Assembly: GCF_003226535.1 (NCBI RefSeq)
Contig: NZ_QKOB01000006.1
Location: 55,136-87,135, forward strand
Length of the DNA stretch: 32,000 nt
Direction: 5' to 3'
From: Meiothermus sp. Pnk-1
GTDB taxonomy: Bacteria; Deinococcota; Deinococci; Deinococcales; Thermaceae
In this document: positions 1 to 32,000 of the stretch, piece after piece
How positions within the stretch are numbered: the first letter of the stretch is position 1
How the letters are laid out: every line of letters starts with the position of its first letter
The notes under the pieces: generated by a model
Seen by the model: the letters and a program-made list of their open reading frames with translations, nothing else
Told to the model about the DNA's origin: nothing
Database searches by the model: none
Program-made: the position numbers and the translations under genes

Positions 1-218
1 TGGCCCGCTACTACGGGCTGGATCGCCGCGAGATCGCCATGATCGGCGACTCCGATAACGACGTGACGGCGCTGCGCTACGCCGGGCTGGGGATCGCTAT
101 GGGCAACGCCGTCGGGGCGGTCAAGGCGGTCTCCGACCACGTCGTAGGGCACGTCCGCGAGAGCGGCTTTGCCGAGGCCATCGAATACATCCTGGAGCAC
201 AACTATGCCGCTCGCTGA
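1..218 (+). CDS. HAD-superfamily Cof-type phosphatase, C-terminal fragment (5' end lies outside the window)
   Basis: Frame 3 reads ...YYGLDRREIAMIGDSDNDVTALRYAGLGIAMGNAVGAVK... to TGA at 216-218. GDSDND matches HAD motif IV (GDxxND). Confidence 0.7.
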   Translation, partial: ARYYGLDRREIAMIGDSDNDVTALRYAGLGIAMGNAVGAVKAVSDHVVGHVRESGFAEAIEYILEHNYAAR

Positions 219-1020
219 GGAGATGCAGCAGCTTATCGCTGGCTTTCCCGGGGAGGTAGGGGTGGTGCTGGAAAACTTGGCCAGCGGGGAGCGCTTCGCC
301 CACCAGGAAGCCCGCCCCTTCCCGGCCGCCAGCACCATCAAGCTACCGATGCTGTGCTATGCACTTTCGACCGGAGTCGACCTTGAGCAAAAAATCCCCA
401 TCCGACCCGAAACCGTAGCGCTCGGCTCGGGCATCCTCAAGGACCTCTCGCCGGGCCTGGCGTTGCCCTTGCGCGACCTCCTGACGCTGATGATCGTACT
501 GAGCGACAACACCGCCACCAATGTGGTGCTGGACTTCTTCGGACATAAAGCGCCCTTCAACGCCTATTACCGGGCTCGAGGCTGGCTCGAGACCTACACC
601 GCCGGCCTGCTTTCGCTGCCCCAGGACCGGCCCGACCCGAAGCGCGAACAAGGGGACTTCAGCCGGACCAGCGCCCGCGACCAGGCGGCCATCTTGAAGT
701 CGCTGTGGCGGGGGGAGTTACCCCGGGCCCAGACCGCCCTCGATATCCTCTCCAAGCAGCAGCTCACCGGCTTTCTGCGCTACCTCCCGGCGGACCTGGA
801 TGATCTTGAAGAGGGGACCACCCCGCTCAAGCTCTACTCGAAGTCCGGCGAGATCCGCTGCTGCCGCCACGACGCGGGGATCCTGGCCAAGGGAGACCAG
901 GCGGTGGTGATCGCCGTCCTCACCGAGAGCGAAGCCGATCCCCGCTTCCATCCCGACCACCCAGCCGTCTTGCTGATCGGGCGGATCGCCGAAATCGCCT
1001 ACCGCACCTGGCTGACCTGA
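205..1020 (+). CDS. class A beta-lactamase-like serine hydrolase with no obvious signal peptide
   Basis: ORF 169-1020. SxxK (STIK), SDN (LSDNTATN) and KSG (YSKSGE) motifs occur in the canonical order. ATG at 205 has GGAG about 9 nt upstream and overlaps the upstream stop codon. Confidence 0.7.
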   Translation: MPLAEEMQQLIAGFPGEVGVVLENLASGERFAHQEARPFPAASTIKLPMLCYALSTGVDLEQKIPIRPETVALGSGILKDLSPGLALPLRDLLTLMIVLSDNTATNVVLDFFGHKAPFNAYYRARGWLETYTAGLLSLPQDRPDPKREQGDFSRTSARDQAAILKSLWRGELPRAQTALDILSKQQLTGFLRYLPADLDDLEEGTTPLKLYSKSGEIRCCRHDAGILAKGDQAVVIAVLTESEADPRFHPDHPAVLLIGRIAEIAYRTWLT

Positions 1021-1025
1021 GCGCC

Positions 1026-1646
1026 TCACAAAAGCCCCTGGCGCAAAGCCTTGATCGCGGCCTGGGTGCGGTCGGAGGCGGAGAGCTTGGCCAGCAGGTC
1101 CTCGATATAGGTCTTGACCGTGCTCAGGCTGAGGCCGAGGGCCTGGGCGATCTCCTTGTTGGAAAGCCCATCGGCGATCAGGCGCAGGACCTCCAGCTCA
1201 CGTGGCGAGAGCTGGGCCTGGCCCTCGCTGGGCACGCTGAGCTGGCCCAGCACGATGTGGGCGATCTGCGGGTCGAGGTAAGTGGAGCCTATCGCCGCGG
1301 CCCGGATGGCCAGCAGGAGCGAGGCCGGGTCGGTGGACTTGAGGCAGTAGGCATCGGCCCCCGCGGTCATCGCGGCCAACACCTCGGCCTCGAGCTGGTG
1401 CACGGTGAGCACCACCACCCGCACCCCGAAGCGCTCCTTGACCCGCCGGGTGGCCTCGATGCCGTCCATGCCGGGCAGGCCGATGTCCATCAGGACCACG
1501 TCGGCTGGGGTACGCTCGAGCTGTTCGATGGCCTCCTCGGCGCTTCTGGCCTCGCCCACCACCTTCAGGTCCGGCTCGCGCCCCACCGCGACCCGTAGGC
1601 CGTCGCGGGTAAAGGCGTGATCTTCAACGATAAACACTCGGGTCAT
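1026..1646 (-). CDS. NarL/FixJ-family response regulator (REC plus LuxR-type HTH)
   Basis: N-terminal receiver domain (VFIVEDH...VLMDIGLPGMDG) and C-terminal LuxR HTH (LSPRELEVLRLIADGLSNKEIAQALGLSLSTVKTY). Confidence 0.9.
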   Translation of the reverse strand: MTRVFIVEDHAFTRDGLRVAVGREPDLKVVGEARSAEEAIEQLERTPADVVLMDIGLPGMDGIEATRRVKERFGVRVVVLTVHQLEAEVLAAMTAGADAYCLKSTDPASLLLAIRAAAIGSTYLDPQIAHIVLGQLSVPSEGQAQLSPRELEVLRLIADGLSNKEIAQALGLSLSTVKTYIEDLLAKLSASDRTQAAIKALRQGLL

Positions 1647-1648
1647 GG

Positions 1649-3136
1649 CTACTTCGCTTGAAGGGCTTCCTCGAAGGGGACCAGAAGGGGAAGCTCCACC
1701 CGGAAGAGGCTACCCCCGCCGGGGCGCTCGAGGTAGCGGATGCTCCCGCCGTGGGACTGGGCGATCTGGCGGGCCAGGTACAGCCCCAGCCCCTTGCCCC
1801 CGCCGGCGCGGTGGCTGGAAAAGCGGGTGAAGAGCCGCTCGCGGGCCTCCGGGGGGATGCCCGGACCCCGGTCGGCCACCTCCAGCCGGGCTACTCCTCC
1901 CGCCTCCTCCAGCCGCACCTCGACCTCGCTCTCCGGCGGGGCGAACTTGGCCGCGTTGTCCAGCAGGTTTTGCAACAGCCGGCGCAGGTCGCCTTCCCGG
2001 CCCGGGACCTCCAGGCGTTCTGGCGCCGATACCCGGATCTCCAGGCGCCGCTCGCGCCACAACCCCTCTAGCCGCTCCACGCCCTCGCGCACCAGCCGAG
2101 CCAGATCCACCGGGCGCTTGGGGGGTAGGGCTTCCCCGCTTTCCAGCTGGGCCAGCAAAAGAAGTTCCTCGGCCAACTCGAGCAGGTCCTGGTTGGCCTC
2201 GAGGCCGTTGCGCAGGCTTTTCTTGAACTCCTCCGCAAGCTCCCCGTAAGCGCCCTCCAGGGCCAATCGCAAATTCATGGCGTTGGCCATGAGGGGGGTG
2301 CGCAGGTCGTGGGAGAAGGCGTAGATGAGGTCGCGGATCACCGCGTTGCGCTGGGCCAGCTTCTCCTGCTGCTCCTGCAGCCGGGCGAAGAGCCGGGCCT
2401 TGCCCCAGAGGGCCTGCAAGGGCGGCAGAAGCTCCTGGAGGAAAGCCGCCGCGCCCTCGTGGCGGGGGTGCTCAAAGAGCAGGAGCAGGTCGGGCTGGAG
2501 GTGCCCCAGGAGAAAGCTCCTCCCCGAGAGCAACACCTGGCGCACCGGCTGCGGGCTCGAGGCCGGGGCCTCCTGGGGGGCTTCCCAGCCCTTGGGCGTG
2601 GCGTAGAGCCGCTCCCCCCAGCGCCCGCCCCGCAGGGTTAGGACCGCGGCGGCGTCGGCCTCGAAGAGGTTCTTGAGCACCCGCGCGGCCCGCTCTAAGA
2701 GCTCGGGCGGGGTGAGGGGTCCGGAGAGGTCCTCCACCAGCTGGCGCAGTTGCCGCTCCCGCCGGGCGCGGCGCTCCTCCGCCCGGGCCAGGGCCAGGCG
2801 GCTGGAAGACTCCCCGGCCTTGAGCGAGAGCAGCGCCACCAGCAAAAAGGAGAGCGCCGAGAACAGCCGGTTGAGCACGGCGACGCCCTCGAGGCTTCCC
2901 GCGGCCTTGGCGTTGAGCAGGCCGGCGAGGAGGTTGGCCGCCAGCGCCAGCAGGGTCATGCCCAGGGTCAGGCGGCGAGAGAGGGCCAGCCCGGTGAGGG
3001 CGATGGGCACGTTGTAGAGGATGGCCACCACCAGGGCCTGCGGGGTCAGCACGTCGGCCAGGAACACCCCGCCGATCAAGAGGGCGCTCAACAGCGCCAG
3101 GGCGCGCATCGTAACCAGTATAGCCCCCGGCCTCAT
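1649..3136 (-). CDS. membrane sensor histidine kinase
   Basis: H-box FSHDLRTPL, N-box LLDNAAKF, G1 DRGPGIP and G2 GKGLGLYLA. The N-terminus is hydrophobic with multiple membrane spans. The chosen start is ATG 3134-3136, which overlaps the TGA of the upstream ORF (ATGA). The 79-aa Gly/Pro-rich extension in the ORF track is discounted. Confidence 0.85.
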   Translation of the reverse strand: MRPGAILVTMRALALLSALLIGGVFLADVLTPQALVVAILYNVPIALTGLALSRRLTLGMTLLALAANLLAGLLNAKAAGSLEGVAVLNRLFSALSFLLVALLSLKAGESSSRLALARAEERRARRERQLRQLVEDLSGPLTPPELLERAARVLKNLFEADAAAVLTLRGGRWGERLYATPKGWEAPQEAPASSPQPVRQVLLSGRSFLLGHLQPDLLLLFEHPRHEGAAAFLQELLPPLQALWGKARLFARLQEQQEKLAQRNAVIRDLIYAFSHDLRTPLMANAMNLRLALEGAYGELAEEFKKSLRNGLEANQDLLELAEELLLLAQLESGEALPPKRPVDLARLVREGVERLEGLWRERRLEIRVSAPERLEVPGREGDLRRLLQNLLDNAAKFAPPESEVEVRLEEAGGVARLEVADRGPGIPPEARERLFTRFSSHRAGGGKGLGLYLARQIAQSHGGSIRYLERPGGGSLFRVELPLLVPFEEALQAK

Positions 3137-3696
3137 CCGATCACCACCAGCACGCCCAAAGCCCCCCCGCCGAGCAGGGAGGCCACCCGGCCCGCCCACC
3201 CCCAGCGCAGGCCCCGCCGGGGCATCCCCAGGACCACCAAGCCCTGCCGCCGGGCCTCGCGCAAGAAGGCCTGGCTCGAGTACAGCCCGCCCTGGGCCGC
3301 CACCCCGGCCCTGCGGGCCCCCTCGAGCGGGCCCTCCAGCGACTGCCAGGCCCGCTCCCGGGCCGCCCGCCACAGGCTTGGGGAGAAGTAGGGGCCCTCC
3401 AGGTACCCCGCTTCGGGCGGCCCCTCGACCCAGGCCAAGGTCAGCGGTAGGCCCTGCTGCCGCGCCAGCCAGATCCCCTCCTGCGCCGCCCGGAGGCTGA
3501 GGGGCGGGCCCAACCGGACCAGCACCCCTCGGGCCTCCTGAAAGTCTGCGCCCGGGGCGAGGAGCAACGCGGGCCGTTGCAGGCGAGATACCCGCGCCCA
3601 GGCCGCGAGGCTCCCCCCGGGCAGCAGGGCGATTCCCCGCGCCCGCAGGGCGGGCTCGAGGCGGGGCTCAGGGGGAAGGGCCAGCGCCATAGCCAA
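3133..3696 (-). CDS. hypothetical protein with a C-terminal membrane anchor, translationally coupled to the histidine kinase
   Basis: 187-aa ORF ending in the hydrophobic stretch LLGGGALGVLVVIG. ATGA overlap with the kinase start. No motif recognised. The start is TTG 3696 or ATG 3690. Confidence 0.45.
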   Translation of the reverse strand: MAMALALPPEPRLEPALRARGIALLPGGSLAAWARVSRLQRPALLLAPGADFQEARGVLVRLGPPLSLRAAQEGIWLARQQGLPLTLAWVEGPPEAGYLEGPYFSPSLWRAARERAWQSLEGPLEGARRAGVAAQGGLYSSQAFLREARRQGLVVLGMPRRGLRWGWAGRVASLLGGGALGVLVVIG

Positions 3697-3754
3697 GGTC
3701 TCTGCTCATCCTGCGCGGCTACCGGGGTGTGGCCCAGCGGTCAAACGGCCCCGC

Positions 3755-3778
3755 GGGGTCGGTCACCTGACCGATCCC
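3755..3778. promoter_or_regulatory. palindromic operator-like site in the divergent intergenic region upstream of the kdp operon
   Basis: Perfect TCGGTCA-CC-TGACCGA at 3759-3774. With one mismatch it extends to GGGG...CCC over 3755-3778. It lies between the divergent starts at 3696 (-) and 3843 (+). Confidence 0.35.
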
Positions 3779-3842
3779 GGTCGCCAAACGGCGGCTGCCT
3801 CATGAGGAAGAGGGGGTCTAGGCTGGGCGCTGGAGGTGTGAG

Positions 3843-3935
3843 GTGTCGCCGATAGAGTACGCCGTGGTGGGCTTCATCGCCCTGGCGCTCATGGTCTACT
3901 TGGTTTACGTGATCGTTTCCCCCAAGAGGTTCTGA
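3843..3935 (+). CDS. kdpF: KdpF-like 30-aa membrane peptide (absent from the ORF track)
   Basis: GTG start 5 nt after GGAGG. It translates to [30 protein letters not shown]. The C-terminal YLVYxxxxPxxF resembles E. coli KdpF ...GYLVYALINAEAF. The TGA lies 1 nt before the kdpB ATG. Confidence 0.7.
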
Positions 3936-3936
3936 C

Positions 3937-6000
3937 ATGTCCCTGCCCAAAGCTCAGCGGCCGCGCAACCTGGCGCGCGCAAAAGGCCTGTTTGACCCCG
4001 AGCTGTCTCGCCAGGCCCTGGTGGAGGCCTTCCGCAAGCTGGACCCGCGGCGGATAGTAAACAACCCGGTGATGTTCGTGGTGGAAGTAGGGACGGCGCT
4101 GGTGCTGTACTTCACCCTGCGCTCGGCCCTCACCCGCTCCCCCGACCTCGGCTACCAGGCCGCGGTGTTCCTCTTGCTCCTCCTCACCCTGCTCTTCGCC
4201 AACTTCGCCGAAGGGCTGGCCGAGGCCCGCGGGCGGGCCCAGGCCCAGAGCCTGCGCTCGGCCCGCGCCGACCTCAGGGCCCGGCGGATTACCGAAACCG
4301 GGATGGAGGAGGTGGCCAGTACTGCCTTACGGCGCGGGGACCGGGTACGGGTGAAAGAGGGGGAGTTCATCCCCGCCGACGGCGAGGTGGTGGAGGGATT
4401 GGCGGTGGTGGACGAGTCGGCCATCACGGGAGAGTCGGCGCCGGTAGTGCGCGAAGCGGGCAGCGACTTCAACGGGGTGACCGCGGGGACCCGGGTGCTC
4501 ACCGGTGAGATCGTGGTGGAGGTGACCTCCAACCCCGGCGAGAGCTTTCTCGACCGCATGATCGCCCTGGTCGAGGGGGCCAGCCGGCAAAAGACCCCCA
4601 ACGAGATTGCCCTCACCATCCTGCTGGCCGCGCTCACGGCGGTGTTTCTCATCGTCAGCGCCACGCTGCTTCCCTTCAGCCTCTACGCCGGCCAAGGAGT
4701 GGGCCTTACGACCCTGGTCGCCCTCCTGGTCTGCCTGATCCCCACCACCATCGGCGGGCTGCTCTCGGCCATCGGGATTGCCGGGATGGACCGGGCCCTC
4801 AGGGCCAACGTGGTGGCCAAATCCGGCAAGGCGGTGGAGGTCGCGGGGGATGTGGACACCCTGCTCTTGGACAAAACCGGCACCATCACCCTGGGCGATC
4901 GCCAGGCTACCGAGTTCCACCCGGTGGCCGGGGTCTCCCCGGAGCGGCTGGCCTGGGCGGCCCTGGCGGCCTCGCTCCACGACACCACCCCCGAGGGCAA
5001 GAGCATCGTGCGGCTGGCCCGCGAGAGGGGAGCCCGGGTGGAAGAAGCCCTCGCCGCGGGCTCTAAGGGCCTCGAGTTCACCGCCCAAACCCGCATGTCC
5101 GGCACCGATCTGCCGGGGGGGGTGCGGCTGCGCAAGGGCTCCCCCGACCGCATGATGGAGCTGGTGGCGCAAGCGGGAAACAAGGTCCCTCCCGACCTCA
5201 CCCCCTTGGTGGAAGAGGTCGCCCGACAGGGGGCCACCCCGCTGGTGGTGTGCGAGAACGATCAGGCCCTGGGGGTGGTGGCCCTTTCGGATGTGGTCAA
5301 GCCGGGGATCCGCGAGCGCTTCGCCCAGCTCCGGCGCATGGGCTTACGCACGGTGATGGTCACCGGCGACAACCCCCTCACCGCCCGGGCCATCGCCGAG
5401 GAGGCGGGGGTGGATGAGTTCGTGGCCCAGGCCAAGCCGGAGGACAAGCTCCGGCTCATCCGCGAGGAGCAGGCCAAGGGCCGCTTGGTGGCGATGATGG
5501 GCGACGGCACCAACGACGCCCCGGCGCTGGCCCAGGCCGACGTGGGGCTGGCCATGAACTCCGGTACCCAGGCCGCTAAAGAGGCGGCCAACATGATCGA
5601 CCTGGACTCCGACCCCACCAAGCTATTGGAGGTCGTCGAGATCGGCAAGCAGCTCCTGATCACCCGCGGGGCGCTCACCACCTTCTCCGTGGCCAACGAC
5701 GTGGCCAAGTTTTTCGCCATCATCCCGGCGCTGTTCGTAACCTCCTACCCCGAGCTGCAAAGCCTCAACGTGATGCACCTGGCCACGCCGCAGAGCGCCA
5801 TCCTCTCGGCGGTGATCTTCAACGCGATCATTATCCCCCTGCTCATCCCGCTGGCCCTGCGGGGGGTGCGCTACCAGCCGCTGGGAGCCAATGCGCTGTT
5901 GCAGCGCAACCTGCTGATCTACGGCCTGGGGGGGCTGGTGGCCCCCTTCATAGGGATCAAGCTGATCGACCTGGCCCTGAAGGCGCTGGGATGGGGGTAG
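3937..6000 (+). CDS. kdpB: K+-transporting P-type ATPase subunit B
   Basis: 687 aa with the DKTGTIT phosphorylation motif, [10 protein letters not shown] and [12 protein letters not shown]. The N-terminus is KdpB-like ([20 protein letters not shown]). Confidence 0.95.
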
Positions 6001-6008
6001 GAGGCGGG

Positions 6009-6098
6009 ATGTTAGACCTAGTGTACGTGTTGCTCAGTGTGCTCTGCTTCGGGTTGTTTGTGCTCTACGTCTACGGCATGGACCGGATTCGCGATTAG
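6009..6098 (+). CDS. second small hydrophobic peptide (29 aa) between kdpB and kdpA (absent from the ORF track)
   Basis: AGGAGG lies 4 nt upstream of the ATG. It translates to MLDLVYVLLSVLCFGLFVLYVYGMDRIRD, with a single predicted membrane span. It occupies the position kdpF normally holds immediately upstream of kdpA. Confidence 0.5.
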   Translation: MLDLVYVLLSVLCFGLFVLYVYGMDRIRD

Positions 6099-6107
6099 GA
6101 GGGGTGT

Positions 6108-7811
6108 GTGTTCGCAGCTATCGAACAAATTGCGCTGGTGCTGCTGGTCATGACCGGGCTGGCCGTGGGGGTGGGGGCCTACTTAGCCCGGGTGTTTACC
6201 GCGAAGGGGCACTGGGGGGTGGAGCGGCTAACCTACCGCCTCCTGGGGATTGACCCAGCGGAGGAGATGGATTGGAAACGCTACGCCTTGGCGCTGGTGC
6301 TGAGCGACCTGATCATGATGCTCTCAGGCTACGCCCTGCTGCGCCTGCAGGGGCTGCTGCCCCTCAACCCCGCCCACCTGCCCCCGCAAAGCCCCGACCT
6401 GGCCTTCAATACCGCCGCCTCCTTCGTCACCAACACCAACTGGCAAAGCTACGCCGGGGAGACCAGCCTCTCCAACTTCAGCCAGATGGCGGTGATCACC
6501 TTCCTCATGTTCGTGAGCGCGGCCACCGGCTTTGCCGCCGGGGGGGCCTTCATCCGCGGCCTGAGCCGCACCGGGTTTGGCTGTATCGGGAACTTCTGGG
6601 TGGACTTCACCCGGGTGGTTTACCGGGTGATGCTCCCAGCGTGCTTTGTGCTGGCGCTGGTCTACGTGCAACAGGGGGTGCCGCAAACCCTGCAAGCCGA
6701 CGTAGTAGCGCATACCCTCGAGGGTTCCCCCCGGCGCATCGTCCTGGGGCCGGTGGCCAGCCTCGAGGCCATCAAACACCTGGGCACCAACGGCGGGGGG
6801 TTCTTCAACGCCAACGCCGCCCACCCCTACGAAAACCCCACCCCGCTGACCAACGCCCTGCACATCCTGGCCATGCTGCTCATCCCCTCCGCCCTGACCT
6901 ATACCCTCGGCAGCATGTTGGCTCGCCGGCGGCAGGGCTGGGTTTTCTTCGGCACCTTTTTGGTGATGTTCGTGGGCTTTCTCGCCTTGGTCTATAGCGC
7001 CGAGCAGTCGGGTAACCCCCTCTTGGAGCGGGTTGGAGCGGACCAACGCCTCAGCGAGGGCCAAAGCGGGGGGAACCTGGAGGGCAAGGAGGTGCGCTTT
7101 GGCATCACCCAAACTAGCCTCTTCATCACCACCACCACCGCCGCCACCACCGGCTCGGTGGACGCCATGCACGACTCCCTCACCCCCCTGGGCGGCCTGG
7201 TGCCCCTGGCCCAGATGATGCTCAACGTGGTCTTCGGCGGCAAGGGGGTGGGGCTCATTAACCTGGTGCAGTACGCGATTTTGGCGGTGTTCATCATCGG
7301 GCTCATGGTGGGGCGGACCCCGGAGTTCTTGGGGAAAAAGCTCGAGGCCCGCGAGGTCTCCCTCACCGTGCTGGCCTTGCTGGCCCACCCCGCCAGCATC
7401 CTGATCTTCACCGCGCTGGCCCTGGTCTGGCCGGGGGCCCTGGCCAGCCTGAACAACCCCGGAGCTCACGGGTTCAGCGAAGTGCTCTACGCCTACACCT
7501 CGGGCACGGCCAACAACGGTTCGGCCTTCGCCGGGCTCAACGCCAACACCCCCTTTTACAACACCACTATCGGCTTGGCCATGCTCTTGGGCCGCTTCCT
7601 CACCCTCTTGCCGCTGCTGGCGGTGGCTGGCTCGCTGGCCGCCAAACGCTCGGTACCCCAAACGGCGGGGAGCTTCTCCACCGAGACGGGGTTGTTTGGG
7701 GGCGTGCTGGTGTTGGTGATCCTGATGGTGGGGGGGCTAACCTTCTTCCCCGCTTTGGCCCTAGGGCCGATCGTGGAGCATTTGCAGATGCTCGCCGGGA
7801 AGACCTTTTAG
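6108..7811 (+). CDS. kdpA: K+-transporting ATPase subunit A
   Basis: 567 aa and polytopic. KdpA signatures [10 protein letters not shown] and [12 protein letters not shown] are present. GTG start follows AGGAGGGG. Confidence 0.95.
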
Positions 7812-7822
7812 GAGGTGGTGAA

Positions 7823-8410
7823 ATGCAAGCTTCCCTTCGTACGCTGTTGCGGCCTGCGGCAATGCTAACCCTATTGTTCATGCTGCTCACGGGCCTTGCG
7901 TATCCCCTGGCCACGGCGCTGGTGGCGAACTTCCTCTTTCCCTACCAGGCTGGGGGCAGCCTCATCCGTCAGGGAGGGCGGGTGGTGGGCTCGAGCCTCC
8001 TGGGCCAAGCCTTTACCTCGCCCCGCTACTTCCACCCGCGGCCCAGCGCCACGGCCCCGGAGCCCTACAACGCCGCCCAGAGCGGCGGCAGCAACCTGGG
8101 CCCGACCAACGCCAAGCTCGTCCAGGCGGTACAGGAACGGGTGCGGCAGTACCGGCAGGAAAACGGCCTGGCGGAGGGGGTGCCGGTGCCCGTAGACGCG
8201 GTCACGGCCTCGGGCTCAGGCCTGGACCCGCACATCTCCCTAGCCAATGCCGAGCTGCAAGCCCCGCGGGTGGCGAAGGCCCGAGGGCTGCCTGTGGAGC
8301 GGGTGCGGCAGCTCATCCGTGAGCACACCCAAGGGCGGCAGTTCGGCCTTTTGGGAGAGCCCAGGGTCAACGTGCTGGAGCTCAACCTGGCCCTGGACGG
8401 GGTACGCTAG
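7823..8410 (+). CDS. kdpC: K+-transporting ATPase subunit C
   Basis: 195 aa with an N-terminal membrane span, GSNLGPTN and [10 protein letters not shown] motifs, and an AGGAGG RBS. Confidence 0.9.
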
Positions 8411-8415
8411 GAGCC

Positions 8416-9528
8416 GTGGAACCGGCAGCCCCCGACCCAGAGCAGCTGCTCGAGGCCATCCTGAAAAGCGGCCGGGGCCGCCACAAGATCTACGTGGGGG
8501 CCGCCGCCGGGGTGGGCAAGACCTACCGGGCCTTGCAGGAGCTGCGCGAGCGCCTGGAGGCCGGGGTGGACGCGGTGGTGGGCTACCTGGAGACCCACGG
8601 GCGCCCCGACACCGCCCGCATGGCCGAGGGGTTGCCGGTCTTTCCGCGCAAACAGGTGGAGTACAAGGGGGTGGTCCTGCCGGAGATGGACCTGGAGGGG
8701 CTGCTCGCGCGCCGCCCGGCGCTGGTGCTGGTGGACGAGCTGGCCCATACCAACGCCCCCGGCTCCAAGAACGCCAAGCGCTACCAGGACGTGGAGGAAC
8801 TCTTGCAGGCGGGGATCAGCGTGATCTCCACCATGAACATCCAGCACCTGGAGTCCTTGAACGACCTGGTGGCCCGCCTCACCGGGGTGCGGGTGAAGGA
8901 GCGGGTCCCCGACCGGGTGCTCCTGGAGGCCGACGAGGTGATCCTGGTGGACGTGACCCCGGAGGTGCTCCAGGAGCGGCTCCGGGCGGGCAAGATCTAC
9001 CCCAAGGCCAAGATCGAGCAGGCCCTGGCCAACTTCTTCACCGCGGAGAACCTGGCCGTGCTGCGCGAGCTGGCCCTGCGCAGCGTGGCCGACAAGGTGG
9101 AGGAAGACGCCTCGGTGGGGGAGGACTCCCCGGCCCTCAAGGAGCGCATCGCGGTGGCGGTGACCCCCAGCCCCAAAGACGCCCTGCTCATCCGCCGCGG
9201 GGCCCGCATGGCCCAGCGGATGCGCGGCGAGCTGCACGTGGTGCACGTGAGAAACCGCCGCCTCTCGCGGGAGGAGGAGCGGGCGCTGGACAGCCACCGC
9301 ATCATCGCCGAGAGCCTCGAGGGGCGCTTTCATCGCCTCGAGGGCCGCGACGTGGCCCGGGCCCTGGCGGAGTTTGCCAAGGAATACGGCATCACCCAGC
9401 TGGTCTTGGGGGAGAACTCCAACCCCACTTGGCGCGACTTCTTCCGCATCTCCATCATCCAGCGGCTGATCTACCTCACCCACGATATCGACATCCATAT
9501 CATGGACCGGCGCCCCGAGGAATCCTAA
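8416..9528 (+). CDS. kdpD: kinase-less KdpD (KdpD N-terminal sensor domain plus Usp domain only)
   Basis: 370 aa. Walker-like GAAAGVGKTY, LVLVDELAHTNAPGS and ISTMNIQHLESLND match the KdpD N-terminal domain, followed by a Usp-like segment. There are no membrane spans and no HisKA or HATPase_c region. GTG start follows AGGAG. Confidence 0.85.
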   Translation: MEPAAPDPEQLLEAILKSGRGRHKIYVGAAAGVGKTYRALQELRERLEAGVDAVVGYLETHGRPDTARMAEGLPVFPRKQVEYKGVVLPEMDLEGLLARRPALVLVDELAHTNAPGSKNAKRYQDVEELLQAGISVISTMNIQHLESLNDLVARLTGVRVKERVPDRVLLEADEVILVDVTPEVLQERLRAGKIYPKAKIEQALANFFTAENLAVLRELALRSVADKVEEDASVGEDSPALKERIAVAVTPSPKDALLIRRGARMAQRMRGELHVVHVRNRRLSREEERALDSHRIIAESLEGRFHRLEGRDVARALAEFAKEYGITQLVLGENSNPTWRDFFRISIIQRLIYLTHDIDIHIMDRRPEES

Positions 9529-9560
9529 CGGCAGCCCGGCGACAAAGGGGATGCGATAGA

Positions 9561-9585
9561 CATCCTAAGTTATTTGTCAAGCCTC
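9561..9585. repeat. left att-like direct repeat (attL candidate)
   Basis: CATCCTAAGTTATTTGTCAAGCCTC aligns with 16036-16059 (CATCCTGAGAAATGTGTAAGACTC) at 19 of 24 columns with one 1-nt gap. Confidence 0.6.
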
Positions 9586-9594
9586 ATTTACAAC

Positions 9595-10503
9595 TCACCT
9601 AACACACACAGCCCACGCCGCGCGTGCTAAACGATGCGCCACTGCAACCAGGGCTAGCTTTTTAGGCTTGCCCGAGTCCACAAGGCGGCGATACAAAGCA
9701 GCTTGTACGGAGTCGGTACGGGTCGCGGCTGTCGCTGCGAGGTAGTAGCTAGCGCGGAGCATGGGCGGGCCAATGCGGGAGATACGGGCGCTAGCGTCCA
9801 TCTCTCCAGATTGGTAGATGCGCGGAGTAAGCCCGGTGTAAGCCGCGTACGCCCTCGCCGAGTGGAAGCGCCGCAGATCGCCCGAGTAGGCCAAGAGCTT
9901 TAGCGCGAGGGTGGGGCCAATGCCCGGCAGGGTTTGCAGGGCTGAAACCCACGAAGCAGCTAGTGGATATGCCGCAACAATGGCTCGTGCCTCAGCGTAC
10001 AGGGCAGCGCGTAACGACTGAATCGAATCAGGCACAGACAACGCAAACTCATGCACATGTGGGTGGGCGTAGCGCCAAGCGTGCAAGCGGTTGAGAGAGG
10101 CTGTGCGCTGCGTGTTCAGACCCTCGGCAAATCTGACCAGGAGCGAGGCCAGGTACAACGCCTCAGGCAACGGCTCATAAGGTGTGAGATCGGCTCGATA
10201 TTGAGCCAGAAAGCGGGCGAGTAGGCGAGCGTCCGCCTTATCGGTCTTATTGCGGGTGAGGAGTGATCTAGCGTAAGCCCGAACCTGCAAAGGGTTGACA
10301 ACGTAAACTGCGAACCCGGCCCGGTGTAAGGCGTAGGCCAAAGGCCGATAGTAGACCCCGGTAGCCTCCATCAGGACAGCCGCATCAGCAGGCAATCGTG
10401 AAACTAGCGCAGCTATGCCGTCATACGTGTTTGGAAACTGTAGCAACTCATCTGCTATAGCTACGTCCAAGCGAGAGCGGGAGATGTCAACGCCAACAAA
10501 CAT
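9595..10503 (-). CDS. IS110-family transposase (DEDD RuvC-like domain plus C-terminal Tnp domain)
   Basis: 302 aa. MFVGVDIS (Asp), VLMEATGVYY (Glu), NKTDKADARLLA (Asp, Asp), C-terminal LPGIGPTLALKLL and YQSGE (conserved Ser). Confidence 0.9.
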   Translation of the reverse strand: MFVGVDISRSRLDVAIADELLQFPNTYDGIAALVSRLPADAAVLMEATGVYYRPLAYALHRAGFAVYVVNPLQVRAYARSLLTRNKTDKADARLLARFLAQYRADLTPYEPLPEALYLASLLVRFAEGLNTQRTASLNRLHAWRYAHPHVHEFALSVPDSIQSLRAALYAEARAIVAAYPLAASWVSALQTLPGIGPTLALKLLAYSGDLRRFHSARAYAAYTGLTPRIYQSGEMDASARISRIGPPMLRASYYLAATAATRTDSVQAALYRRLVDSGKPKKLALVAVAHRLARAAWAVCVR

Positions 10504-10554
10504 AAGTAGGGCGCGGGAGCCCTACGGCACTCTTACACGCGACCAAAAAGGCCA

Positions 10555-10563
10555 ACATCCTAA
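10555..10563. repeat. internal copy of the att core (ACATCCTAA)
   Basis: Exact 9-mer shared with 9560-9568. It starts 52 nt upstream of the transposase ATG. AGGCCAA precedes it and recurs at 10602-10608. Confidence 0.5.
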
Positions 10564-10606
10564 ACGCCCATAGGCTAGGCCACGCTATCGCACGACCACG
10601 CAGGCC

Positions 10607-10617
10607 AAGACTCTTGA
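10607..10617. repeat. 11-mer identical to the host flank next to asnS
   Basis: AAGACTCTTGA at 10607-10617 equals 16053-16063 exactly and is in the same orientation. Confidence 0.5.
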
Positions 10618-10642
10618 CGACCAAACCCGCGCCCAGCACAGA

Positions 10643-10873
10643 CTAACGCCTGTATCCCCTAGGACGCAACTTGGGTTGATAGGGGCAGGGGCCAGAATAG
10701 CGACAGATGCGCCGCCCCTCACGCAGAGCAGCCACCTCAAGGGTATTCAGAGGCTCACGGCAACGAGTACAGCGAACACGGGTATCAGGTTGCAGGGAGC
10801 GCCCAGGGCCAGCTAGAGAGCGAATCATCCAGCCTATCCAGAGGATCACCAGCAGGAGCAGGAGCAGGCTCAC
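10643..10873 (-). CDS. small membrane protein (pXI-like anchor?) with a Cys-rich tail, overlapping the zot 3' end in the +1 frame
   Basis: GTG-initiated 76-aa ORF. It has an N-terminal membrane span SLLLLLLVILWIGWMI followed by CxxC...Cx5C. It overlaps zot by 89 nt. No clear RBS. Confidence 0.4.
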   Translation of the reverse strand: MSLLLLLLVILWIGWMIRSLAGPGRSLQPDTRVRCTRCREPLNTLEVAALREGRRICRYSGPCPYQPKLRPRGYRR

Positions 10874-11714
10874 ACGGAGATTCTAACCGCTCACGCAGCA
10901 GATCATGCGGTTGTTTGCCCTCACGGTAGGCACTCGCTAGGTCGGAGATGGAGAGATGAGGCATCCCATCCCGAGGCCCCGGAGCATCACGACGGCCCCG
11001 GAGCTTGGATGCGTCCCAGGCTAGGCCCATCCGGTCAAAGATGGCCCGCTTTTTCGGGTCTAGCTCACGCTGGAGCCGGACTATAGGCGGCTCAAAAATC
11101 GCGTATGTGTCGTAACACGCCGCCGCCATCGGATCGAGGGCCACAACGTCATTACGCGCTACGCCCTCGAAGATGCCCTTGGCCTGACGTTGCATCATGC
11201 CGATGGACTCATCCATGATGGACGTGTAGCGCAGAAGTTTCCGCCCGCGCACCCAGGGATACGTAATCACGCGGAGCCAGAACGGAGCCGGACGCGCCCA
11301 GAAGACGAAGGCTACCAGATCGCGCACAATCGCATCCACCGAGCCGTAGCGCTGTGTAGCTAGCAGCACGTCCACGCCTGTCTTGCGATGCTGGCTCCAG
11401 AACGCGATGACCTCGACCGGGATTAGGTCAAACTGACGCGAGGGAAGCCACATATGGGCCTCGTCAAACAGTAGCAGGCCATCATGGACGTTGAGCAGTT
11501 CGTTATAGTCCCGTATCTCCCGGATACTATCAGCCCTCAGAACCGCTTCCCGATGATCCAACTTGGCGCGGAAACGAAGCCAGTAATAGACATTTTCCCT
11601 AATAAAGCCGAAATTGGCCCATACGGTACGCCCCCGAGCCAAGGCGTGAAGGCCGCGATGGACGAGCATGTAACTCTTTCCAGAGCCGGGAATGCCGATG
11701 TACGCCTCGATCAT
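10785..11714 (-). CDS. zot: Zot / pI-like inovirus assembly ATPase
   Basis: Walker A GIPGSGKS at the N-terminus, Walker B LLLFDEAH and QHRKTGVDVLLATQ (Zot-family pattern). ATGA overlap with the upstream gene. No membrane span in this frame. Confidence 0.85.
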   Translation of the reverse strand: MIEAYIGIPGSGKSYMLVHRGLHALARGRTVWANFGFIRENVYYWLRFRAKLDHREAVLRADSIREIRDYNELLNVHDGLLLFDEAHMWLPSRQFDLIPVEVIAFWSQHRKTGVDVLLATQRYGSVDAIVRDLVAFVFWARPAPFWLRVITYPWVRGRKLLRYTSIMDESIGMMQRQAKGIFEGVARNDVVALDPMAAACYDTYAIFEPPIVRLQRELDPKKRAIFDRMGLAWDASKLRGRRDAPGPRDGMPHLSISDLASAYREGKQPHDLLRERLESPCEPAPAPAGDPLDRLDDSLSSWPWALPAT

Positions 11715-12139
11715 CTACCCCCCCTGATAAAGGTGATGGCTCGCCAGAGTGCCATGAGCCCGTAAAATCCCGCCCAGGCCGAGCCGAGCGTAAGGGCCTC
11801 ACTGATCGGCAGTATTTGGTTAGCCGTGTTGAAGGCCCCTATAGCAGTAGAGGCCCAACCAGGCGGGTCGGGGGGCATAGCCGGGAGCAGGCCAACTAGG
11901 ATACTGAGGAAGCCAGTAACCAGCTTGACCACGCCCGCGATAAGCCAGCCGATGAGCCCTAGGCCCCATTCCAACAACTGATGCAGGAGCCCTAGACCCC
12001 AGTTCAAGACGGCAAGGACAAGCCCCCAGACCCAGCCCCAGACCGTTTGAACGATGCCAACGAACCAGCCCGTCAGGGCGGAGAACGTGCCCTGGAACCA
12101 ATCGAGGATTGAGCGGAGTGCGTTTAGGATTATCTGCAT
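11711..12139 (-). CDS. pVI-like polytopic minor coat/assembly protein
   Basis: 142 aa, Trp/Gly/Leu-rich with several membrane spans. It lies immediately upstream of zot and is coupled to it, the position held by gene VI or DUF2523-type genes in inoviruses. Confidence 0.6.
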   Translation of the reverse strand: MQIILNALRSILDWFQGTFSALTGWFVGIVQTVWGWVWGLVLAVLNWGLGLLHQLLEWGLGLIGWLIAGVVKLVTGFLSILVGLLPAMPPDPPGWASTAIGAFNTANQILPISEALTLGSAWAGFYGLMALWRAITFIRGGR

Positions 12140-12152
12140 ATCTCCCCCCTAC

Positions 12153-12357
12153 TCACATGCTCATTCGCCCGCTGCGCGAGAGTGTACGGTGAGGCCCCGG
12201 CCTACGCGCAAGGGTCCGCTTCGCCGCGCCCGCATGTCCAAACCCCGGCTTCCTGCGTGCAGTAAACGTGCGTGATGTGGTGCAGCGTGCGCGCCCTTGC
12301 GCTACGGCCACCCCACCGGATAAGGATTGTTGCAGCGGGCGAAAAAATAGCATGTGA
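12153..12357. repeat. long imperfect inverted repeat filling the pIII-like / pVI-like intergenic region
   Basis: TCACATGCT (12153-61) pairs with AGCATGTGA (12349-57). TCGCCCGCTGC (12165-75) pairs with GCAGCGGGCGA (12332-42). GCGCAAGGG (12206-14) pairs with CCCTTGCGC (12294-302). The arm spacings are similar. Confidence 0.6.
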
Positions 12358-13812
12358 TTAGCGCTGTACATCCAACCCCCGGCGCACGATGGTAAATCCG
12401 AACGTCAGCAAGAGCCCGCCCAGCATGAAGGGGCGTAGTTGCGTTGCGGCTTGCCAGACGGGATTGCCGCAGATGTTGACGGTAGCCGACCACTGACCGA
12501 TTGTTAGCTGAGGAGCCGGACAGCCCCCGCTATCGCTGGTGGACGGAGTACGGAGCCAGCGCACGACACCAAACGGAAACTTGTCCATAGCTTGCTGCTT
12601 GAGTTGCTCTATGGACTCTCGCATAGACTGCATAGCCTGATCCCACGGCGTTTGCTGTAGCTGCGGAGCCTGGAACTGAGGCAATGTGGGATCATTGGGC
12701 TTTTGCAGACCCGGCAGGGAAGGAGTGCCCGGAGGCCCCGGCCACGTCAGATCATCCTTAGGTTGCTCATTCGTACACTTCGAGGCTGGATCACGCGGAT
12801 CCGAGCCGCAGCGTAACTCTTGATCATCCGGAAAGCCGTCCCCGTCGGAATCCGTGCCGGGATCTTTCCCAGGCTTAGAGTTAGGATCATAAGGATCCGT
12901 CCCCGCCTGCTTTTCCTCCTGATTCGTGTATCCGTCCCCGTCGTCGTCCCGATTCGGATCAGGATGGGAGTTAGGATCATTGATCCCGTCAGGCCAAGGG
13001 CGCTGTTTCTCCATCCAGTCAGGCCAGCCGTCGCCGTCGGTATCCACTGACTTATCGGTATACGGATTATCCGTCCATTGATTCGGATTAGGCACAGGAT
13101 CGAGGCGCACCCCAGGATAGGGATTAGACGGAGAGCCGGGCGGCGTGTCCTGAATGTAGCGAGCGACAGCCGCTTTGACTCCCTCAGCCGCGTCGGGATG
13201 CGACTGCAAAAACTCCGGGAGCGTCTCTGGCGGATGCTTAGGCATCGTTGACTTTTCGACGCGCTCGACTCCATCAGGATAATGCAGCTTAGCGTTGCGT
13301 TGCCACTCGTAGCGATAGCCATATTGGGACTTCAGATACTGCTCGCACTGCAACAAGAGTTGCTCCTGAGTCCCGCCGGGGCCGCGAAACGAATGAGTAT
13401 AGGGCGGATCAGTGGAGCGCACGTAAGGGGTTGCCCCCAGAACAGAACAGCGAACCTCGCCCATTTGCCAATCATAATCAGGAGGGATGTACTGAACTCC
13501 GACTATGACGGCTTCCCAGTCATAGAGTAAATGTGACGCCCACGCGTCCAACGACGTCCCAGTTTGCTGCTTGAGGGACTCGTAAAAATAGTTAAGGGCT
13601 GTATAAATAAGCGTAGATCCTAGGATTATTGCGCCGCCCCAGCGCACATAGCGCCCGAACGTTGCCTGTTTAGCGAACTGATTGTTACTCCACTGCAAAA
13701 TCTCGTTATACGTCATCCCCTGCACAGTAGTCCTAACAACATCCTGCACAGGAGCCGCGAACGAAAAGGCCCCGGCGACCAGGGCCAGGGCCAAGAATCG
13801 CCGGAGCCGCAT
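12358..13812 (-). CDS. pIII-like adsorption/minor coat protein with thrombospondin type-3 (Ca-binding) repeats
   Basis: The start is moved to ATG 13812, giving signal peptide MRLRRFLALALVAGAFSFA. Three DxDxDGxxDxxE repeats are present (DTDGDGWPDWME, DDDGDGYTNQEE, DSDGDGFPDDQE). A C-terminal hydrophobic anchor (FMLGGLLLTFGFTIV) is followed by RRG. It sits directly after the coat gene. Confidence 0.65.
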   Translation of the reverse strand: MRLRRFLALALVAGAFSFAAPVQDVVRTTVQGMTYNEILQWSNNQFAKQATFGRYVRWGGAIILGSTLIYTALNYFYESLKQQTGTSLDAWASHLLYDWEAVIVGVQYIPPDYDWQMGEVRCSVLGATPYVRSTDPPYTHSFRGPGGTQEQLLLQCEQYLKSQYGYRYEWQRNAKLHYPDGVERVEKSTMPKHPPETLPEFLQSHPDAAEGVKAAVARYIQDTPPGSPSNPYPGVRLDPVPNPNQWTDNPYTDKSVDTDGDGWPDWMEKQRPWPDGINDPNSHPDPNRDDDGDGYTNQEEKQAGTDPYDPNSKPGKDPGTDSDGDGFPDDQELRCGSDPRDPASKCTNEQPKDDLTWPGPPGTPSLPGLQKPNDPTLPQFQAPQLQQTPWDQAMQSMRESIEQLKQQAMDKFPFGVVRWLRTPSTSDSGGCPAPQLTIGQWSATVNICGNPVWQAATQLRPFMLGGLLLTFGFTIVRRGLDVQR

Positions 13813-13826
13813 AGAAGCCCCCCGGA

Positions 13827-14048
13827 TTAGCCCTTGAGGAACTTCTTGGCGTAGCGCCAAGCCGCGCTGAGGCCGATAGTGAGCGCGAGCACGCCCACGC
13901 CAGCAGCAGCGATGCCGCCGATGTAGGTCATGACGCCCGTAGCGACCTGCCCAGCATTGAAGCTGGCATCTTCAGCAAACGCCCCAGCTAGCACGAGAGG
14001 AGCAGCCAAGGCAACCGAACGACCGACAAACACGCGCAGTTTCTCCAT
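13827..14048 (-). CDS. inovirus major coat protein (pVIII-like)
   Basis: 73 aa. Signal peptide ...LVLAGAFA | EDASFNAGQ, then an acidic mature N-terminus, a hydrophobic core and a basic C-terminus (RYAKKFLKG). GGAGGTG RBS. Confidence 0.8.
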   Translation of the reverse strand: MEKLRVFVGRSVALAAPLVLAGAFAEDASFNAGQVATGVMTYIGGIAAAGVGVLALTIGLSAAWRYAKKFLKG

Positions 14049-14080
14049 AGAACACCTCCATTGCCCACGGGCGATGCCCG

Positions 14081-14182
14081 TTAGAGCCTACGTAACACGG
14101 AGCGCAGGACCGAGGCCACCAGGCCAGCCCCTAGCCCCCACCAGAAGGCCTCAGCGATAAAGCGCCAGTCACCCGCAGTCAT
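14081..14182 (-). CDS. 33-aa hydrophobic peptide (pVII/pIX-like minor coat candidate; absent from the ORF track)
   Basis: MTAGDWRFIAEAFWWGLGAGLVASVLRSVLRRL. ATGA overlap with the upstream mini-ORF. Confidence 0.5.
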   Translation of the reverse strand: MTAGDWRFIAEAFWWGLGAGLVASVLRSVLRRL

Positions 14183-14283
14183 ACACGCCTAAACAGATTG
14201 CCGCCGTAGCGATACGCGGCTAAAAACGCGTAGGGAGCCGTGACCAACGCGAGAACCTTGAGGAACCAATCGAAAGGCTCCAT
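14179..14283 (-). CDS. 34-aa hydrophobic peptide (pVII/pIX-like minor coat candidate; absent from the ORF track)
   Basis: MEPFDWFLKVLALVTAPYAFLAAYRYGGNLFRRV. TAATG overlap with the upstream mini-ORF. Confidence 0.5.
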   Translation of the reverse strand: MEPFDWFLKVLALVTAPYAFLAAYRYGGNLFRRV

Positions 14284-14375
14284 TAGAAATCCCCCGCGAG
14301 AAGTCCCGCAATCATGCCGAGTCCGAAGGCCCAGACCTTGAAGCACTCGATCATGAAGACGGGATCAAGGGTCAT
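14283..14375 (-). CDS. 30-aa hydrophobic peptide (pVII/pIX-like minor coat candidate; absent from the ORF track)
   Basis: MTLDPVFMIECFKVWAFGLGMIAGLLAGDF. TAATG overlap with the stop of the 96-aa ORF. Confidence 0.5.
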   Translation of the reverse strand: MTLDPVFMIECFKVWAFGLGMIAGLLAGDF

Positions 14376-14665
14376 TAGGCTTTCTCCTTTACCGGAGCAA
14401 GTGGAGCCACAAACCGTGCCACCGTGACGAATTGTCGCGCGCTGTTTTTCTCGCGGAACCCATCCCTGACGCGCAAATCAATTTGCAGGTCATAGAGGCC
14501 CGGAAACGTGGGCATAGTCGCCACTACATCAGGATCCGCGTCAAGTTCAAGCACGTTCATCCCGCGGAACTCCGCATCCGTGGGCGTAGTGGCTACTAAA
14601 ACCTTGCCAAACCTGCGCCCATCCTTAGCCGTCCTAGCGCTTGCTCCAAGTACCATTAGGGTCAT
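14375..14665 (-). CDS. putative ssDNA-binding protein (gene V-like), assigned by position and size only
   Basis: 96-aa ORF with an AGGAGGA RBS, directly downstream of rep as in Ff phages. No motif recognised. Confidence 0.35.
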   Translation of the reverse strand: MTLMVLGASARTAKDGRRFGKVLVATTPTDAEFRGMNVLELDADPDVVATMPTFPGLYDLQIDLRVRDGFREKNSARQFVTVARFVAPLAPVKEKA

Positions 14666-14710
14666 ATATCCTCCTATATCGCGTTAGAAGTGCCGATAGG
14701 CACGCGATAC

Positions 14711-15394
14711 CTACACAACAGCCCCCGCGTAGCGATGGAACGCCCGAGAGTAGGACTCCCGGAACCGCGCCTTATCCAGTACCGGCAAATCCTCGGGAGC
14801 CAAACCGACTAAATAGCGAACACGCCGGAGCCACGCCAGGAGCACAGACGGTGTAGGGGCGTGATGATGCAGGCCGAGCGACGCAGCAGCGGAAACGATG
14901 CAACCGATGGCCTGAGTCAACAACTGAGGAACACTAGCCAACGGCGAGCGAGCACAACGGACTACCTGAGCAGTCCCCGAGGAGTCGGGAGCGTCAAAGG
15001 CAGACAACACAAGTCGCCAGAGAGGATCAAACGGACGATTGCGGATTGTTTGAGTGTCCGAATCCTCACGCAGAGAGAGCCAAGAGCCCGCCAAATAGCG
15101 CCAGATAGCCGGGAGATGTTCCGCGAGGGTGTACCAGTTGCGCAGATCGCCCGCCCCTACATCCATAGTTGACAGAGCATCCGCCCTAATCTGGAACTCG
15201 ACGCGGATCACGTGCCCGCTGGGGTTGCCGTAGCCCGCAAGAGTGAGCTTAGCGCCGTAATCCGTGCGCGCCTGTATCGTCTTCGAGTAGATACGTGCTA
15301 GCAAATCGCCGGAGCCGAAACGAAACCCGGACCAGTTAGGCCCCCGGTAGTGAACCTCAACAGGGTGTACCTCATAGGCGGGTACCTCGTGCAT
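14711..15394 (-). CDS. rolling-circle replication initiator (Rep_trans-like), C-terminal part of a split gene
   Basis: Contains GDLLARIYSKT, resembling the catalytic-Tyr R-I-Y-x-K motif of pT181 RepC / RstA-type initiators. Deleting one 11-bp repeat copy joins it to 15298-16038. Confidence 0.6.
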   Translation of the reverse strand: MHEVPAYEVHPVEVHYRGPNWSGFRFGSGDLLARIYSKTIQARTDYGAKLTLAGYGNPSGHVIRVEFQIRADALSTMDVGAGDLRNWYTLAEHLPAIWRYLAGSWLSLREDSDTQTIRNRPFDPLWRLVLSAFDAPDSSGTAQVVRCARSPLASVPQLLTQAIGCIVSAAASLGLHHHAPTPSVLLAWLRRVRYLVGLAPEDLPVLDKARFRESYSRAFHRYAGAVV

Positions 15395-16038
15395 AGCGAC
15401 CCCCGTGTTACCCCCGTGTTACCCGTAAGGGGGTCGCCGTGGCTGCCCCCACGGCTGGCCGCTGGCGCGCCCAGCGCGTGGGAGCCATCCAGGTAGACCG
15501 ACCGCGAGCGAGCCCGCGAAACGAAACGCCCTAGGTCATCCAGGCTGAGGGGTGTATCCACCTCGACATCCGCAAACAAGTCAATACGCGACACTTGGAC
15601 GCGCTCAGGCTCAACTCCGACAAGATAGCTGAGGGTATCGGAAAACATAGCAACCACAGCCATAGGGTCACGGGCGCAAGCCGCCATGTATCGACCCGAT
15701 ACTTCCACGTAGGCGTGTACCTGTCCGGGTTTACAGGTAGTGGGCCGAGGCTGAGTGAGGGAGATCGAGAACATGCCCCCTTGAAACATCAACATCCAGC
15801 GGAACTTTCGCCCAGGCCGTACCTGTGCCACCTCGTAGGCGCAGCGCTCGTCATCATCCCCTAGAGGATTCCAAAGCCACATGTAATCGTGAATCCCGAG
15901 AAAGTGAGCATCCCCCTCTTCCCGGTACTCGTCTAGCGCCGCATCCAATCGCGCGGTGAAGTCCTCGGGAAGGCGGTAGTTTTGGCCCCAGGAAAGCCAG
16001 AAGATAAAGGTGTCTGTTCCGCTGGCTAATAGCTTCAT
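15298..16038 (-). CDS. rolling-circle replication initiator (Rep_trans-like), N-terminal part of a split gene
   Basis: Contains VSRIDLFADVEV (R-x-D-L-A-x-D-type motif). After the 11-bp duplication the frame runs on for about 40 out-of-frame codons. Confidence 0.6.
   Translation of the reverse strand: MKLLASGTDTFIFWLSWGQNYRLPEDFTARLDAALDEYREEGDAHFLGIHDYMWLWNPLGDDDERCAYEVAQVRPGRKFRWMLMFQGGMFSISLTQPRPTTCKPGQVHAYVEVSGRYMAACARDPMAVVAMFSDTLSYLVGVEPERVQVSRIDLFADVEVDTPLSLDDLGRFVSRARSRSVYLDGSHALGAPAASRGGSHGDPLTGNTGVTRGSLCTRYPPMRYTLLRFTTGGLTGPGFVSAPAIC
15400..15421. repeat. perfect 11-bp tandem duplication (CCCCCGTGTTA x2) inside rep
   Basis: Read directly at 15400-15410 and 15411-15421. It lies in the loop of the hairpin GCGACCCCC (15396-404) / GGGGGTCGC (15429-437). 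Confidence 0.9.
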
Positions 16039-16059
16039 CCTGAGAAATGTGTAAGACTC
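16036..16059. repeat. right att-like direct repeat (attR candidate)
   Basis: CATCCTGAGAAATGTGTAAGACTC. Its first three bases are the complement of the rep ATG. Confidence 0.6.
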
Positions 16060-16067
16060 TTGAAGGT

Positions 16068-17393
16068 ATGCGACGGGTGTTCATCGAGGAGATCAGCCAG
16101 CACCAAGGACAGGAAGTGCTCATCCGCGGCTGGGTTACGGGACGGCGCAGCAAGGGCAAGATCCACTTCCTCACCCTGCGTGACGGGACCGGCTTCCTCC
16201 AGGCCACGGTGTTCAAAGGAGAACTTCCCGACGAAGAGTTCGAGCAGGCCGACCACCTGCCCCAGGAGGCCGCCCTCGAGGTGGCGGGGCTGGTGCGCTC
16301 CGACCCGCGCGCTCCAGGAGGCTTCGAGCTTTCGGTCAGGAGCCTGAAGGTCATCAGCCTGCCCAGCCGGGAATACCCCATCACCCCCAAGGAGCACGGG
16401 GTGGACTTTTTGATGGATCACCGCCATCTCTACTTGCGCCACCGCCGCCCTTGGGCCGTGCTACGGATACGCGACGAGCTCGAGCGGGCCATCCACGACT
16501 TCTTCCACGCGCGGGGCTTCATTCGCCTCGACGCTCCCATCCTCACCCCCAACGCCGTCGAGGGCACCACCGACCTCTTCGAGGTGGACCTCTTCGACGG
16601 GGAAAAGGCGTATCTCTCGCAATCGGGGCAGCTCTACGCCGAGGCCGGGGCCATGGCCTTCGGCAAGGTCTACACCTTCGGCCCCACCTTCCGCGCCGAG
16701 CGGAGCAAAACCCGCCGCCACCTGCTGGAGTTCTGGATGATCGAGCCCGAGGTGGCCTTCATGACCCACGAGGAGAACATGCAGCTCCAGGAGGAGCTGG
16801 TGGCCTATCTGGTGGGGCGGGTGCTGGAGGAGAAGAAGCTCGAGCTGCAGGTGCTCGAGCGCGACACCACCGTGCTGGAGAGGAGCGCGCAGGGGGGCTA
16901 CCCCCGTATCCACTACTCCAAAGCCGTGGAGATGGTGAATAAGATCGCCCAGGAGCGACCCGAACTGGGGCTCGAGCCCCTGCCGTGGGGCGACGACTTC
17001 GGCGCCCCCCACGAGGCCGCCCTGAGCAGCCAGTTCGACCGCCCGATCTTCGTCGAGAAGTACCCCGCGGCGGTAAAGGCCTTCTACATGCAGCCCGACC
17101 CGGAGGACCCCCGGCTGGTCCTGAACGCCGACATGCTCGCCCCGGAGGGGGTGGGCGAGATCATCGGCGGCAGCCAGCGCATCCACGACCCCGAGCTGCT
17201 GCGGCAGAAGATCCGCGAGCACGGCCTGCCCGAGGAGGTCTTCGACTGGTACATGGACCTGCGGCTCTTCGGCACGGTGCCTCACTCAGGCTTCGGGATC
17301 GGCCTCGAGCGCACCGTGCGCTGGATTTGCGGCATCGAGCACATCCGCGAGGCCATCCCCTTCCCCCGGATGTACACCCGGATGCGGCCTTAG
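16068..17393 (+). CDS. asnS: asparagine--tRNA ligase
   Basis: Class II aaRS motifs are present ([35 protein letters not shown]). The start is set at [10 protein letters not shown] (16068) by resemblance to Thermus AsnRS as remembered. The track ORF begins at 16047. Confidence 0.93.
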
Positions 17394-17413
17394 CGCTTTG
17401 CCTCGACCGGGGG

Positions 17414-17992
17414 TTATCCCCTGGCCATCTCCACAAAAAGCCGGTGTAGCCGGCTATCTTCGGTGAGTTCAGGGTGGAAGCTCGAGGCCATCAGTCTACC
17501 GCTGCGCACCAGCACTACCCGGTTTCCCTCCCGCGCCAGCACCTCGACCCCTGGGCCCACCCGCTCGATCACCGGGGCCCGAATGAAAACCGCGTGGAAA
17601 GGGGTCGTGAAACCTTGGATCTCGAGGGGCTCCTCAAAGGAGTCCACCTGCCGCCCGAAGGCGTTGCGCCGGATGGCGATGTCGAGCAGACCGGCCCGGG
17701 GCTGCTCGGGATAGCCGAGGATCTCCTTAGCCAGCCAGATGGCCCCGGCGCAGGTTCCCCAGACTGCCAGGCTCCCCTGCTCGACCCGCTCCCGCACCGC
17801 CTGCTCCAGGCCGTACTCGCGGGCCAACTTGCCGATGGTGGTGGACTCGCCCCCCGGTACGATGAGGCCGGAAAGGCCCTCGAGCTGCTCTTGCTTGCGC
17901 ACCTCGAGGGCCTCCACCCCTAGGCTTTGCAACATCTGTTTATGCTCACGAAAATCGCCCTGAAGGGCAAGAACCCCGATCTTCACGCTCAA
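17414..17992 (-). CDS. pdxT: pyridoxal 5'-phosphate synthase glutaminase subunit
   Basis: KIGVLALQGDF, catalytic GTCAG and the HPE triad element. The start is TTG 17992 or GTG 17986. Confidence 0.9.
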   Translation of the reverse strand: MSVKIGVLALQGDFREHKQMLQSLGVEALEVRKQEQLEGLSGLIVPGGESTTIGKLAREYGLEQAVRERVEQGSLAVWGTCAGAIWLAKEILGYPEQPRAGLLDIAIRRNAFGRQVDSFEEPLEIQGFTTPFHAVFIRAPVIERVGPGVEVLAREGNRVVLVRSGRLMASSFHPELTEDSRLHRLFVEMARG

Positions 17993-18127
17993 TATCGTCT
18001 AGCGTCCGGGGTCTGGCGTCAAGGGTCAGATTGACAAAAGCCCCTAGCAACCTTGCTACATGATCGGGTCGGGACCCAGGCGGCGGATACACCGCACAAA
18101 GCTTAGGTCTCCCTGACCCTGGTTGCG

Positions 18128-19039
18128 CTACCACCCGCGCTTGGCTAGCTTTTCTTCTTCAGCCAGGTAGTCGAGGTTGATGCCCACCATGGCTTCGCCC
18201 AACCCCTTTGACACCTCGGCCAGCACCGCGGGATCGTTGTAGTGGGTAACCGCCTTGACGATGGCTTGGGCGCGGCGGAACCAGGCCTTGGGGCGCTCGG
18301 CCTCGGAGAGGTTGGCCGCCGACTTGAAGATGCCCGAGCCTACGAACACCCCGTCCATCCCGAGCTGCATCATCAACGCCGCGTCGGCAGGGGTCGCCAC
18401 CCCTCCGGCGGCGAAGTTCACCACCGGCAGGCGGCCGTTCTCGTGCACCCACAGCACGAGGTCGTAAGGGGCCCCGTTCTCCTTGGCAAAGGTCATGAGC
18501 TCTTCTTTGGGCATGGCCTGGATCCGGCGAATATCGCCCAAAACACTCCTGGCGTGACGCACCGCCTCCACCACGTTGCCGGTTCCGGCCTCGCCCTTGG
18601 TGCGGATCATGGCCGCTCCCTCACCGATGCGGCGCAGGGCTTCACCGATGTTGGTGGCTCCGCAGACAAAGGGCACCTTGAACTCCCACTTGTTGATGTG
18701 GTAGGCCTCGTCGGCAGGGGTCAACACCTCGGACTCGTCGATGAAGTCCACCCCGATGGCCTCGAGGATCTGCGCTTCTACAAAGTGCCCGATGCGCACT
18801 TTGGCCATCACGGGGATCGAGACCGCCTCCTTGATCTTTTCGATCATCTCCGGGTCGGACATCCGGGCTACCCCGCCTTGGGCCCGGATGTCGGCGGGGA
18901 TACGCTCGAGGGCCATCACCGCAGTGGCCCCGGCGTCCTCGGCGATGCGGGCCTGCTCGGGGTTCATCACGTCCATGATCACCCCGCCTTTGAACATCTC
19001 GGCGAAGCCGGTCTTTACACGTAGGGTACCTTTCTCCAT
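18128..19039 (-). CDS. pdxS: pyridoxal 5'-phosphate synthase lyase subunit
   Basis: The start is moved to [24 protein letters not shown] (ATG 19039, GGGAGGA RBS). The sequence is PdxS/SNZ-like throughout. The upstream 112 codons of the track ORF are discounted. Confidence 0.93.
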
Positions 19040-19149
19040 CACTTCCTCCCGGTATTGCCCAAGGCAACCGCGTTCTAATCTACCACCCAGCGGAACGAAA
19101 AGCACGGCTCGAGGCGACAATGCCAGCCGCCTCACGTAGAGCGCTGAAA

Positions 19150-20394
19150 TCAGGGGAGATACGCCAAGGGGTTCCGGGTTGCCCCGCCCACCCGCACCTC
19201 GAAGTGGCAGTGTGGGCCGGTGGACCAGCCGGTGGAGCCCACATAGCCGATGAGCTGGCCACGTTCGACGAACTGGCCCGGCTGCACCGCGATGCGGGAC
19301 ATGTGGCCGTAGAGGGTCTCCACCCCCGAGCCATGATCGATGATCACGTGAAGCCCGTAACCCCAGCTGCTCCACCCGGCGGTCTCTACCTGGCCCGCCT
19401 TAGCGGCGTAGATGGGGGTGCCCATGGGAGCGGCCAAGTCTATTCCGGTATGGAAGCGCTGAAAAGCCCCGCGCTGGCCGTAATAGGTGGTGATGACGAA
19501 GTTACCCAGCGGCCACTGGAAACCGCTGGTGGCGGCCTCATAGTCAACCCGGCGCACCGTGGGAGATTGCCCGGCCTGGGAACGGTGCGCCACTGCAGCC
19601 TGTTGCTGCCGCTGTAGGCGAGCCTGGGCCAGCTGCCGCTGTCGCTGCTGTTCGGCCAAACGACGGGCTTCTTCTTGCCTGCGGCGTTCCTCGGCCAGGC
19701 GGCGCTGTTCCTCCTCGCGCTGCCGACGCTCCTCCTCCCGCACAGCCAGCAGCCGATCGTAGGTGGTGCGGGCCTGGATGCCCGGCAGGAGAACTAAATC
19801 CCCCGCGCGAAGCTCGAGCGGATTCTTGACTCCATTGGCTTTGGCGATGCTCAGCAGCGGAACCCCAAAACGCTCGGCCAGGTCGGCTAACGTCTGCCCC
19901 TTGCCCATCTCTATCAGCAAACCCTTGGTCTGGGTGGGAATGTAAATGACACTGCCCTCCGCCAGACGGTCCAGGCTAGAGAGGCTAGGGTTGGCCGATA
20001 CCAGGTCCAGCTCGGTCACCCCGAAGCGCCGGGCCAAAGTTTGCAGAGTATCTCCGCTCTGTACCACGTACTCACGCACCCCCGGCGGAATGCGCGCCTC
20101 GTGCTCGACCTGAGCGGTGATCGGTATGCGCAGCAGCTGCCCTGGTTTTAGATCGGGGCTGCTGATCCCAGTGGACCAAAGGATGGCTCGAGGATCTACT
20201 GCATACCGGCTGGCGATGGCGCTCAGGGTATCTCCGGATTTAACCGTATAAAGCACCCAACCTTTTTTGGCGGGTGCATCCAAGACGACCTCGTTCGAGG
20301 GGGCTAGCTCTTTCGGGATGTCCAGCGTGGCCAGAGGCAGGTTGAGCAACGCTCCAGCAAACGCGAGTCTCCACCATTCATTAGGCAAGGTCAA
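19150..20394 (-). CDS. LysM-repeat / coiled-coil / M23 metallopeptidase
   Basis: At least three LysM-like modules ([45 protein letters not shown]), an Arg/Glu/Gln-rich linker, and M23 motifs HTGIDLAAP and GPHCHFEV. The exact start is uncertain (TTG 20394 or 20388). Confidence 0.85.
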
Positions 20395-20451
20395 GTCCTC
20401 CAGGGATGGCGTTGGCTAGGCTACCCTTTGGGCTACCCTGCGAGAGTATAA

Positions 20452-21744
20452 CTACTTTCCGGCTAAAGTTGCAAGGAACTCTTTGTTGCTCTTGGTGCGC
20501 GAGAGCCGAGAGAGCAACATCTCCATCGCCTCGGCGGGGTCCATGTCGGCCAGCACCTTGCGCAAGAGCCACACCTTCTGCAGCACCTCCTCCCCCAGGA
20601 GGAGTTCCTCGCGGCGGGTGGAGGACTTGGAAATGTCAATGGCCGGGAAGATGCGGCGCTCCTCCAGGCGGCGGTTGAGCTGTAGCTCCATGTTGCCCGT
20701 GCCTTTGAACTCTTCGAAGATCACGTCGTCCATGCGGCTGCCGGTCTCGACCAGAGCCGTGGCCAGGATCGTCAGCGAGCCTCCCCCGCGGATGTTGCGG
20801 GCCGCCCCCAAGAAGCGCTTGGGGAAGTGCAGGGCCGCCGAGTCCAAGCCCCCCGAGAGGGTGCGGCCCGTCGGCGGCGTGACCAAGTTGTTGGCCCGCG
20901 CCAAGCGGGTGATGGAGTCGAGCAGGATCACCACGTGCCCCCCCTCCTCGACGATGCGGCGGGAGCGCTCGTGCACGAACTCGGCCACCCGGATGTGGTT
21001 TTGCGGCGGTTCGTCGAAGGTGCTGGCGATGACCTCGGCTCCATCGACCGACTCACGGAAATCGGTGACTTCCTCGGGGCGCTCGTCGATGAGGAGCACG
21101 ATCACCTTGACGTCGGGTTCGTTCTTGAGGATAGCCTTGGCGATCTTCTTGAGCAGGGTGGTCTTACCGGCCTTGGGTGGGGCCACGATCAACCCGCGCT
21201 GCCCCCGCCCGATGGGCGAGAGCAGGTCGATGACCCGGGTAGACATCTCGTCTGGGGTGGTCTCGAGCCTAAGCTGCCGGTCGGGGAATTGAGGGATCAG
21301 CTCATCGAACTTGGGCCTGCGGGCGGCGGCTTCGGGATCTAGGTTGTTGACCGCCTCCACCTTCATCAAGGTGCCGTAGCGCTCATTGTCCCGCGGGGGG
21401 CGGGCTTTGCCCACCACATAGTCGCCGGTGCGGAGCTGGTGCTGCTTGATCAGGCCTGCGCTGACGATGACCGAGCGGGTCTCGAGGTTGTAGAGGTTTT
21501 CCTGCAAAAAGCCATACCCATCCGGGCTGATCTCGAGATAACCCTTGGCGAGCTTTAGACCCTCCCCGGCCGCTTCCTGCTGCAACAGGGCCATCACCAG
21601 GTCATCCTTGCCCATTTTCTTGTAGTCTTCGATGCCCTGCCGGGCGGCGATGAGGTGCAACTCGGGCAGAATCTTGGCGGATAGCTCCTGGTAAGAGAGA
21701 GGGGTGGATTCAGCGGCGGCTTTCTTGCTGCGTGCGGTTCTCAT
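20452..21744 (-). CDS. rho: transcription termination factor Rho
   Basis: Rho N-terminal domain (LSAKILPELHLIAARQGI), an RNA-binding domain, P-loop APPKAGKTTLL and the C-terminal ATPase. Confidence 0.95.
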   Translation of the reverse strand: MRTARSKKAAAESTPLSYQELSAKILPELHLIAARQGIEDYKKMGKDDLVMALLQQEAAGEGLKLAKGYLEISPDGYGFLQENLYNLETRSVIVSAGLIKQHQLRTGDYVVGKARPPRDNERYGTLMKVEAVNNLDPEAAARRPKFDELIPQFPDRQLRLETTPDEMSTRVIDLLSPIGRGQRGLIVAPPKAGKTTLLKKIAKAILKNEPDVKVIVLLIDERPEEVTDFRESVDGAEVIASTFDEPPQNHIRVAEFVHERSRRIVEEGGHVVILLDSITRLARANNLVTPPTGRTLSGGLDSAALHFPKRFLGAARNIRGGGSLTILATALVETGSRMDDVIFEEFKGTGNMELQLNRRLEERRIFPAIDISKSSTRREELLLGEEVLQKVWLLRKVLADMDPAEAMEMLLSRLSRTKSNKEFLATLAGK

Positions 21745-21746
21745 GG

Positions 21747-22400
21747 TTACTTCGCCTTCTCCTTGGATTTTTCCCAGTCGGCTAGGAATTGTTGTAGGCC
21801 TTTATCGGTAAGCGGATGTTGGATTAGCTGTTGGAACACCTTGGCGGGCATGGTGGCGATGTCGGCCCCGGCCTTGGCGGCTTGCAGCACGTGGACCGGA
21901 TGGCGAATCGAGGCCGCCAGTACCCGGGTGCCGATGCCGTGGATATCGAAGATCTGGGCGATCTCGGCCACCAGGTCCATGCCATCCCAAGAGATGTCGT
22001 CCAGGCGTCCGGCGAAGGGCGAGACGCACCAGGCCCCGGCGCGAGCCGCCAGAAGAGCCTGGTTGGCGGAAAAGATCAGGGTCATGTTGACCCGGATACC
22101 TTCGGCCGAGAGGGCCTTGCAGGCTTTGAGCCCCTCCACGATGGTGGGCAGCTTGACCACCACGTTGGGGTCGATCGCGGCCAGCTTACGCCCCTCGGCG
22201 ATCATGGCCGCGGCCTCGGTGGCCGTCACTTCGGCGGAAACCGGCCCTTGGACGATCTCGCTGATCTCTCGGATCACTTCCTCGAGGTCACGTCCCGACT
22301 TGGCGACCAGGCTGGGGTTGGTAGTGACCCCGGCCAGCACGCCCCAAGAGGCAATTTCGCGGATCTCGCTAACTTCGGCCGTATCCAGGTATAAGTCCAT
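21747..22400 (-). CDS. fsa: fructose-6-phosphate aldolase / short (type 3B) transaldolase
   Basis: 217 aa. [15 protein letters not shown]...GVTTNPSL and VKLP (Schiff-base Lys region). Confidence 0.85.
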
Positions 22401-22542
22401 ACCTCAAGCTCCTCTGACCGGTTTGTACGGGGGTGACAGCGTGGGCTGCCTAAAACACGGCACGGCTAGCTGTTAAGCAGCCTGGGCTGTTGGCTTCAGG
22501 TGCAGTCTACTCTAGCGCCACTCGACATGCAAGCATCTTGCG

Positions 22543-22571
22543 TTGACTCGCCCTGAGGGACTTGCTAGAGT
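22543..22571 (+). promoter_or_regulatory. sigma-70-type promoter candidate for the ileS leader
   Basis: TTGACT (22543-48), a 17-nt spacer, then TAGAGT (22566-71). Confidence 0.5.
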
Positions 22572-22577
22572 GTATCT

Positions 22578-22856
22578 GTCAGCCTAGCCGCCAAATGTGA
22601 AGATTAGCACAGGCTAGGCTCGATGTAAAGGCGAGCGCGACAAGCGCCATAGGAAGGGGCCATCACCCTGGAGCCGCGGGAAGAAAGGGATCGAACCCCG
22701 AGTAGAACCCGACGGGTGCGCCCGTAACAGCGCTTAAGAGTGCTCGGCACGTCCGAAAGCTCCGATGCCGAGAAGTGCGGTGGTAACGCGGGAGCCCCCT
22801 CTCGTCCGCACCTGAGAAGCCCTACCGTGGGGTGAAGGTACGGACGTTTTGTTTTT
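22578..22856 (+). ncRNA. T-box leader (tRNA-Ile-sensing riboswitch candidate) upstream of ileS
   Basis: A T-box-like sequence GGTGGTAACGCGG at about 22779-22791 lies immediately 5' of an intrinsic terminator. The leader is about 280 nt. A candidate specifier is AUC followed by A (GCCATCACC at about 22650-22658). Confidence 0.65.
22803..22856 (+). terminator. intrinsic terminator of the T-box leader
   Basis: CGTCCGCACC (22803-12) pairs with GGTACGGACG (22837-46), 9 of 10 bp, followed by TTTTGTTTTT. Confidence 0.8.
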
Positions 22857-22891
22857 CCCCGGCTTTAGGGTTTCCAGAAGGAGACCGGAAC

Positions 22892-26170
<3,279 letters not shown>

Positions 26171-26181
26171 GGGGCTGGGCC

Positions 26182-26208
26182 GTGGGGGCGTTGGCCAGGC
26201 GCCCCCAC
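26182..26208 (+). terminator. GC-rich hairpin after ileS (terminator candidate with a weak U-tract)
   Basis: GTGGGGGCG (26182-90) pairs with CGCCCCCAC (26200-08) around a 9-nt loop. Only TTT follows, at 26214-16. Confidence 0.45.
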
Positions 26209-26217
26209 CAGGGTTTA

Positions 26218-26233
26218 AGTGATATATTTCACG
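26218..26233. promoter_or_regulatory. CRP/FNR-family-like binding site candidate
   Basis: aGTGA-tatatt-TCACg matches the TGTGA-N6-TCACA core. It lies in an AT-rich patch upstream of the M24 peptidase gene. It overlaps a second inverted repeat, TTCACGA-N9-TCGTGAA (26228-26250). Confidence 0.3.
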
Positions 26234-26299
26234 ATAAACTTGCTCGTGAAAATAGTCTGCTTTAGAAAAGCCAGGTAAACCCGTGTTAGACTTCCTCCC

Positions 26300-27343
26300 A
26301 TGACAGATTTCGAAAAGTTGCTGAGCGCTCATGGGTTGGATACCCTGCTCATTTCCAGCCCGGCCAATGTACGGTATCTGTCGGGCTTCACCAACCCCAA
26401 AGACGGGCAGGTGATCGTAAACAACACCGGCGCCCTCCTGCTCACCGACGGGCGTTACACGGTACAGGCCGGGCAGGAGTCGCGGCTGCCGGTGCGGATC
26501 GCAGGACGCGAGGAGCGCCCTCAGGTGTACGCCGAGCTGCTCCAGGGGCGCATCGGCTTTGAAGCGATGGGGCTTAGTTACGGCCAGCTCGAGGCCTTGC
26601 GCCAGCAAGCCCCCGGAGAGTGGGTACCTACCTATGACCTCATCGAGCGGCAGCGGGTGCACAAAACCCCGGAGGAGATCGGACACATCCGGCAGGCCGC
26701 GGCCCTGGCCGACCGGGCTTTTGCCCACATCCTGCCCTTCTTGAAGCCCGGGGTACGCGAAATTGACATAGCCCTCGAGCTGGAGTTCTTCCTGCGGAAA
26801 AACGGCGCGGAAGGGGTGGCCTTCGATACCGCCGTAGTCTCGGGCCCGCGCACCGCCATGCCCCACGGCTCTCCCAGCGAGCGCGTGTTGCAAGCGGGAG
26901 ACCTGGTGACGCTGGACTTCGGAGCGGTGATCGAGGGGTACTGCTCGGATATGACCCGCACCGTGGGAATTGGAGCGGTCTCCGAGGAGCTAAAGAGGAT
27001 CTACGCTGCCGTGCTCGAGGCGCAAGAACGGGCGCTCGAGGCGGTCGCACCCGGCAAGACCGGCCAGGAACTCGACGCCCTGGCCCGGGGCATCCTCGAG
27101 GACAGAGGTTACGGCCAGTACTTCAGCCACGGGCTCGGCCACGGGGTCGGACTGCTGATCCACGAGGCCCCCAGCCTGAACAAGGTCTCCCAGGAGGTGC
27201 TCGAGGCGGGGATGGTCATCACCATCGAACCCGGGGTCTACATCCCGGACCTGGGCGGGGTGCGCATCGAGGACTTGGTCTTGGTGACCGAGAGGGGCTA
27301 CGAGGTGCTCTCCCAAACGCCCAAGGCCTGGCTAGAGTTATGA
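26300..27343 (+). CDS. M24-family Xaa-Pro peptidase
   Basis: Creatinase-like N-terminal domain plus the M24 metal-ligand pattern (DFGA...[21 protein letters not shown]). Confidence 0.88.
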
Positions 27344-27849
27344 GGGCAGGATACCGGGGTTGGGTCCTGGCCTTGCTCCTGGGGTCGCTGGCCCTCGCCC
27401 AGACCCACACCGTCCAAAAAGGCGACACCCTCTACAGCATCGCCCGCAGGTACGGGACCAGCGTGCAGGCCCTTCAACAGGCCAATAACCTATCCGGCGA
27501 GGTGATCAAGGTCGGGCAGGTGCTCGCCGTCGCGGGGTCATCGGCCAGGGAAGCTACGGCAAGCGCGACATTTACGGGGCTAGCGGCCTGGTATGGTTCC
27601 AAGTTCCACGGCAGAACCACCGCCAGCGGTGAGCCCTACGACATGTACGCCCTCACCGCCGCCCATCGCAGCCTGCCGTTCGGCACCCAAGTGCGGGTGA
27701 CCAACCCCCGTACCGGGCGAAGCGTGGTGGTGCGGATCAACGACCGGGGGCCCTTTACCCCAGGGTTCATCATTGACCTTTCCTACGCGGCCGCGCAGCG
27801 CATCGGCCTGCGCGGCCGCCAGCGGGTGAGCGTGGAAGTGCTGCGCTAG
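27340..27849 (+). CDS. LysM plus RlpA-like double-psi beta-barrel lipoprotein/lytic transglycosylase family protein
   Basis: Signal peptide, a LysM module ([17 protein letters not shown]) and an RlpA DPBB core ([20 protein letters not shown]...VRVTN...[11 protein letters not shown]). ATGA overlap with the upstream gene. Confidence 0.85.
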
Positions 27850-27860
27850 CAGGTAGGCCC

Positions 27861-28679
27861 ATGCTGTCCATCCACTACGGCTTTCACCTCTCGATCGCGG
27901 GCAAGCAGGGCGTGGCCGGAGCCGTGAGCGAGGCTCGGCGGCTGGGGCTATCCGGCTTTCAAATCTTCGCCAAGAGCCCCCGCAGCTGGAAAACCCGCCA
28001 CCTGAGCCCCGGCGAGATCGAGCGTTTCCGCGCCGAGCGGGAGAACCTGGGACACCTCCCGGCGGCCATCCACGCTTCATACCTGGTCAACCTGGGGGCC
28101 GTGGGCGAGCTGGGGGAGAAAAGCGTCTTCAGCCTGGCCGACGACCTCAGCAAAGCGCAAATTCTGGGGATCGAGTGGGTGGTGGTACATCCGGGCTCGG
28201 GCCAGATCGAGCGCATCCGGGAAGGAGCGCTGCGGGCTTTGGAGCTGGCCCAAGTCGGCAAGCGCGGACCTGGGCTGCTGTTGGAAAACACCGCCGGGGG
28301 CGGGGAAAGGGTCGGCTCGAGGTTCGAGGATCTGGCCCGGCTCATCGAGGGGACCCCCTTGGGCGTCTGCTTCGATACCTGCCACGCCTTCACCGCGGGT
28401 TACCCCCTCCACCTCGAGCCCGAGCGGGTGATTGAGGGGCTTGACCAGGAAATCGGGCTTGAACGGGTCCCGCTCATCCACCTCAATGACTCGGTGGGGG
28501 CTTGGGGCAGCCATATCGACCAGCACGCCAATCTGCGCCAGGGCCGGATCGGAGAAGCGCTGCGGGAGGTGGTGCGCCACCCCCGGCTGCGGGGAAAGCT
28601 CTTCGTGATGGAAACCGAGCGCGGCGAAACCCACGACGCCCACAACCTGGCGACGCTGCGGGGATGGCTCGAGGAATGA
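27861..28679 (+). CDS. nfo: deoxyribonuclease IV (endonuclease IV)
   Basis: 272-aa AP endonuclease 2 family pattern (GFQIFAKSPRSW, VVHPGS, LLENTAG, CFDTCHAF, HLNDS). Confidence 0.88.
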   Translation: MLSIHYGFHLSIAGKQGVAGAVSEARRLGLSGFQIFAKSPRSWKTRHLSPGEIERFRAERENLGHLPAAIHASYLVNLGAVGELGEKSVFSLADDLSKAQILGIEWVVVHPGSGQIERIREGALRALELAQVGKRGPGLLLENTAGGGERVGSRFEDLARLIEGTPLGVCFDTCHAFTAGYPLHLEPERVIEGLDQEIGLERVPLIHLNDSVGAWGSHIDQHANLRQGRIGEALREVVRHPRLRGKLFVMETERGETHDAHNLATLRGWLEE

Positions 28680-28681
28680 CC

Positions 28682-29362
28682 CTACCGGCCTAGATTGAGG
28701 ATCAAATTCAAGAAGATCTCCTGCGCCGCGCCGATAACACGACCGATCGGCCCCCGCAGAACTGTCAGAAACAACACCAGGACCACCACGGCGTAGGTGG
28801 GGTTGGCCTCGAGCTGCCAGAAATATCGCTGCAAAGCGGCAGGTAGAACGCTCTGCAAGATCTTGGAGCCGTCCAAGGGCGGCACCGGCAGCAGGTTGAA
28901 CACCGCCAGGGCCAGGTTGATGGCGAAGGAGAAATAAGCCGCTAACGCCAGCAGCCCAAAGAAGTCCCGCTGCCCGCCGGCAAACGCCGCCCGCACCCCG
29001 GCTGGGTCGAGGTCCAAGAGAAAGCGCACCAAAAGGGCAAAGCCCAGCGCCAGCAGTACGTTGACGACGATCCCTGCGATGCTCACCACGAAAAGCCCCA
29101 ACCGGTAGCTGCGAAAGTTCGGCGGGTGGATGGGTACCGGTCGGGCCCAGCCCACCCCGGCCACCAGGAGCATGATCGTCCCGATAGGGTCGAGGTGCTG
29201 GAAGGGGTTGAGGGTGATGCGGCCTTGTGCTTGGGCGGTACGATCCCCCATCCATAGGGCCGCGACCGCGTGCCCTAGCTCGTGGAGCACCAGCGATGAG
29301 CTTAGGATCAGGAGGATCAGGAAAAAGAGGGCCGGATCCTGGCCCAAAAGCTGTAACAGCAC
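28682..29362 (-). CDS. M50-family site-2 protease (intact active site)
   Basis: HELGH at 29270-29284 and [11 protein letters not shown]. Polytopic. Confidence 0.85.
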
Positions 29363-29378
29363 CTCGGGTTCCTCCCGA

Positions 29379-30005
29379 CTAAAGCCCGATGGCCCGGTAG
29401 ATCGTCCCCAAAAGCCCCGAGAGGCCGTAGATGACCGCCGAGGTGACCCCGGCGAAGTTGAGCACCAAAAAGATCACCAAAAAGCCCAAAGGGCCGTAGC
29501 TCGCGAGCTGATCCATGAACCGCCGCGCCTGGGGGCTCCCCACCGCATAGACCACCCGCGCCCCATCCAGCGGAGGCACCGGGAAGAGAAAGATCGCCGC
29601 GTGCAGGAGCATTACCCCCATCGCCCGGCTCAGCCCCTCGGCAAAAGAGCCGGTGGCCCCCCCGCCGAGCAAGGCCGCCAGCAAGCCATAGATGAAGGCC
29701 ATCAAGAAGAACGCCAGCGGTCCCATCAGAGCCACCTGGGCCTCCTTGGCTCCGTAAAGCCGGAAAGGTACAGGGCGAGGAAAACCAAAGCCCAGCAGGA
29801 TCAGGAAGATGATCCCTAGCACATCCAGATGCACCCTGGGCTCGAGCGAGAGAAAGCCATAACGGGCTGGGCCATAGTCTTTGTAGCGGTTCGCCAACCA
29901 GGCCTGGGCCACGTTGTGCATGACCAACCCAAAAGCGCAAGCCGCAAAGGCCACTAAAAAAGCCAACGGGTCAGCGAGGAGGGAAAGGAGACCGATATTA
30001 AGCAT
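29379..30005 (-). CDS. M50-like paralog with a degenerate active site (HNVAQ in place of HExxH)
   Basis: Same architecture as the neighbour and it retains FPVPPLDG. The codons at 29904-29918 read CAC AAC GTG GCC CAG (HNVAQ). Confidence 0.75.
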
Positions 30006-32000
30006 CGCTTACCAGTTTACGGGCAAACTCGAGTTCGTCTTCATAGCTCAACACCTCGCCGCGCGAACGGGCCTCAGCCACCTTGCGCAGCACCTCCCCA
30101 ATCTTCGGCCCGGGGGGCAGGCCCATCTCCAGCAAGTCCCGGCCCATCAGCATCCGCCGGGGAGCGAGGAGCCACAGGGCCCGCTCGGGGTGCAAGGCCC
30201 GGAAAGCCTCGGGGAGGCCCACGAACTTGCGGATATCGTCGGGGTCTTCCGGAGGGAAGCGCAGGTGGCGCAACCCCTCAGCATAGCGGCGCGGCAGGTT
30301 GAAGCGGGCCAGGAAATTCTCGGGGTCAGGGTGGAAGTAGAGCAGGAGGTAAAGCCGGGCCGCCACCGCAGCCTCGGGGTCGGGGGTAACTTGCAGGATG
30401 GGCTCGAGGGCCGCGAAAGCCTCTCGAACCTCGGGGCTCGCGCCCATCCCGAACATCGGCTCGGCCACCCCCAGTTCGGCCAGCAGGCCCAAGGCCCGGG
30501 TGGCGGAGGCCTCGCCCAAGGTCAGCAAGAGTTCGTCGCGCAGGCGGCTTTTGGAAGCCTGGGCGAGCACTTTAGCCTCGAGGGCTGAGGGAAGCTGGGC
30601 GAGGGCTTCGGGGGCCAAGCGAAGGCCCAGCCGAGCAGCCAGGCGAACCCCGCGCAGGATCCGGCTGGGATCCTCCACGAAGGAAAGCGGATGCAACGGG
30701 CGCAATAGGCGGGCCTCGAGGTCGGCCAGGCCGTCGAAGAGGTCTACGATCTCCAAGCTGGGGGCGAGCCGCAAGGCCATGGCGTTGACGGTGAAGTCAC
30801 GGCGCTCGAGGTCACGGGCGATGCTCGAAGGGCGCACCTGGGGCAGAGCGCCGGGGTGGGGGTAGTACTCCTCGCGGGCTTCAGCCAGGTCTACCGCAAG
30901 GCCAAACCCCAGTTTGGCCCGGGCGGTACCAAAGGCCAGGTGCAGCCCAAAACTGCCCCCAAACCAGCCCACCAGGCGGCGGGCCAGCTCTTCCAGGAGG
31001 TTGGGCCTGCCGCGGGGCTCGAGCACCAAGTCCAAGTCCGGGCCACTCATCCCCAACAAAGCATCCCGCACGGTGCCGCCTACCGCGTAGATACCTCCCT
31101 CGGGGTAGGCCTCCCGCAGGCGCTCGAGGACCTCTTGTACCCCTCTTGGCAGGCGTTCCCAGACCCGCTGGGCCAGGTCCTCCCGGGGGCCCGGACGGAG
31201 GGCGCGGTAAAGGTCGGTGCGGGTGAAGATGCCCTCGAGGCGGTACACGTCGTCCCCGAGCGGCTCGCCCACCAACACCCGCCCGGCCCCGCCCTTGAGG
31301 GCTTGCTCGGCCTCATGGAGGGGAGTCTGCGGGGGCAGGATCAGCGCGCGGGAAAGAACCCCCCGGACGGGGGCCCCAGCCAAACCGTGGTGCAGGGCCC
31401 GCTCCAGATCGCGGCGGCGGGCGATCCCGTGGATGCGGACCGTGCCGGGAAGGTCTCCCGCCGAGACCACCGGCATCCCGCCAAACCCGCGCAGGCGCAA
31501 CTCTTCCAACGCCTGGGCTACGGTGAGGCCTTCGGGCAAGACTGCCACCGGGCGGCTCATCCGCTCCCGCAGCGTAGGACCGGTGTCGAGGTGGGCCTCG
31601 AGGCGCTCCAGCAAAAGCCGCTCGGCGGGCTCGAGCGGCCCCGCCACCTTGGCAAAGGCCGCGCGGGCGTGGCCTCCCCCCCCCACCTCGGCCAGCCAAC
31701 CGCCCACGTCCAACCGCTCGCGGCTGCGGGCGATGAGGAGGGTTTCCCTGCCCAGCTCGAGCTCCATCAGTACCCCTCCGCTGTCGTAGAGGTCGAGCAA
31801 GGTATGGGCTAGGGGGGCCAGGGCGGGCACGTAGCCCTCCTCTTTGGCCGCCGCTATCAAAAGCCGAAAACCGTGCCGCTCTTCTACCCGGCTTTGGCGC
31901 AGCAGCTGGTTGAGGAGTTCGCGGGCCTCGGGGCCGTAGCGCTCGCGCACCCACTCCCGTACCCGTTCAGGCTCGCCTCCCCACCGTAACAGCTGGGCAG
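29998..32000 (-). CDS. DHHA1-CBS-poly(A) polymerase/tRNA nucleotidyltransferase-family fusion protein (5' end outside the window)
   Basis: GGGGHARAA (DHHA1-like), CBS-like segments, then IYAVGGTVRDALLG...DLDLV (nucleotidyltransferase head). The frame stays open upstream of 31950 to the window edge. Confidence 0.75.
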   Translation of the reverse strand, partial: AQLLRWGGEPERVREWVRERYGPEARELLNQLLRQSRVEERHGFRLLIAAAKEEGYVPALAPLAHTLLDLYDSGGVLMELELGRETLLIARSRERLDVGGWLAEVGGGGHARAAFAKVAGPLEPAERLLLERLEAHLDTGPTLRERMSRPVAVLPEGLTVAQALEELRLRGFGGMPVVSAGDLPGTVRIHGIARRRDLERALHHGLAGAPVRGVLSRALILPPQTPLHEAEQALKGGAGRVLVGEPLGDDVYRLEGIFTRTDLYRALRPGPREDLAQRVWERLPRGVQEVLERLREAYPEGGIYAVGGTVRDALLGMSGPDLDLVLEPRGRPNLLEELARRLVGWFGGSFGLHLAFGTARAKLGFGLAVDLAEAREEYYPHPGALPQVRPSSIARDLERRDFTVNAMALRLAPSLEIVDLFDGLADLEARLLRPLHPLSFVEDPSRILRGVRLAARLGLRLAPEALAQLPSALEAKVLAQASKSRLRDELLLTLGEASATRALGLLAELGVAEPMFGMGASPEVREAFAALEPILQVTPDPEAAVAARLYLLLYFHPDPENFLARFNLPRRYAEGLRHLRFPPEDPDDIRKFVGLPEAFRALHPERALWLLAPRRMLMGRDLLEMGLPPGPKIGEVLRKVAEARSRGEVLSYEDELEFARKLVSDA

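What the first reader, a model, noticed from the sequence alone, without database searches (positions are those of the whole stretch)
9539..16063. Three copies of a CATCCT att core split the island into a ~1-kb recombinase module and a ~5.5-kb phage module
Seen directly:
- Left repeat L (9561-9585) and right repeat R (16036-16059) align at 19 of 24 positions with one gap.
- An exact 9-mer, ACATCCTAA, occurs at 9560-9568 (L) and again at internal site M (10555-10563), starting 52 nt upstream of the transposase ATG.
- An exact 11-mer, AAGACTCTTGA, occurs at 10607-10617 and in the host flank at 16053-16063.
- The sequence left of M (GCGACCAAAAAGG, 10539-51) resembles the host sequence left of L (GCGACAAAGGGG, 9539-50).
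- The complement of the core is AGGATG, and at R that ATG is the rep start codon.

The pattern has the form host-core-[recombinase]-core-[phage]-core-host. That form is expected for two elements with attB-like sites integrated in tandem at one site (compare CTX/RS1/TLC arrays). It is equally expected for one composite unit.
Basis: seen in the sequence. Interest (0 to 1): 0.85.

Follow-up and report, generated by a model that had tools for sequence, protein, structure and literature searches.

The report
Filamentous prophage with its own bridge RNA
The repeats are not three attachment cores: they are the guide segments of a small phage-encoded "bridge" RNA that matches both the host insertion site and the phage's own joining site, so this filamentous prophage most likely integrates by RNA-guided recombination with an IS110-type enzyme.

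Summary

- **True boundaries.** Two Meiothermus contigs with an identical kdpD carry the empty site ...GATGCGATAGACTCTTGAAGGTATG. The insertion is therefore 9562-16057 (6,496 bp), flanked by AGAC.
- **One unit.** The island is a single inovirus-like prophage (gII-V-VIII-III-VI-zot) ending in an IS110-family DEDD recombinase. The cultured Thermus phages phiOH16, Zuza8 and Zuza27 have the same layout.
- **Site M and the 11-mer.** Both lie inside a 126-nt structured RNA gene (10634-10509, minus strand) between zot and the recombinase. The RNA has two internal loops, and its four loop strands match the target and the donor:
  - target left half plus core, 10/10;
  - target right half plus core, 8/8;
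  - donor left, 9/9;
  - donor right, 8/8.
  The order and strand pattern are those of the IS621 bridge RNA, with a CT core.
- **Relatives.** The scaffold is conserved with compensatory changes. The guides differ between elements and track each element's own junctions: RT 35/35 and LD 48/49.

Verdict: a phage-borne bridge-RNA integration module, a new variant of a known kind. Expression and activity are untested.

The parts
9562..16057 (-). Whole inserted element: inovirus-like prophage plus IS110-family recombinase, 6,496 bp counting one copy of the AGAC overlap.
   Evidence: The empty site in L001/L002 reads ...GATGCGATAGAC|TCTTGAAGGTATG, compared with the occupied junctions. GC falls from about 0.70 (left flank) and 0.65 (right flank) to about 0.58 inside the element.
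9558..9561 (-). RE-side junction overlap AGAC (GTCT on the element strand). The CT core is 9559-9558.
   Evidence: These four nt are shared by the empty site and both junctions. All relatives have CT at this place.
16054..16057 (-). LE-side junction overlap AGAC (GTCT on the element strand). The CT core is 16055-16054.
   Evidence: Same evidence as the RE-side overlap. The junction reads TCAAGAGTCT|TACACATTTCTCAGGATG on the element strand.
9552..9557 (-). Host right-target half-site (RT), ATCGCA on the element strand.
   Evidence: It is complementary to RTG UGCGAU(AG).
16058..16063 (-). Host left-target half-site (LT), TCAAGA on the element strand, followed by GTCT.
   Evidence: It has the same sense as LTG UCAAGAGUCU, 10/10.
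9595..10503 (-). IS110-family DEDD recombinase, 302 aa.
   Evidence: Pfam PF01548 (2.6e-23) plus PF02371 (9.9e-23); PHROG 2199 transposase. D6 (>=90% conserved), E46, D88, D91 and S232 (invariant) are conserved across 29 relatives.
10509..10634 (-). Predicted bridge RNA, 126 nt measured from the 5' to the 3' strand of the closing stem.
   Evidence: RNAalifold gives a consensus with two 10+10-nt internal loops. The covariance model scores 130 bits here and hits 38 places in relatives. 95.8% of cells are paired and 16 pairs show compensatory change.
10608..10617 (-). Left target guide (LTG), UCAAGAGUCU, on the 5' strand of loop 1.
   Evidence: Identical to the element-strand sequence of LT plus core in the empty site.
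10585..10592 (-). Right target guide (RTG), UGCGAUAG, on the 3' strand of loop 1.
   Evidence: Reverse complement of core plus RT, CTATCGCA. Across relatives RT tracks RTG 35/35.
10554..10564 (-). Left donor guide (LDG), UUUAGGAUGUU, on the 5' strand of loop 2.
   Evidence: Same sense as the element's RE end, TTAGGATGT(C). Across relatives LD tracks LDG 48/49.
10530..10539 (-). Right donor guide (RDG), CGUGUAAGAG, on the 3' strand of loop 2.
   Evidence: GUGUAAGA is the reverse complement of TCTTACAC at the element's LE end, 16048-16055.
10640..10669 (-). Candidate promoter of the bridge RNA: TTGCGT, 18-nt spacer, TAGTCT.
   Evidence: Read from the sequence. A TAnnnT box sits at the same place in relatives (TAGAAT, TAATCT). 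The strict consensus scan did not call it.
9575..9580 (-). TTGACA -35 box at the RE end, 17 nt before the -10-like RD.
   Evidence: CTTGACAA lies just 3' of the recombinase stop in most relatives. In circular phiOH16 it forms TTGACA-18-TACAAT, 11 of 12.
16048..16053 (-). TACACA: the right donor half-site, which doubles as the -10-like box of the circle-junction promoter in front of gII.
   Evidence: Reconstructed circle: TTGACA-17-TACACA, then AGGATG, the gII start. This is inference.
14711..16038 (-). gII replication endonuclease, split into two ORFs (15298-16038 and 14711-15394) by an 11-nt tandem duplication at 15400-15421.
   Evidence: PHROG 33635 profile positions 1-204 and 217-396 fall in two frames. 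tblastn of the L087 and phiOH16 gII shows a frame switch. L087 has a single copy of the 11-mer.
14375..14665 (-). gV-like ssDNA-binding protein, 96 aa.
   Evidence: PHROG 38435. It holds the same position as gene V of phiOH16.
13827..14048 (-). Major coat protein (gVIII-like), 73 aa.
   Evidence: PHROG 33753. The homologue in L086 has a weak Phage_Coat_B hit.
12358..13860 (-). Adsorption protein (gIII-like), up to 500 aa, with TSP3 repeats.
   Evidence: Pfam PF18884; PHROG 36046, 1e-98.
11711..12139 (-). Minor coat protein (gVI-like), 142 aa.
   Evidence: PHROG 37052.
10785..11714 (-). Zot/pI-type assembly ATPase, 309 aa.
   Evidence: Pfam PF05707; PHROG 20922, 4.6e-137.
10643..10873 (-). Small ORF of 76 aa with a Cys motif (CxxC...CxxxxxC). 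Its stop codon lies inside the bridge-RNA -10 box.
   Evidence: ORF list. The sequence is conserved in most relatives. No Pfam or PHROG hit.

Best explanation
The island is one element: a 6.5-kb temperate filamentous phage of the Thermus phiOH16/Zuza lineage, integrated in a Meiothermus chromosome 11 nt upstream of the asnS start codon. Its integration module is an IS110-family recombinase plus a phage-encoded bridge RNA.

**The RNA.** It is about 126 nt (10634-10509, minus strand) and folds into two stem-enclosed internal loops.
- Loop 1 carries UCAAGAGUCU on its 5' strand. [quoted passage not shown] Its 3' strand carries UGCGAUAG, which pairs with the top strand.
- Together these specify the 16-nt host target TCAAGAGT-CT-ATCGCA.
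- Loop 2 carries UUAGGAUGU and GUGUAAGA. These specify the phage's own joining site, TTAGGATGT-CT-TACAC, which exists only in the circular replicative form, between the recombinase stop codon and the gII start codon.

**The reaction.** The recombinase, holding the RNA, exchanges strands at the shared CT. The whole circle is inserted and both junctions end up with GTCT.

**What is shown.** The boundaries; the gene content; the RNA scaffold with covariation; and guide-to-junction complementarity here and in relatives.

**What is inferred.**
- That the RNA is transcribed, from TTGCGT-18-TAGTCT.
- That the recombinase uses it.
- That a promoter spanning the donor core (TTGACA in the right end, TACAxx in the left end) drives gII only in the circle, so that integration silences replication.

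This copy also has a frameshifted gII and may be unable to replicate.
For: **Boundaries.** The empty site sits in two contigs with an identical KdpD.

**Gene content.** Pfam and PHROG assign Zot, gII, coat proteins and the IS110 recombinase. The circular genomes of phiOH16, Zuza8 and Zuza27 have the same gene order.

**Guides in the window.**
- Four matches of 10, 8, 9 and 8 nt fall in the order LTG, RTG, LDG, RDG.
- The two 5' loop strands have the same sense as the DNA and the two 3' loop strands are antisense. This is the pattern described for IS621 (PMC11208160; PMC11208158).

**Structure.**
- RNAalifold, run without that model, predicts two 10+10-nt internal loops, each closed by an outer stem and an inner hairpin.
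- The covariance model finds the RNA next to 38 related recombinase genes.
- 95.8% of cells are paired, 16 pairs have double changes, 0 of 500 shuffles reach the observed values, and slid controls pair at 37-54%.

**Guides in relatives.**
- Loop sequences are hypervariable while stems are constant.
- In seven proviruses at different loci, the five variable RT bases match the element's own RTG 35/35. Only the identity permutation out of 5040 reaches this.
- LD matches LDG 48/49.
- In inverted-donor proviruses, LT matches LTG 8-9 of 9 in five of seven.
- L097 and L106 sit at the same host locus, which differs by one base, and their RTGs differ at the matching base.

**Promoter.** The circle junction of phiOH16 carries TTGACA-18-TACAAT.
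Against: - There is no transcript or activity evidence of any kind.
- The strict sigma-70 scan finds no promoter for the RNA in the window.
- The minimum-free-energy fold of the single sequence keeps the closing stem and the loop-2 hairpin but not loop 1. Its z-score is only -2.6; for the longer 287-nt stretch it is 0.09.
- The LDG reaches the core C only through a U-G wobble.
- Several relatives match imperfectly: L096 LT 5/9, L104 LT 6/9, L143 RT 4/6, and the L093 left junction has three extra bases.
- The alignment used for pair counts was fitted to the model.
- Rfam holds no family that matches this RNA, so there is no external model to compare with.
- gII is frameshifted, so this particular copy may be a dead remnant.
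Confidence: 0.85

Rival explanations
1. First reader's model. CATCCT is an att core present three times, so the island is either two tandem elements (a 1-kb recombinase element plus a 5.5-kb phage) or a composite bounded and divided by att sites.
For: CATCCT is present at 9561, 10556 and 16036. L and R align 19 of 24.
Against: - The empty site puts the right boundary at 16054-16057, and the shared overlap is AGAC, not CATCCT.
- CATCCT occurs 24 times in the window.
- M lies inside a conserved structured RNA. Its sequence changes between relatives in step with their own right ends.
- A 995-bp unit from 9569 to 10554 would leave only 52 nt upstream of the recombinase gene and would exclude the guides that match the host site.
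- The recombinase and the phage genes form one circular genome in cultured phages.
Confidence: 0.02
2. An ordinary IS110-family insertion sequence, with its own bridge RNA, landed beside an unrelated filamentous prophage that had integrated by some other route such as host XerCD or its own Rep. The association would be accidental.
For: IS110 elements are common, and the RNA-plus-recombinase pair is contiguous (10634-9595).
Against: - The target guides match host DNA on both outer sides of the whole 6.5-kb unit. One half-site is at 9552-9561 and the other at 16054-16063.
- The donor guides match the two outer ends of the 6.5-kb unit, not the ends of a 1.1-kb unit.
- Every relative recovered with enough flank has zot immediately upstream of the RNA.
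- No second copy is in the window.
Confidence: 0.03
3. The conserved structure is a 5' leader or attenuator of the recombinase mRNA, or a transcription terminator of the phage operon. On this view the matches to the junctions are by-products of recombination history rather than guides.
For: A terminator-like hairpin with a T-rich tail ends the structure at 10525-10506. The structure lies directly upstream of the recombinase start codon.
Against: - A leader would not need four loop segments that co-vary with host DNA at unrelated loci in a fixed strand pattern.
- In the distant clade the RNA is convergent with the recombinase gene, so it cannot be its leader there.
Confidence: 0.05

Closest known systems
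IS621 / IS110-group bridge RNA recombination (Durrant et al. 2024, PMC11208160; Hiraizumi et al. 2024, PMC11208158)
   Same: - DEDD-plus-Ser recombinase.
- One non-coding RNA with a target-binding loop followed by a donor-binding loop.
- The 5' loop strands (9-10 nt) have the same sense as the left half-sites plus core.
- The 3' loop strands (7-8 nt) are antisense to core plus right half-sites.
- CT core.
- The donor exists only in the circular form.
- A -35 box in the right end and a -10 box in the left end span the donor core.
   Different: - The mobilised DNA is a complete 6.5-kb virus, not a ~1.3-kb insertion sequence.
- The RNA gene is not next to the donor core. It is separated from it by the recombinase gene on one side and by 5.4 kb of phage genes on the other.
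- The RNA appears to have its own promoter.
- The circle-junction promoter faces the phage replication gene instead of the RNA.
- The RNA is shorter (about 126 nt against 177 nt). It lacks the 5' stem-loop, and both loops are enclosed by one closing stem.
- Related phages carry the donor site in either orientation, and one clade has the recombinase gene inverted.
Thermus filamentous phages phiOH16, Zuza8 and Zuza27 (Thomixvirus; PMC11437467)
   Same: - Gene order and size.
- Recombinase 57-59% identical.
- gII 38% identical.
- The same RNA scaffold, at 126-131 bits.
- The paper already proposes that the IS110-family transposase mediates integration, and notes proviruses with the endonuclease gene at one end and the transposase gene at the other.
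   Different: - That paper does not mention a guide RNA. Its only text hit for 'bridge' is an author surname.
- The window element is in Meiothermus and belongs to a sub-clade with Calidithermus timidus (82% identity).
- It has its own target and donor guides.
- Its donor is in the direct orientation, whereas Zuza8 and Zuza27 have it inverted.
Neisseria filamentous prophages Nf / MDA phage with a Piv-like IS110-family transposase (Kawai et al. 2005, cited in PMC11437467; PMC7058167)
   Same: A filamentous phage carries an IS110-family recombinase gene at one end of the provirus, and that recombinase is thought to integrate it.
   Different: The Neisseria phages are unrelated. They are reported to integrate into a repeated chromosomal sequence (my recollection; not checked here). 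I did not examine them for a guide RNA.
CTX / RS1 / TLC arrays in Vibrio
   Same: Filamentous phages integrated site-specifically.
   Different: Those phages use host XerCD at dif and form tandem arrays. Here the element encodes its own recombinase, there is a single copy, and the internal 'core' is part of an RNA gene.

Membership tests
IS110-family bridge-RNA recombination system | Recombinase with an N-terminal DEDD RuvC-like domain and a C-terminal Tnp domain carrying the catalytic Ser. | tested here: met
   PF01548 and PF02371 score above their cut-offs. D6 (>=90% conserved), E46, D88, D91 and S232 (invariant) are conserved across 29 relatives. Equating these positions with IS621 D11/E60/D102/D105/S241 is inference by order, not by a structural alignment.
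IS110-family bridge-RNA recombination system | Non-coding RNA with two internal loops flanked by conserved stems. | tested here: met
   RNAalifold consensus. Compensatory changes in 16 of 29 pairs, 95.8% of cells paired, and both controls far lower.
IS110-family bridge-RNA recombination system | [quoted passage not shown] | tested here: met
   The window matches the empty site 10/10 and 8/8. In relatives RT matches 35/35, and LT matches 8-10 of 9-10 in most.
IS110-family bridge-RNA recombination system | The loop-2 strands pair in the same way with the donor formed by joining the element's ends. | tested here: met
   The window matches 9/9 (plus a U-G wobble at the core C) and 8/8. In relatives LD matches 48/49. 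The donors are intact in circular phiOH16 and Zuza8.
IS110-family bridge-RNA recombination system | A short core shared by donor and target, CT in IS621. | tested here: met
   GTCT is present at both junctions and in the empty site. In all 38 aligned RNAs the RTG and RDG loop strands carry AG at the core position.
IS110-family bridge-RNA recombination system | In the IS110 group, the RNA is encoded in the left end next to the donor core and is transcribed from a promoter rebuilt at the circle junction. | tested here: not met
   The RNA lies about 0.95 kb from the core across the recombinase gene and 5.4 kb from it across the phage genes. The junction promoter faces gII.
IS110-family bridge-RNA recombination system | The RNA is expressed, binds the recombinase, and is required for recombination. 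| not testable with these tools
   No expression or biochemical data are available.
Filamentous phage (Tubulavirales, phiOH16-like) | Zot/pI assembly ATPase, rolling-circle Rep (gII), small coat proteins and an adsorption protein, all on one strand of a ~6-7-kb genome. | tested here: met
   with collinearity to phiOH16, Zuza8 and Zuza27. gII is frameshifted in this copy.
XerCD/dif-type tandem phage array (CTX/RS1/TLC) | Integration at a dif-like site by host XerCD, with repeated att sites between tandem units. | tested here: not met
   The overlap at the junctions is only 4 nt and is not CATCCT. The element encodes its own recombinase. The internal site lies inside an RNA gene. There is a single unit. 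I did not run a dif motif search.

The most novel reading that the evidence does not exclude
A lineage of temperate filamentous phages of the Thermaceae has taken a bridge-RNA recombinase as its integrase. On this reading:
- the attB specificity of a virus is written in about 16 nt of RNA and is rewritten by point mutation;
- related phages therefore occupy many different chromosomal sites, and their guides even follow single-base differences between hosts;
- the recombination core sits inside the promoter of the replication gene, so integration itself switches replication off without a repressor.

This would be a natural case of bridge recombination moving a multi-kilobase, self-replicating cargo. 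The RNA gene would be uncoupled from the donor site and free to sit in either orientation.
Probability: 0.6. Interest if true: 0.75.

Novelty: new variant of a known kind. Interest (0 to 1): 0.66.

Why it matters
Bridge RNAs have so far been described as parts of small insertion sequences and developed as editing tools. In the open-access library I could search, no paper links them to a virus. That includes the paper on the closest cultured phages and a 2026 review.

If the reading is right, three things follow.

- **Mechanism.** It explains how these phages, and possibly other filamentous phages with IS110-type genes, choose their integration sites.
- **Host and site prediction.** attB can be predicted from the phage sequence alone. 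On the bRNA-strand sense, the predictions are phiOH16 TCCAGTATA-CT-TTCCCA, Zuza8 TGGGGTAAG-CT-TTGGGA and Zuza27 TTGGGTAAA-CT-CAAGGA.
- **Tools.** It offers compact, thermostable, naturally trans-acting bridge systems that already move 6.5 kb.

For genome annotation there is a practical caution. Short repeats between an element's interior and its flanks can be guide segments of an RNA rather than extra att sites.

Tried and rejected
- **Rfam.** The whole window at gathering thresholds and the 401-nt region at E<=10 gave no hit. No curated family is available for comparison.
- **First fold.** Folding the 287-nt gap on its own gave z = 0.09 and a misleading structure. Structure emerged only from the alignment.
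- **Species-representative genomes.** None was useful for covariation.
- **Exact look-ups.** The window recombinase, P0023 and P0028 were not on record.
- **Search for a circle junction.** The near-identical element L142 ends one base after the core (GTCTA). That agrees with the integrated form but is not decisive.
- **Handshake guides.**
  - In the Thermus clade, the two bases 3' of the RTG (AC) would pair with the donor's GT, as in IS621.
  - In the window's clade (CG) and for the donor loop the rule does not hold.
  - I make no claim here.
- **GCGAC...GG resemblance.** Rejected as a host-like flank. The internal copy is the loop-2 hairpin.
- **L/R similarity.**
  - I considered it as terminal repeats.
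  - In the circle it becomes an imperfect tandem repeat around the core: 16/20 here and 13/20 in L087 and L090.
  - It overlaps the -35/-10-like boxes and the gII ribosome-binding site.
  - It is not needed by the model and remains unexplained.

Full report
**1. Observation**

- ACATCCTAA occurs only at 9560 and 10555.
- AAGACTCTTGA occurs only at 10607 and 16053.
- L and R align at 19 of 24 positions with one gap.
- The CAT at 16036-16038 is the reverse complement of the start codon of the first phage gene.
- The hexamer CATCCT is common: 20 copies on the + strand and 4 on the - strand.

**2. What the island is**

Pfam gives an IS110-family DEDD recombinase (9595-10503, minus strand; PF01548 plus PF02371) and a Zot-type assembly ATPase (10785-11714).

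PHROGs assigns every other large ORF to families of small filamentous phages:
- replication endonuclease, in two pieces;
- a gV-sized protein;
- major coat protein;
- adsorption protein;
- gVI-like protein.

GC falls from about 0.70 (left flank) and 0.65 (right flank) to about 0.58 inside the island. The host is an unclassified Meiothermus.

**3. True boundaries**

The exact KdpD protein of the window is also encoded on two other contigs, L001 (GCA_004152925.1) and L002. There kdpD is followed 43 nt later by asnS.
- Their intergenic sequence is ...GGCGACAAAGGGGATGCGATAGACTCTTGAAGGTATGCGACGGG.
- Compared with the window, the insertion is 9562-16057 (6,496 bp).
- AGAC is present at both junctions, at 9558-9561 and 16054-16057.
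- CATCCT is therefore not the crossover sequence.
- The 11-mer at 16053-16063 is one element base, plus the AGAC overlap, plus six host bases.

**4. Relatives**

The recombinase has a clade of relatives in the Thermaceae.
- The closest named relative is from Calidithermus timidus, at 82% identity.
- The clade includes the cultured filamentous Thermus phages phiOH16, Zuza8 and Zuza27, at 57-59% identity.
- Their circular genomes of 6.5-6.8 kb run recombinase, gII, V, VII, IX, VIII, III, VI, assembly protein, then a 130-280-nt gap back to the recombinase.
- Proviruses with the same order sit at different chromosomal loci in C. timidus, several Thermus species and metagenomes.

The paper describing Zuza8 and Zuza27 notes the IS110-family gene. 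By analogy with Neisseria Nf phages, it proposes that this gene mediates integration. It does not mention a guide RNA (PMC11437467).

**5. The repeats are RNA guides**

I read the sequence on the recombinase strand. The stretch between the small ORF after zot and the recombinase ATG reads as follows:

GGGCGCGGG-UUUGGUCG-[UCAAGAGUCU]-UGGCC..GGUCG-[UGCGAUAG]-CGUGGCC...GGGCG-[UUUAGGAUGUU]-GGCC..GGUCG-[CGUGUAAGAG]-UGCC...CCCGCGCCC

On the same strand:
- the empty site is CCTTCAAGAGTCTATCGCATC;
- the reconstructed circle junction is ...CAAATAACTTAGGATGTCTTACACATTTCTCAGGATG.

The four bracketed segments relate to these as follows:

| Segment | Relation | Match |
|---|---|---|
| 1 (LTG) | same sense as left target half plus core | 10/10 |
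| 2 (RTG) | reverse complement of core plus right target half, CTATCGCA | 8/8 |
| 3 (LDG) | same sense as the element's right end, TTAGGATGT, then a U opposite the core C | 9/9 plus wobble |
| 4 (RDG) | reverse complement of TCTTACAC at the element's left end | 8/8 |

Durrant et al. describe exactly this for IS621 (PMC11208160; PMC11208158):
- the target loop comes first and the donor loop second;
- the 5' strand of each loop pairs with the bottom strand over 8-9 nt;
- the 3' strand of each loop pairs with the top strand over 4-7 nt;
- all four pairings include the CT core.

Its 11-mer is the left target guide. Its 'host-like' GCGACCAAAAAGG is the hairpin of the donor loop.

I shuffled the 142-nt region. 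This reproduced the individual matches in 2, 116, 17 and 53 of 2000 trials, before any requirement for order, strand or position.

**6. Structure**

- An alignment of ten such regions was folded by RNAalifold with no prior structure.
  - The result has a closing stem and a short connecting stem.
  - It also has two modules, each with an outer stem, a 10+10-nt internal loop and an inner hairpin.
- A covariance model built from this alignment scores 130 bits in the window and finds one copy beside each related recombinase gene, 38 hits in all.
- On the resulting alignment of 27 distinct sequences:
  - 95.8% of cells pair, against 82.5% in shuffles and 37-54% when partners are slid;
  - 16 of 29 pairs show changes on both sides;
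  - no shuffle out of 500 reaches any measure.
- Two caveats apply. This alignment was fitted to the model. The single-sequence fold is only modestly stable (z = -2.6) and does not reproduce loop 1.

**7. Guides co-vary with junctions**

Stems are constant and loop strands are hypervariable. The target loop varies more than the donor loop, as reported for IS621.
- In seven proviruses at seven sites, the five variable bases next to the core on the recombinase side match the element's own right target guide 35 of 35. Off-diagonal pairs match 1-4 of 5, and only 1 of 5040 permutations reaches the diagonal.
- The seven variable bases of the right end match the element's own left donor guide 48 of 49.
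- Left junctions match the left target guide:
  - window 10/10;
  - C. timidus 9/10;
  - L090 8/10 plus one wobble.
- L097 and L106 lie at the same host locus. The locus reads CTAGGAC in one and CTAGGGC in the other, and their guides read GUCCUAG and GCCCUAG.
- Imperfect cases exist:
  - L096 LT 5/9;
  - L104 LT 6/9;
  - L143 RT 4/6;
  - an irregular left junction in L093.

**8. Differences from canonical IS110 elements**

- **Position of the RNA gene.** It is not next to the donor core. In the circle the order is core, gII ... zot, RNA, recombinase, core.
- **Orientation of the donor site.** In Zuza8, Zuza27 and a group of Thermus proviruses, the donor site is inverted relative to the RNA and the recombinase. 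The host half-site beside the recombinase is then the left target read in reverse, matching 8-9 of 9 in five of seven cases.
- **Orientation of the recombinase gene.** In a more distant clade (about 40% identity; also zot- and gII-bearing proviruses) the recombinase gene is inverted. The RNA stays after zot, so the two are convergent.

These arrangements fit an RNA that acts in trans from its own promoter. The window has TTGCGT-18-TAGTCT at 10669-10640. Relatives have TAGAAT or TAATCT at the same spot. The strict scan does not call it.

**9. Promoter across the core (inference)**

- CTTGACAA follows the recombinase stop codon in most relatives.
- In circular phiOH16 it forms TTGACA-18-TACAAT, 11 of 12, ending just before gII.
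- In the window's reconstructed circle it would form TTGACA-17-TACACA, followed by AGGATG, the gII start.
- The crossover point lies between the two hexamers, so integration separates them by 6.5 kb.
- IS621 likewise has its -35 box in the right end and its -10 box in the left end, but there the promoter drives the RNA.
- Here it would make gII expression depend on circularisation. No scan found a promoter in front of gII in the integrated state.

**10. State of this copy**

gII is interrupted by an 11-nt tandem duplication (CCCCCGTGTTA twice, 15400-15421). The C. timidus homologue has one copy, and the two halves match one PHROG profile in two frames. Unless this is an assembly error, the prophage cannot make full-length Rep.

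**11. Novelty**

Already known:
- bridge RNAs in IS110 elements;
- IS110-family genes in filamentous phages of Neisseria and Thermus;
- the proposal that they integrate those phages.

I did not find any description of a phage-encoded bridge RNA. Full-text searches that combined 'bridge RNA' with filamentous, inovirus, prophage or Thermus returned nothing relevant. The two 2024 Nature papers, an IS110 evolution preprint and a 2026 review do not mention one.

The library holds only open-access papers and preprints, so prior description elsewhere cannot be excluded.

I class this as a new variant of a known kind. It rests entirely on sequence evidence.

Noticed in passing
window 15400-15421 (within gII, 14711-16038, minus strand): An 11-nt tandem duplication (CCCCCGTGTTA twice) splits the replication endonuclease gene into two overlapping ORFs. 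The C. timidus homologue has a single copy. The prophage may be replication-defective, or this may be an assembly error.
   Followed up: yes
window 10643-10873 (minus strand): A 76-aa ORF with a CxxC...CxxxxxC motif overlaps the 3' end of zot and stops inside the -10 box of the RNA promoter. The sequence is conserved in most relatives but absent from phiOH16. It has no Pfam or PHROG hit, and it is not annotated in the phage records. It could be an accessory or regulatory factor.
   Followed up: partly
L110-L115 and L118 (e.g. L111 2371-3285 recombinase +, 3257-3406 RNA -, 3657-4529 zot -): A more distant clade of filamentous proviruses (recombinase about 40% identical) has the recombinase gene inverted relative to the phage genes. 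The bridge-RNA-like gene is convergent with it and overlaps its 3' end. The target-loop bases differ between members while the donor-loop bases are constant.
   Followed up: partly
L084 (Zuza8) 921-968, L085 (Zuza27) 912-969, L096, L099-L105, L107: In these phages and proviruses the donor site lies in the opposite orientation to the RNA and recombinase genes. The window, C. timidus and phiOH16 have it in the direct orientation.
   Followed up: yes
In the circular form it becomes an imperfect tandem repeat of about 20 nt on either side of the core: 16/20 here, and 13/20 in L087 and L090. It overlaps the -35/-10-like boxes and the gII ribosome-binding site. I have no tested explanation.
   Followed up: partly
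window 16047-16070: The ORF list starts asnS at the ATG at 16047. Annotated relatives start it at the ATG at 16068 (441 aa). The insertion lies 11 nt upstream of that start and leaves the GAAGG ribosome-binding site on the asnS side, but it removes whatever lay upstream. No promoter-like site was found on the phage side. How asnS is expressed in the lysogen is open.
   Followed up: partly
phage records OR148969-OR148983, PP511607: Twelve 'Inovirus' records (from human samples where listed) and a Dulem virus record from a lemur also encode IS110-family recombinases, about 30% identical. Phage-borne bridge systems may therefore be wider than the Thermaceae. I did not examine these for an RNA.
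   Followed up: no
L103 versus L104; L099, L100 and L107: One target guide (UCCGGUAAGCU) is found at three different host flanks that share CTTACCGG. L104 sits at the L103 site although its guide reads UGGGGUAAGCU, which is two mismatches. This suggests a repeated target motif in Thermus genomes, or some tolerance of mismatches far from the core.
   Followed up: partly
window 8416-9528: The KdpD-like gene encodes only the N-terminal KdpD/Usp part (370 aa). In L001 a separate histidine kinase and response regulator lie upstream of the kdp genes on the opposite strand.
   Followed up: no

What the first reader, a model, noticed from the sequence alone, without database searches (positions are those of the whole stretch)
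9561..16059. Complete Ff-style filamentous-phage (inovirus) module integrated between kdpD and asnS
The minus strand carries the canonical inovirus gene order:
- a Rep_trans-like initiator;
- a 96-aa gVp-sized ORF;
- three translationally coupled peptides of 30-34 aa;
- a 73-aa coat protein with a signal peptide, acidic N-terminus, hydrophobic core and basic C-terminus;
- a large secreted, anchored pIII-like protein;
- a polytopic pVI-like protein;
- a Zot/pI P-loop ATPase.

Hand counts of single 60-nt lines give about 40-55% G+C at 12841-12900 and 13561-13620, against about 73% at 8461-8520. The block is therefore compositionally foreign.

Filamentous phages of this phylum are barely characterised at the genome level; Thermus phage PH75 is known mainly structurally. 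An integrated copy with its own recombinase would be unusual.
Basis: partly seen in the sequence, partly recalled or inferred. Interest (0 to 1): 0.8.

Follow-up and report, generated by a model that had tools for sequence, protein, structure and literature searches.

The report
Filamentous prophage integrated by bridge RNA
This is a 6.5-kb filamentous-phage genome inserted just upstream of the asnS gene of a Meiothermus strain; it carries an IS110-type recombinase and a small guide ("bridge") RNA whose two loops spell out the phage's own joining site and the exact chromosomal insertion site.

Summary
Window 9562-16057 (6,496 bp, 58.8% G+C against 65-68% in the flanks) is an inovirus prophage of the Thermus phage phiOH3/phiOH16/Zuza8 kind (Thomixvirus, Paulinoviridae) in Meiothermus sp. 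Pnk-1. A strain with an identical AsnS has the empty kdpD-asnS site. The copy is also not intact: an 11-bp tandem duplication splits the replication gene.

Its first loop matches both flanks of the chromosomal insertion site. Its second loop matches the phage joining site, in the strand arrangement described for IS621. A 92%-identical relative differs from the window in this 281-nt spacer at only four bases, all in the target loop, and sits at a different site. The empty form of that site was predicted from the RNA and then found. Loop-derived site sequences also match the phage joining sites or prophage junctions of most relatives. I found no paper linking bridge RNAs to filamentous-phage lysogeny.

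The parts
9552..9557 (-). Right half of the chromosomal target (RT, ATCGCA on the minus strand), host DNA on the kdpD side
   Evidence: It is the reverse complement of the 3' strand of the target loop. The word TGCGATAG occurs only here and in the RNA gene. It is present in the empty site of L041/L042.
9558..9561 (-). Junction attR: GTCT on the minus strand; the CT core is 9558-9559
   Evidence: These 4 nt are shared by both junctions and by the empty site. The register of the right-hand guides places the core at CT.
9560..9594 (-). Right end of the phage: left donor half (TTAGGATGT, 9560-9568) and a perfect TTGACA (9575-9580)
   Evidence: TTAGGATGT occurs only here and in the donor loop. TTGACA lies 17 nt upstream of TACACA in the rebuilt circular junction.
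9595..10503 (-). IS110-family RNA-guided recombinase, 302 aa
   Evidence: Pfam DEDD_Tnp_IS110 2.6e-23 and Transposase_20 9.9e-23. NCBIfam NF033542 'IS110 family RNA-guided transposase', 204.7 bits against a cut-off of 140. Full-length match to the IS621 transposase, PDB 8wt6, E=3e-36. 59% identical to the phiOH16 transposase.
10506..10634 (-). Bridge RNA gene. Target loop: left guide 10607-10617, hairpin 10594-10606, right guide 10582-10593. Donor loop: left guide 10554-10564, hairpin 10541-10553, right guide 10530-10540. 3' stem 10506-10525.
   Evidence: The scaffold is conserved in 22 loci. The consensus fold has two internal loops, with 96.6% of cells paired. The guides match both junctions.
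10643..10873 (-). Conserved small ORF overlapping the 3' end of the ATPase gene: hydrophobic segment plus CxxC...C...CP motif (76 aa from GTG)
   Evidence: The same overlapping frame is conserved in 11 distinct relatives. There is no Pfam family for it.
10785..11714 (-). Assembly ATPase (pI/Zot; named 'IV' in the phiOH3 record)
   Evidence: Pfam Zot 7e-14. phrog_20922 4.6e-137. 82.6% identical to the phiOH3 protein.
11711..12139 (-). Minor coat protein VI homologue, 142 aa
   Evidence: phrog_37052 1e-29. Syntenic with gene VI of phiOH3.
12140..12357 (-). Non-coding spacer between genes III and VI that folds into a long hairpin as single-stranded DNA: candidate packaging signal or origin
   Evidence: -59.8 kcal/mol, z=-4.69, 0 of 200 shuffles as stable. 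Nested inverted repeats I5, I18, I19. The function is inferred only.
12358..13812 (-). Adsorption protein III homologue (~484 aa from the ATG at 13812; signal peptide, TSP3 repeats, C-terminal anchor)
   Evidence: phrog_36046 1e-98 and Pfam TSP3_bac 3.9e-15. The relative L043 calls a 482-aa product.
13827..14048 (-). Major coat protein VIII precursor, 73 aa
   Evidence: Residues 29-73 match the PH75 major coat protein, PDB 1hgv, E=6.4e-15. phrog_33753 3.7e-17.
14081..14182 (-). Third small hydrophobic ORF, 33 aa (..AFWWGLGAGLVASVLRSVLRRL)
   Evidence: Conserved in phiOH3, Zuza8, Zuza27, L020 and L043. Not annotated in the phage records.
14179..14375 (-). Genes IX (14179-14283, 34 aa) and VII (14283-14375, 30 aa), with overlapping stop and start codons
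   Evidence: Homologous small ORFs at the same place in phiOH3, Zuza8 and Zuza27.
14375..14665 (-). Gene V position, 96 aa (presumed ssDNA-binding protein)
   Evidence: phrog_38435 1.3e-15. 38-46% identical to gene V of the Thermus phages. The function is assigned by position only.
14711..16038 (-). Replication initiator gene II, split into 15298-16038 and 14711-15394 by an 11-bp tandem duplication (15403-15413 and 15414-15424)
   Evidence: The two halves hit phrog_33635 at profile positions 1-204 and 217-396. The 96%-identical relative L043 has one copy of the 11-mer and an intact 438-aa protein. The predicted fold of a 67%-identical homologue matches the rolling-circle initiators 4cij, 4cwe and 4cwc.
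16048..16057 (-). Junction attL: GTCT (16054-16057; CT core 16054-16055) followed by the right donor half / -10-like TACACA (16048-16053), 9 nt before the gene II ATG
16056..16063 (-). Left half of the chromosomal target (LT, TCAAGAGT), host DNA 10 nt upstream of the asnS start codon
   Evidence: TCAAGAGTCT occurs only here and in the target loop; 0.03 occurrences expected by chance.

Best explanation
The block is a prophage of a Thomixvirus-like filamentous phage in Meiothermus sp. Pnk-1. It entered the chromosome by RNA-guided (bridge) recombination.

Proposed mechanism:
1. In the circular double-stranded replicative form (6,496 bp), a ~130-nt RNA is made from the spacer just upstream of the IS110-family recombinase gene.
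2. The RNA's second internal loop pairs with the phage joining site, TTAGGATGT-CT-TACAC, which lies between the recombinase gene and replication gene II.
3. Its first internal loop pairs with the chromosomal site TCAAGAGT-CT-ATCGCA, 10 nt upstream of asnS.
4. The recombinase exchanges strands at the shared CT. This leaves gene II at the asnS end and the recombinase gene at the kdpD end.

Shown here: the boundaries, the empty site, the homology, the RNA scaffold, and the guide-to-site matches and their covariation.

Inferred:
- The RNA is transcribed and bound by the recombinase.
- Integration splits a TTGACA / TAnnn[T/A] promoter that spans the crossover point and drives gene II. Phage replication would then be shut off in the integrated state and restored on excision.
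- This particular copy cannot replicate as it stands, because gene II is frameshifted.
For: Identity:
- Zot Pfam hit, and PHROG hits for seven gene products including the replication gene.
- 82.6% amino-acid identity of the ATPase to phiOH3 and phiOH16, with colinear gene order.
- The coat protein matches PH75.

Boundaries:
- A strain with an identical AsnS has kdpD and asnS 43 nt apart.
- The two junctions share GTCT.

Recombinase:
- Full-length match to IS621 (PDB 8wt6, 3e-36) and ISCro4.
- It passes the NCBIfam 'IS110 family RNA-guided transposase' cut-off.

RNA guides in the window:
- Each of the four guide words occurs exactly twice in 32 kb: once in the RNA gene and once at the matching junction.
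- The 5' strand of each loop is a sense copy of the left flank plus core. The 3' strand is the reverse complement of core plus right flank. The target loop comes first and the donor loop second. This is the arrangement described for IS621 (PMC11208160).

Covariation:
- L045/L047 are 92% identical overall. They differ from the window in the 281-nt spacer at 4 positions only, all in the target-loop guides.
- Their right junction carries ACCGCA, matching the changed guide.
- The empty site predicted from the RNA, GGATAGTCTACCGCA, was then found exactly in 9 loci beside the same agmatinase gene.

Family-wide test:
- Composite att sequences were built from the loops alone. They recover attP in the circular phage genomes phiOH16, Zuza8 and Zuza27, and attL and/or attR in the integrated copies with flanks, with 0-2 mismatches.
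- No prophage shows attP and no phage genome shows attL or attR.

Fold and promoter:
- The consensus fold gives two internal loops between invariant stems; 96.6% of cells are paired, against 42-59% when partners are slid.
- The promoter-like motif spans the core in four elements.
Against: - There is no expression or biochemical evidence for the RNA.
- Rfam has no matching family.
- The stems next to the loops are almost invariant, so base-pair covariation within the RNA is weak: 4 pairs with changes on both sides.
- In the window lineage, the 10-nt left target match sits one position further 5' in the loop than in the relatives.
- The left donor guide ends in U opposite the core C and does not cover the core T.
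- The -10-like hexamer of the window is poor (TACACA). The consensus promoter scan finds nothing in the integrated state.
- One relative, L018, sits at a site that fits another phage's guides better than its own.
- Gene II is broken, so this copy may never produce virions.
Confidence: 0.85

Rival explanations
1. The IS110 gene is only a passenger insertion sequence inside or beside the prophage. Under this reading the phage integrated by another route, such as host XerCD or homologous recombination.
For: IS110 elements are common and often sit in mobile DNA. phiOH3 infects and forms plaques without the gene (PMC11437467).
Against: - The ends of the whole 6.5-kb insert, not of a 1.2-kb IS, are the sequences specified by the donor loop.
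- No second junction exists near the end of the ATPase gene.
- The module is at the same place in virion-derived genomes.
- Only a 4-nt identity is present at the crossover.
Confidence: 0.04
2. The matches between the spacer and the junctions act at the DNA level, for example as protein-binding copies of the att site, and not through an RNA guide.
For: No RNA evidence is available. Many phage att regions carry arm-type repeats.
Against: - The matches lie in the two strands of internal loops of a conserved stem-loop scaffold.
- They have the sense/antisense asymmetry and loop order of IS621 bridge RNA.
- They sit directly upstream of a protein that matches the structurally characterised RNA-guided enzyme over its full length.
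Confidence: 0.05
3. The copy in this window is a defective, immobilised remnant. It can no longer replicate or make virions, whatever mechanism placed it there.
For: An 11-bp tandem duplication splits gene II into 246-aa and 227-aa ORFs, while a 96%-identical relative has an intact 438-aa gene. The public record of the genome also carries the 246-aa fragment.
Against: - All other genes, the RNA and the recombinase gene are open and conserved.
- A tandem duplication can revert precisely.
- It could be an assembly error.
- Excision by the recombinase does not need gene II.
Confidence: 0.6

Closest known systems
Thermus phages phiOH16, Zuza8, Zuza27 and phiOH3 (Thomixvirus, Paulinoviridae) and the proviruses noted in PMC11437467
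   Same: - Same gene order and same set of proteins.
- IS110 transposase gene between the ATPase gene and gene II.
- Same RNA scaffold upstream of the transposase gene.
- Provirus layout with the endonuclease gene at one end and the transposase gene at the other.
   Different: - Only ~70-72% DNA identity over 13-28% of the query.
- Proteins other than the ATPase are 36-59% identical.
- The host is Meiothermus, not Thermus.
- Different guides and different target.
- The donor site is in the same orientation as in phiOH16 but inverted relative to Zuza8 and Zuza27.
- Gene II is broken.
- In the passages of that paper retrieved by my term search, integration is attributed to the transposase and no guide RNA is mentioned. 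I did not search it for 'bridge RNA'.
IS621 / IS110 bridge recombination (Durrant 2024, PMC11208160; Hiraizumi 2024, PMC11208158)
   Same: - Homologous recombinase over its full length.
- The RNA is encoded upstream of the gene.
- Target loop first, then donor loop.
[quoted passage not shown]
- CT core.
- A -35 element on the right end is joined to a -10 on the left end only in the circle.
   Different: - About 5.3 kb of phage genes lie between the left end and the RNA gene.
- The junction promoter would face gene II of the phage, not the RNA and recombinase genes.
- The RNA is ~130 nt rather than 177 nt.
- The left donor guide stops at the first core base.
- The donor site can be inverted relative to the gene in sister phages.
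Neisseria filamentous prophages Nf/MDA-phi, proposed to integrate by their own IS110-family transposase (Kawai 2005, cited in PMC11437467 and PMC4763002)
   Same: A filamentous prophage carrying an IS110-family transposase at one end, and site-specific insertion.
   Different: Unrelated phage lineage and host. I did not examine those genomes here, so whether they carry a comparable RNA is untested.
Expanded, cargo-bearing IS110 loci (bioRxiv 10.64898/2026.08.14.744561)
   Same: An IS110 recombinase plus bridge RNA mobilising several kilobases of DNA other than itself. That study notes matches of cargo to phage references.
   Different: Here the 'cargo' is a complete virus genome, also recovered from infected cells as the replicative form of plaque-forming phages. 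The terms filamentous, inovir-, Thermus and Neisseria do not occur in that preprint.
Ff phages (M13/fd/f1)
   Same: Module order II-V-VII-IX-VIII-III-VI-I, small coat protein, Zot-type ATPase.
   Different: - No secretin gene IV.
- No detectable sequence similarity outside the ATPase.
- Ff phages do not integrate.
- The initiator has a Rep_trans-like predicted fold.

Membership tests
Inovirus (Tubulavirales), Thomixvirus-like | Zot/pI-type assembly ATPase | tested here: met
   Pfam PF05707 7e-14, above its cut-off; phrog_20922 4.6e-137; 82.6% identical to phiOH3.
Inovirus (Tubulavirales), Thomixvirus-like | Small major coat protein with signal peptide, hydrophobic core and basic C-terminus | tested here: met
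   Residues 29-73 align to the 46-aa PH75 coat protein, 1hgv, E=6.4e-15.
Inovirus (Tubulavirales), Thomixvirus-like | Colinear gene order II-V-VII-IX-VIII-III-VI-I in a 5-8 kb circular genome | tested here: met
   tblastn map against four phage genomes. The insert is 6,496 bp; the phages are 5,688-6,773 bp. Circularity of this copy is inferred.
Inovirus (Tubulavirales), Thomixvirus-like | Intact rolling-circle replication initiator | tested here: not met
   An 11-bp duplication frameshifts the gene. Relatives have it intact.
Inovirus (Tubulavirales), Thomixvirus-like | Production of filamentous ssDNA virions | not testable with these tools
   Shown for phiOH3, Zuza8 and Zuza27 in the literature, not for this copy.
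IS110-family bridge recombination system | Recombinase with a DEDD RuvC-like domain plus a Tnp domain | tested here: met
   Pfam PF01548 and PF02371. NCBIfam NF033542, 204.7 bits against 140. PDB 8wt6, 3e-36 over residues 2-299. In the printed alignment the D, E, D..D and SG motifs line up with those of IS621; the numbering of the catalytic residues is taken from PMC11208158.
IS110-family bridge recombination system | Non-coding RNA next to the gene, with two internal loops between conserved stems | tested here: met
   RNAalifold consensus on 11 distinct sequences. 96.6% of cells paired, against 42-59% when partners are slid. The scaffold regex is found in 22 loci.
IS110-family bridge recombination system | [quoted passage not shown] | tested here: met
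   Window: 10-nt, 8-nt, 9-nt and 8-nt exact words in the right places and on the right strands. The rule is taken from PMC11208160.
IS110-family bridge recombination system | Guides covary with target and donor across relatives | tested here: met
   L045 against the window. A blind prediction of the empty site was confirmed.
IS110-family bridge recombination system | The RNA is transcribed, bound by the recombinase and required for recombination | not testable with these tools
   No expression data. A TAGAAT box precedes the RNA in the relatives, but the window has TAGTCT.
IS110-family bridge recombination system | Promoter assembled across the circle junction | tested here: inconclusive
   TTGACA, then 17-18 nt, then TAnnn[T/A] spans the core in four elements. 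The window's -10 is weak, and nothing passes the consensus scan in the integrated state.
Rep_trans (PF02486) initiators | Significant match to the Pfam model | tested here: not met
   No Pfam family even at E<=10, for the intact homologue or for the two halves. No PDB sequence match.
Rep_trans (PF02486) initiators | Fold of the pT181/RepD-type rolling-circle initiators | tested here: met
   AlphaFold model of the 67%-identical homologue P0159 (pLDDT 74.9, pTM 0.72). Foldseek gives 4cij E=4e-9 and 4cwe/4cwc about 1e-6 to 1e-7, probability 1.00. That these entries belong to Rep_trans is from my own knowledge.

The most novel reading that the evidence does not exclude
A lineage of thermophile-infecting filamentous phages uses a phage-encoded bridge RNA with an IS110 recombinase as its lysogeny module.
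- The attachment site is written in about 18 nt of RNA.
- Nature has rewritten it between near-identical phages: from upstream of asnS to downstream of agmatinase, through four base changes.
- The crossover point splits the promoter of the replication gene, so integration itself would act as the off switch.

This would be a natural case of a virus choosing its chromosomal site by a programmable guide RNA. It would also be a source of thermostable bridge recombinases with known cognate RNAs, donors and targets. A sister clade appears to do the same with an IS1111-style module whose RNA lies downstream of the gene.
Probability: 0.55. Interest if true: 0.75.

Novelty: new variant of a known kind. 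Interest (0 to 1): 0.62.

Why it matters
As an inovirus prophage, this is one more member of a published group.

The added value is the bridge RNA:
- It explains how these phages pick their attachment sites.
- It lets the site of any relative be read from about 20 nt of RNA. One such prediction was confirmed here.
- It gives a natural example of guide reprogramming between sister phages.
- It offers matched sets of recombinase, RNA, donor and target from organisms that grow at 55-75 C. These sets can be tested directly in vitro and may interest those engineering bridge recombinases.
- It suggests a simple lysogeny switch, a promoter split by the crossover, which could be tested with reporter fusions.

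Tried and rejected
- Rfam, at E<=1 on 9000-17000 and at gathering scores on the whole window, found nothing. The RNA is therefore not a curated family in that release.
- Pfam and NCBIfam gave nothing for the replication protein, gene V, gene VI, the coat protein or the small ORFs. PHROGs and structure comparison were needed instead.
- The scan of species-representative genomes returned only three distant loci, and not the window's own genome. The useful relatives came from metagenome contigs and exact-protein look-ups.
- The first AsnS look-up, with the 448-aa reading, failed. The 441-aa reading from 16068 is the one on record.
- The consensus promoter scan found no sigma-70-like site around the RNA gene or gene II in the integrated state.
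- The ~6.8-kb metagenome contigs have no terminal overlap. They are prophages with short flanks, not closed circles.
- I considered a tRNA or dif-type attachment site. There is no tRNA in the window, and only 4 nt of identity at the crossover.
- Single-sequence folding of the window RNA gives a different, more compact structure than the family consensus. I relied on the consensus.
- Three literature searches for bridge RNA together with filamentous phage, inovirus or prophage found no paper that makes the link. The library is incomplete, so this is not proof of novelty.

Full report
**1. What is there.**
PHROG profiles hit seven gene products. The two halves of a 446-position 'endonuclease' profile fall on two overlapping ORFs. 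The others are gene V, the coat protein, gene III (1e-98), gene VI, the assembly ATPase (4.6e-137) and a transposase. Pfam recognises only Zot, the TSP3 repeats of gene III and the two IS110 transposase domains. The insert is 58.8% G+C against 68.4% and 65.0% in the flanks.

**2. What it belongs to.**
- The only phage records with DNA similarity are Thermus phages phiOH16, phiOH3, Zuza8 and Zuza27 (Thomixvirus, Paulinoviridae). Identity is 70-72% over 13-28% of the query.
- The ATPase is 77-83% identical to theirs. The other proteins are 36-59% identical, in the same order.
- Residues 29-73 of the coat protein align to the PH75 coat protein, 1hgv, E=6.4e-15.
- Exact-sequence look-ups name the source as Meiothermus sp. 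Pnk-1. There the ATPase and the transposase are annotated as such, and the first half of the replication gene as a hypothetical protein.
- The literature already covers this kind. phiOH3 was sequenced in 2016, and homologues were noted then in T. aquaticus and M. timidus genomes (PMC4763002).
[quoted passage not shown] It compares them with Neisseria Nf (PMC11437467).

**3. Boundaries.**
- A genome (GCA_004152925.1) and a Logan assembly encode an identical 441-aa AsnS and have kdpD and asnS 43 nt apart.
- Alignment gives the empty site ...GATGCGATAGAC|TCTTGAAGGTATG. In the window, AGAC is present at both junctions, 9558-9561 and 16054-16057.
- The insert is therefore 9562-16057: 6,496 bp including one copy of the shared bases.
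- In phage orientation, attL is TCAAGA-GTCT-TACACA followed 9 nt later by the gene II ATG. attR is TTAGGAT-GTCT-ATCGCA, 33 nt after the recombinase stop codon.

**4. The recombinase.**
It aligns over residues 2-299 with the IS621 transposase (PDB 8wt6, E=3e-36) and with ISCro4. It passes the NCBIfam model 'IS110 family RNA-guided transposase'. IS621 is the enzyme for which bridge RNAs were defined.

**5. The RNA.**
- The spacer between the ATPase and recombinase genes is about 280 nt in most of the 16 elements with this gene arrangement (range 211-283).
- Its last ~130 nt have a fixed scaffold: GG(C/T)CG, 11 nt, GGCC-loop-GGTC, 12 nt, GGCC, a linker, 11 nt, GGCC-loop-GGTC, 11 nt, TGC(C/A). This is followed by a 3' stem and the start codon.
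- The four variable stretches in the window are TCAAGAGTCTT, GTGCGATAGCGT, TTTAGGATGTT and GCGTGTAAGAG.
  - TCAAGAGTCT is a sense copy of the left target flank plus core.
  - TGCGATAG is the reverse complement of core plus right target flank.
  - TTAGGATGT is a sense copy of the phage right end.
  - GTGTAAGA is the reverse complement of the sequence following the core at the phage left end.
- Each word occurs exactly twice in the 32-kb window: once in the RNA gene and once at the corresponding junction. Chance expectations are 0.03, 0.60, 0.06 and 0.19.
- Durrant et al. describe the same arrangement for IS621. [quoted passage not shown] The core is included, and the target loop comes first.
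- RNAalifold on 11 distinct sequences returns two arms, each with a ~10x10-nt internal loop between invariant stems. 96.6% of cells are paired, against 42-59% when partners are slid. Only four pairs show changes on both sides, because the stems hardly vary.

**6. Covariation tests.**
- (a) The same ATPase protein occurs on metagenome contigs. L043, L044 and L046 (93-95% identical in DNA) have the same guides and the same attL and attR. Beyond 12 nt, however, their right flank is different DNA without the kdp operon.
- (b) L045 and L047 (92% identical) have a spacer identical to the window's except at four bases. Three are in the left target guide (TCAAGAGTCTT to TGGATAGTCTT) and one is in the right target guide (TGCGATAGCG to TGCGGTAGCG). 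The L045 right junction reads GTCT-ACCGCA next to an agmatinase gene, as the changed guide requires.
- (c) From the RNA alone I predicted the empty site GGATAGTCTACCGCA. The window and the loci already held did not contain it. I fetched contigs that carry the same agmatinase (99% identical, named Allomeiothermus silvanus). Nine of the ten contain exactly that sequence between the agmatinase and peptidyl-prolyl isomerase genes.
- (d) Composite sites built from the loops of 11 guide sets were searched in all loci.
  - The circular genomes phiOH16, Zuza8 and Zuza27 contain their own attP (0-1 mismatch) and no attL or attR.
  - Integrated copies with flanks contain attL and/or attR (0-2 mismatches) and never attP.
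  - The window's attB is found without mismatch in the two empty loci.
  - Almost all cross-matches involve relatives with similar guides.

**7. Variations within the family.**
- In phiOH16 and the window lineage the donor site has the same orientation as the recombinase gene. In Zuza8, Zuza27 and most metagenome relatives it is inverted.
- phiOH3 is phiOH16 minus 838 bp. The deletion removes the donor loop and most of the recombinase gene, and leaves the target loop and attP.
- A second clade (ATPase ~65% identical) has a 42%-identical recombinase gene on the other strand. The prophage end lies ~55 nt upstream of that gene, and a conserved structured region lies downstream of it.
- In that clade a variable hexamer after CAATCTA is the reverse complement of the host flank in L006, L033, L034 and L035, and in L030 with one mismatch. 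This is the IS1111-type layout.

**8. Regulatory inference.**
- In the rebuilt attP of the window, and in the real attP of phiOH16, Zuza8 and Zuza27, a perfect TTGACA lies 17-18 nt upstream of a TAnnn[T/A] hexamer.
- The hexamer begins immediately after the 4-bp crossover motif (GTCT, or AGAC where the donor site is inverted) and ends 7-11 nt before the gene II ATG.
- Integration separates the two hexamers.
- This resembles the junction promoters of IS110-family elements, but here it would control phage replication. It remains an inference. The window's -10 is weak, and the consensus scan is silent in the integrated state.

**9. State of this copy.**
- Gene II carries a tandem duplication of GGGTAACACGG (15403-15424). 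L043 has one copy and an intact 438-aa product.
- A model of a 67%-identical homologue (pLDDT 74.9) matches the rolling-circle initiators 4cij, 4cwe and 4cwc.
- All other genes are open.

**10. Unexplained.**
- In the window lineage the 10-nt left target match occupies loop positions 1-10, with an extra U before the stem. In the relatives the core CT occupies positions 10-11. Both members of the window lineage share this.
- All left donor guides end in UU where the donor reads TCT.
- In the relatives, the two bases 3' of the core-pairing AG of the right target guide are AC. These are complementary to the donor's GT, as the handshake rule of PMC11208158 would suggest. In the window they are CG.
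- The junctions of L018 fit L015-type guides exactly, and fit its own only with 2+2 mismatches.

**11. Novelty.**
- The prophage is a new, divergent member of a described group.
- Three full-text searches linking bridge RNA to filamentous-phage or prophage integration found nothing relevant.
- A 2026 preprint on cargo-bearing IS110 loci mentions phage-derived cargo, but not filamentous phages or Thermus.
- I therefore rate it a new variant of a known kind, with the caveat that the library is incomplete.

Noticed in passing
window 15403-15424: An 11-bp tandem duplication (GGGTAACACGG twice on the minus strand) frameshifts replication gene II. A 96%-identical relative has a single copy.
   Followed up: yes
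window 10643-10873 (minus strand): A conserved reading frame overlaps the 3' end of the ATPase gene (+1 frame) in all 11 distinct relatives checked. It encodes a hydrophobic segment plus CxxC..C..CPY(D/Q)P..RR, and most copies lack an ATG. The ATPase tail it overlaps is poorly conserved. It may be a separate pXI-like membrane protein, or a frameshift extension that gives pI its missing membrane anchor. In the relatives its stop codon lies inside the TAGAAT box upstream of the RNA.
   Followed up: partly
window 14081-14182 (minus strand): A third small hydrophobic ORF (33 aa, ..AFWWGLGAGLVASVLRSVLRRL) is strongly conserved in phiOH3, Zuza8, Zuza27, L020 and L043. It is not annotated in the GenBank records of those phages.
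   Followed up: partly
window 12140-12357 (minus strand): The 218-nt non-coding gap between genes III and VI folds, as single-stranded DNA, into one long imperfect hairpin (-59.8 kcal/mol, z=-4.7). It is a candidate packaging signal or complementary-strand origin.
   Followed up: partly
L006, L007, L029-L035: A sister clade of Thermaceae inovirus prophages carries a different IS110-family gene on the opposite strand, with the structured non-coding region downstream of it (IS1111/seekRNA layout). A variable hexamer there is the reverse complement of the host flank in five loci.
   Followed up: partly
L003 946-960, L004 947-961, against L001 1130-1144: The donor (attP) site is inverted relative to the recombinase gene in Zuza8, Zuza27 and most metagenome relatives. 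It is direct in phiOH16 and in the window lineage. In every case it stays between the recombinase gene and gene II, with TTGACA upstream.
   Followed up: partly
L002 (phiOH3) against L001 (phiOH16) 100-937: phiOH3 is an 838-bp deletion derivative. It lost the donor loop of the RNA and the first ~756 nt of the recombinase gene. It keeps the target loop, the last 156 nt of the gene and attP.
   Followed up: yes
L018 70-85 and 6733-6747: The junctions of this prophage match the guides of a different relative (L015 type) perfectly, and its own target loop only with 2+2 mismatches. Possible causes are a chimeric assembly, guide change after integration, or use of another phage's RNA in trans.
   Followed up: no
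L043 9690-10900 against window 8400-9557: In the strain carrying the 95%-identical prophage, the kdp operon and its two-component genes are absent. Three small genes, one with an HTH domain, follow the same 12-nt right target half.
   Followed up: no
window 16058-16070: The insertion point is 10 nt upstream of the asnS start codon (ATG at 16068; the 448-aa reading from 16047 is not on record). The prophage therefore cuts asnS off from everything upstream. What transcribes asnS in the lysogen is unknown.
   Followed up: no
window 13224-13559: The N-terminal part of gene III does not align at the DNA level with the otherwise 93-95% identical relative L043. This is consistent with a swapped receptor-binding domain.
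   Followed up: no

What the first reader, a model, noticed from the sequence alone, without database searches (positions are those of the whole stretch)
9595..10503. IS110-family DEDD recombinase as the probable integrase of a filamentous phage
The island contains no tyrosine or serine integrase gene, and the flanking repeats do not resemble a dif site by eye. The only recombinase is a full-length IS110-family protein with the DEDD residues and the C-terminal Ser motif. It is co-oriented with the phage genes and enclosed by the same direct repeats.

Integration of filamentous prophages by an IS110/Piv-type transposase has been proposed for the Neisseria Nf/MDA prophages. An analogous arrangement in a Thermaceae-like host would be an independent example.
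Basis: inference. Interest (0 to 1): 0.7.

Follow-up and report, generated by a model that had tools for sequence, protein, structure and literature searches.

The report
Phage integrase guided by bridge RNA
The gene is the integrase of a 6.5-kb filamentous prophage in Meiothermus, and next to it the phage encodes a "bridge" RNA whose two loops spell out the phage's own joining site and the exact chromosomal spot where it inserted.

Summary
ORF 9595-10503 (minus strand) is a full-length IS110-family DEDD/Ser recombinase at one end of an inovirus prophage. The host is Meiothermus sp. Pnk-1.

Kolesnik et al. 2024 (PMC11437467) proposed the same role for the sister Thermus phages phiOH16, Zuza8 and Zuza27.

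What I add:
- A 126-nt IS621-like bridge RNA (10509-10634) lies directly upstream of the gene.
- Its target loop matches the kdpD-asnS intergenic site (TCAAGAGT-CT-ATCGC).
- Its donor loop matches the junction of the phage ends (TTAGGATGT-CT-TACAC), which lie 6.5 kb apart in the prophage.
- A sister strain has the empty site exactly as predicted, with 6 kb of 100% identical flank on each side.
- In related prophages at other chromosomal sites, the target guides change with the flanks (0 of 100,000 permutations do as well).
- Every relative with enough context sits next to a Zot gene, and none is a stand-alone IS.
- The crossover lies between a conserved TTGACA and the -10 upstream of replication gene gII, so integration splits that promoter.

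This is a phage-sized bridge-recombinase element, not a stray IS. This copy's gII carries an 11-bp duplication that shifts the frame.

The parts
9560..16053 (-). Inovirus prophage, Thomixvirus-like. 6,494 bp plus one copy of the 2-bp core gives a 6,496-bp circular genome.
   Evidence: The empty site in L119/L120 equals window 1..9559 joined to 16056.., with flanks 100% identical over 6 kb on each side. About 70% nucleotide identity to phiOH16, OH3 and Zuza8. GC 0.588 against 0.675 and 0.64 in the flanks.
9558..9559 (-). Core dinucleotide CT at the recombinase-side junction (LD-CT-RT).
16054..16055 (-). Core dinucleotide CT at the gII-side junction (LT-CT-RD).
9553..9557 (-). Right half of attB (RT, ATCGC). 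Host DNA in the kdpD-asnS spacer.
   Evidence: The reverse complement of the RTG is CG-CT-ATCGC. Present in the empty site.
16056..16063 (-). Left half of attB (LT, TCAAGAGT). Host DNA, 4 nt upstream of the true asnS start codon (ATG at 16068).
   Evidence: Identical to the LTG TCAAGAGT-CT. Present in the empty site.
9560..9568 (-). Left half of attP (LD, TTAGGATGT), the last phage bases after the recombinase gene.
   Evidence: Matches the LDG TTTAGGATGT.
9575..9580 (-). Conserved TTGACA (-35-like) between the recombinase stop codon and LD.
   Evidence: Present at the same place in all relatives examined. In phiOH16 it forms TTGACA-18-TACAAT, an 11/12 match, across the core.
16048..16053 (-). 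TACACA. It contains the right half of attP (RD, TACAC) and is the -10-like hexamer upstream of gII.
   Evidence: The reverse complement of the RDG is CT-CT-TACAC. The rebuilt attP gives TTGACA-17 nt-TACACA.
9595..10503 (-). IS110-family (IS621-like) DEDD/Ser bridge recombinase, 302 aa (WP_110529688.1).
10509..10634 (-). Bridge RNA: closing stem GGGCGCGGG/CCCGCGCCC, a target-binding stem-loop and a donor-binding stem-loop.
   Evidence: Consensus structure from 18 homologues. 95% of cells are paired against 40-54% when partners are slid. MFE z-score -3.2. No Rfam match.
10578..10622 (-). Target-binding loop. LTG TCAAGAGTCT is at 10608-10617 and RTG GCGATAGCG at 10583-10591.
   Evidence: matched to the empty site.
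10526..10568 (-). Donor-binding loop. LDG TTTAGGATGT is at 10555-10564 and RDG GTGTAAGAG at 10530-10538.
10640..10645 (-). TAGTCT, a -10-like hexamer 5 nt upstream of the closing stem. Probable bridge-RNA promoter.
   Evidence: The T, A and final T (TAnnnT) are invariant in all 18 aligned homologues. The consensus scan did not call a full promoter here.
10643..10873 (-). Small Cys-rich ORF (CxxC...C...CPY) between Zot and the bridge RNA. Function unknown.
   Evidence: The reading frame and Cys pattern are conserved in L087, L090, Zuza8 and Zuza27 by eye. No Pfam or PHROG hit.
10785..11714 (-). Zot/pI-type assembly ATPase (annotated 'IV' in phiOH16).
   Evidence: Pfam Zot 7e-14; phrog_20922 4.6e-137.
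11711..14665 (-). Virion and ssDNA-binding genes: gVI-like 11711-12139, gIII-like 12358-13860, gVIII 13827-14048, small coat-like 14179-14346, gV-like 14375-14665.
   Evidence: PHROG hits. Same order as in phiOH16 and Zuza8.
14711..16038 (-). gII replication endonuclease, split into two ORFs by an 11-bp tandem duplication (GGGTAACACGG twice, 15403-15424).
   Evidence: phrog_33635 matches positions 1-204 and 217-396 on two separate ORFs. tblastn places the two halves in two frames. Alignment with L087 and L090 shows the duplication.

Best explanation
Window 9560-16053 is a filamentous prophage related to the Thermus Thomixvirus phages. Its integration module is a domesticated IS110 bridge-recombination system.

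**The module.** It has three parts:
- the recombinase gene (9595-10503);
- a 126-nt bridge RNA immediately upstream (10509-10634);
- an attP site just downstream of the gene, in the spacer of a promoter-like TTGACA-17 nt-TACACA element that precedes replication gene gII.

**Site recognition.** In the circular replicative form, the donor loop of the RNA pairs with attP (TTAGGATGT-CT-TACAC). The target loop pairs with the chromosomal site TCAAGAGT-CT-ATCGC, which lies 4 nt upstream of the asnS start codon. The recombinase exchanges strands at the CT core, so the whole 6.5-kb phage is inserted and only the CT is repeated.

**Effect on the promoter.** Integration leaves the TTGACA with the recombinase end and the -10 with gII. 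Excision would rebuild the element.

**Shown in silico.**
- The gene family and its catalytic motifs.
- The RNA fold and its conservation.
- The exact insertion point.
- The match of all four guides.
- Covariation of guides with flanks in other prophages.

**Inferred.**
- Transcription of the RNA and its binding to the protein.
- Catalysis.
- The regulatory effect of splitting the promoter.
- Excision by the same RNA.
For: 1. **Family.** Pfam DEDD_Tnp_IS110 plus Transposase_20. IS621 3e-36 and ISCro4 1.9e-34 over the whole length.
2. **Part of the phage.** The free genomes of phiOH16, Zuza8 and Zuza27 carry the homologue (57-60% identity) in the same position. All 32 homologues with context are linked to an inovirus assembly gene.
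3. **RNA.** Eighteen homologues share two stem-loops with 10+10-nt internal loops inside a closing stem that shows compensatory changes (GGGCGCGGG/CCCGCGCCC, GGGGCAGG/CCTGCCCC, GGGGATAG/CTATCCCC, GGGGTGAG/CTCACCCC). Stems are 95% paired against 40-54% for slid partners. Stems are conserved and loops are variable. The AG that pairs with the CT core is invariant in both 3' guides.
4. **Guide orientation.** It follows the published IS621 rule: the left guide equals the top strand, the right guide is complementary to it, and both include the core (PMC11208160).
5. **Empty site.** In L119 (GCA_004152925.1) and L120, kdpD and asnS are separated by 43 nt reading ...GGGGATGCGAT-AG-ACTCTTGAAGGTATG, exactly as predicted. 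Both 6-kb flanks are 100% identical.
6. **Covariation.**
   - Right target halves match cognate guides at 44 of 45 positions in 9 prophages. Non-cognate guides average 2.3 of 5, with 0 of 117 perfect.
   - Left halves match at 90% against 45% for non-cognate guides.
   - 0 of 100,000 permutations reach either total.
   - L104 and L116 sit at homologous host sites that differ by one base (AGGGC / AGGAC), and their RTGs differ correspondingly (GCCCT / GTCCT).
   - A lineage with only 45% identity (L122) obeys the same rule.
7. **No IS-sized donor.** The RD sequence is absent next to the bridge RNA, and no intact attP or attB is left in the window.
8. **Promoter.** phiOH16 has TTGACA-18-TACAAT (11/12) spanning the core.
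Against: - There are no expression, binding or recombination data. Everything is comparative.
- Rfam has no matching family, so the RNA assignment rests on architecture and covariation rather than on a curated model.
- The -10 in this lineage (TACACA) is weak, and the scanner finds no promoter in the prophage state, so the promoter-splitting idea is inference.
- Some junctions deviate:
  - L093 has 6 extra nt between LT-CT and RD.
  - L115 matches its left guide at only 5 of 8 positions.
  - L102 has 2 mismatches.
  - L096 lacks one core base.
- gII is frameshifted in this copy, so this prophage may no longer replicate or excise productively.
Confidence: 0.88

Rival explanations
1. An ordinary IS110-family insertion sequence landed by chance inside, or at the edge of, a prophage that integrates by some other means.
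For: IS110 elements are common in Thermaceae and often single-gene. The gene lies at the very edge of the island.
Against: - The same gene is at the same position in three free phage genomes.
- All homologues with context are Zot-linked, with no stand-alone copy.
- The exact protein is on one contig.
- The donor guides match sequences 6.5 kb apart, and there is no RD-like site beside the RNA.
- A genuine IS of the family (L006/L007, 1,276 bp) has the -10 and bridge RNA directly at its left end, unlike here.
Confidence: 0.02
2. The phage integrates through host XerC/XerD at a dif-like site (CTX-type), or through another host recombinase, and the IS110 protein is irrelevant to integration.
For: Many inoviruses use XerCD. 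No assay here shows that the IS110 protein acts.
Against: - The insertion site is a 43-nt kdpD-asnS spacer.
- Only 2 bp are shared between attP and attB.
- Both att sites are spelled out by the RNA loops, and the target guides change with the site in other prophages.
- I did not run a formal dif search.
Confidence: 0.02
3. The IS110 recombinase is the integrase but recognises its sites as a protein (Piv-like), and the upstream conserved structure is only a 5' leader or regulatory element.
For: This was the implicit model for Nf phages before 2024. The stems of the RNA are highly conserved, as a regulatory leader could also be.
Against: The variable internal-loop segments track the host flanks and phage ends base by base, in the strand sense known for IS621. 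This includes a single-base compensatory pair (L104/L116). A leader has no reason to copy the chromosomal flank.
Confidence: 0.05
4. The module is a relic: the prophage is a dead, fixed remnant and nothing here moves any more.
For: gII is broken by an 11-bp duplication.
Against: - The flanks are 100% identical to a strain with the empty site, so the insertion is very recent.
- The recombinase ORF, the RNA stems and all four guides are intact and still match their sites perfectly.
- This rival concerns present activity, not what the element is.
Confidence: 0.3

Closest known systems
Thermus filamentous phages phiOH16, Zuza8 and Zuza27 (Paulinoviridae, Thomixvirus) and the Thermus proviruses described by Kolesnik et al. 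2024 (PMC11437467)
   Same: - Same gene order and about 70% nucleotide identity in the structural genes.
- Homologous recombinase (57-60% identity) between gIV/Zot and gII.
- Prophages have the endonuclease gene at one end and the transposase at the other.
- Integration by the IS110 transposase was already proposed.
   Different: - The host genus is Meiothermus and the target site is different.
- The paper does not mention a bridge RNA (0 occurrences) or define att sites for these phages.
- In Zuza8, Zuza27 and many Thermus prophages, attP is inverted relative to the recombinase gene. In this window and in phiOH16 it is direct.
IS621 / IS110-group insertion sequences with bridge RNA (Durrant et al. 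2024, PMC11208160; PDB 8WT6)
   Same: - Recombinase fold and catalytic motifs.
- RNA encoded upstream of the gene, with a target loop followed by a donor loop.
- Left guides equal the top strand and right guides are complementary to it.
- CT core.
- TTGACA in the right end about 17 nt from a -10 on the other side of the core.
   Different: - The mobile unit is a 6.5-kb virus, not a 1.2-1.6-kb IS.
- About 5.4 kb of phage genes lie between the donor core and the bridge RNA.
- The junction promoter precedes gII rather than the RNA, and the RNA has its own TAnnnT element.
- There is no 5' stem-loop; a long-range closing stem is present instead.
- Single copy per genome.
Neisseria Nf/MDA-type filamentous prophages with a Piv/IS110-type transposase
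   Same: An IS110-family gene lies between Zot and Rep. Oral inoviruses of this type (for example OR148970, which has a TspB-like gene) show the same layout. They also have a segment upstream of the gene that equals the sequence just 5' of CT-TATATATT downstream of it.
   Different: Only about 31% protein identity. The structural genes are not evidently related, the hosts are different, and the RNA scaffold sequence is different. I tested only the donor-side match there, on five genomes.

Membership tests
IS110-family bridge recombinase (IS110 group) | N-terminal RuvC-like DEDD domain and C-terminal Tnp domain with a catalytic Ser | tested here: met
   PF01548 2.6e-23 and PF02371 9.9e-23. D6, E46, D88, D91 and S232 lie in invariant columns of the four-phage alignment and in the conserved blocks aligned with IS621.
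IS110-family bridge recombinase (IS110 group) | Structured RNA upstream of the gene with two internal loops | tested here: met
   Consensus fold of 18 homologues. 95% paired against 40-54% for slid partners. No Rfam family matched.
IS110-family bridge recombinase (IS110 group) | Loop guides pair with target and donor on both sides of a shared core dinucleotide | tested here: met
   All four guides match. The empty site is as predicted. Covariation across prophages: 0 of 100,000 permutations.
IS110-family bridge recombinase (IS110 group) | Promoter rebuilt across the joined ends of the circular form | tested here: inconclusive
   TTGACA-18-TACAAT (11/12) spans the core in phiOH16. In this window the rebuilt site is TTGACA-17-TACACA, a weak -10. 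It precedes gII, not the RNA. Activity was not tested.
Insertion sequence (IS) in the strict sense | Short element (about 1-2 kb) carrying only transposition functions, usually in several copies | tested here: not met
   The unit bounded by the donor halves is 6,496 bp and carries a full phage genome. The exact protein is on one contig. No stand-alone copy was found among 32 homologous loci.
Inovirus (Tubulavirales, Thomixvirus-like) | Zot/pI ATPase, major coat, adsorption protein, ssDNA-binding protein and rolling-circle Rep in the conserved order on one strand | tested here: met
   Pfam Zot. PHROG hits for every gene. Collinear with phiOH16 and Zuza8.
Inovirus (Tubulavirales, Thomixvirus-like) | Intact replication initiator | tested here: not met
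   An 11-bp tandem duplication at 15403-15424 splits gII into two frames. This could be a real mutation or an assembly error.
XerCD/dif-dependent integrative filamentous phage (CTX type) | attP resembling the host dif site and no phage recombinase | not tested
   No formal dif search was done. The phage does encode a recombinase, and the att sites share only the CT core.

The most novel reading that the evidence does not exclude
Bridge-RNA-guided recombination may be the general lysogeny mechanism of at least two unrelated inovirus groups: the Thermaceae Thomixvirus-like phages and the Neisseria Nf/MDA-like oral phages.
- In both, the phage is in effect an IS110 element whose left end has been opened to hold a whole viral genome.
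- The crossover point sits inside the promoter of the replication module, so integration and excision switch that promoter off and on.
- Closely related phages retarget simply by mutating about 14 nt of RNA.
- This would also supply naturally thermostable bridge recombinases that carry 5-7 kb of cargo.
Probability: 0.55. Interest if true: 0.75.

Novelty: new variant of a known kind. Interest (0 to 1): 0.6.

Why it matters
- **It turns a proposal into a model that can be tested at single-base resolution.** The idea that an IS110 transposase integrates filamentous phages dates from Neisseria work and was repeated for Thermus in 2024. Here attP, attB, the core and the RNA guides are all defined.
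- **It shows bridge recombination moving a whole virus in nature.** The RNA gene lies 5.4 kb from the donor core. That bears on how the system evolved and on how much cargo and what layout it tolerates.
- **It shows natural retargeting.** The 82%- and 76%-identical recombinases of L087 and L090 keep nearly the same donor loop as this phage but have entirely different target loops and chromosomal sites.
- **It suggests a simple lysogeny switch**, promoter splitting, that can be tested.
- **It may be useful.** The enzymes come from organisms that grow at 55-75 °C, which could be useful for tool development.
- **It may extend to pathogens.** The same layout in saliva inoviruses hints that the integration specificity of the meningococcal MDA/Nf phages may be RNA-encoded.

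Tried and rejected
- **Rfam scan of 9000-17000** at E<=1: no hit.
- **Exact-protein look-up of the recombinase:** not on record in the contig index, although the cluster table has it.
- **Genome-contig scan with the four-phage alignment:** only distant IS110 genes (<=35% identity), no Thermaceae. Those loci served only to show what an ordinary IS of the family looks like.
- **IMG/VR scan:** only two loci.
- **Metagenome search for the predicted 22-nt empty site:** 0 hits. The empty site was later found through the exact AsnRS protein.
- **Look-ups of P0023 and P0028:** not on record.
- **My first reading of the junctions,** with a crossover at ATA[A/C]-CT-T next to the CATCCT[A/G]AG look-alikes: rejected. 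The guide halves then crossed over between loops. Moving the core to GT-CT made every half fit, and the empty site confirmed it.
- **A fixed register for the left target guide relative to the stem:** rejected. The distance from the CT to the GGCC stem varies from 0 to 3 nt between lineages.
- **Promoter scan of the prophage ends:** no full sigma-70 match.
- **Literature:** no paper in the searchable library links bridge RNAs with filamentous phages. The library is incomplete, so this is not proof of absence.
Full report
**1. The observation**

The window has a low-GC island (0.59 against 0.64-0.68 in the flanks). It lies between a kdpD-type gene (8416-9528, plus strand) and asnS (true start 16068, plus strand).

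All island genes are on the minus strand:
- gII replication endonuclease, 16038-14711
- a gV-like ssDNA-binding protein
- small coat proteins
- gVIII
- a gIII-like adsorption protein with TSP3 repeats
- gVI
- a Zot/pI ATPase, 11714-10785
- 281 nt with no large ORF
- the ORF in question, 10503-9595

That ORF is a 302-aa IS110-family protein. It hits Pfam PF01548 and PF02371 and phrog_2199. It also matches the solved IS621 (3e-36) and ISCro4 (1.9e-34) recombinases along its whole length. The DEDD residues and the Ser lie in invariant columns of the four-phage alignment and in the blocks conserved with IS621. No other island ORF resembles a recombinase.

The cluster table identifies the source as Meiothermus sp. 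Pnk-1. The recombinase is WP_110529688.1.

**2. It belongs to a phage and is not a stray IS**

blastn links the island to the Thermus filamentous phages phiOH16, OH3, Zuza8 and Zuza27 at about 70% identity. Three of these free circular genomes carry a homologous 'transposase' (57-60% identity) between gIV/Zot and gII.

A protein search found 41 relatives. Every locus I could retrieve has the same layout, Rep ... Zot, non-coding stretch, recombinase. These loci are in Calidithermus timidus, Thermus sp. PS18, T. albus, Meiothermus and Thermus MAGs, hot-spring metagenomes, and one lineage with only 45% identity.

Of 32 loci with at least 600 nt upstream of the gene, 28 have a Zot homologue by tblastn. 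The other four belong to the 45% lineage, three of which have a weak Pfam Zot hit. None is a stand-alone element. The exact protein is recorded on one contig.

It is not met.

**3. Already in the literature**

Kolesnik et al. 2024 (PMC11437467) state three things:
- Zuza8, Zuza27 and phiOH16 carry an IS110-family transposase.
- Thermus proviruses have the endonuclease gene at one end and this gene at the other.
- By analogy with Neisseria Nf, these phages probably integrate with it.

That paper does not mention bridge RNAs (0 occurrences). It does not define att sites for these phages.

**4. A bridge RNA**

The stretch upstream of the recombinase start contains two repeats of the pattern GGYCGT-(about 9 nt)-TGGCC-(5 nt)-GGTCG-(about 9 nt)-TGGCC.

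An alignment of 18 non-identical homologues gives this consensus fold:
- a long-range closing stem;
- a first stem-loop with a 10+10-nt internal loop;
- a short connecting stem;
- a second stem-loop with a 10+10-nt internal loop.

Support for the fold:
- Pairs are kept in 95% of cells against 40-54% when partners are slid by 1-3 columns.
- The closing stem changes in a compensatory way between lineages.
- The stems are nearly invariant, while the internal-loop segments are the most variable columns.
- The exception is an invariant AG in each 3' segment, the complement of a CT core.

This is the IS621 bridge-RNA plan of a target loop followed by a donor loop, but without the 5' hairpin. Rfam has no matching model.

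A TAnnnT box that is invariant in all 18 sequences lies 5-9 nt upstream of the closing stem. In the window, the RNA core is 10509-10634.

**5. The guides match the att sites**

All sequences below are written on the phage strand.
- gII-side junction: CCTTCAAGAGT-CT-TACACATTTCTCAGGATG (the ATG is the gII start codon).
- Recombinase-side junction: GGCTTGACAAATAACTTAGGATGT-CT-ATCGCATCCCC.
- Loop 1 carries TCAAGAGTCT on its 5' side and GCGATAGCG on its 3' side (reverse complement CG-CT-ATCGC).
- Loop 2 carries TTTAGGATGT on its 5' side and GTGTAAGAG on its 3' side (reverse complement CT-CT-TACAC).

Each junction therefore contains one half specified by each loop. That is what recombination products look like.
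- Un-recombined target: attB = TCAAGAGT-CT-ATCGC (loop 1).
- Un-recombined donor: attP = TTAGGATGT-CT-TACAC (loop 2).

The strand sense is the one established for IS621: the left guides equal the top strand and the right guides are complementary to it.

In phiOH16, loop 2 (GTGGTGTAGT / TTGTAAGA) matches the intact attP GTAGTGTAGT-CT-TACAA between the recombinase gene and gII.

**6. The empty site**

The AsnRS protein of the window is also encoded in a second Meiothermus assembly (GCA_004152925.1, L119) and in a Logan assembly (L120). In both, kdpD and asnS are adjacent.

Their 43-nt spacer reads ...GGGGATGCGAT-AG-ACTCTTGAAGGTATG. This is exactly window 1..9559 joined to 16056.., and 6 kb on each side is 100% identical.

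The insertion is therefore 6,496 bp, precise and recent. It repeats only the 2-bp core. The ATG at 16047 that the ORF listing offers for asnS is phage DNA.

**7. Covariation across independent insertions**

Related prophages sit at different chromosomal sites, and their loop-1 guides change accordingly:

| Locus | Left guide or left flank | Right target half |
|---|---|---|
| L087 | GGATAGT-CT | CT-AACGC |
| L090 | TGTCATT-CT against TGCCATT (one G·U) | CT-AGGGG |
| L093 | see section 10 | CT-ATGGAC |
| L117 | contig ends at the core | CT-AAGGC |
| L095 | contig end; not seen | CT-AAACC |
| L103 | TAAGTATA-CT | not seen |
| L099 | GGGGTAAG-CT | not seen |
| L097, L098, L105 | CCGGTAAG-CT | not seen |

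L104 and L116 lie at homologous host sites that differ by one base (AGGGC / AGGAC). Their guides differ correspondingly (GCCCT / GTCCT).

Overall figures:
- Right halves match at 44 of 45 positions. Non-cognate guides average 2.3 of 5, and none of 117 is perfect.
- Left halves match at 90% against 45% for non-cognate guides.
- No permutation in 100,000 reaches either total.

The 45%-identity lineage (L122) obeys the same rule on both sides.

The window, L087 and L090 keep nearly the same donor loop while their target loops are unrelated. This is natural retargeting.

**8. Differences from an ordinary IS110 element**

A genuine multicopy IS of the family (L006/L007, 1,276 bp, 35% identity) ends with ...CGCTTGACAAACAATACCGTAT-CT. 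It begins with a TATAAT followed at once by the RNA.

The phage keeps a canonical right end: recombinase stop codon, then TTGACA, then LD, then the core. Its 'left end' is split:
- RD and the -10 lie in front of gII.
- About 5.4 kb of phage genes follow.
- Then comes the RNA with its own TAnnnT box.

There is no RD-like site beside the RNA, and no intact attP or attB elsewhere in the window.

In phiOH16 the scanner calls TTGACA-18-TACAAT (11/12) across the core. The rebuilt window attP gives TTGACA-17-TACACA. In every relative the core lies between the TTGACA and the TAC-type hexamer, so integration always separates them. That this controls gII expression is my inference. The -10 here is weak, and the scanner finds nothing in the prophage state.

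In Zuza8, Zuza27, L115 and most Thermus metagenome prophages, attP is inverted relative to the recombinase gene. The promoter-splitting geometry is still kept.

**9. State of this copy**

gII is split into two ORFs by an 11-bp tandem duplication at 15403-15424 that is absent from L087 and L090. If it is real, the prophage cannot make full-length Rep. The recombinase gene, the RNA and all guides are intact.

**10. Deviations I could not explain**
- The left junction of L093 has 6 extra nt (AGTACA-CT-TTAGGT-TACAAG).
- L115 matches its left guide at only 5 of 8 positions and its right guide at 4 of 5.
- L102 has two distal mismatches.
- L096 lacks one core base.
- L101 has a tandem duplication of the right end.

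These may be off-target events, later mutations or assembly errors.

**11. Wider context**

tblastn against the phage records finds IS110-type genes (about 31% identity) in 12 saliva inoviruses and 2 lemur 'Dulem' viruses.

One of them, OR148970, has a TspB-like gene and the order Zot, non-coding stretch, transposase, Rep. It is therefore Nf/MDA-like.

I examined five of these genomes. In each, an 8-10-nt segment 41-52 nt upstream of the transposase start equals, or in one genome (L126) nearly equals, the sequence just 5' of the core downstream of it. The following hexamer is CT-TATATATT in four genomes and CT-TGTATATT in L126. The segment differs between genomes. This suggests the same design, but I tested only the donor side.

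phiOH3, the phage without a transposase, is an 845-bp deletion derivative. It keeps the target loop and attP but has lost the donor loop and most of the gene.

**12. Verdict**

The finding is real and its interpretation is correct, but it has already been proposed for sister phages. The added result is the RNA guide, the exact att sites confirmed by an empty site, and the split-promoter layout. Together these make it a new variant of the IS110 bridge-recombinase system. They are backed by strong comparative evidence and no experiment.

Noticed in passing
window 15403-15424 (minus strand): An 11-bp tandem duplication (GGGTAACACGG twice) inside gII shifts the frame. Relatives L087 and L090 have one copy and a single 428-431-aa Rep.
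   Followed up: yes
window 10643-10873 (minus strand): A small Cys-rich ORF (CxxC...C...CPY, zinc-ribbon-like) lies between Zot and the bridge RNA. Its stop codon overlaps the TAnnnT box. It is conserved in L087, L090, Zuza8 and Zuza27, where it is not annotated, and absent from phiOH16. It has no Pfam or PHROG hit. It might be a regulator or a directionality factor.
   Followed up: partly
window 10506-10525 (minus strand); L001 144-162: A terminator-like hairpin plus U-rich tract sits at the 3' end of the bridge RNA and overlaps the recombinase start codon. It competes with the long-range closing stem. Recombinase expression may depend on read-through.
   Followed up: no
L002 (Zuza8) 921-968, L003 (Zuza27) 912-969, L115 both junctions: attP is inverted relative to the recombinase gene in Zuza8, Zuza27 and many Thermus prophages. 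It is direct in phiOH16 and in the Meiothermus and Calidithermus phages. The core stays between the TTGACA and the -10 in both arrangements.
   Followed up: partly
L093 about 1660-1704 (Thermus sp. PS18): The left junction has 6 extra nt (TTAGGT) between LT-CT and RD. They resemble the LD sequence. This may be the trace of an imprecise or two-step event.
   Followed up: no
L103 about 2940-2975: The predicted and observed target of this Thermus prophage is a perfect 20-nt palindrome, CGCCTAAGTATACTTAGGCG.
   Followed up: no
L101 about 1830-1890: Tandem duplication of the prophage right end (GGGGCTTGACAAGTGxGAGTTGTGAG twice) next to the host junction.
   Followed up: no
L130 (phiOH3) 5662-5688 plus 1-318: phiOH3 still contains the target-binding loop, identical to that of phiOH16. 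It also keeps the last ~150 nt of the recombinase gene and attP. An 845-bp deletion removed the donor loop and most of the gene.
   Followed up: yes
L125-L129 (saliva inoviruses OR148970, OR148979, OR148976, OR148974, PP511607): These are Neisseria Nf/MDA-like inoviruses with the order Zot, non-coding stretch, IS110 gene, attP-like site, Rep. A guide-like segment upstream of the gene covaries with the sequence 5' of the core (CT-TATATATT; CT-TGTATATT in L126). In L126 the donor reads ACAGTAT-CT-TGTAT, which from memory equals the IS621 donor.
   Followed up: partly
L087, L093, L104, L116, L117 junctions; window 16056-16070: Most target sites lie 0-15 nt upstream of a host start codon, for example CT-ATGGAC, CT-AAGGCATG, CT-AGGGCCATG and asnS here. 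The outward-facing TTGACA at the recombinase end could form hybrid promoters with host DNA.
   Followed up: no

What the first reader, a model, noticed from the sequence alone, without database searches (positions are those of the whole stretch)
10504..10784. Candidate non-coding RNA / guide region upstream of the IS110-type recombinase
IS110-family elements such as IS621 (reported in 2024) encode a structured bridge RNA in the non-coding end upstream of the recombinase gene. That RNA specifies the target and donor sites.

Here the 139-281 nt upstream of the ATG contain three things. One is a hairpin (GTAGGG-N8-CCCTAC, 10506-10525). The second is two segments identical to att/host sequence (ACATCCTAA and AAGACTCTTGA), each abutting the same heptamer AGGCCAA (10549-55 and 10602-08). 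The third is a CCACGC-N10-CCACGC direct repeat.

Caveat: both matches are colinear with attB and in the same polarity. That fits simple att-site homology better than the opposite-strand guide geometry described for IS621.
Basis: inference. Interest (0 to 1): 0.65.

Follow-up and report, generated by a model that had tools for sequence, protein, structure and literature searches.

The report
Bridge RNA guiding filamentous phage integration
The stretch upstream of the IS110-type recombinase encodes a compact, roughly 125-nt bridge RNA whose four guide segments match the host insertion site and the joined ends of a 6.5-kb filamentous prophage, so this virus very likely picks its integration site by RNA base-pairing.

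Summary
Its bridge-RNA reading is supported, and its polarity caveat is resolved.

The RNA lies on the minus strand at 10509-10634, ending 5 nt before the recombinase ATG. The rest of the flagged region, 10643-10784, is coding.

An empty site in two other assemblies shows attB = GGGGATGCGAT-AG-ACTCTTGAAGG, so the insert is 9560-16055 and the core is CT in RNA sense.

With that correction, four guides fit the IS621 geometry:
- LTG 10607-10617 has the sense of left target plus CT.
- RTG 10585-10592 is antisense to CT plus right target.
- LDG 10555-10564 has the sense of the phage right end.
- RDG 10531-10539 is antisense to CT plus the phage left end.

The same module occurs in Thermus phages phiOH16, Zuza8 and Zuza27 and in about 15 other prophages at different sites. 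All four guides covary with their sites (permutation p between about 5e-6 and 5e-5), and stems P1 and P4 show compensatory changes.

It is a new member of the known IS110 bridge-RNA kind, in an unreported setting: the cargo is a whole inovirus. Expression and activity are untested.

The parts
10509..10634 (-). Bridge RNA gene, from the 5' arm of stem P1 to its 3' arm (about 126 nt). It ends 5 nt before the recombinase ATG at 10503-10501.
   Evidence: The covariance model R1 hits 10510-10633 on the minus strand only, at 100.7 bits (the window sequence was in the training set). The constrained fold gives a three-way junction. The MFE z-score is -2.57.
10626..10634 (-). P1 5' arm, GGGCGCGGG. It pairs with 10509-10517 (CCCGCGCCC) and closes the whole RNA.
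   Evidence: All 8 modelled P1 pairs show changes on both sides across 22 distinct sequences. Examples are GGGGATAG/CTATCCCC in phiOH16, GGGGCAGG/CCTGCCCC in Zuza27 and GGACGCGG/CCGCGTCC in L095.
10607..10617 (-). Left target guide (LTG), TCAAGAGTCTT. It has the same sense as the host left half-site TCAAGAGT plus core CT, so it would pair with the bottom strand.
   Evidence: It matches attB 10 of 10. LTG against left target across 8 elements: cognate 7.0 of 8 versus non-cognate 3.16, p about 5e-5.
10585..10592 (-). Right target guide (RTG), TGCGATAG. It is complementary to the top strand of core CT plus the right half-site ATCGCA.
   Evidence: It matches 8 of 8 the reverse complement of window 9552-9559. 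RTG against right target across 11 elements: cognate 5.09 of 6 versus non-cognate 2.30, p at most 5e-6.
10555..10564 (-). Left donor guide (LDG), TTTAGGATGT. It has the same sense as the phage right end TTAGGATGT, which lies immediately before the core.
   Evidence: It is identical to the reverse complement of 9560-9568. The left donor half-site can be read by position relative to TTGACA, independently of the guide. Cognate 7.67 of 8 versus non-cognate 3.96, p about 2e-5.
10531..10539 (-). Right donor guide (RDG), CGTGTAAGA. It is complementary to the top strand of T-CT-TACAC, which is the core plus the phage left end.
   Evidence: 8-nt match to 16049-16056 in reverse complement. RDG against right donor across 8 elements: cognate 5.25 of 6 versus non-cognate 2.89, p about 3.5e-5.
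10594..10606 (-). Apical hairpin of the target-binding loop (P3: GGCC-UGCGU-GGUC).
   Evidence: Present in all 22 distinct sequences and 100% paired, including a conserved G-U pair.
10540..10554 (-). Apical hairpin of the donor-binding loop (P6: UGGCC-UUUUU-GGUCG). Its 5' arm is the other AGGCCAA heptamer.
   Evidence: 100% paired in all sequences.
10578..10622 (-). Whole target-binding arm, closed by P2 (GGUCG at 10618-10622 with UGGCC at 10578-10582).
   Evidence: P2 is 99% paired. The internal loop is 11 nt on each side.
10518..10576 (-). Whole donor-binding arm, closed by P4 (AGCCU at 10572-10576 with GGGCU at 10518-10522) and P5 (GGCG at 10565-10568 with UGCC at 10526-10529).
   Evidence: All 4 P4 pairs show changes on both sides, and P5 is 100% paired. 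Fold.
10640..10645 (-). -10-like box TAGTCT (pattern TAnnnT), 5 nt upstream of P1. It overlaps the stop codon of the upstream ORF and is the putative bridge RNA promoter.
   Evidence: A TAnnnT hexamer (TAGAAT, TAAGAT, TAGGAT and similar) sits 3-8 nt upstream of P1 in every relative (sequences). The two-hexamer promoter scan called nothing here, so this is an inference.
10506..10525 (-). It is an alternative local hairpin that competes with the 3' arms of P4 and P1, and is terminator-like.
   Evidence: Flagged by the terminator scan. It is only 80% paired across relatives, against 65-72% in registers slid by one or two columns. It is not formable in L083.
9595..10503 (-). IS110-family DEDD/serine recombinase, 302 aa.
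   Evidence: Pfam PF01548 (2.6e-23) and PF02371 (9.9e-23). It is 34% identical to the IS621 recombinase (E 1e-43), with D6, E46, D88, D91 and S232 aligned to IS621 D11, E60, D102, D105 and S241.
9560..16055 (-). Integrated filamentous prophage, 6,496 bp. In phage order: gene II, the coat genes, a pIII-like gene, pVI, Zot/pI, the bridge RNA and the recombinase.
   Evidence: The empty site in L120 and L121 lacks exactly this segment. G+C drops across it. Zot and TSP3 domains are present. It is syntenic with phiOH16, Zuza8 and Zuza27.
9552..9568 (-). Recombinase-proximal junction: host right target plus core (9552-9559, core AG at 9558-9559), then the phage left donor half-site (9560-9568).
   Evidence: It scores 14 of 14 against LDG plus RTG, with a background best of 9.
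16049..16063 (-). Gene II-proximal junction: phage right donor half-site plus core (16049-16055, core AG at 16054-16055), then host left target (16056-16063).
   Evidence: It scores 13 of 14 against LTG plus RDG.
9575..9580 (-). TTGACA -35 hexamer in the phage right end, 15 nt before the core. In the circular phage it would face TACACA (16048-16053) across the core, upstream of gene II (ATG at 16038).
   Evidence: TTGACA lies at a fixed distance from the core in 16 of 17 elements; L103 does not fit either register. phiOH16 attP scores TTGACA-18-TACAAT, 11 of 12. The window's own -10 is weak (3 of 6), so its function is inferred.
10643..10873 (-). Conserved 76-aa ORF with a transmembrane helix, a Cys4 zinc ribbon and a basic tail. 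It occupies the upstream half of the flagged region and is not part of the RNA.
   Evidence: It is conserved at protein level in 9 elements despite DNA divergence. It has no Pfam hit.

Best explanation
Positions 10509-10634 on the minus strand encode the bridge RNA of an IS110-type recombination module that a filamentous phage uses as its lysogeny system.

**Anatomy.** The RNA folds into a three-way junction closed by stem P1. One arm is a target-binding internal loop carrying LTG and RTG. The other arm is a donor-binding internal loop carrying LDG and RDG.

**Proposed mechanism.**
1. In the double-stranded circular phage genome, the donor site TTAGGATGT-CT-TACAC lies between the recombinase stop codon and gene II.
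2. [quoted passage not shown] 3. LTG and RTG do the same on the host site TCAAGAGT-CT-ATCGCA, in the 43-bp kdpD-asnS spacer.
4. The 302-aa DEDD/serine recombinase, bound to the RNA, exchanges strands at the shared CT.
5. This inserts the whole 6.5-kb phage with CT at both junctions. The same RNA should support excision.

**What is shown.**
- The exact junctions and the empty site.
- The four guide-site matches in IS621-like polarity.
- Covariation of guides with sites across elements at different loci.
- Compensatory changes in P1 and P4.
- The recombinase domains and catalytic residues.

**What is inferred.**
- That the region is transcribed, possibly from the conserved TAnnnT box just upstream.
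- That the RNA binds the recombinase.
- The strand-exchange chemistry.
- That the crossover splits a promoter for gene II (TTGACA on one side of the core, the -10 on the other), so integration would silence phage replication and excision would restore it.
For: **Junctions**
- The empty attB in two assemblies gives exact junctions and a CT/AG core.
- The junctions score 14 of 14 and 13 of 14 against the guide-predicted sites, with a background of 9-10.

**Conservation of the module**
- The same module, GGYCG-N11-GGCC-loop-GGYCG-N8...N10-UGGCC-loop-GGYCG-N9, is found upstream of the recombinase in every relative.
- This includes the isolated phages phiOH16, Zuza8 and Zuza27. There the loop-2 guides match attP between the recombinase gene and gene II.

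**Guide-site covariation**
- Permutation tests support all four relations: RTG p at most 5e-6, LTG about 5e-5, LDG about 2e-5, RDG about 3.5e-5.
- The donor half-sites were read by position, independently of the guides.

**Structure**
- On the model-fitted alignment, 97% of cells pair and 17 pairs change on both sides, with 0 of 500 shuffles reaching that. Slid registers give 36-54% pairing.
- On the plain MAFFT alignment, 91.8% pair and 8 pairs change on both sides, again 0 of 500.
- Conserved G-U pairs make the structure strand-specific. The model hits the minus strand only.

**Recombinase**
- Both Pfam domains are present, as are all five IS621 catalytic residues.

**Geometry**
- It matches the published description of IS621 (PMC11208160).
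Against: - There is no expression, binding or recombination data. The two-hexamer promoter scan found nothing upstream of the RNA.
- Stems P2, P3, P5 and P6 are nearly invariant, so they carry little covariation. They could equally be a conserved protein-recognition motif.
- The LDG does not pair canonically with the core. It gives a U-G wobble and then a mismatch, unlike the LTG.
- No consistent handshake-guide pattern was found.
- Some elements sit at imperfect sites: L094 has 5 of 8 and 4 of 6 matches, L103 has 4 of 6, and L109 carries guides that better fit a sister element's site. L090 has an irregular left junction.
- Neither Rfam nor my model run on IS621 shows sequence-level similarity to a described bridge RNA. 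The link to IS621 therefore rests on architecture, the recombinase and guide logic.
- The model-fitted alignment leans towards the structure it was fitted to.
Confidence: 0.88

Rival explanations
1. The conserved module acts as DNA, not RNA. Either the repeated GGCC/GGTCG motifs are recombinase-binding arm-type sites in the double-stranded phage genome, or the packaged single-stranded genome folds into this structure and its loops pair with the att sites directly.
For: - This is a filamentous phage. By analogy with Ff phages (general knowledge, not checked here), its packaged strand would have the same sense as the genes, and hence as the proposed RNA.
- P2, P3, P5 and P6 are almost invariant, as a protein-binding DNA motif would be.
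- No transcript has been shown.
Against: - LDG and LTG have the sense of the top strand, so they need a bottom strand to pair with. Donor and target must therefore be duplex, as in IS621.
- P1 and P4 covary as base pairs, and conserved G-U pairs occur on one strand only. That excludes a simple duplex-DNA site.
- The recombinase belongs to a family whose tested members use RNA (PMC11208160, PMC11187229).
- A -10-like box sits at a fixed distance upstream of P1 in all relatives.
Confidence: 0.05
2. The region is a cis-acting phage or gene-control element: a packaging signal, a replication origin, or a structured leader or attenuator controlling recombinase translation. The matches to the att sites are incidental.
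For: - It is one of the few non-coding stretches in the phage.
- It ends 5 nt before the recombinase ATG, with no obvious ribosome-binding site.
- A terminator-like alternative hairpin exists at 10506-10525.
Against: - Four separate guide-site relations covary across elements inserted at different loci. A leader or origin does not predict that.
- The 5,688-nt contig L102 is the same length as the phiOH3 record. It has lost the donor-binding arm and most of the recombinase gene while keeping every phage gene, and phiOH3 still forms plaques (PMC11437467). That half is therefore not needed for replication or packaging.
Confidence: 0.04
3. Plain att-site homology or chance. The short identities to the prophage ends are leftovers of past recombination or random matches in G+C-rich DNA.
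For:
- Single 8-mers between a 297-nt region and an 81-nt context are expected about 0.7 times by chance (my estimate).
Against: - The matches end exactly at the crossover core and lie in fixed positions of a conserved structure.
- They occur in both polarities, as the IS621 model requires.
- They change in step with the sites in about 11 independent elements.
Confidence: 0.02

Closest known systems
IS621 bridge RNA and recombinase (IS110 subgroup; Durrant et al. 2024, PMC11208160; Hiraizumi et al. 2024, PMC11208158)
   Same: - The recombinase has the same two domains and all five catalytic residues, at 34% identity.
- The RNA gene lies directly upstream of, and abuts, the recombinase ATG.
- There are two internal loops, target first and donor second. 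In each, the 5' guide has the sense of the left half-site plus core (9-10 nt), and the 3' guide is antisense to the core plus the right half-site (7-8 nt).
- The core is CT.
- Insertion is scarless, with the core at both junctions.
- A -35 hexamer in the right end faces a -10 across the core in the circular form.
   Different: - The cargo is a complete 6.5-kb inovirus rather than a 1.3-kb insertion sequence. The 'left end' is 5.4 kb long, and the RNA lies 5.4 kb from the crossover.
- The junction promoter therefore sits in front of the phage replication gene, not the RNA. The RNA seems to have its own -10 box.
- The RNA is shorter (about 125 nt versus 177 nt). It lacks the 5' stem-loop and is closed by a long-range stem into a three-way junction.
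- There is no detectable sequence similarity: model R1 does not find the IS621 RNA.
- The LDG does not pair canonically with the core.
- In one clade, attP is inverted relative to the RNA and recombinase genes.
Thermus filamentous phages phiOH16, Zuza8 and Zuza27 (Thomixvirus; PMC11437467)
   Same: - Same gene order and same recombinase family, at 57-59% amino-acid identity.
- The same RNA module lies between the assembly gene and the recombinase.
- That paper already inferred integration by the IS110-family transposase.
   Different: - The paper does not mention any RNA or att sites.
- The window element belongs to a different clade, whose closest relative is in Calidithermus timidus (82%), and has a different target and donor sequence.
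Neisseria Nf / MDA-type filamentous prophages with an IS110-family (Piv-like) transposase (Kawai et al. 2005, cited in PMC11437467)
   Same: - An inovirus that integrates with its own IS110-family recombinase, placed at one end of the prophage after the Zot gene.
- A related human oral inovirus (L123) has the same Zot, non-coding region, transposase, attP and replication-gene order. It also has an IS621-like donor guide and donor site.
   Different: - Distant recombinase (about 31% identity) and unrelated hosts.
- I checked one oral inovirus only, and only for its donor loop.
- No RNA has been described for these phages in the papers I could search.
IS1111-type seekRNA (Siddiquee et al. 2024, PMC11187229)
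   Same: A short RNA from the non-coding region of a DEDD-transposase element, carrying segments that match both strands of the target.
   Different: In IS1111 elements the RNA is downstream of the transposase and the order of the guide segments is reversed (abstract). Here the RNA is upstream, and the downstream end is only 35 nt long.
ISPpu10 bridge RNA (bioRxiv 10.64898/2026.03.19.712850)
   Same: An IS110-family bridge RNA that also lacks the 5' stem-loop of IS621 (abstract).
   Different: ISPpu10 is an insertion sequence that additionally needs a hairpin in the target DNA. No such requirement is evident here, although one relative (L110) targets a perfect 20-bp palindrome.

Membership tests
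IS110-family bridge RNA / bridge recombinase system (IS110 subgroup) | [quoted passage not shown] | tested here: met
   Both Pfam domains are well above cut-off. D6, E46, D88, D91 and S232 align with IS621 D11, E60, D102, D105 and S241. Four of them are invariant across 24 relatives and D6 is nearly so.
IS110-family bridge RNA / bridge recombinase system (IS110 subgroup) | Structured non-coding RNA gene in the non-coding sequence immediately upstream of the recombinase gene | tested here: met
   The model hit is at 10510-10633 on the minus strand, on the same strand as the recombinase and directly upstream of it. The same position holds in all relatives.
IS110-family bridge RNA / bridge recombinase system (IS110 subgroup) | [quoted passage not shown] One loop is for the target and one for the donor. 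| tested here: met
   The junctions score 14 of 14 and 13 of 14.
IS110-family bridge RNA / bridge recombinase system (IS110 subgroup) | A short core shared by target and donor (CT in IS621), covered by the guides. Insertion is scarless, with the core at both junctions. | tested here: met
   The empty site compared with the occupied site gives AG/CT at 9558-9559 and 16054-16055. All RTGs end in AG and all RDGs carry AG at the same position. LTGs end in CT or CTT in all but one element, L090, which has UU.
IS110-family bridge RNA / bridge recombinase system (IS110 subgroup) | Guides covary with target and donor sequences across orthologues | tested here: met
   Permutation tests on 8-11 independent elements support all four relations, with p between about 5e-6 and 5e-5.
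IS110-family bridge RNA / bridge recombinase system (IS110 subgroup) | Conserved secondary structure supported by compensatory changes | tested here: met
   Stems P1 and P4 covary; the other stems are conserved in sequence.
IS110-family bridge RNA / bridge recombinase system (IS110 subgroup) | The RNA is transcribed, binds the recombinase and is required for recombination | not testable with these tools
   No transcriptome or biochemical data are available. The only hint is a conserved -10-like box upstream of P1.
IS110-family bridge RNA / bridge recombinase system (IS110 subgroup) | A promoter is reconstituted across the core in the circular form and drives the RNA | tested here: inconclusive
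   A split promoter is present: TTGACA lies at a fixed distance from the core, and phiOH16 scores 11 of 12. However, it faces gene II, 5.4 kb upstream of the RNA, and the window's own -10 (TACACA) is weak.
IS110-family bridge RNA / bridge recombinase system (IS110 subgroup) | Handshake guides next to RTG and RDG that pair with the non-cognate DNA after strand exchange | tested here: inconclusive
   This was checked by eye only. In the Thermus clade, the AC after the RTG could pair with the donor's GT. In the window clade (CG) it cannot. No consistent pattern emerged.
IS110-family bridge RNA / bridge recombinase system (IS110 subgroup) | Match to a curated or published bridge RNA model | tested here: not met
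   Rfam 15 gives no hit, even at E up to 10. Model R1 does not detect the IS621 RNA in L122. A distant IS110 element (L074) gives a weak partial hit just upstream of its recombinase (26 bits). This is a similarity check, not a defining feature.
IS1111-type seekRNA | The RNA is encoded in a long non-coding region downstream of the transposase, with long subterminal inverted repeats | tested here: not met
   The RNA is upstream. Only 35 nt separate the recombinase stop codon from the end of the element.
Filamentous (inovirus) prophage of the phiOH16/Zuza type | Inovirus gene set (Zot/pI, pVI, pIII-like, coat genes, gene II) on one strand, about 6-7 kb, with an IS110-type recombinase at one end | tested here: met
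   The Zot and TSP3 domains are present. It is syntenic with annotated phage records. The recombinase is 57-59% identical to those of the phages. The insert is 6,496 bp.

The most novel reading that the evidence does not exclude
RNA-guided lysogeny may be a general strategy of inoviruses that carry IS110-type recombinases, from Thermus and Meiothermus Thomixvirus-like phages to Neisseria-type oral inoviruses.

- The phage encodes a bridge RNA whose target loop sets the integration site and whose donor loop recognises the phage's own attP.
- The crossover core sits inside a split promoter for the replication gene. Integration would switch replication off, and excision would switch it back on.
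- The Thermaceae version would be a naturally thermostable and unusually small programmable recombinase: 302 aa plus an RNA of about 125 nt.
Probability: 0.55. Interest if true: 0.7.

Novelty: new member of a known kind. Interest (0 to 1): 0.6.

Why it matters
- **A gap closed.** It has been known since 2005 that some filamentous phages integrate with IS110-family transposases, and since 2024 that such enzymes are guided by bridge RNAs. The two facts had not been joined in the papers I could search.
- **A testable basis for site choice.** This locus and its relatives give an explicit explanation of how these phages choose their integration sites: 8+2+6 bp of RNA-DNA pairing. They also explain why sister phages sit at different loci.
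- **Natural variants to work with.** They supply about a dozen natural guide/target variants, and culturable phages (phiOH16, Zuza8, Zuza27) in a genetically tractable thermophile.
- **Practical use.** Bridge recombinases are being developed for genome engineering. A compact, presumably heat-stable system with natural multi-kilobase cargo is of interest there.
- **A possible switch.** The split-promoter arrangement suggests a simple link between integration state and phage replication.

Tried and rejected
- **Rfam, at gathering and at E up to 10.** Nothing was found.
- **MAFFT alignments A2 and A3.** They put P1 and P4 one or two columns out of register between clades. I therefore built a covariance model and realigned to get A4. 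Counts are reported for both the plain and the fitted alignment.
- **Look-ups of P0023 and P0028.** Neither was on record.
- **Anchoring left-end junctions on the 6-nt RD alone.** This finds the RDG gene itself. I used the joint LT/RD sites instead, or read positions relative to TTGACA.
- **Sigma-70 scan upstream of the RNA.** Nothing was called; only a conserved -10-like hexamer is visible.
- **Handshake guides.** No consistent pattern emerged.
It is rejected by the empty site. The shared CTTA is a coincidence between the donor left half and the RD.
It is rejected because it is not conserved in L083 and competes with stems that covary.
- **The L090 left junction.** It could not be reconciled with its guides.
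Full report
**Context**

The window is G+C-rich host DNA (kdpA, kdpC, a KdpD N-terminal-domain gene, then asnS). It is interrupted by a lower-G+C segment.

That segment carries, all on the minus strand:
- a Zot/pI assembly gene (10785-11714);
- a pVI-like gene;
- a pIII-like gene with TSP3 repeats;
- at its end, a 302-aa protein (9595-10503) with both IS110 domains, PF01548 and PF02371.

By protein search, the recombinase is 57-59% identical to those of the Thermus filamentous phages Zuza8, Zuza27 and phiOH16. Their annotated genomes have the same gene order. A 2024 paper on those phages infers integration by the IS110-family transposase but says nothing about an RNA (PMC11437467).

**Checking the observation**

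Both are in the opposite polarity:
- 10585-10592 is the reverse complement of 9552-9559 (TGCGATAG);
- 10531-10538 is the reverse complement of 16049-16056 (GTGTAAGA).

**Fixing the junctions**

Comparing the non-coding regions of the three phages with the window showed a shared module. In the phages, the two guides of the second loop match attP between the recombinase stop codon and gene II. The left guide is in sense, the right guide is antisense, and they meet at CT.

By analogy, the window's donor site should be TTAGGATGT-CT-TACAC.

Two assemblies carry the identical KdpD protein with asnS only 43 bp downstream. There the sequence reads ...ggggatgcgatAGactcttgaagg.... The insert is therefore exactly 9560-16055 (6,496 bp), with AG (CT in RNA sense) at both junctions.

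**Anatomy of the RNA**

Reading the minus strand 5' to 3':

| Element | Sequence | Window coordinates |
|---|---|---|
| -10-like box | TAGTCT | 10645-10640 |
| P1 5' arm | GGGCGCGGG | 10634-10626 |
| P2 5' arm | GGUCG | 10622-10618 |
| LTG | UCAAGAGUCUU | 10617-10607 |
| P3 hairpin | GGCC-UGCGU-GGUC | 10606-10594 |
| RTG | UGCGAUAG | 10592-10585 |
| P2 3' arm | UGGCC | 10582-10578 |
| P4 5' arm | AGCCU | 10576-10572 |
| P5 5' arm | GGCG | 10568-10565 |
| LDG | UUUAGGAUGU | 10564-10555 |
| P6 hairpin | UGGCC-UUUUU-GGUCG | 10554-10540 |
| RDG | CGUGUAAGA | 10539-10531 |
| P5 3' arm | UGCC | 10529-10526 |
| P4 3' arm | GGGCU | 10522-10518 |
| P1 3' arm | CCCGCGCCC | 10517-10509 |
| Recombinase ATG | | 10503 |

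With the guides held unpaired, ViennaRNA gives this same three-way junction in most of the relatives. The unconstrained fold has a z-score of -2.57.

The guides match their sites as follows:
- LTG equals the host left half-site plus CT (10 of 10).
- RTG is the reverse complement of CT plus the right half-site (8 of 8).
- LDG equals the phage right end (9 of 9).
- RDG is the reverse complement of T-CT-TACAC (8 of 8).

**Relatives**

Protein search found a family of close recombinases in Thermaceae. I fetched their contigs with the look-up of encoding contigs and by scans of viral and metagenome collections.

A regular expression for the module matched upstream of the recombinase in every locus. 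That gave 20 distinct RNA sequences.

In the prophages, the sites predicted from the guides are found at the element ends. They score 11-14 of 14, against 8-10 for the best unrelated site.

These elements sit at different loci:
- between recJ-side genes and a hisA-like gene in Calidithermus timidus;
- next to an MFS transporter gene in a Meiothermus genome;
- next to rad52-like, response-regulator and pseudouridine-synthase genes in others.

Their guides differ accordingly.

**Statistics of guide-site covariation**

Junctions were located from the donor side only, or by position relative to a conserved TTGACA. Cognate guide-site matches far exceed non-cognate ones.

| Relation | Cognate | Non-cognate | n | p |
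|---|---|---|---|---|
| RTG vs right target | 5.09 of 6 | 2.30 | 11 | at most 5e-6 |
| LTG vs left target | 7.0 of 8 | 3.16 | 8 | about 5e-5 |
| LDG vs left donor | 7.67 of 8 | 3.96 | 9 | about 2e-5 |
| RDG vs right donor | 5.25 of 6 | 2.89 | 8 | about 3.5e-5 |

Several mismatches are G-U compatible. One example is L093, where the LDG has G opposite a top-strand A.

**Structure**

I built covariance model R1 from 18 sequences. It finds the element on one strand only in all loci and in two more distant ones (L113 and the truncated L102). It also gives a weak partial hit just upstream of a Duganella IS110 recombinase.

| Alignment | Cells paired | Pairs changed on both sides | Shuffles reaching this |
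|---|---|---|---|
| Model-fitted (A4) | 97.0% | 17 | 0 of 500 |
| Plain MAFFT (A3) | 91.8% | 8 | 0 of 500 |

On A4, slid registers give 36-54% pairing. All 8 P1 pairs and all 4 P4 pairs covary there.

P2, P3, P5 and P6 are nearly invariant, with fixed G-U pairs. That suits a recombinase-recognition scaffold but adds little covariation.

It is 80% paired across relatives, against 65-72% in registers slid by one or two columns. It cannot form in the closest relative. It may be an alternative terminator-like fold or have no function.

**Relation to IS621**

An E. coli record (L122) contains an IS621 copy. Its upstream 177 nt agree with the IS621 bridge RNA as I recall it from memory. It is inserted at ATCAGGC-CT with TGTAT following.

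The window recombinase is 34% identical to that protein and has all five catalytic residues aligned. R1 does not detect the IS621 RNA, and Rfam has nothing.

The relationship is therefore one of architecture and logic, not of detectable RNA sequence similarity. Compared with IS621, the RNA here:
- is shorter;
- lacks the 5' stem-loop, as reported for ISPpu10;
- is closed by P1.

**What differs because the cargo is a phage**

The crossover lies between the recombinase stop codon and gene II.

A TTGACA hexamer sits 15-16 nt before the core in 8 of 17 elements examined. In 8 more it sits 13-14 nt before it, in a clade whose attP is inverted. One element (L103) fits neither register. The -10 lies just beyond the core. 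In phiOH16 this scores TTGACA-18-TACAAT, 11 of 12.

In IS621 the equivalent junction promoter drives the bridge RNA. Here it faces the replication gene, so integration should uncouple gene II from its -35. This is an inference, and the window's own -10 (TACACA) is weak.

The RNA itself has a conserved TAnnnT box 3-8 nt upstream of P1 (5 nt in the window). No -35 is recognisable.

**The rest of the flagged region**

Positions 10643-10784 are not RNA. They belong to a 76-aa ORF with a transmembrane helix, a Cys4 zinc ribbon and a basic tail. The ORF is conserved at protein level in nine elements and has no Pfam match. It is in the +1 frame relative to the end of the Zot gene.

**Limits**

- Nothing here shows transcription, RNA-protein binding or activity.
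- Some relatives sit at imperfect sites, and one left junction (L090) is irregular.
- Handshake guides could not be established.
- Literature searches cover only the held library. Within it, no paper links bridge RNAs to filamentous phages.

**Verdict**

The element is a new member of the IS110 bridge-RNA kind. It has a compact three-way-junction fold and serves as the integration module of a filamentous phage.

One look at a human oral inovirus (L123) found an IS621-like donor loop and donor site in the same genomic position. This suggests the arrangement is widespread among inoviruses.

Noticed in passing
window 10643-10873 (-): A conserved ORF of about 75 aa with an N-terminal transmembrane helix, a Cys4 zinc ribbon (CTRC...CRYSGPCPY) and a basic tail. 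It is in the +1 frame over the 3' end of the Zot/pI gene, and its stop codon overlaps the -10-like box of the RNA. It is conserved in 9 related elements, absent in phiOH16, and has no Pfam hit. It could be a frameshift extension of pI or a separate small membrane protein.
   Followed up: partly
window 9575-9580 and 16048-16053; L080 1116-1145: A split promoter spans the crossover. TTGACA lies at a fixed distance from the core in the recombinase-proximal phage end in 16 of the 17 elements checked, and the -10 lies on the gene II side (phiOH16 scores 11 of 12). Integration would separate the two halves.
   Followed up: partly
L102 1-300 (5,688-nt viral contig, the same length as the phiOH3 record): It keeps the P1 5' arm and the whole target-binding arm, identical to phiOH16. 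It lacks the donor-binding arm and recombinase residues 1-246. attP is intact. This looks like a single deletion that removed half the RNA and most of the enzyme together.
   Followed up: partly
L081, L082, L094, L101-L112 versus window, L080, L083, L087, L090, L092, L093, L100: attP is inverted relative to the RNA and recombinase genes in one clade (Zuza8, Zuza27 and relatives). In those prophages the recombinase-proximal junction is LT-core-RD rather than LD-core-RT.
   Followed up: yes
L123 (Inovirus D_HF3_10, human saliva) 1340-1399 and 2400-2440: The non-coding region between Zot and the transposase ends in TAACAGTATCA-TTGGCAAAAGCCA-TTATTGCAAGG. This resembles the IS621 donor loop. The site ACAGTAT-CT-TGTAT, inside TTGACA-17-TATATT, lies downstream of the transposase. 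A second donor-loop-like copy lies at about 2462-2500.
   Followed up: partly
L110 about 2940-2965: The target of this element is a perfect 20-bp palindrome, CGCCTAAGTATACTTAGGCG, so LTG and RTG read the same sequence on the two strands.
   Followed up: no
L090 3660-3705: The left junction is irregular (AGTACACTTTAGGTTACAAG). The LTG-like and RD-like sequences are present but are separated by about 5 extra nt, with no CT between them. The LTG has UU where the other elements have CU. The element lies next to another integrase-bearing island. It may be immobilised or rearranged.
   Followed up: partly
L109 about 77 and 6739: This prophage carries guides identical to the L101/L106 type (GGGGTAAG / TGGGTG) but sits at a site that fits the L104-type guides better (CCGGTAAG-CT-TGGGAA). 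That is an insertion tolerating 2+2 mismatches, or a host site that has since diverged.
   Followed up: no
window 16054-16071: The crossover core lies only 13 nt upstream of the likely asnS start codon (ATG at 16069). Integration therefore replaces everything upstream of the asnS ribosome-binding site with phage DNA. The effect on asnS expression is unknown.
   Followed up: no
L074 9842-9908: A distant IS110 element in Duganella (recombinase 33% identical) gives a 26-bit partial hit to the model just upstream of its recombinase. The hit has a P1-like stem and one guide loop, which hints that the GGYCG/GGCC scaffold is older than the Thermaceae clade.
   Followed up: no

Follow-up and report, generated by a model that had tools for sequence, protein, structure and literature searches.

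What splits the replication initiator gene of an otherwise intact filamentous prophage, and does the site of the split tell where the phage starts its rolling-circle replication? This is the question raised by a 32,000-nt stretch of DNA (hereafter, the window) from Meiothermus sp. Pnk-1. To judge from gene order and content, part of the window is occupied by a filamentous phage in integrated form (inovirus, Thomixvirus-like), whose coding part spans positions 9595-16038 on the minus strand, as assigned from open reading frames (ORFs), gene order, Pfam domains of homologous loci, and tblastn. In viral order, it comprises the split rep (14711-16038) and genes for an ssDNA-binding-like protein of ~96 aa (14375-14665), a coat protein of 73 aa (13827-14048), a TSP3-repeat adsorption-like protein of 500 aa (12358-13860), a gVI-like protein of 142 aa (11711-12139), a Zot-type assembly ATPase (10785-11714), and an IS110-family transposase (9595-10503), all on the minus strand. 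The asnS gene (16047-17393, plus strand) adjoins the prophage, and no tRNAs were found in the window. All prophage genes other than rep are intact.

Homologous loci share an identical gene order and contain the Pfam domains Phage_Coat_B, TSP3_bac, Zot, and DEDD_Tnp_IS110. The order rep-ssb-coat-gIII-gVI-Zot(-IS110 transposase) is that of Thomixvirus (Paulinoviridae; PMC11437467), and the Rep is homologous to OH3 gpII. Indeed, tblastn with the prophage proteins matched the Thermus phages OH3, phiOH16, Zuza8, and Zuza27 (Paulinoviridae, Thomixvirus), which have the same gene order, a Rep that is 36-40% identical, and an IS110 transposase at the far end. A blastn comparison of the rep region with phage genomes gave no match.

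The N-terminal rep fragment (15298-16038, minus strand; 246 aa, PZA06933.1; ORF list and GenBank) has authentic residues as far as ...GNTGV, followed by a 35-aa out-of-frame tail. The C-terminal fragment (14711-15394, minus strand; ORF list and GenBank) is a 227-aa ORF with the Met of ...AMHEVPAY as its start, of which GenBank entry PZA06932.1 covers only a 166-aa part, and it carries the catalytic-Tyr motif RIYSK. As claimed in the original prediction, the unit CCCCCGTGTTA is duplicated in tandem at 15400-15410 and 15411-15421. It occurs nowhere else in the window; on the viral (minus) strand, TAACACGGGGG runs from 15421 to 15411 and again from 15410 to 15400. TRF reported ACCCCCGTGTT at 15399-15424 with a period of 11, 2.4 copies, and 100% matches, and GGGT microhomology leaves the phase of the repeat ambiguous over 4 nt. 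Perfect self-matches that extend for the period plus 4 or more were observed once in the window vs 0.02 times per dinucleotide shuffle.

The duplication shifts the rep frame by +2 and parts the RIDLFAD metal-binding half from the RIYSK catalytic-Tyr half; the prophage is therefore unable to make full-length Rep and has probably lost Rep function. Deletion of one unit joins the two ORFs (15298-16038 and 14711-15394, minus strand) into a single frame of 438 aa, reading ...GDPLTGNTGVAMHEVPAY..., which agrees with the prediction. The repaired protein aligns without a gap at the junction with full-length homologues, and natural intact 438-aa alleles from close relatives (P0015 and P0019) have exactly the repaired junction in a near-identical protein. 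The cultured relatives OH3, phiOH16, Zuza8, and Zuza27 each contain one copy of the unit and one intact rep ORF, in contrast to the split gene of the Pnk-1 prophage, which answers the doubt that intact homologous phages might likewise have two copies and two ORFs. Hairpins and homopolymer runs are error-prone, and an error of sequencing or assembly at such a G+C hairpin could mimic a two-copy allele; this explanation is vanishingly improbable, given that the identical allele recurs in no fewer than five independent sequencing runs with diverged backgrounds (ERR2869073, ERR2835736, ERR2851114, ERR2851113, and SRR28285718), besides the GenBank assembly (PZA06933.1/PZA06932.1). The duplication is real and not an assembly artefact.

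It had also been proposed that the Rep belongs to the same family as RepC, i.e., Rep_trans; its fold and active-site motifs bear this out, but it falls short of the Pfam threshold. The repaired Rep matches PHROG 33635 (E = 1.9e-71). Its AF2 model (pLDDT 65.5, pTM 0.66) was compared with the PDB by Foldseek, and the top six matches were Rep_trans initiators (4CIJ, 4CWE, and 4CWC; E = 3.5e-7 to 2.5e-6, probability 1.00), followed by TBP-like folds at E ~1e-2. The catalytic-domain fold of the model is that of RepSTK1 and RepDE, with the similarity to the three structures extending across the domain, which we judge to answer the doubt that the repaired ORF might show no full-length alignment to Rep_trans proteins. 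The active site of Rep_trans proteins is defined by an N' Asp and the motifs RxD, T/SxY/ExG, YxKxxE, and W/LxRxE (PMC5714925). Inspection by eye of an alignment of homologues (A1) located these motifs in the repaired Rep, with RxD as R151-I-D153 (invariant in A1), YxKxx as Y247-S-K249-T-I-Q252 (the Q also being found in RepSTK1), and RxE as R275-V-E277 (almost invariant in A1), motif II being degenerate (SGFRFG). In the model, residues 184-230 have a pLDDT below 50 and form a disordered linker of ~47 residues between the two halves of a pseudo-symmetric fold, and the rep break falls in this linker.

At the sequence level, neither the repaired Rep nor either half matched Pfam PF02486 (Rep_trans) at E ≤ 1, and the gathering score was not reached. 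The best Pfam Rep_trans match among 11 Rep homologues had an E value of 0.014 (in 2 of the 11), and the OH3 and Zuza8 Reps had no match to this family. By hhalign, a bridging Rep (L131) aligned with the profile of A1 at a probability of 96.2% (E = 2.2e-9); it matched Pfam Rep_trans weakly (E = 4.4e-4, below the cut-off), whereas the bona fide Rep_trans of a further phage (L132) gave no significant hhalign match to A1. A sequence-profile search of the PDB with the Rep returned nothing. Judged by modeled fold and motifs, the Rep is a distant Rep_trans-type initiator with predicted nicking activity, though it lies below the Pfam threshold.

The duplication is located in a hairpin (hairpin B, 15396-15437, minus strand) that we predict to be the nick hairpin of ori(+). 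As originally described, its 9-bp arms, GCGACCCCC (15396-15404) and GGGGGTCGC (15429-15437), are perfectly complementary; on the viral strand, the 5' arm GCGACCCCC runs from 15437 to 15429 and the 3' arm GGGGGTCGC from 15404 to 15396. The ancestral loop is the 13-nt TTACGGGTAACAC. The statement that the duplication sits in this loop holds for the last six loop bases only, as the other five bases of the unit begin the 3' arm (TAACAC+GGGGG on the viral strand).

Hairpin B is conserved as a DNA element, with a 13-nt loop, YYMYGRGTMRCAC, and a stem that alternates between C5/G5 and G6C/GC6 among lineages. Across 16 sequences, 91.7% of its positions are paired vs 66.9% in shuffles (0 of 500 shuffles being as high) and 46-63% in slid controls, and seven of the nine pairs have changed on both sides, with compensatory flips of the stem and a swap between A-T and G-C. 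In the loop, wobble positions of codons do not vary, despite non-synonymous changes, and the stem changes force paired amino acid changes in the linker codons (GDP...GVA, GGP...GAA, and GGP...PPA). The structure of hairpin B is maintained by selection. On the OH3 viral strand, the loop motif is single-copy and occurs only in hairpin B.

Adjoining hairpin B on its 5' side (viral strand) is a further hairpin module, A (15437-15474, minus strand). It includes the second hairpin of the original prediction, whose arms CCGTGG (15437-15442) and CCACGG (15449-15454) are indeed perfectly complementary, as well as CTGG-C-CGC/GCG-C-CCAG (15455-15474). The sequence of module A is lineage-specific and its structure is always present; the 40 nt upstream of hairpin B are the stablest 40-nt segment of rep in all 16 relatives. 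Together, A and B make up the most stable 80-nt ssDNA fold genome-wide in OH3, Zuza8, and this prophage (z = -4.6 to -6.0). Hairpin A might serve in packaging or in the binding of Rep. Downstream of hairpin B, GAGGTAC repeats were considered as iterons and ruled out, because they are not conserved as DNA in Calidithermus and hence represent E-V codons.

Hairpins of the same type as that of CTXphi (a C-run/G-run stem, a 10-13-nt loop, and GTA(A/T)(C/T)AC at the 3' side) were found in the window, 15 relatives, 26 IMG/VR contigs, PE226, RSS1 (as a variant), and CTXphi. The exact loop motif is absent from RSS1 and VCY, and no hairpin of this type, variant or otherwise, was found in VCY. On IMG/VR contigs of inovirus size, the hairpin either precedes a bona fide Rep_trans gene by 28-84 nt or lies at its 5' end, the products of these genes passing Pfam Rep_trans (E = 1e-19 to 4e-41), while in the window it sits inside a Rep_trans-like gene. 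Two of four IMG/VR matches to a longer pattern were discarded as terminator-like palindromes unrelated to phage rep genes. Likewise, GGGT(A/G/C)ACAC in the rep of Gallionellaceae-type relatives was set aside, as it encodes W-V-T codons with wobble variation and has no flanking stem.

The CTXphi hairpin itself, ACCCCCG-TCTAGTATTA-CGGGGGT, shares with CCCCC-TTACGGGTAACAC-GGGGG of the window a C5/G5 stem, an apical loop ending in G|TA(A/T)(C/T)AC, and a further hairpin upstream, and in CTXphi the RstA nick has been mapped between the G and T of the loop (PMC4439123). By homology, the nick in the prophage would lie at GGG|TAACAC, i.e., between 15422 and 15421; the corresponding position in the second copy is between 15411 and 15410. 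The duplicated TAACACGGGGG would then be the 11 nt directly after the nick. This position derives from the homology of a short loop, the mapped nick being that of CTXphi. Collectively, the covariation, the location of the hairpin beside bona fide Rep_trans genes, and the homology to the CTXphi ori(+) strongly support the proposal that the hairpin marks a nick site and origin. The two phages differ in that the CTXphi origin is intergenic (ig-1, upstream of rstR) and that of the window lies inside the rep ORF; in that RstA passes Pfam Rep_trans (E = 9e-19) and the Rep of the window does not; and in that CTXphi integrates via XerCD, whereas the Pnk-1 prophage carries an IS110-family transposase.

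Relatives carry the 11-nt unit once, twice, or three times, and one has a 10-nt variant. The latter (L117; unit AACACGGGGG) arose in a background that is 1 SNP from an intact allele (L118) and has no microhomology at its junction; its unit starts one base past G|T, so no single nick position fits all five events. A three-copy allele (L125) occupies a different chromosomal site (dS ~0.5). In a 35% G+C phage unrelated to the prophage, two copies (L132) and one copy (L146) are found between identical flanks at a non-coding site, and a relative of the prophage (L007) has a 96-nt duplication that starts at GAG|TAGCAC, in the corresponding loop position, with 1 nt of junction microhomology. No further duplications were detected in the 26 IMG/VR hairpins. 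On the rep tree, alleles that differ in copy number (one, two, or three) are intermingled, a pattern that takes no fewer than three gains or two losses. Copy number also varies between closely related genomes and puts rep in or out of frame, as expected of a phase-variable (contingency) locus. Neither of two Logan contigs (L004 and L127) displayed the terminal overlap of an episome; L127 carries the asnS flank and is therefore integrated. The site is a duplication hotspot, whichever the cause.

We consider it likely that the origin is embedded in the linker region of rep and that the extra 11 nt stem from faulty termination or slippage. The linker-encoding DNA would double as the plus-strand origin, with module A followed by nick hairpin B and its 13-nt loop ending in G|TAACAC. 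By homology to RstA of CTXphi and RepC/RepD of pT181, Rep would nick the viral strand between the loop G and T, after which the host polymerase would copy round the circle and, in normal termination, continue for ~9-12 nt beyond the nick. In the pT181/pC221 family, such a 9-12-nt overrun (9-11 or 10-12 nt for Rep_trans) ends up as an 11-nt adduct on Rep* (PMC4797284), and the duplicated unit of 11 nt matches this length. In faulty termination, the overrun would be ligated into the genome instead of being removed with Rep*; alternatively, synthesis stalled by hairpin and nick might slip between the flanking GGGT repeats.

Ordinary slippage at the origin without any part played by Rep, in which nascent ...GGG(T) re-pairs with GGGT 11 nt upstream, helped by pausing, is a serious contender that we rate at somewhat under an even chance; a third copy would then be further slippage, and the three-copy allele does resemble a short tandem repeat. 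The unit is flanked by GGGT...GGGGGT in Meiothermus-lineage phages and by GGT...GGGGGT in L146/L132; every lineage with an 11-nt duplication has GGT...GGGGGT microhomology 11 nt apart, and hairpins with a non-T base next show no duplication. However, the 10-nt duplication has no junction microhomology and the 96-nt one has 1 nt, and ~10 IMG/VR hairpins in which a T follows the G run lack a duplication. Moreover, an identical event recurs instead of varied frameshifts over the 1.3-kb gene, which indicates a site-specific rate far above background, and the unit has the length of the Rep_trans overrun and the start of the homologous nick position. On balance, we lean toward faulty termination as the most likely source of the duplication. 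We know of no earlier description of a retained overrun that duplicates an origin.

That hairpins A and B are instead a packaging signal and/or minus-strand origin, with the plus-strand origin elsewhere (e.g., intergenic), is very unlikely. The stablest ssDNA fold of the whole genome is also expected of such elements, other structured intergenic regions lie between gIII and gVI, and in Xanthomonas phages the packaging hairpin sits within the rep ORF beside the origin; in phiLf, a stem-loop cluster with origin and packaging signal lies within gII, likewise intragenic (bioRxiv 10.1101/2023.12.30.573655). However, the Rep encoded by phiLf gII is of the HUH type (superfamily I) and recognizes CTTG, and the phiLf hairpins are unrelated in sequence to those of the window. 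Against the packaging reading, hairpin B agrees in loop sequence, loop size, and C5/G5 stem with the hairpin of CTXphi, whose RstA nick is mapped; the hairpin tracks Rep_trans genes across phages without other common sequence; and a 9-nt loop conserved over such distances is not a known need of packaging signals.

Another possibility is that the split is functional, either because the Rep halves assemble or because the repeat is a reversible switch that locks lysogeny, with rolling-circle replication between the tandem nick sites, or slippage, restoring a one-copy rep. The interleaving of copy numbers on the tree, the position of the break in the disordered linker between pseudo-symmetric halves, the ATG retained by the C-terminal ORF with GGGGG ahead of it, and the otherwise intact split alleles with a dN/dS of 0.06-0.18, even between split alleles, would all fit. 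Yet split alleles could owe a low dN/dS to intact ancestors in the recent past, and the ratio is uninformative on the function of split alleles because of recombination, which is evident, and possibly recent origin. In addition, some split alleles have decayed further, with a stem-breaking GAC to TAC change in L121-124 and a split transposase and mutated third copy in L125. The Thermus-phage and MAG clades lack the internal Met, for which reason a gene-X-like internal start was also rejected; the C-rich 3' arm of the Thermus phages cannot act as a Shine-Dalgarno sequence. We thus regard a functional split as quite unlikely. With the origin inside rep, a single termination error would switch off the phage's own initiator, and since the duplication creates two tandem nick sites, any Rep supplied in trans would remove exactly the extra copy by starting rolling-circle replication at the downstream site and stopping it at the upstream site. 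Such a lysogeny lock, written by Rep as an overrun scar that silences the initiator and erasable by Rep, is an unlikely extension.

The arrangement in the window has counterparts in plasmids. In pT181, the origin also lies inside the rep coding sequence, and in both the pT181/pC221 family and the window a conserved nick hairpin stands beside a lineage-specific inverted repeat, the variable hairpin being 5' of the nick hairpin in the window and 3' in pC221; the former are plasmids with an unrelated loop sequence and the latter is a phage. The Thermus phages carry the same intragenic hairpin with the loop CCATGAGTAACAC and a flipped stem polarity (G6C/GC6). The publications that we examined on these phages (PMC11437467 among them) make no mention of an origin, hairpin, or nick site.

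For OH3, phiOH16, Zuza8/27, and their prophages, all of them filamentous phages of thermophiles, our analysis designates a plus-strand origin and predicts the site of the nick. One hairpin type, with a C-run/G-run stem and a GTAAYAC loop, is common to Rep_trans-type inoviruses from CTXphi to the Thermus phages, its location varying between upstream of rep and inside it, and the motif can be used to look for origins in uncultured inoviruses. With an origin written in its codons, the disordered linker clearly shows how a DNA element constrains a protein sequence. If made by Rep, the recurrent 10/11-nt duplications are the traces that errors of rolling-circle termination leave in genomes and would simply explain the frequent silence of otherwise intact inovirus prophages. 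Repair of rep to one copy should revive the Pnk-1 prophage.

The 11-nt unit CCCCCGTGTTA lies at 15400-15410 and again at 15411-15421; the window has no further copy. Tandem Repeats Finder scored the run (15399-15424) at period 11, 2.4 copies, and 100% matches; one tandem run of such quality is present in the window vs 0.02 per dinucleotide-preserving shuffle. Deletion of one copy fuses ORF 15298-16038 to ORF 14711-15394 (both minus strand) into a repaired Rep of 438 aa, reading ...GDPLTGNTGVAMHEVPAY..., so both the perfect duplication and the in-frame fusion proposed in the original prediction are borne out. Its two hairpins (15396-15437 and 15437-15454) also hold: arms GCGACCCCC (15396-15404) and GGGGGTCGC (15429-15437) are perfectly complementary, as are CCGTGG (15437-15442) and CCACGG (15449-15454). 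The placement of the duplication in the hairpin loop is correct only in part, since on the coding strand the unit, TAACACGGGGG, comprises six bases of the loop and five more from the start of the 3' arm.

Natural intact alleles show that the repair is real. Full-length homologues (428-437 aa) align gaplessly across the junction, e.g., Calidithermus timidus GGPLMGNTGAAMHETPAY, and the 90% cluster of the N-terminal fragment includes natural 438-aa alleles (proteins P0015 and P0019) reading GDPLMGNTGVAMHEVPAY. In the DNA encoding these two proteins the unit is present once; the prophages concerned (L118-L120, L126) sit beside asnS, at the same chromosomal site, and cultured Thermus phages also have one copy. 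The two outcomes that had been named as refuting the reading, homologous intact phages with two copies and two separate ORFs and a repaired ORF with no full-length alignment to Rep_trans proteins, are thus both contradicted. Elsewhere in the group, the rep encoding P0006 (256 aa, Calidithermus-like lineage) is another inactivated one, with a frameshift just past ...YRGPHW, ~20 codons 3' of the hairpin; rep lesions in these phages are not all at the origin.

The 246-aa N-terminal fragment matches the Meiothermus sp. Pnk-1 protein PZA06933.1 with 100% identity. GenBank calls the C-terminal fragment (14711-15394) only as a 166-aa ORF starting MIRVEFQ... (PZA06932.1), and public annotation labels both fragments "hypothetical," marking neither a pseudogene nor a prophage. 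On the minus strand, from 16038 to 9595, the prophage encodes Rep, a 96-aa protein, a 73-aa coat protein, a 500-aa TSP3-repeat protein, a 142-aa protein, a Zot-type ATPase, and an IS110-family transposase, with rep the sole gene not intact. Thermus phages OH3, phiOH16, Zuza8, and Zuza27 (Paulinoviridae, Thomixvirus) have their genes in the same order, and the repaired protein shares 36-40% identity with their gene II products. Since the ORFs of OH3 are carried by the packaged plus strand (PMC4763002), the window's minus strand is the viral strand.

The integrase is the IS110-family (DEDD) transposase (9595-10503). Enzymes of this family use a bridge RNA encoded in a non-coding end. In L125, a related prophage, the transposase gene (7298-8224) is split into 144-aa and 159-aa pieces, which indicates that this prophage is decaying. 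Related Meiothermus genomes (L117-L121, L126) have the prophage at the same asnS junction; on the transposase side, the host flank consists of Kdp-like genes in the window (7823-9528) and of beta-lactamase-fold and hydrolase genes in L117/L118. Within 16038-16068, only 9 nt separate the start codon of rep (16038, minus strand) from the asnS ORF's first ATG (16047, plus strand), and either the true asnS start is further downstream (MRRVF..., ~16068) or the asnS promoter is now within phage DNA. The adsorption-like protein (12358-13860, minus strand) contains a long run of Asp-rich, calcium-binding thrombospondin type 3 repeats (DTDGDG..., DDDGDG..., DSDGDG...) and varies in length among close relatives (482-500 aa; 402 aa in L127).

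Searches of Pfam and of PDB sequence profiles with the repaired protein gave no match, and PHROG 33635 ("endonuclease") matched residues 1-387 (E 1.9e-71). An AlphaFold model (pLDDT 65.5, pTM 0.66) predicts two ordered halves joined by a disordered linker (184-230), and its six best PDB matches are Rep_trans initiators (4CIJ, 4CWE, 4CWC; E 3.5e-7 to 2.5e-6). When the homologues were aligned, the active-site motifs defined for Rep_trans (PMC5714925) appeared as R151-I-D153, Y247-S-K249-T-I-Q252, and R275-V-E277, the Q of YxKxxQ being as in RepSTK1 (PMC4797284), with motif II degenerate. The RIDLFAD and catalytic-Tyr motifs do belong to one repaired protein, and the duplication parts its RxD half from its Tyr half. 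Pfam Rep_trans matched 2 of 11 homologues weakly (best E 0.014). The Rep of L131 may bridge the Thermaceae family and Rep_trans (hhalign 96% to our alignment; Pfam Rep_trans E 4e-4, below the cut-off). From these sequence and model comparisons, we conclude that the repaired Rep probably works like a Rep_trans initiator, as a distant relative that Pfam itself does not place in the family. L131 is a 6.5-kb low-G+C inovirus-like contig with a hairpin, CCCCCC-GTTAGGGTAACAC-GGGGGG (2136-2158), ~100 nt upstream of this intermediate Rep (2252-3373), which could bridge toward a better family profile.

The hairpin spanning the junction (hairpin B) is a selected DNA element. Its ancestral form on the viral strand is GCGACCCCC-TTACGGGTAACAC-GGGGGTCGC. 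Calidithermus and two metagenomic relatives have the stem GCGGCCCCC...GGGGGCCGC, a compensatory A-T to G-C change (GDP...GVA to GGP...GAA); Thermaceae MAGs share this stem with the loop CCATGAGTAGCAC; and the four Thermus phages and contigs L038, L030, and L031 have a flipped stem, GGGGGGC-CCATGAGTAACAC-GCCCCCC (protein GGP...PPA). In L006 the stem is flipped too. Across 16 distinct sequences, 91.7% of stem cells are paired vs 66.9% in shuffles (0 of 500 reach 91.7%) and 46-63% in slid controls, and seven of the nine stem pairs changed on both sides. The loop is constant at 13 nt (YYMYGRGTMRCAC), and its three wobble positions do not vary, whereas changes do occur at first and second codon positions (T/M/L, G/S, N/S/H), the opposite of a purely protein-level constraint. 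Despite differing sequence, the 40 nt directly 5' of hairpin B (module A) form the most stable 40-nt fold in rep in all 16. Together, A and B, encoded within the disordered-linker part of rep, are the most stable 80-nt ssDNA fold genome-wide (z of -4.6 in OH3, -5.9 in Zuza8, and -6.0 in the prophage). In prophages L121-L124, GAC to TAC (Asp to Tyr) in the 5' arm removes one stem pair (GCTACCCCC vs GGGGGTCGC), which fits a dead origin under relaxed selection.

In IMG/VR, a scan with the pattern CCCC-N4-GGTAACAC-GGGG returned 26 contigs, mostly of 5.6-9 kb (G+C 0.35-0.69). Where a Rep-like ORF was recognizable, the hairpin usually lay 28-84 nt upstream, and the neighboring Reps tested had Pfam Rep_trans matches with E from 1e-22 to 4e-41. 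In Ralstonia phage PE226 the hairpin reads CCCCCCGTCCGGTAATACGGGGGG and in RSS1 it is a variant; in both phages the annotated rep ORF carries it at its 5' end. The CTXphi hairpin, ACCCCCG-TCTAGTATTA-CGGGGGT, lies in ig-1 with another hairpin before it, and RstA cleaves its loop between G and T (PMC4439123). By homology, the nick would fall at GGG|TAACAC, between minus-strand positions 15422 and 15421. The suggestion of a nick site and origin thus gains support from a conserved hairpin that recurs beside Rep_trans genes of other phages and is homologous to that of CTXphi. Both pT181 and phiX174 have the origin inside the rep ORF. A further precedent is phiLf, with its origin and packaging signal inside gII (bioRxiv 10.1101/2023.12.30.573655). 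The accounts of OH3 and the Zuza phages that were consulted mention no origin.

The duplication has recurred. Two copies are found in the window and, on diverged backgrounds, in L121-L124 (four runs) and L127; L125, at another chromosomal site, has three, the third mutated. L117, whose background differs from the intact L118 by one SNP, has a duplication of another kind, 10 nt long (AACACGGGGG). The same 11-nt duplication occurs in L132, a 35% G+C phage, where the hairpin is non-coding and lies upstream of a gene for a bona fide Rep_trans protein, and L146, from the same source genome with identical flanks, has one copy; an IMG/VR scan for further 9-13-nt duplications returned L132 only. Compared with L008, L007 (rep 505-1977) has an in-frame 96-nt tandem duplication at 1146-1337 with its left end in the homologous hairpin's loop, at GAG|TAGCAC; 32 aa (STGAAKC...SGPR) are repeated, Rep stays in frame, and the 3' half of the origin is in two copies. 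In PE226 (L160, 4452-4493), a 21-nt unit, GCGCGGCAGCGCTTCCCCCCG, occurs twice in tandem, and its end coincides with the 5' arm of the origin-type hairpin, which means that the arm, too, is present twice; possibly this is a further case of duplication beside an origin. The repaired Meiothermus alleles are all 438 aa without other lesion (dN/dS 0.06-0.18). On the tree from synonymous distances, (L125[3],(L126[1],((WIN[2],L118[1]),(L121[2],L127[2])))), with copy number in brackets and WIN the window's allele, the pattern requires at least three gains or two losses, and mosaicism among alleles shows recombination too.

In the pT181 family, the new strand overruns the nick by 9-11 (or 10-12) nt so that the hairpin re-forms, and the overrun oligonucleotide ends on inactivated Rep* (PMC4797284). 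With the nick at G|T, the next 11 nt are exactly TAACACGGGGG. If the overrun 3' end, not the regenerated nick, were joined to the Rep-bound 5' end, the observed tandem duplication would result. By analogy, we infer such an overrun ligation, which fits the window, L121/L127, L125 (twice over), L132, and the left end of L007, and is off by one base for L117. Slippage between GGGT...GGGT (GGT...GGT in L132) would account both for the 11-nt events and for how three copies were reached, but fails for the 10-nt and 96-nt junctions. We place the Rep-mediated route slightly ahead because the same event recurs, instead of assorted frameshifts, and because it is seen at a non-coding site too, where rep inactivation cannot be the selective cause.

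Collectively, the original observation is confirmed and its interpretation supported: judged from sequence, the feature is a predicted CTXphi-type plus-strand origin that lies in the linker-coding part of a divergent Rep_trans-like gene and has been struck by a duplication that recurs next to the predicted nick, with the split gene repairable to 438 aa. That the fragments form a working split enzyme, or that the duplication acts as a switch, we consider unlikely. Since full-length Rep cannot be made, the prophage should be unable to initiate rolling-circle replication on its own. With Rep in trans, two-copy genomes could still be packaged and integrated, which would enrich them among lysogens. 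Given the known behavior of replicons with two direct origins, trans-supplied Rep acting at the two tandem nick sites would regenerate a one-copy circle.
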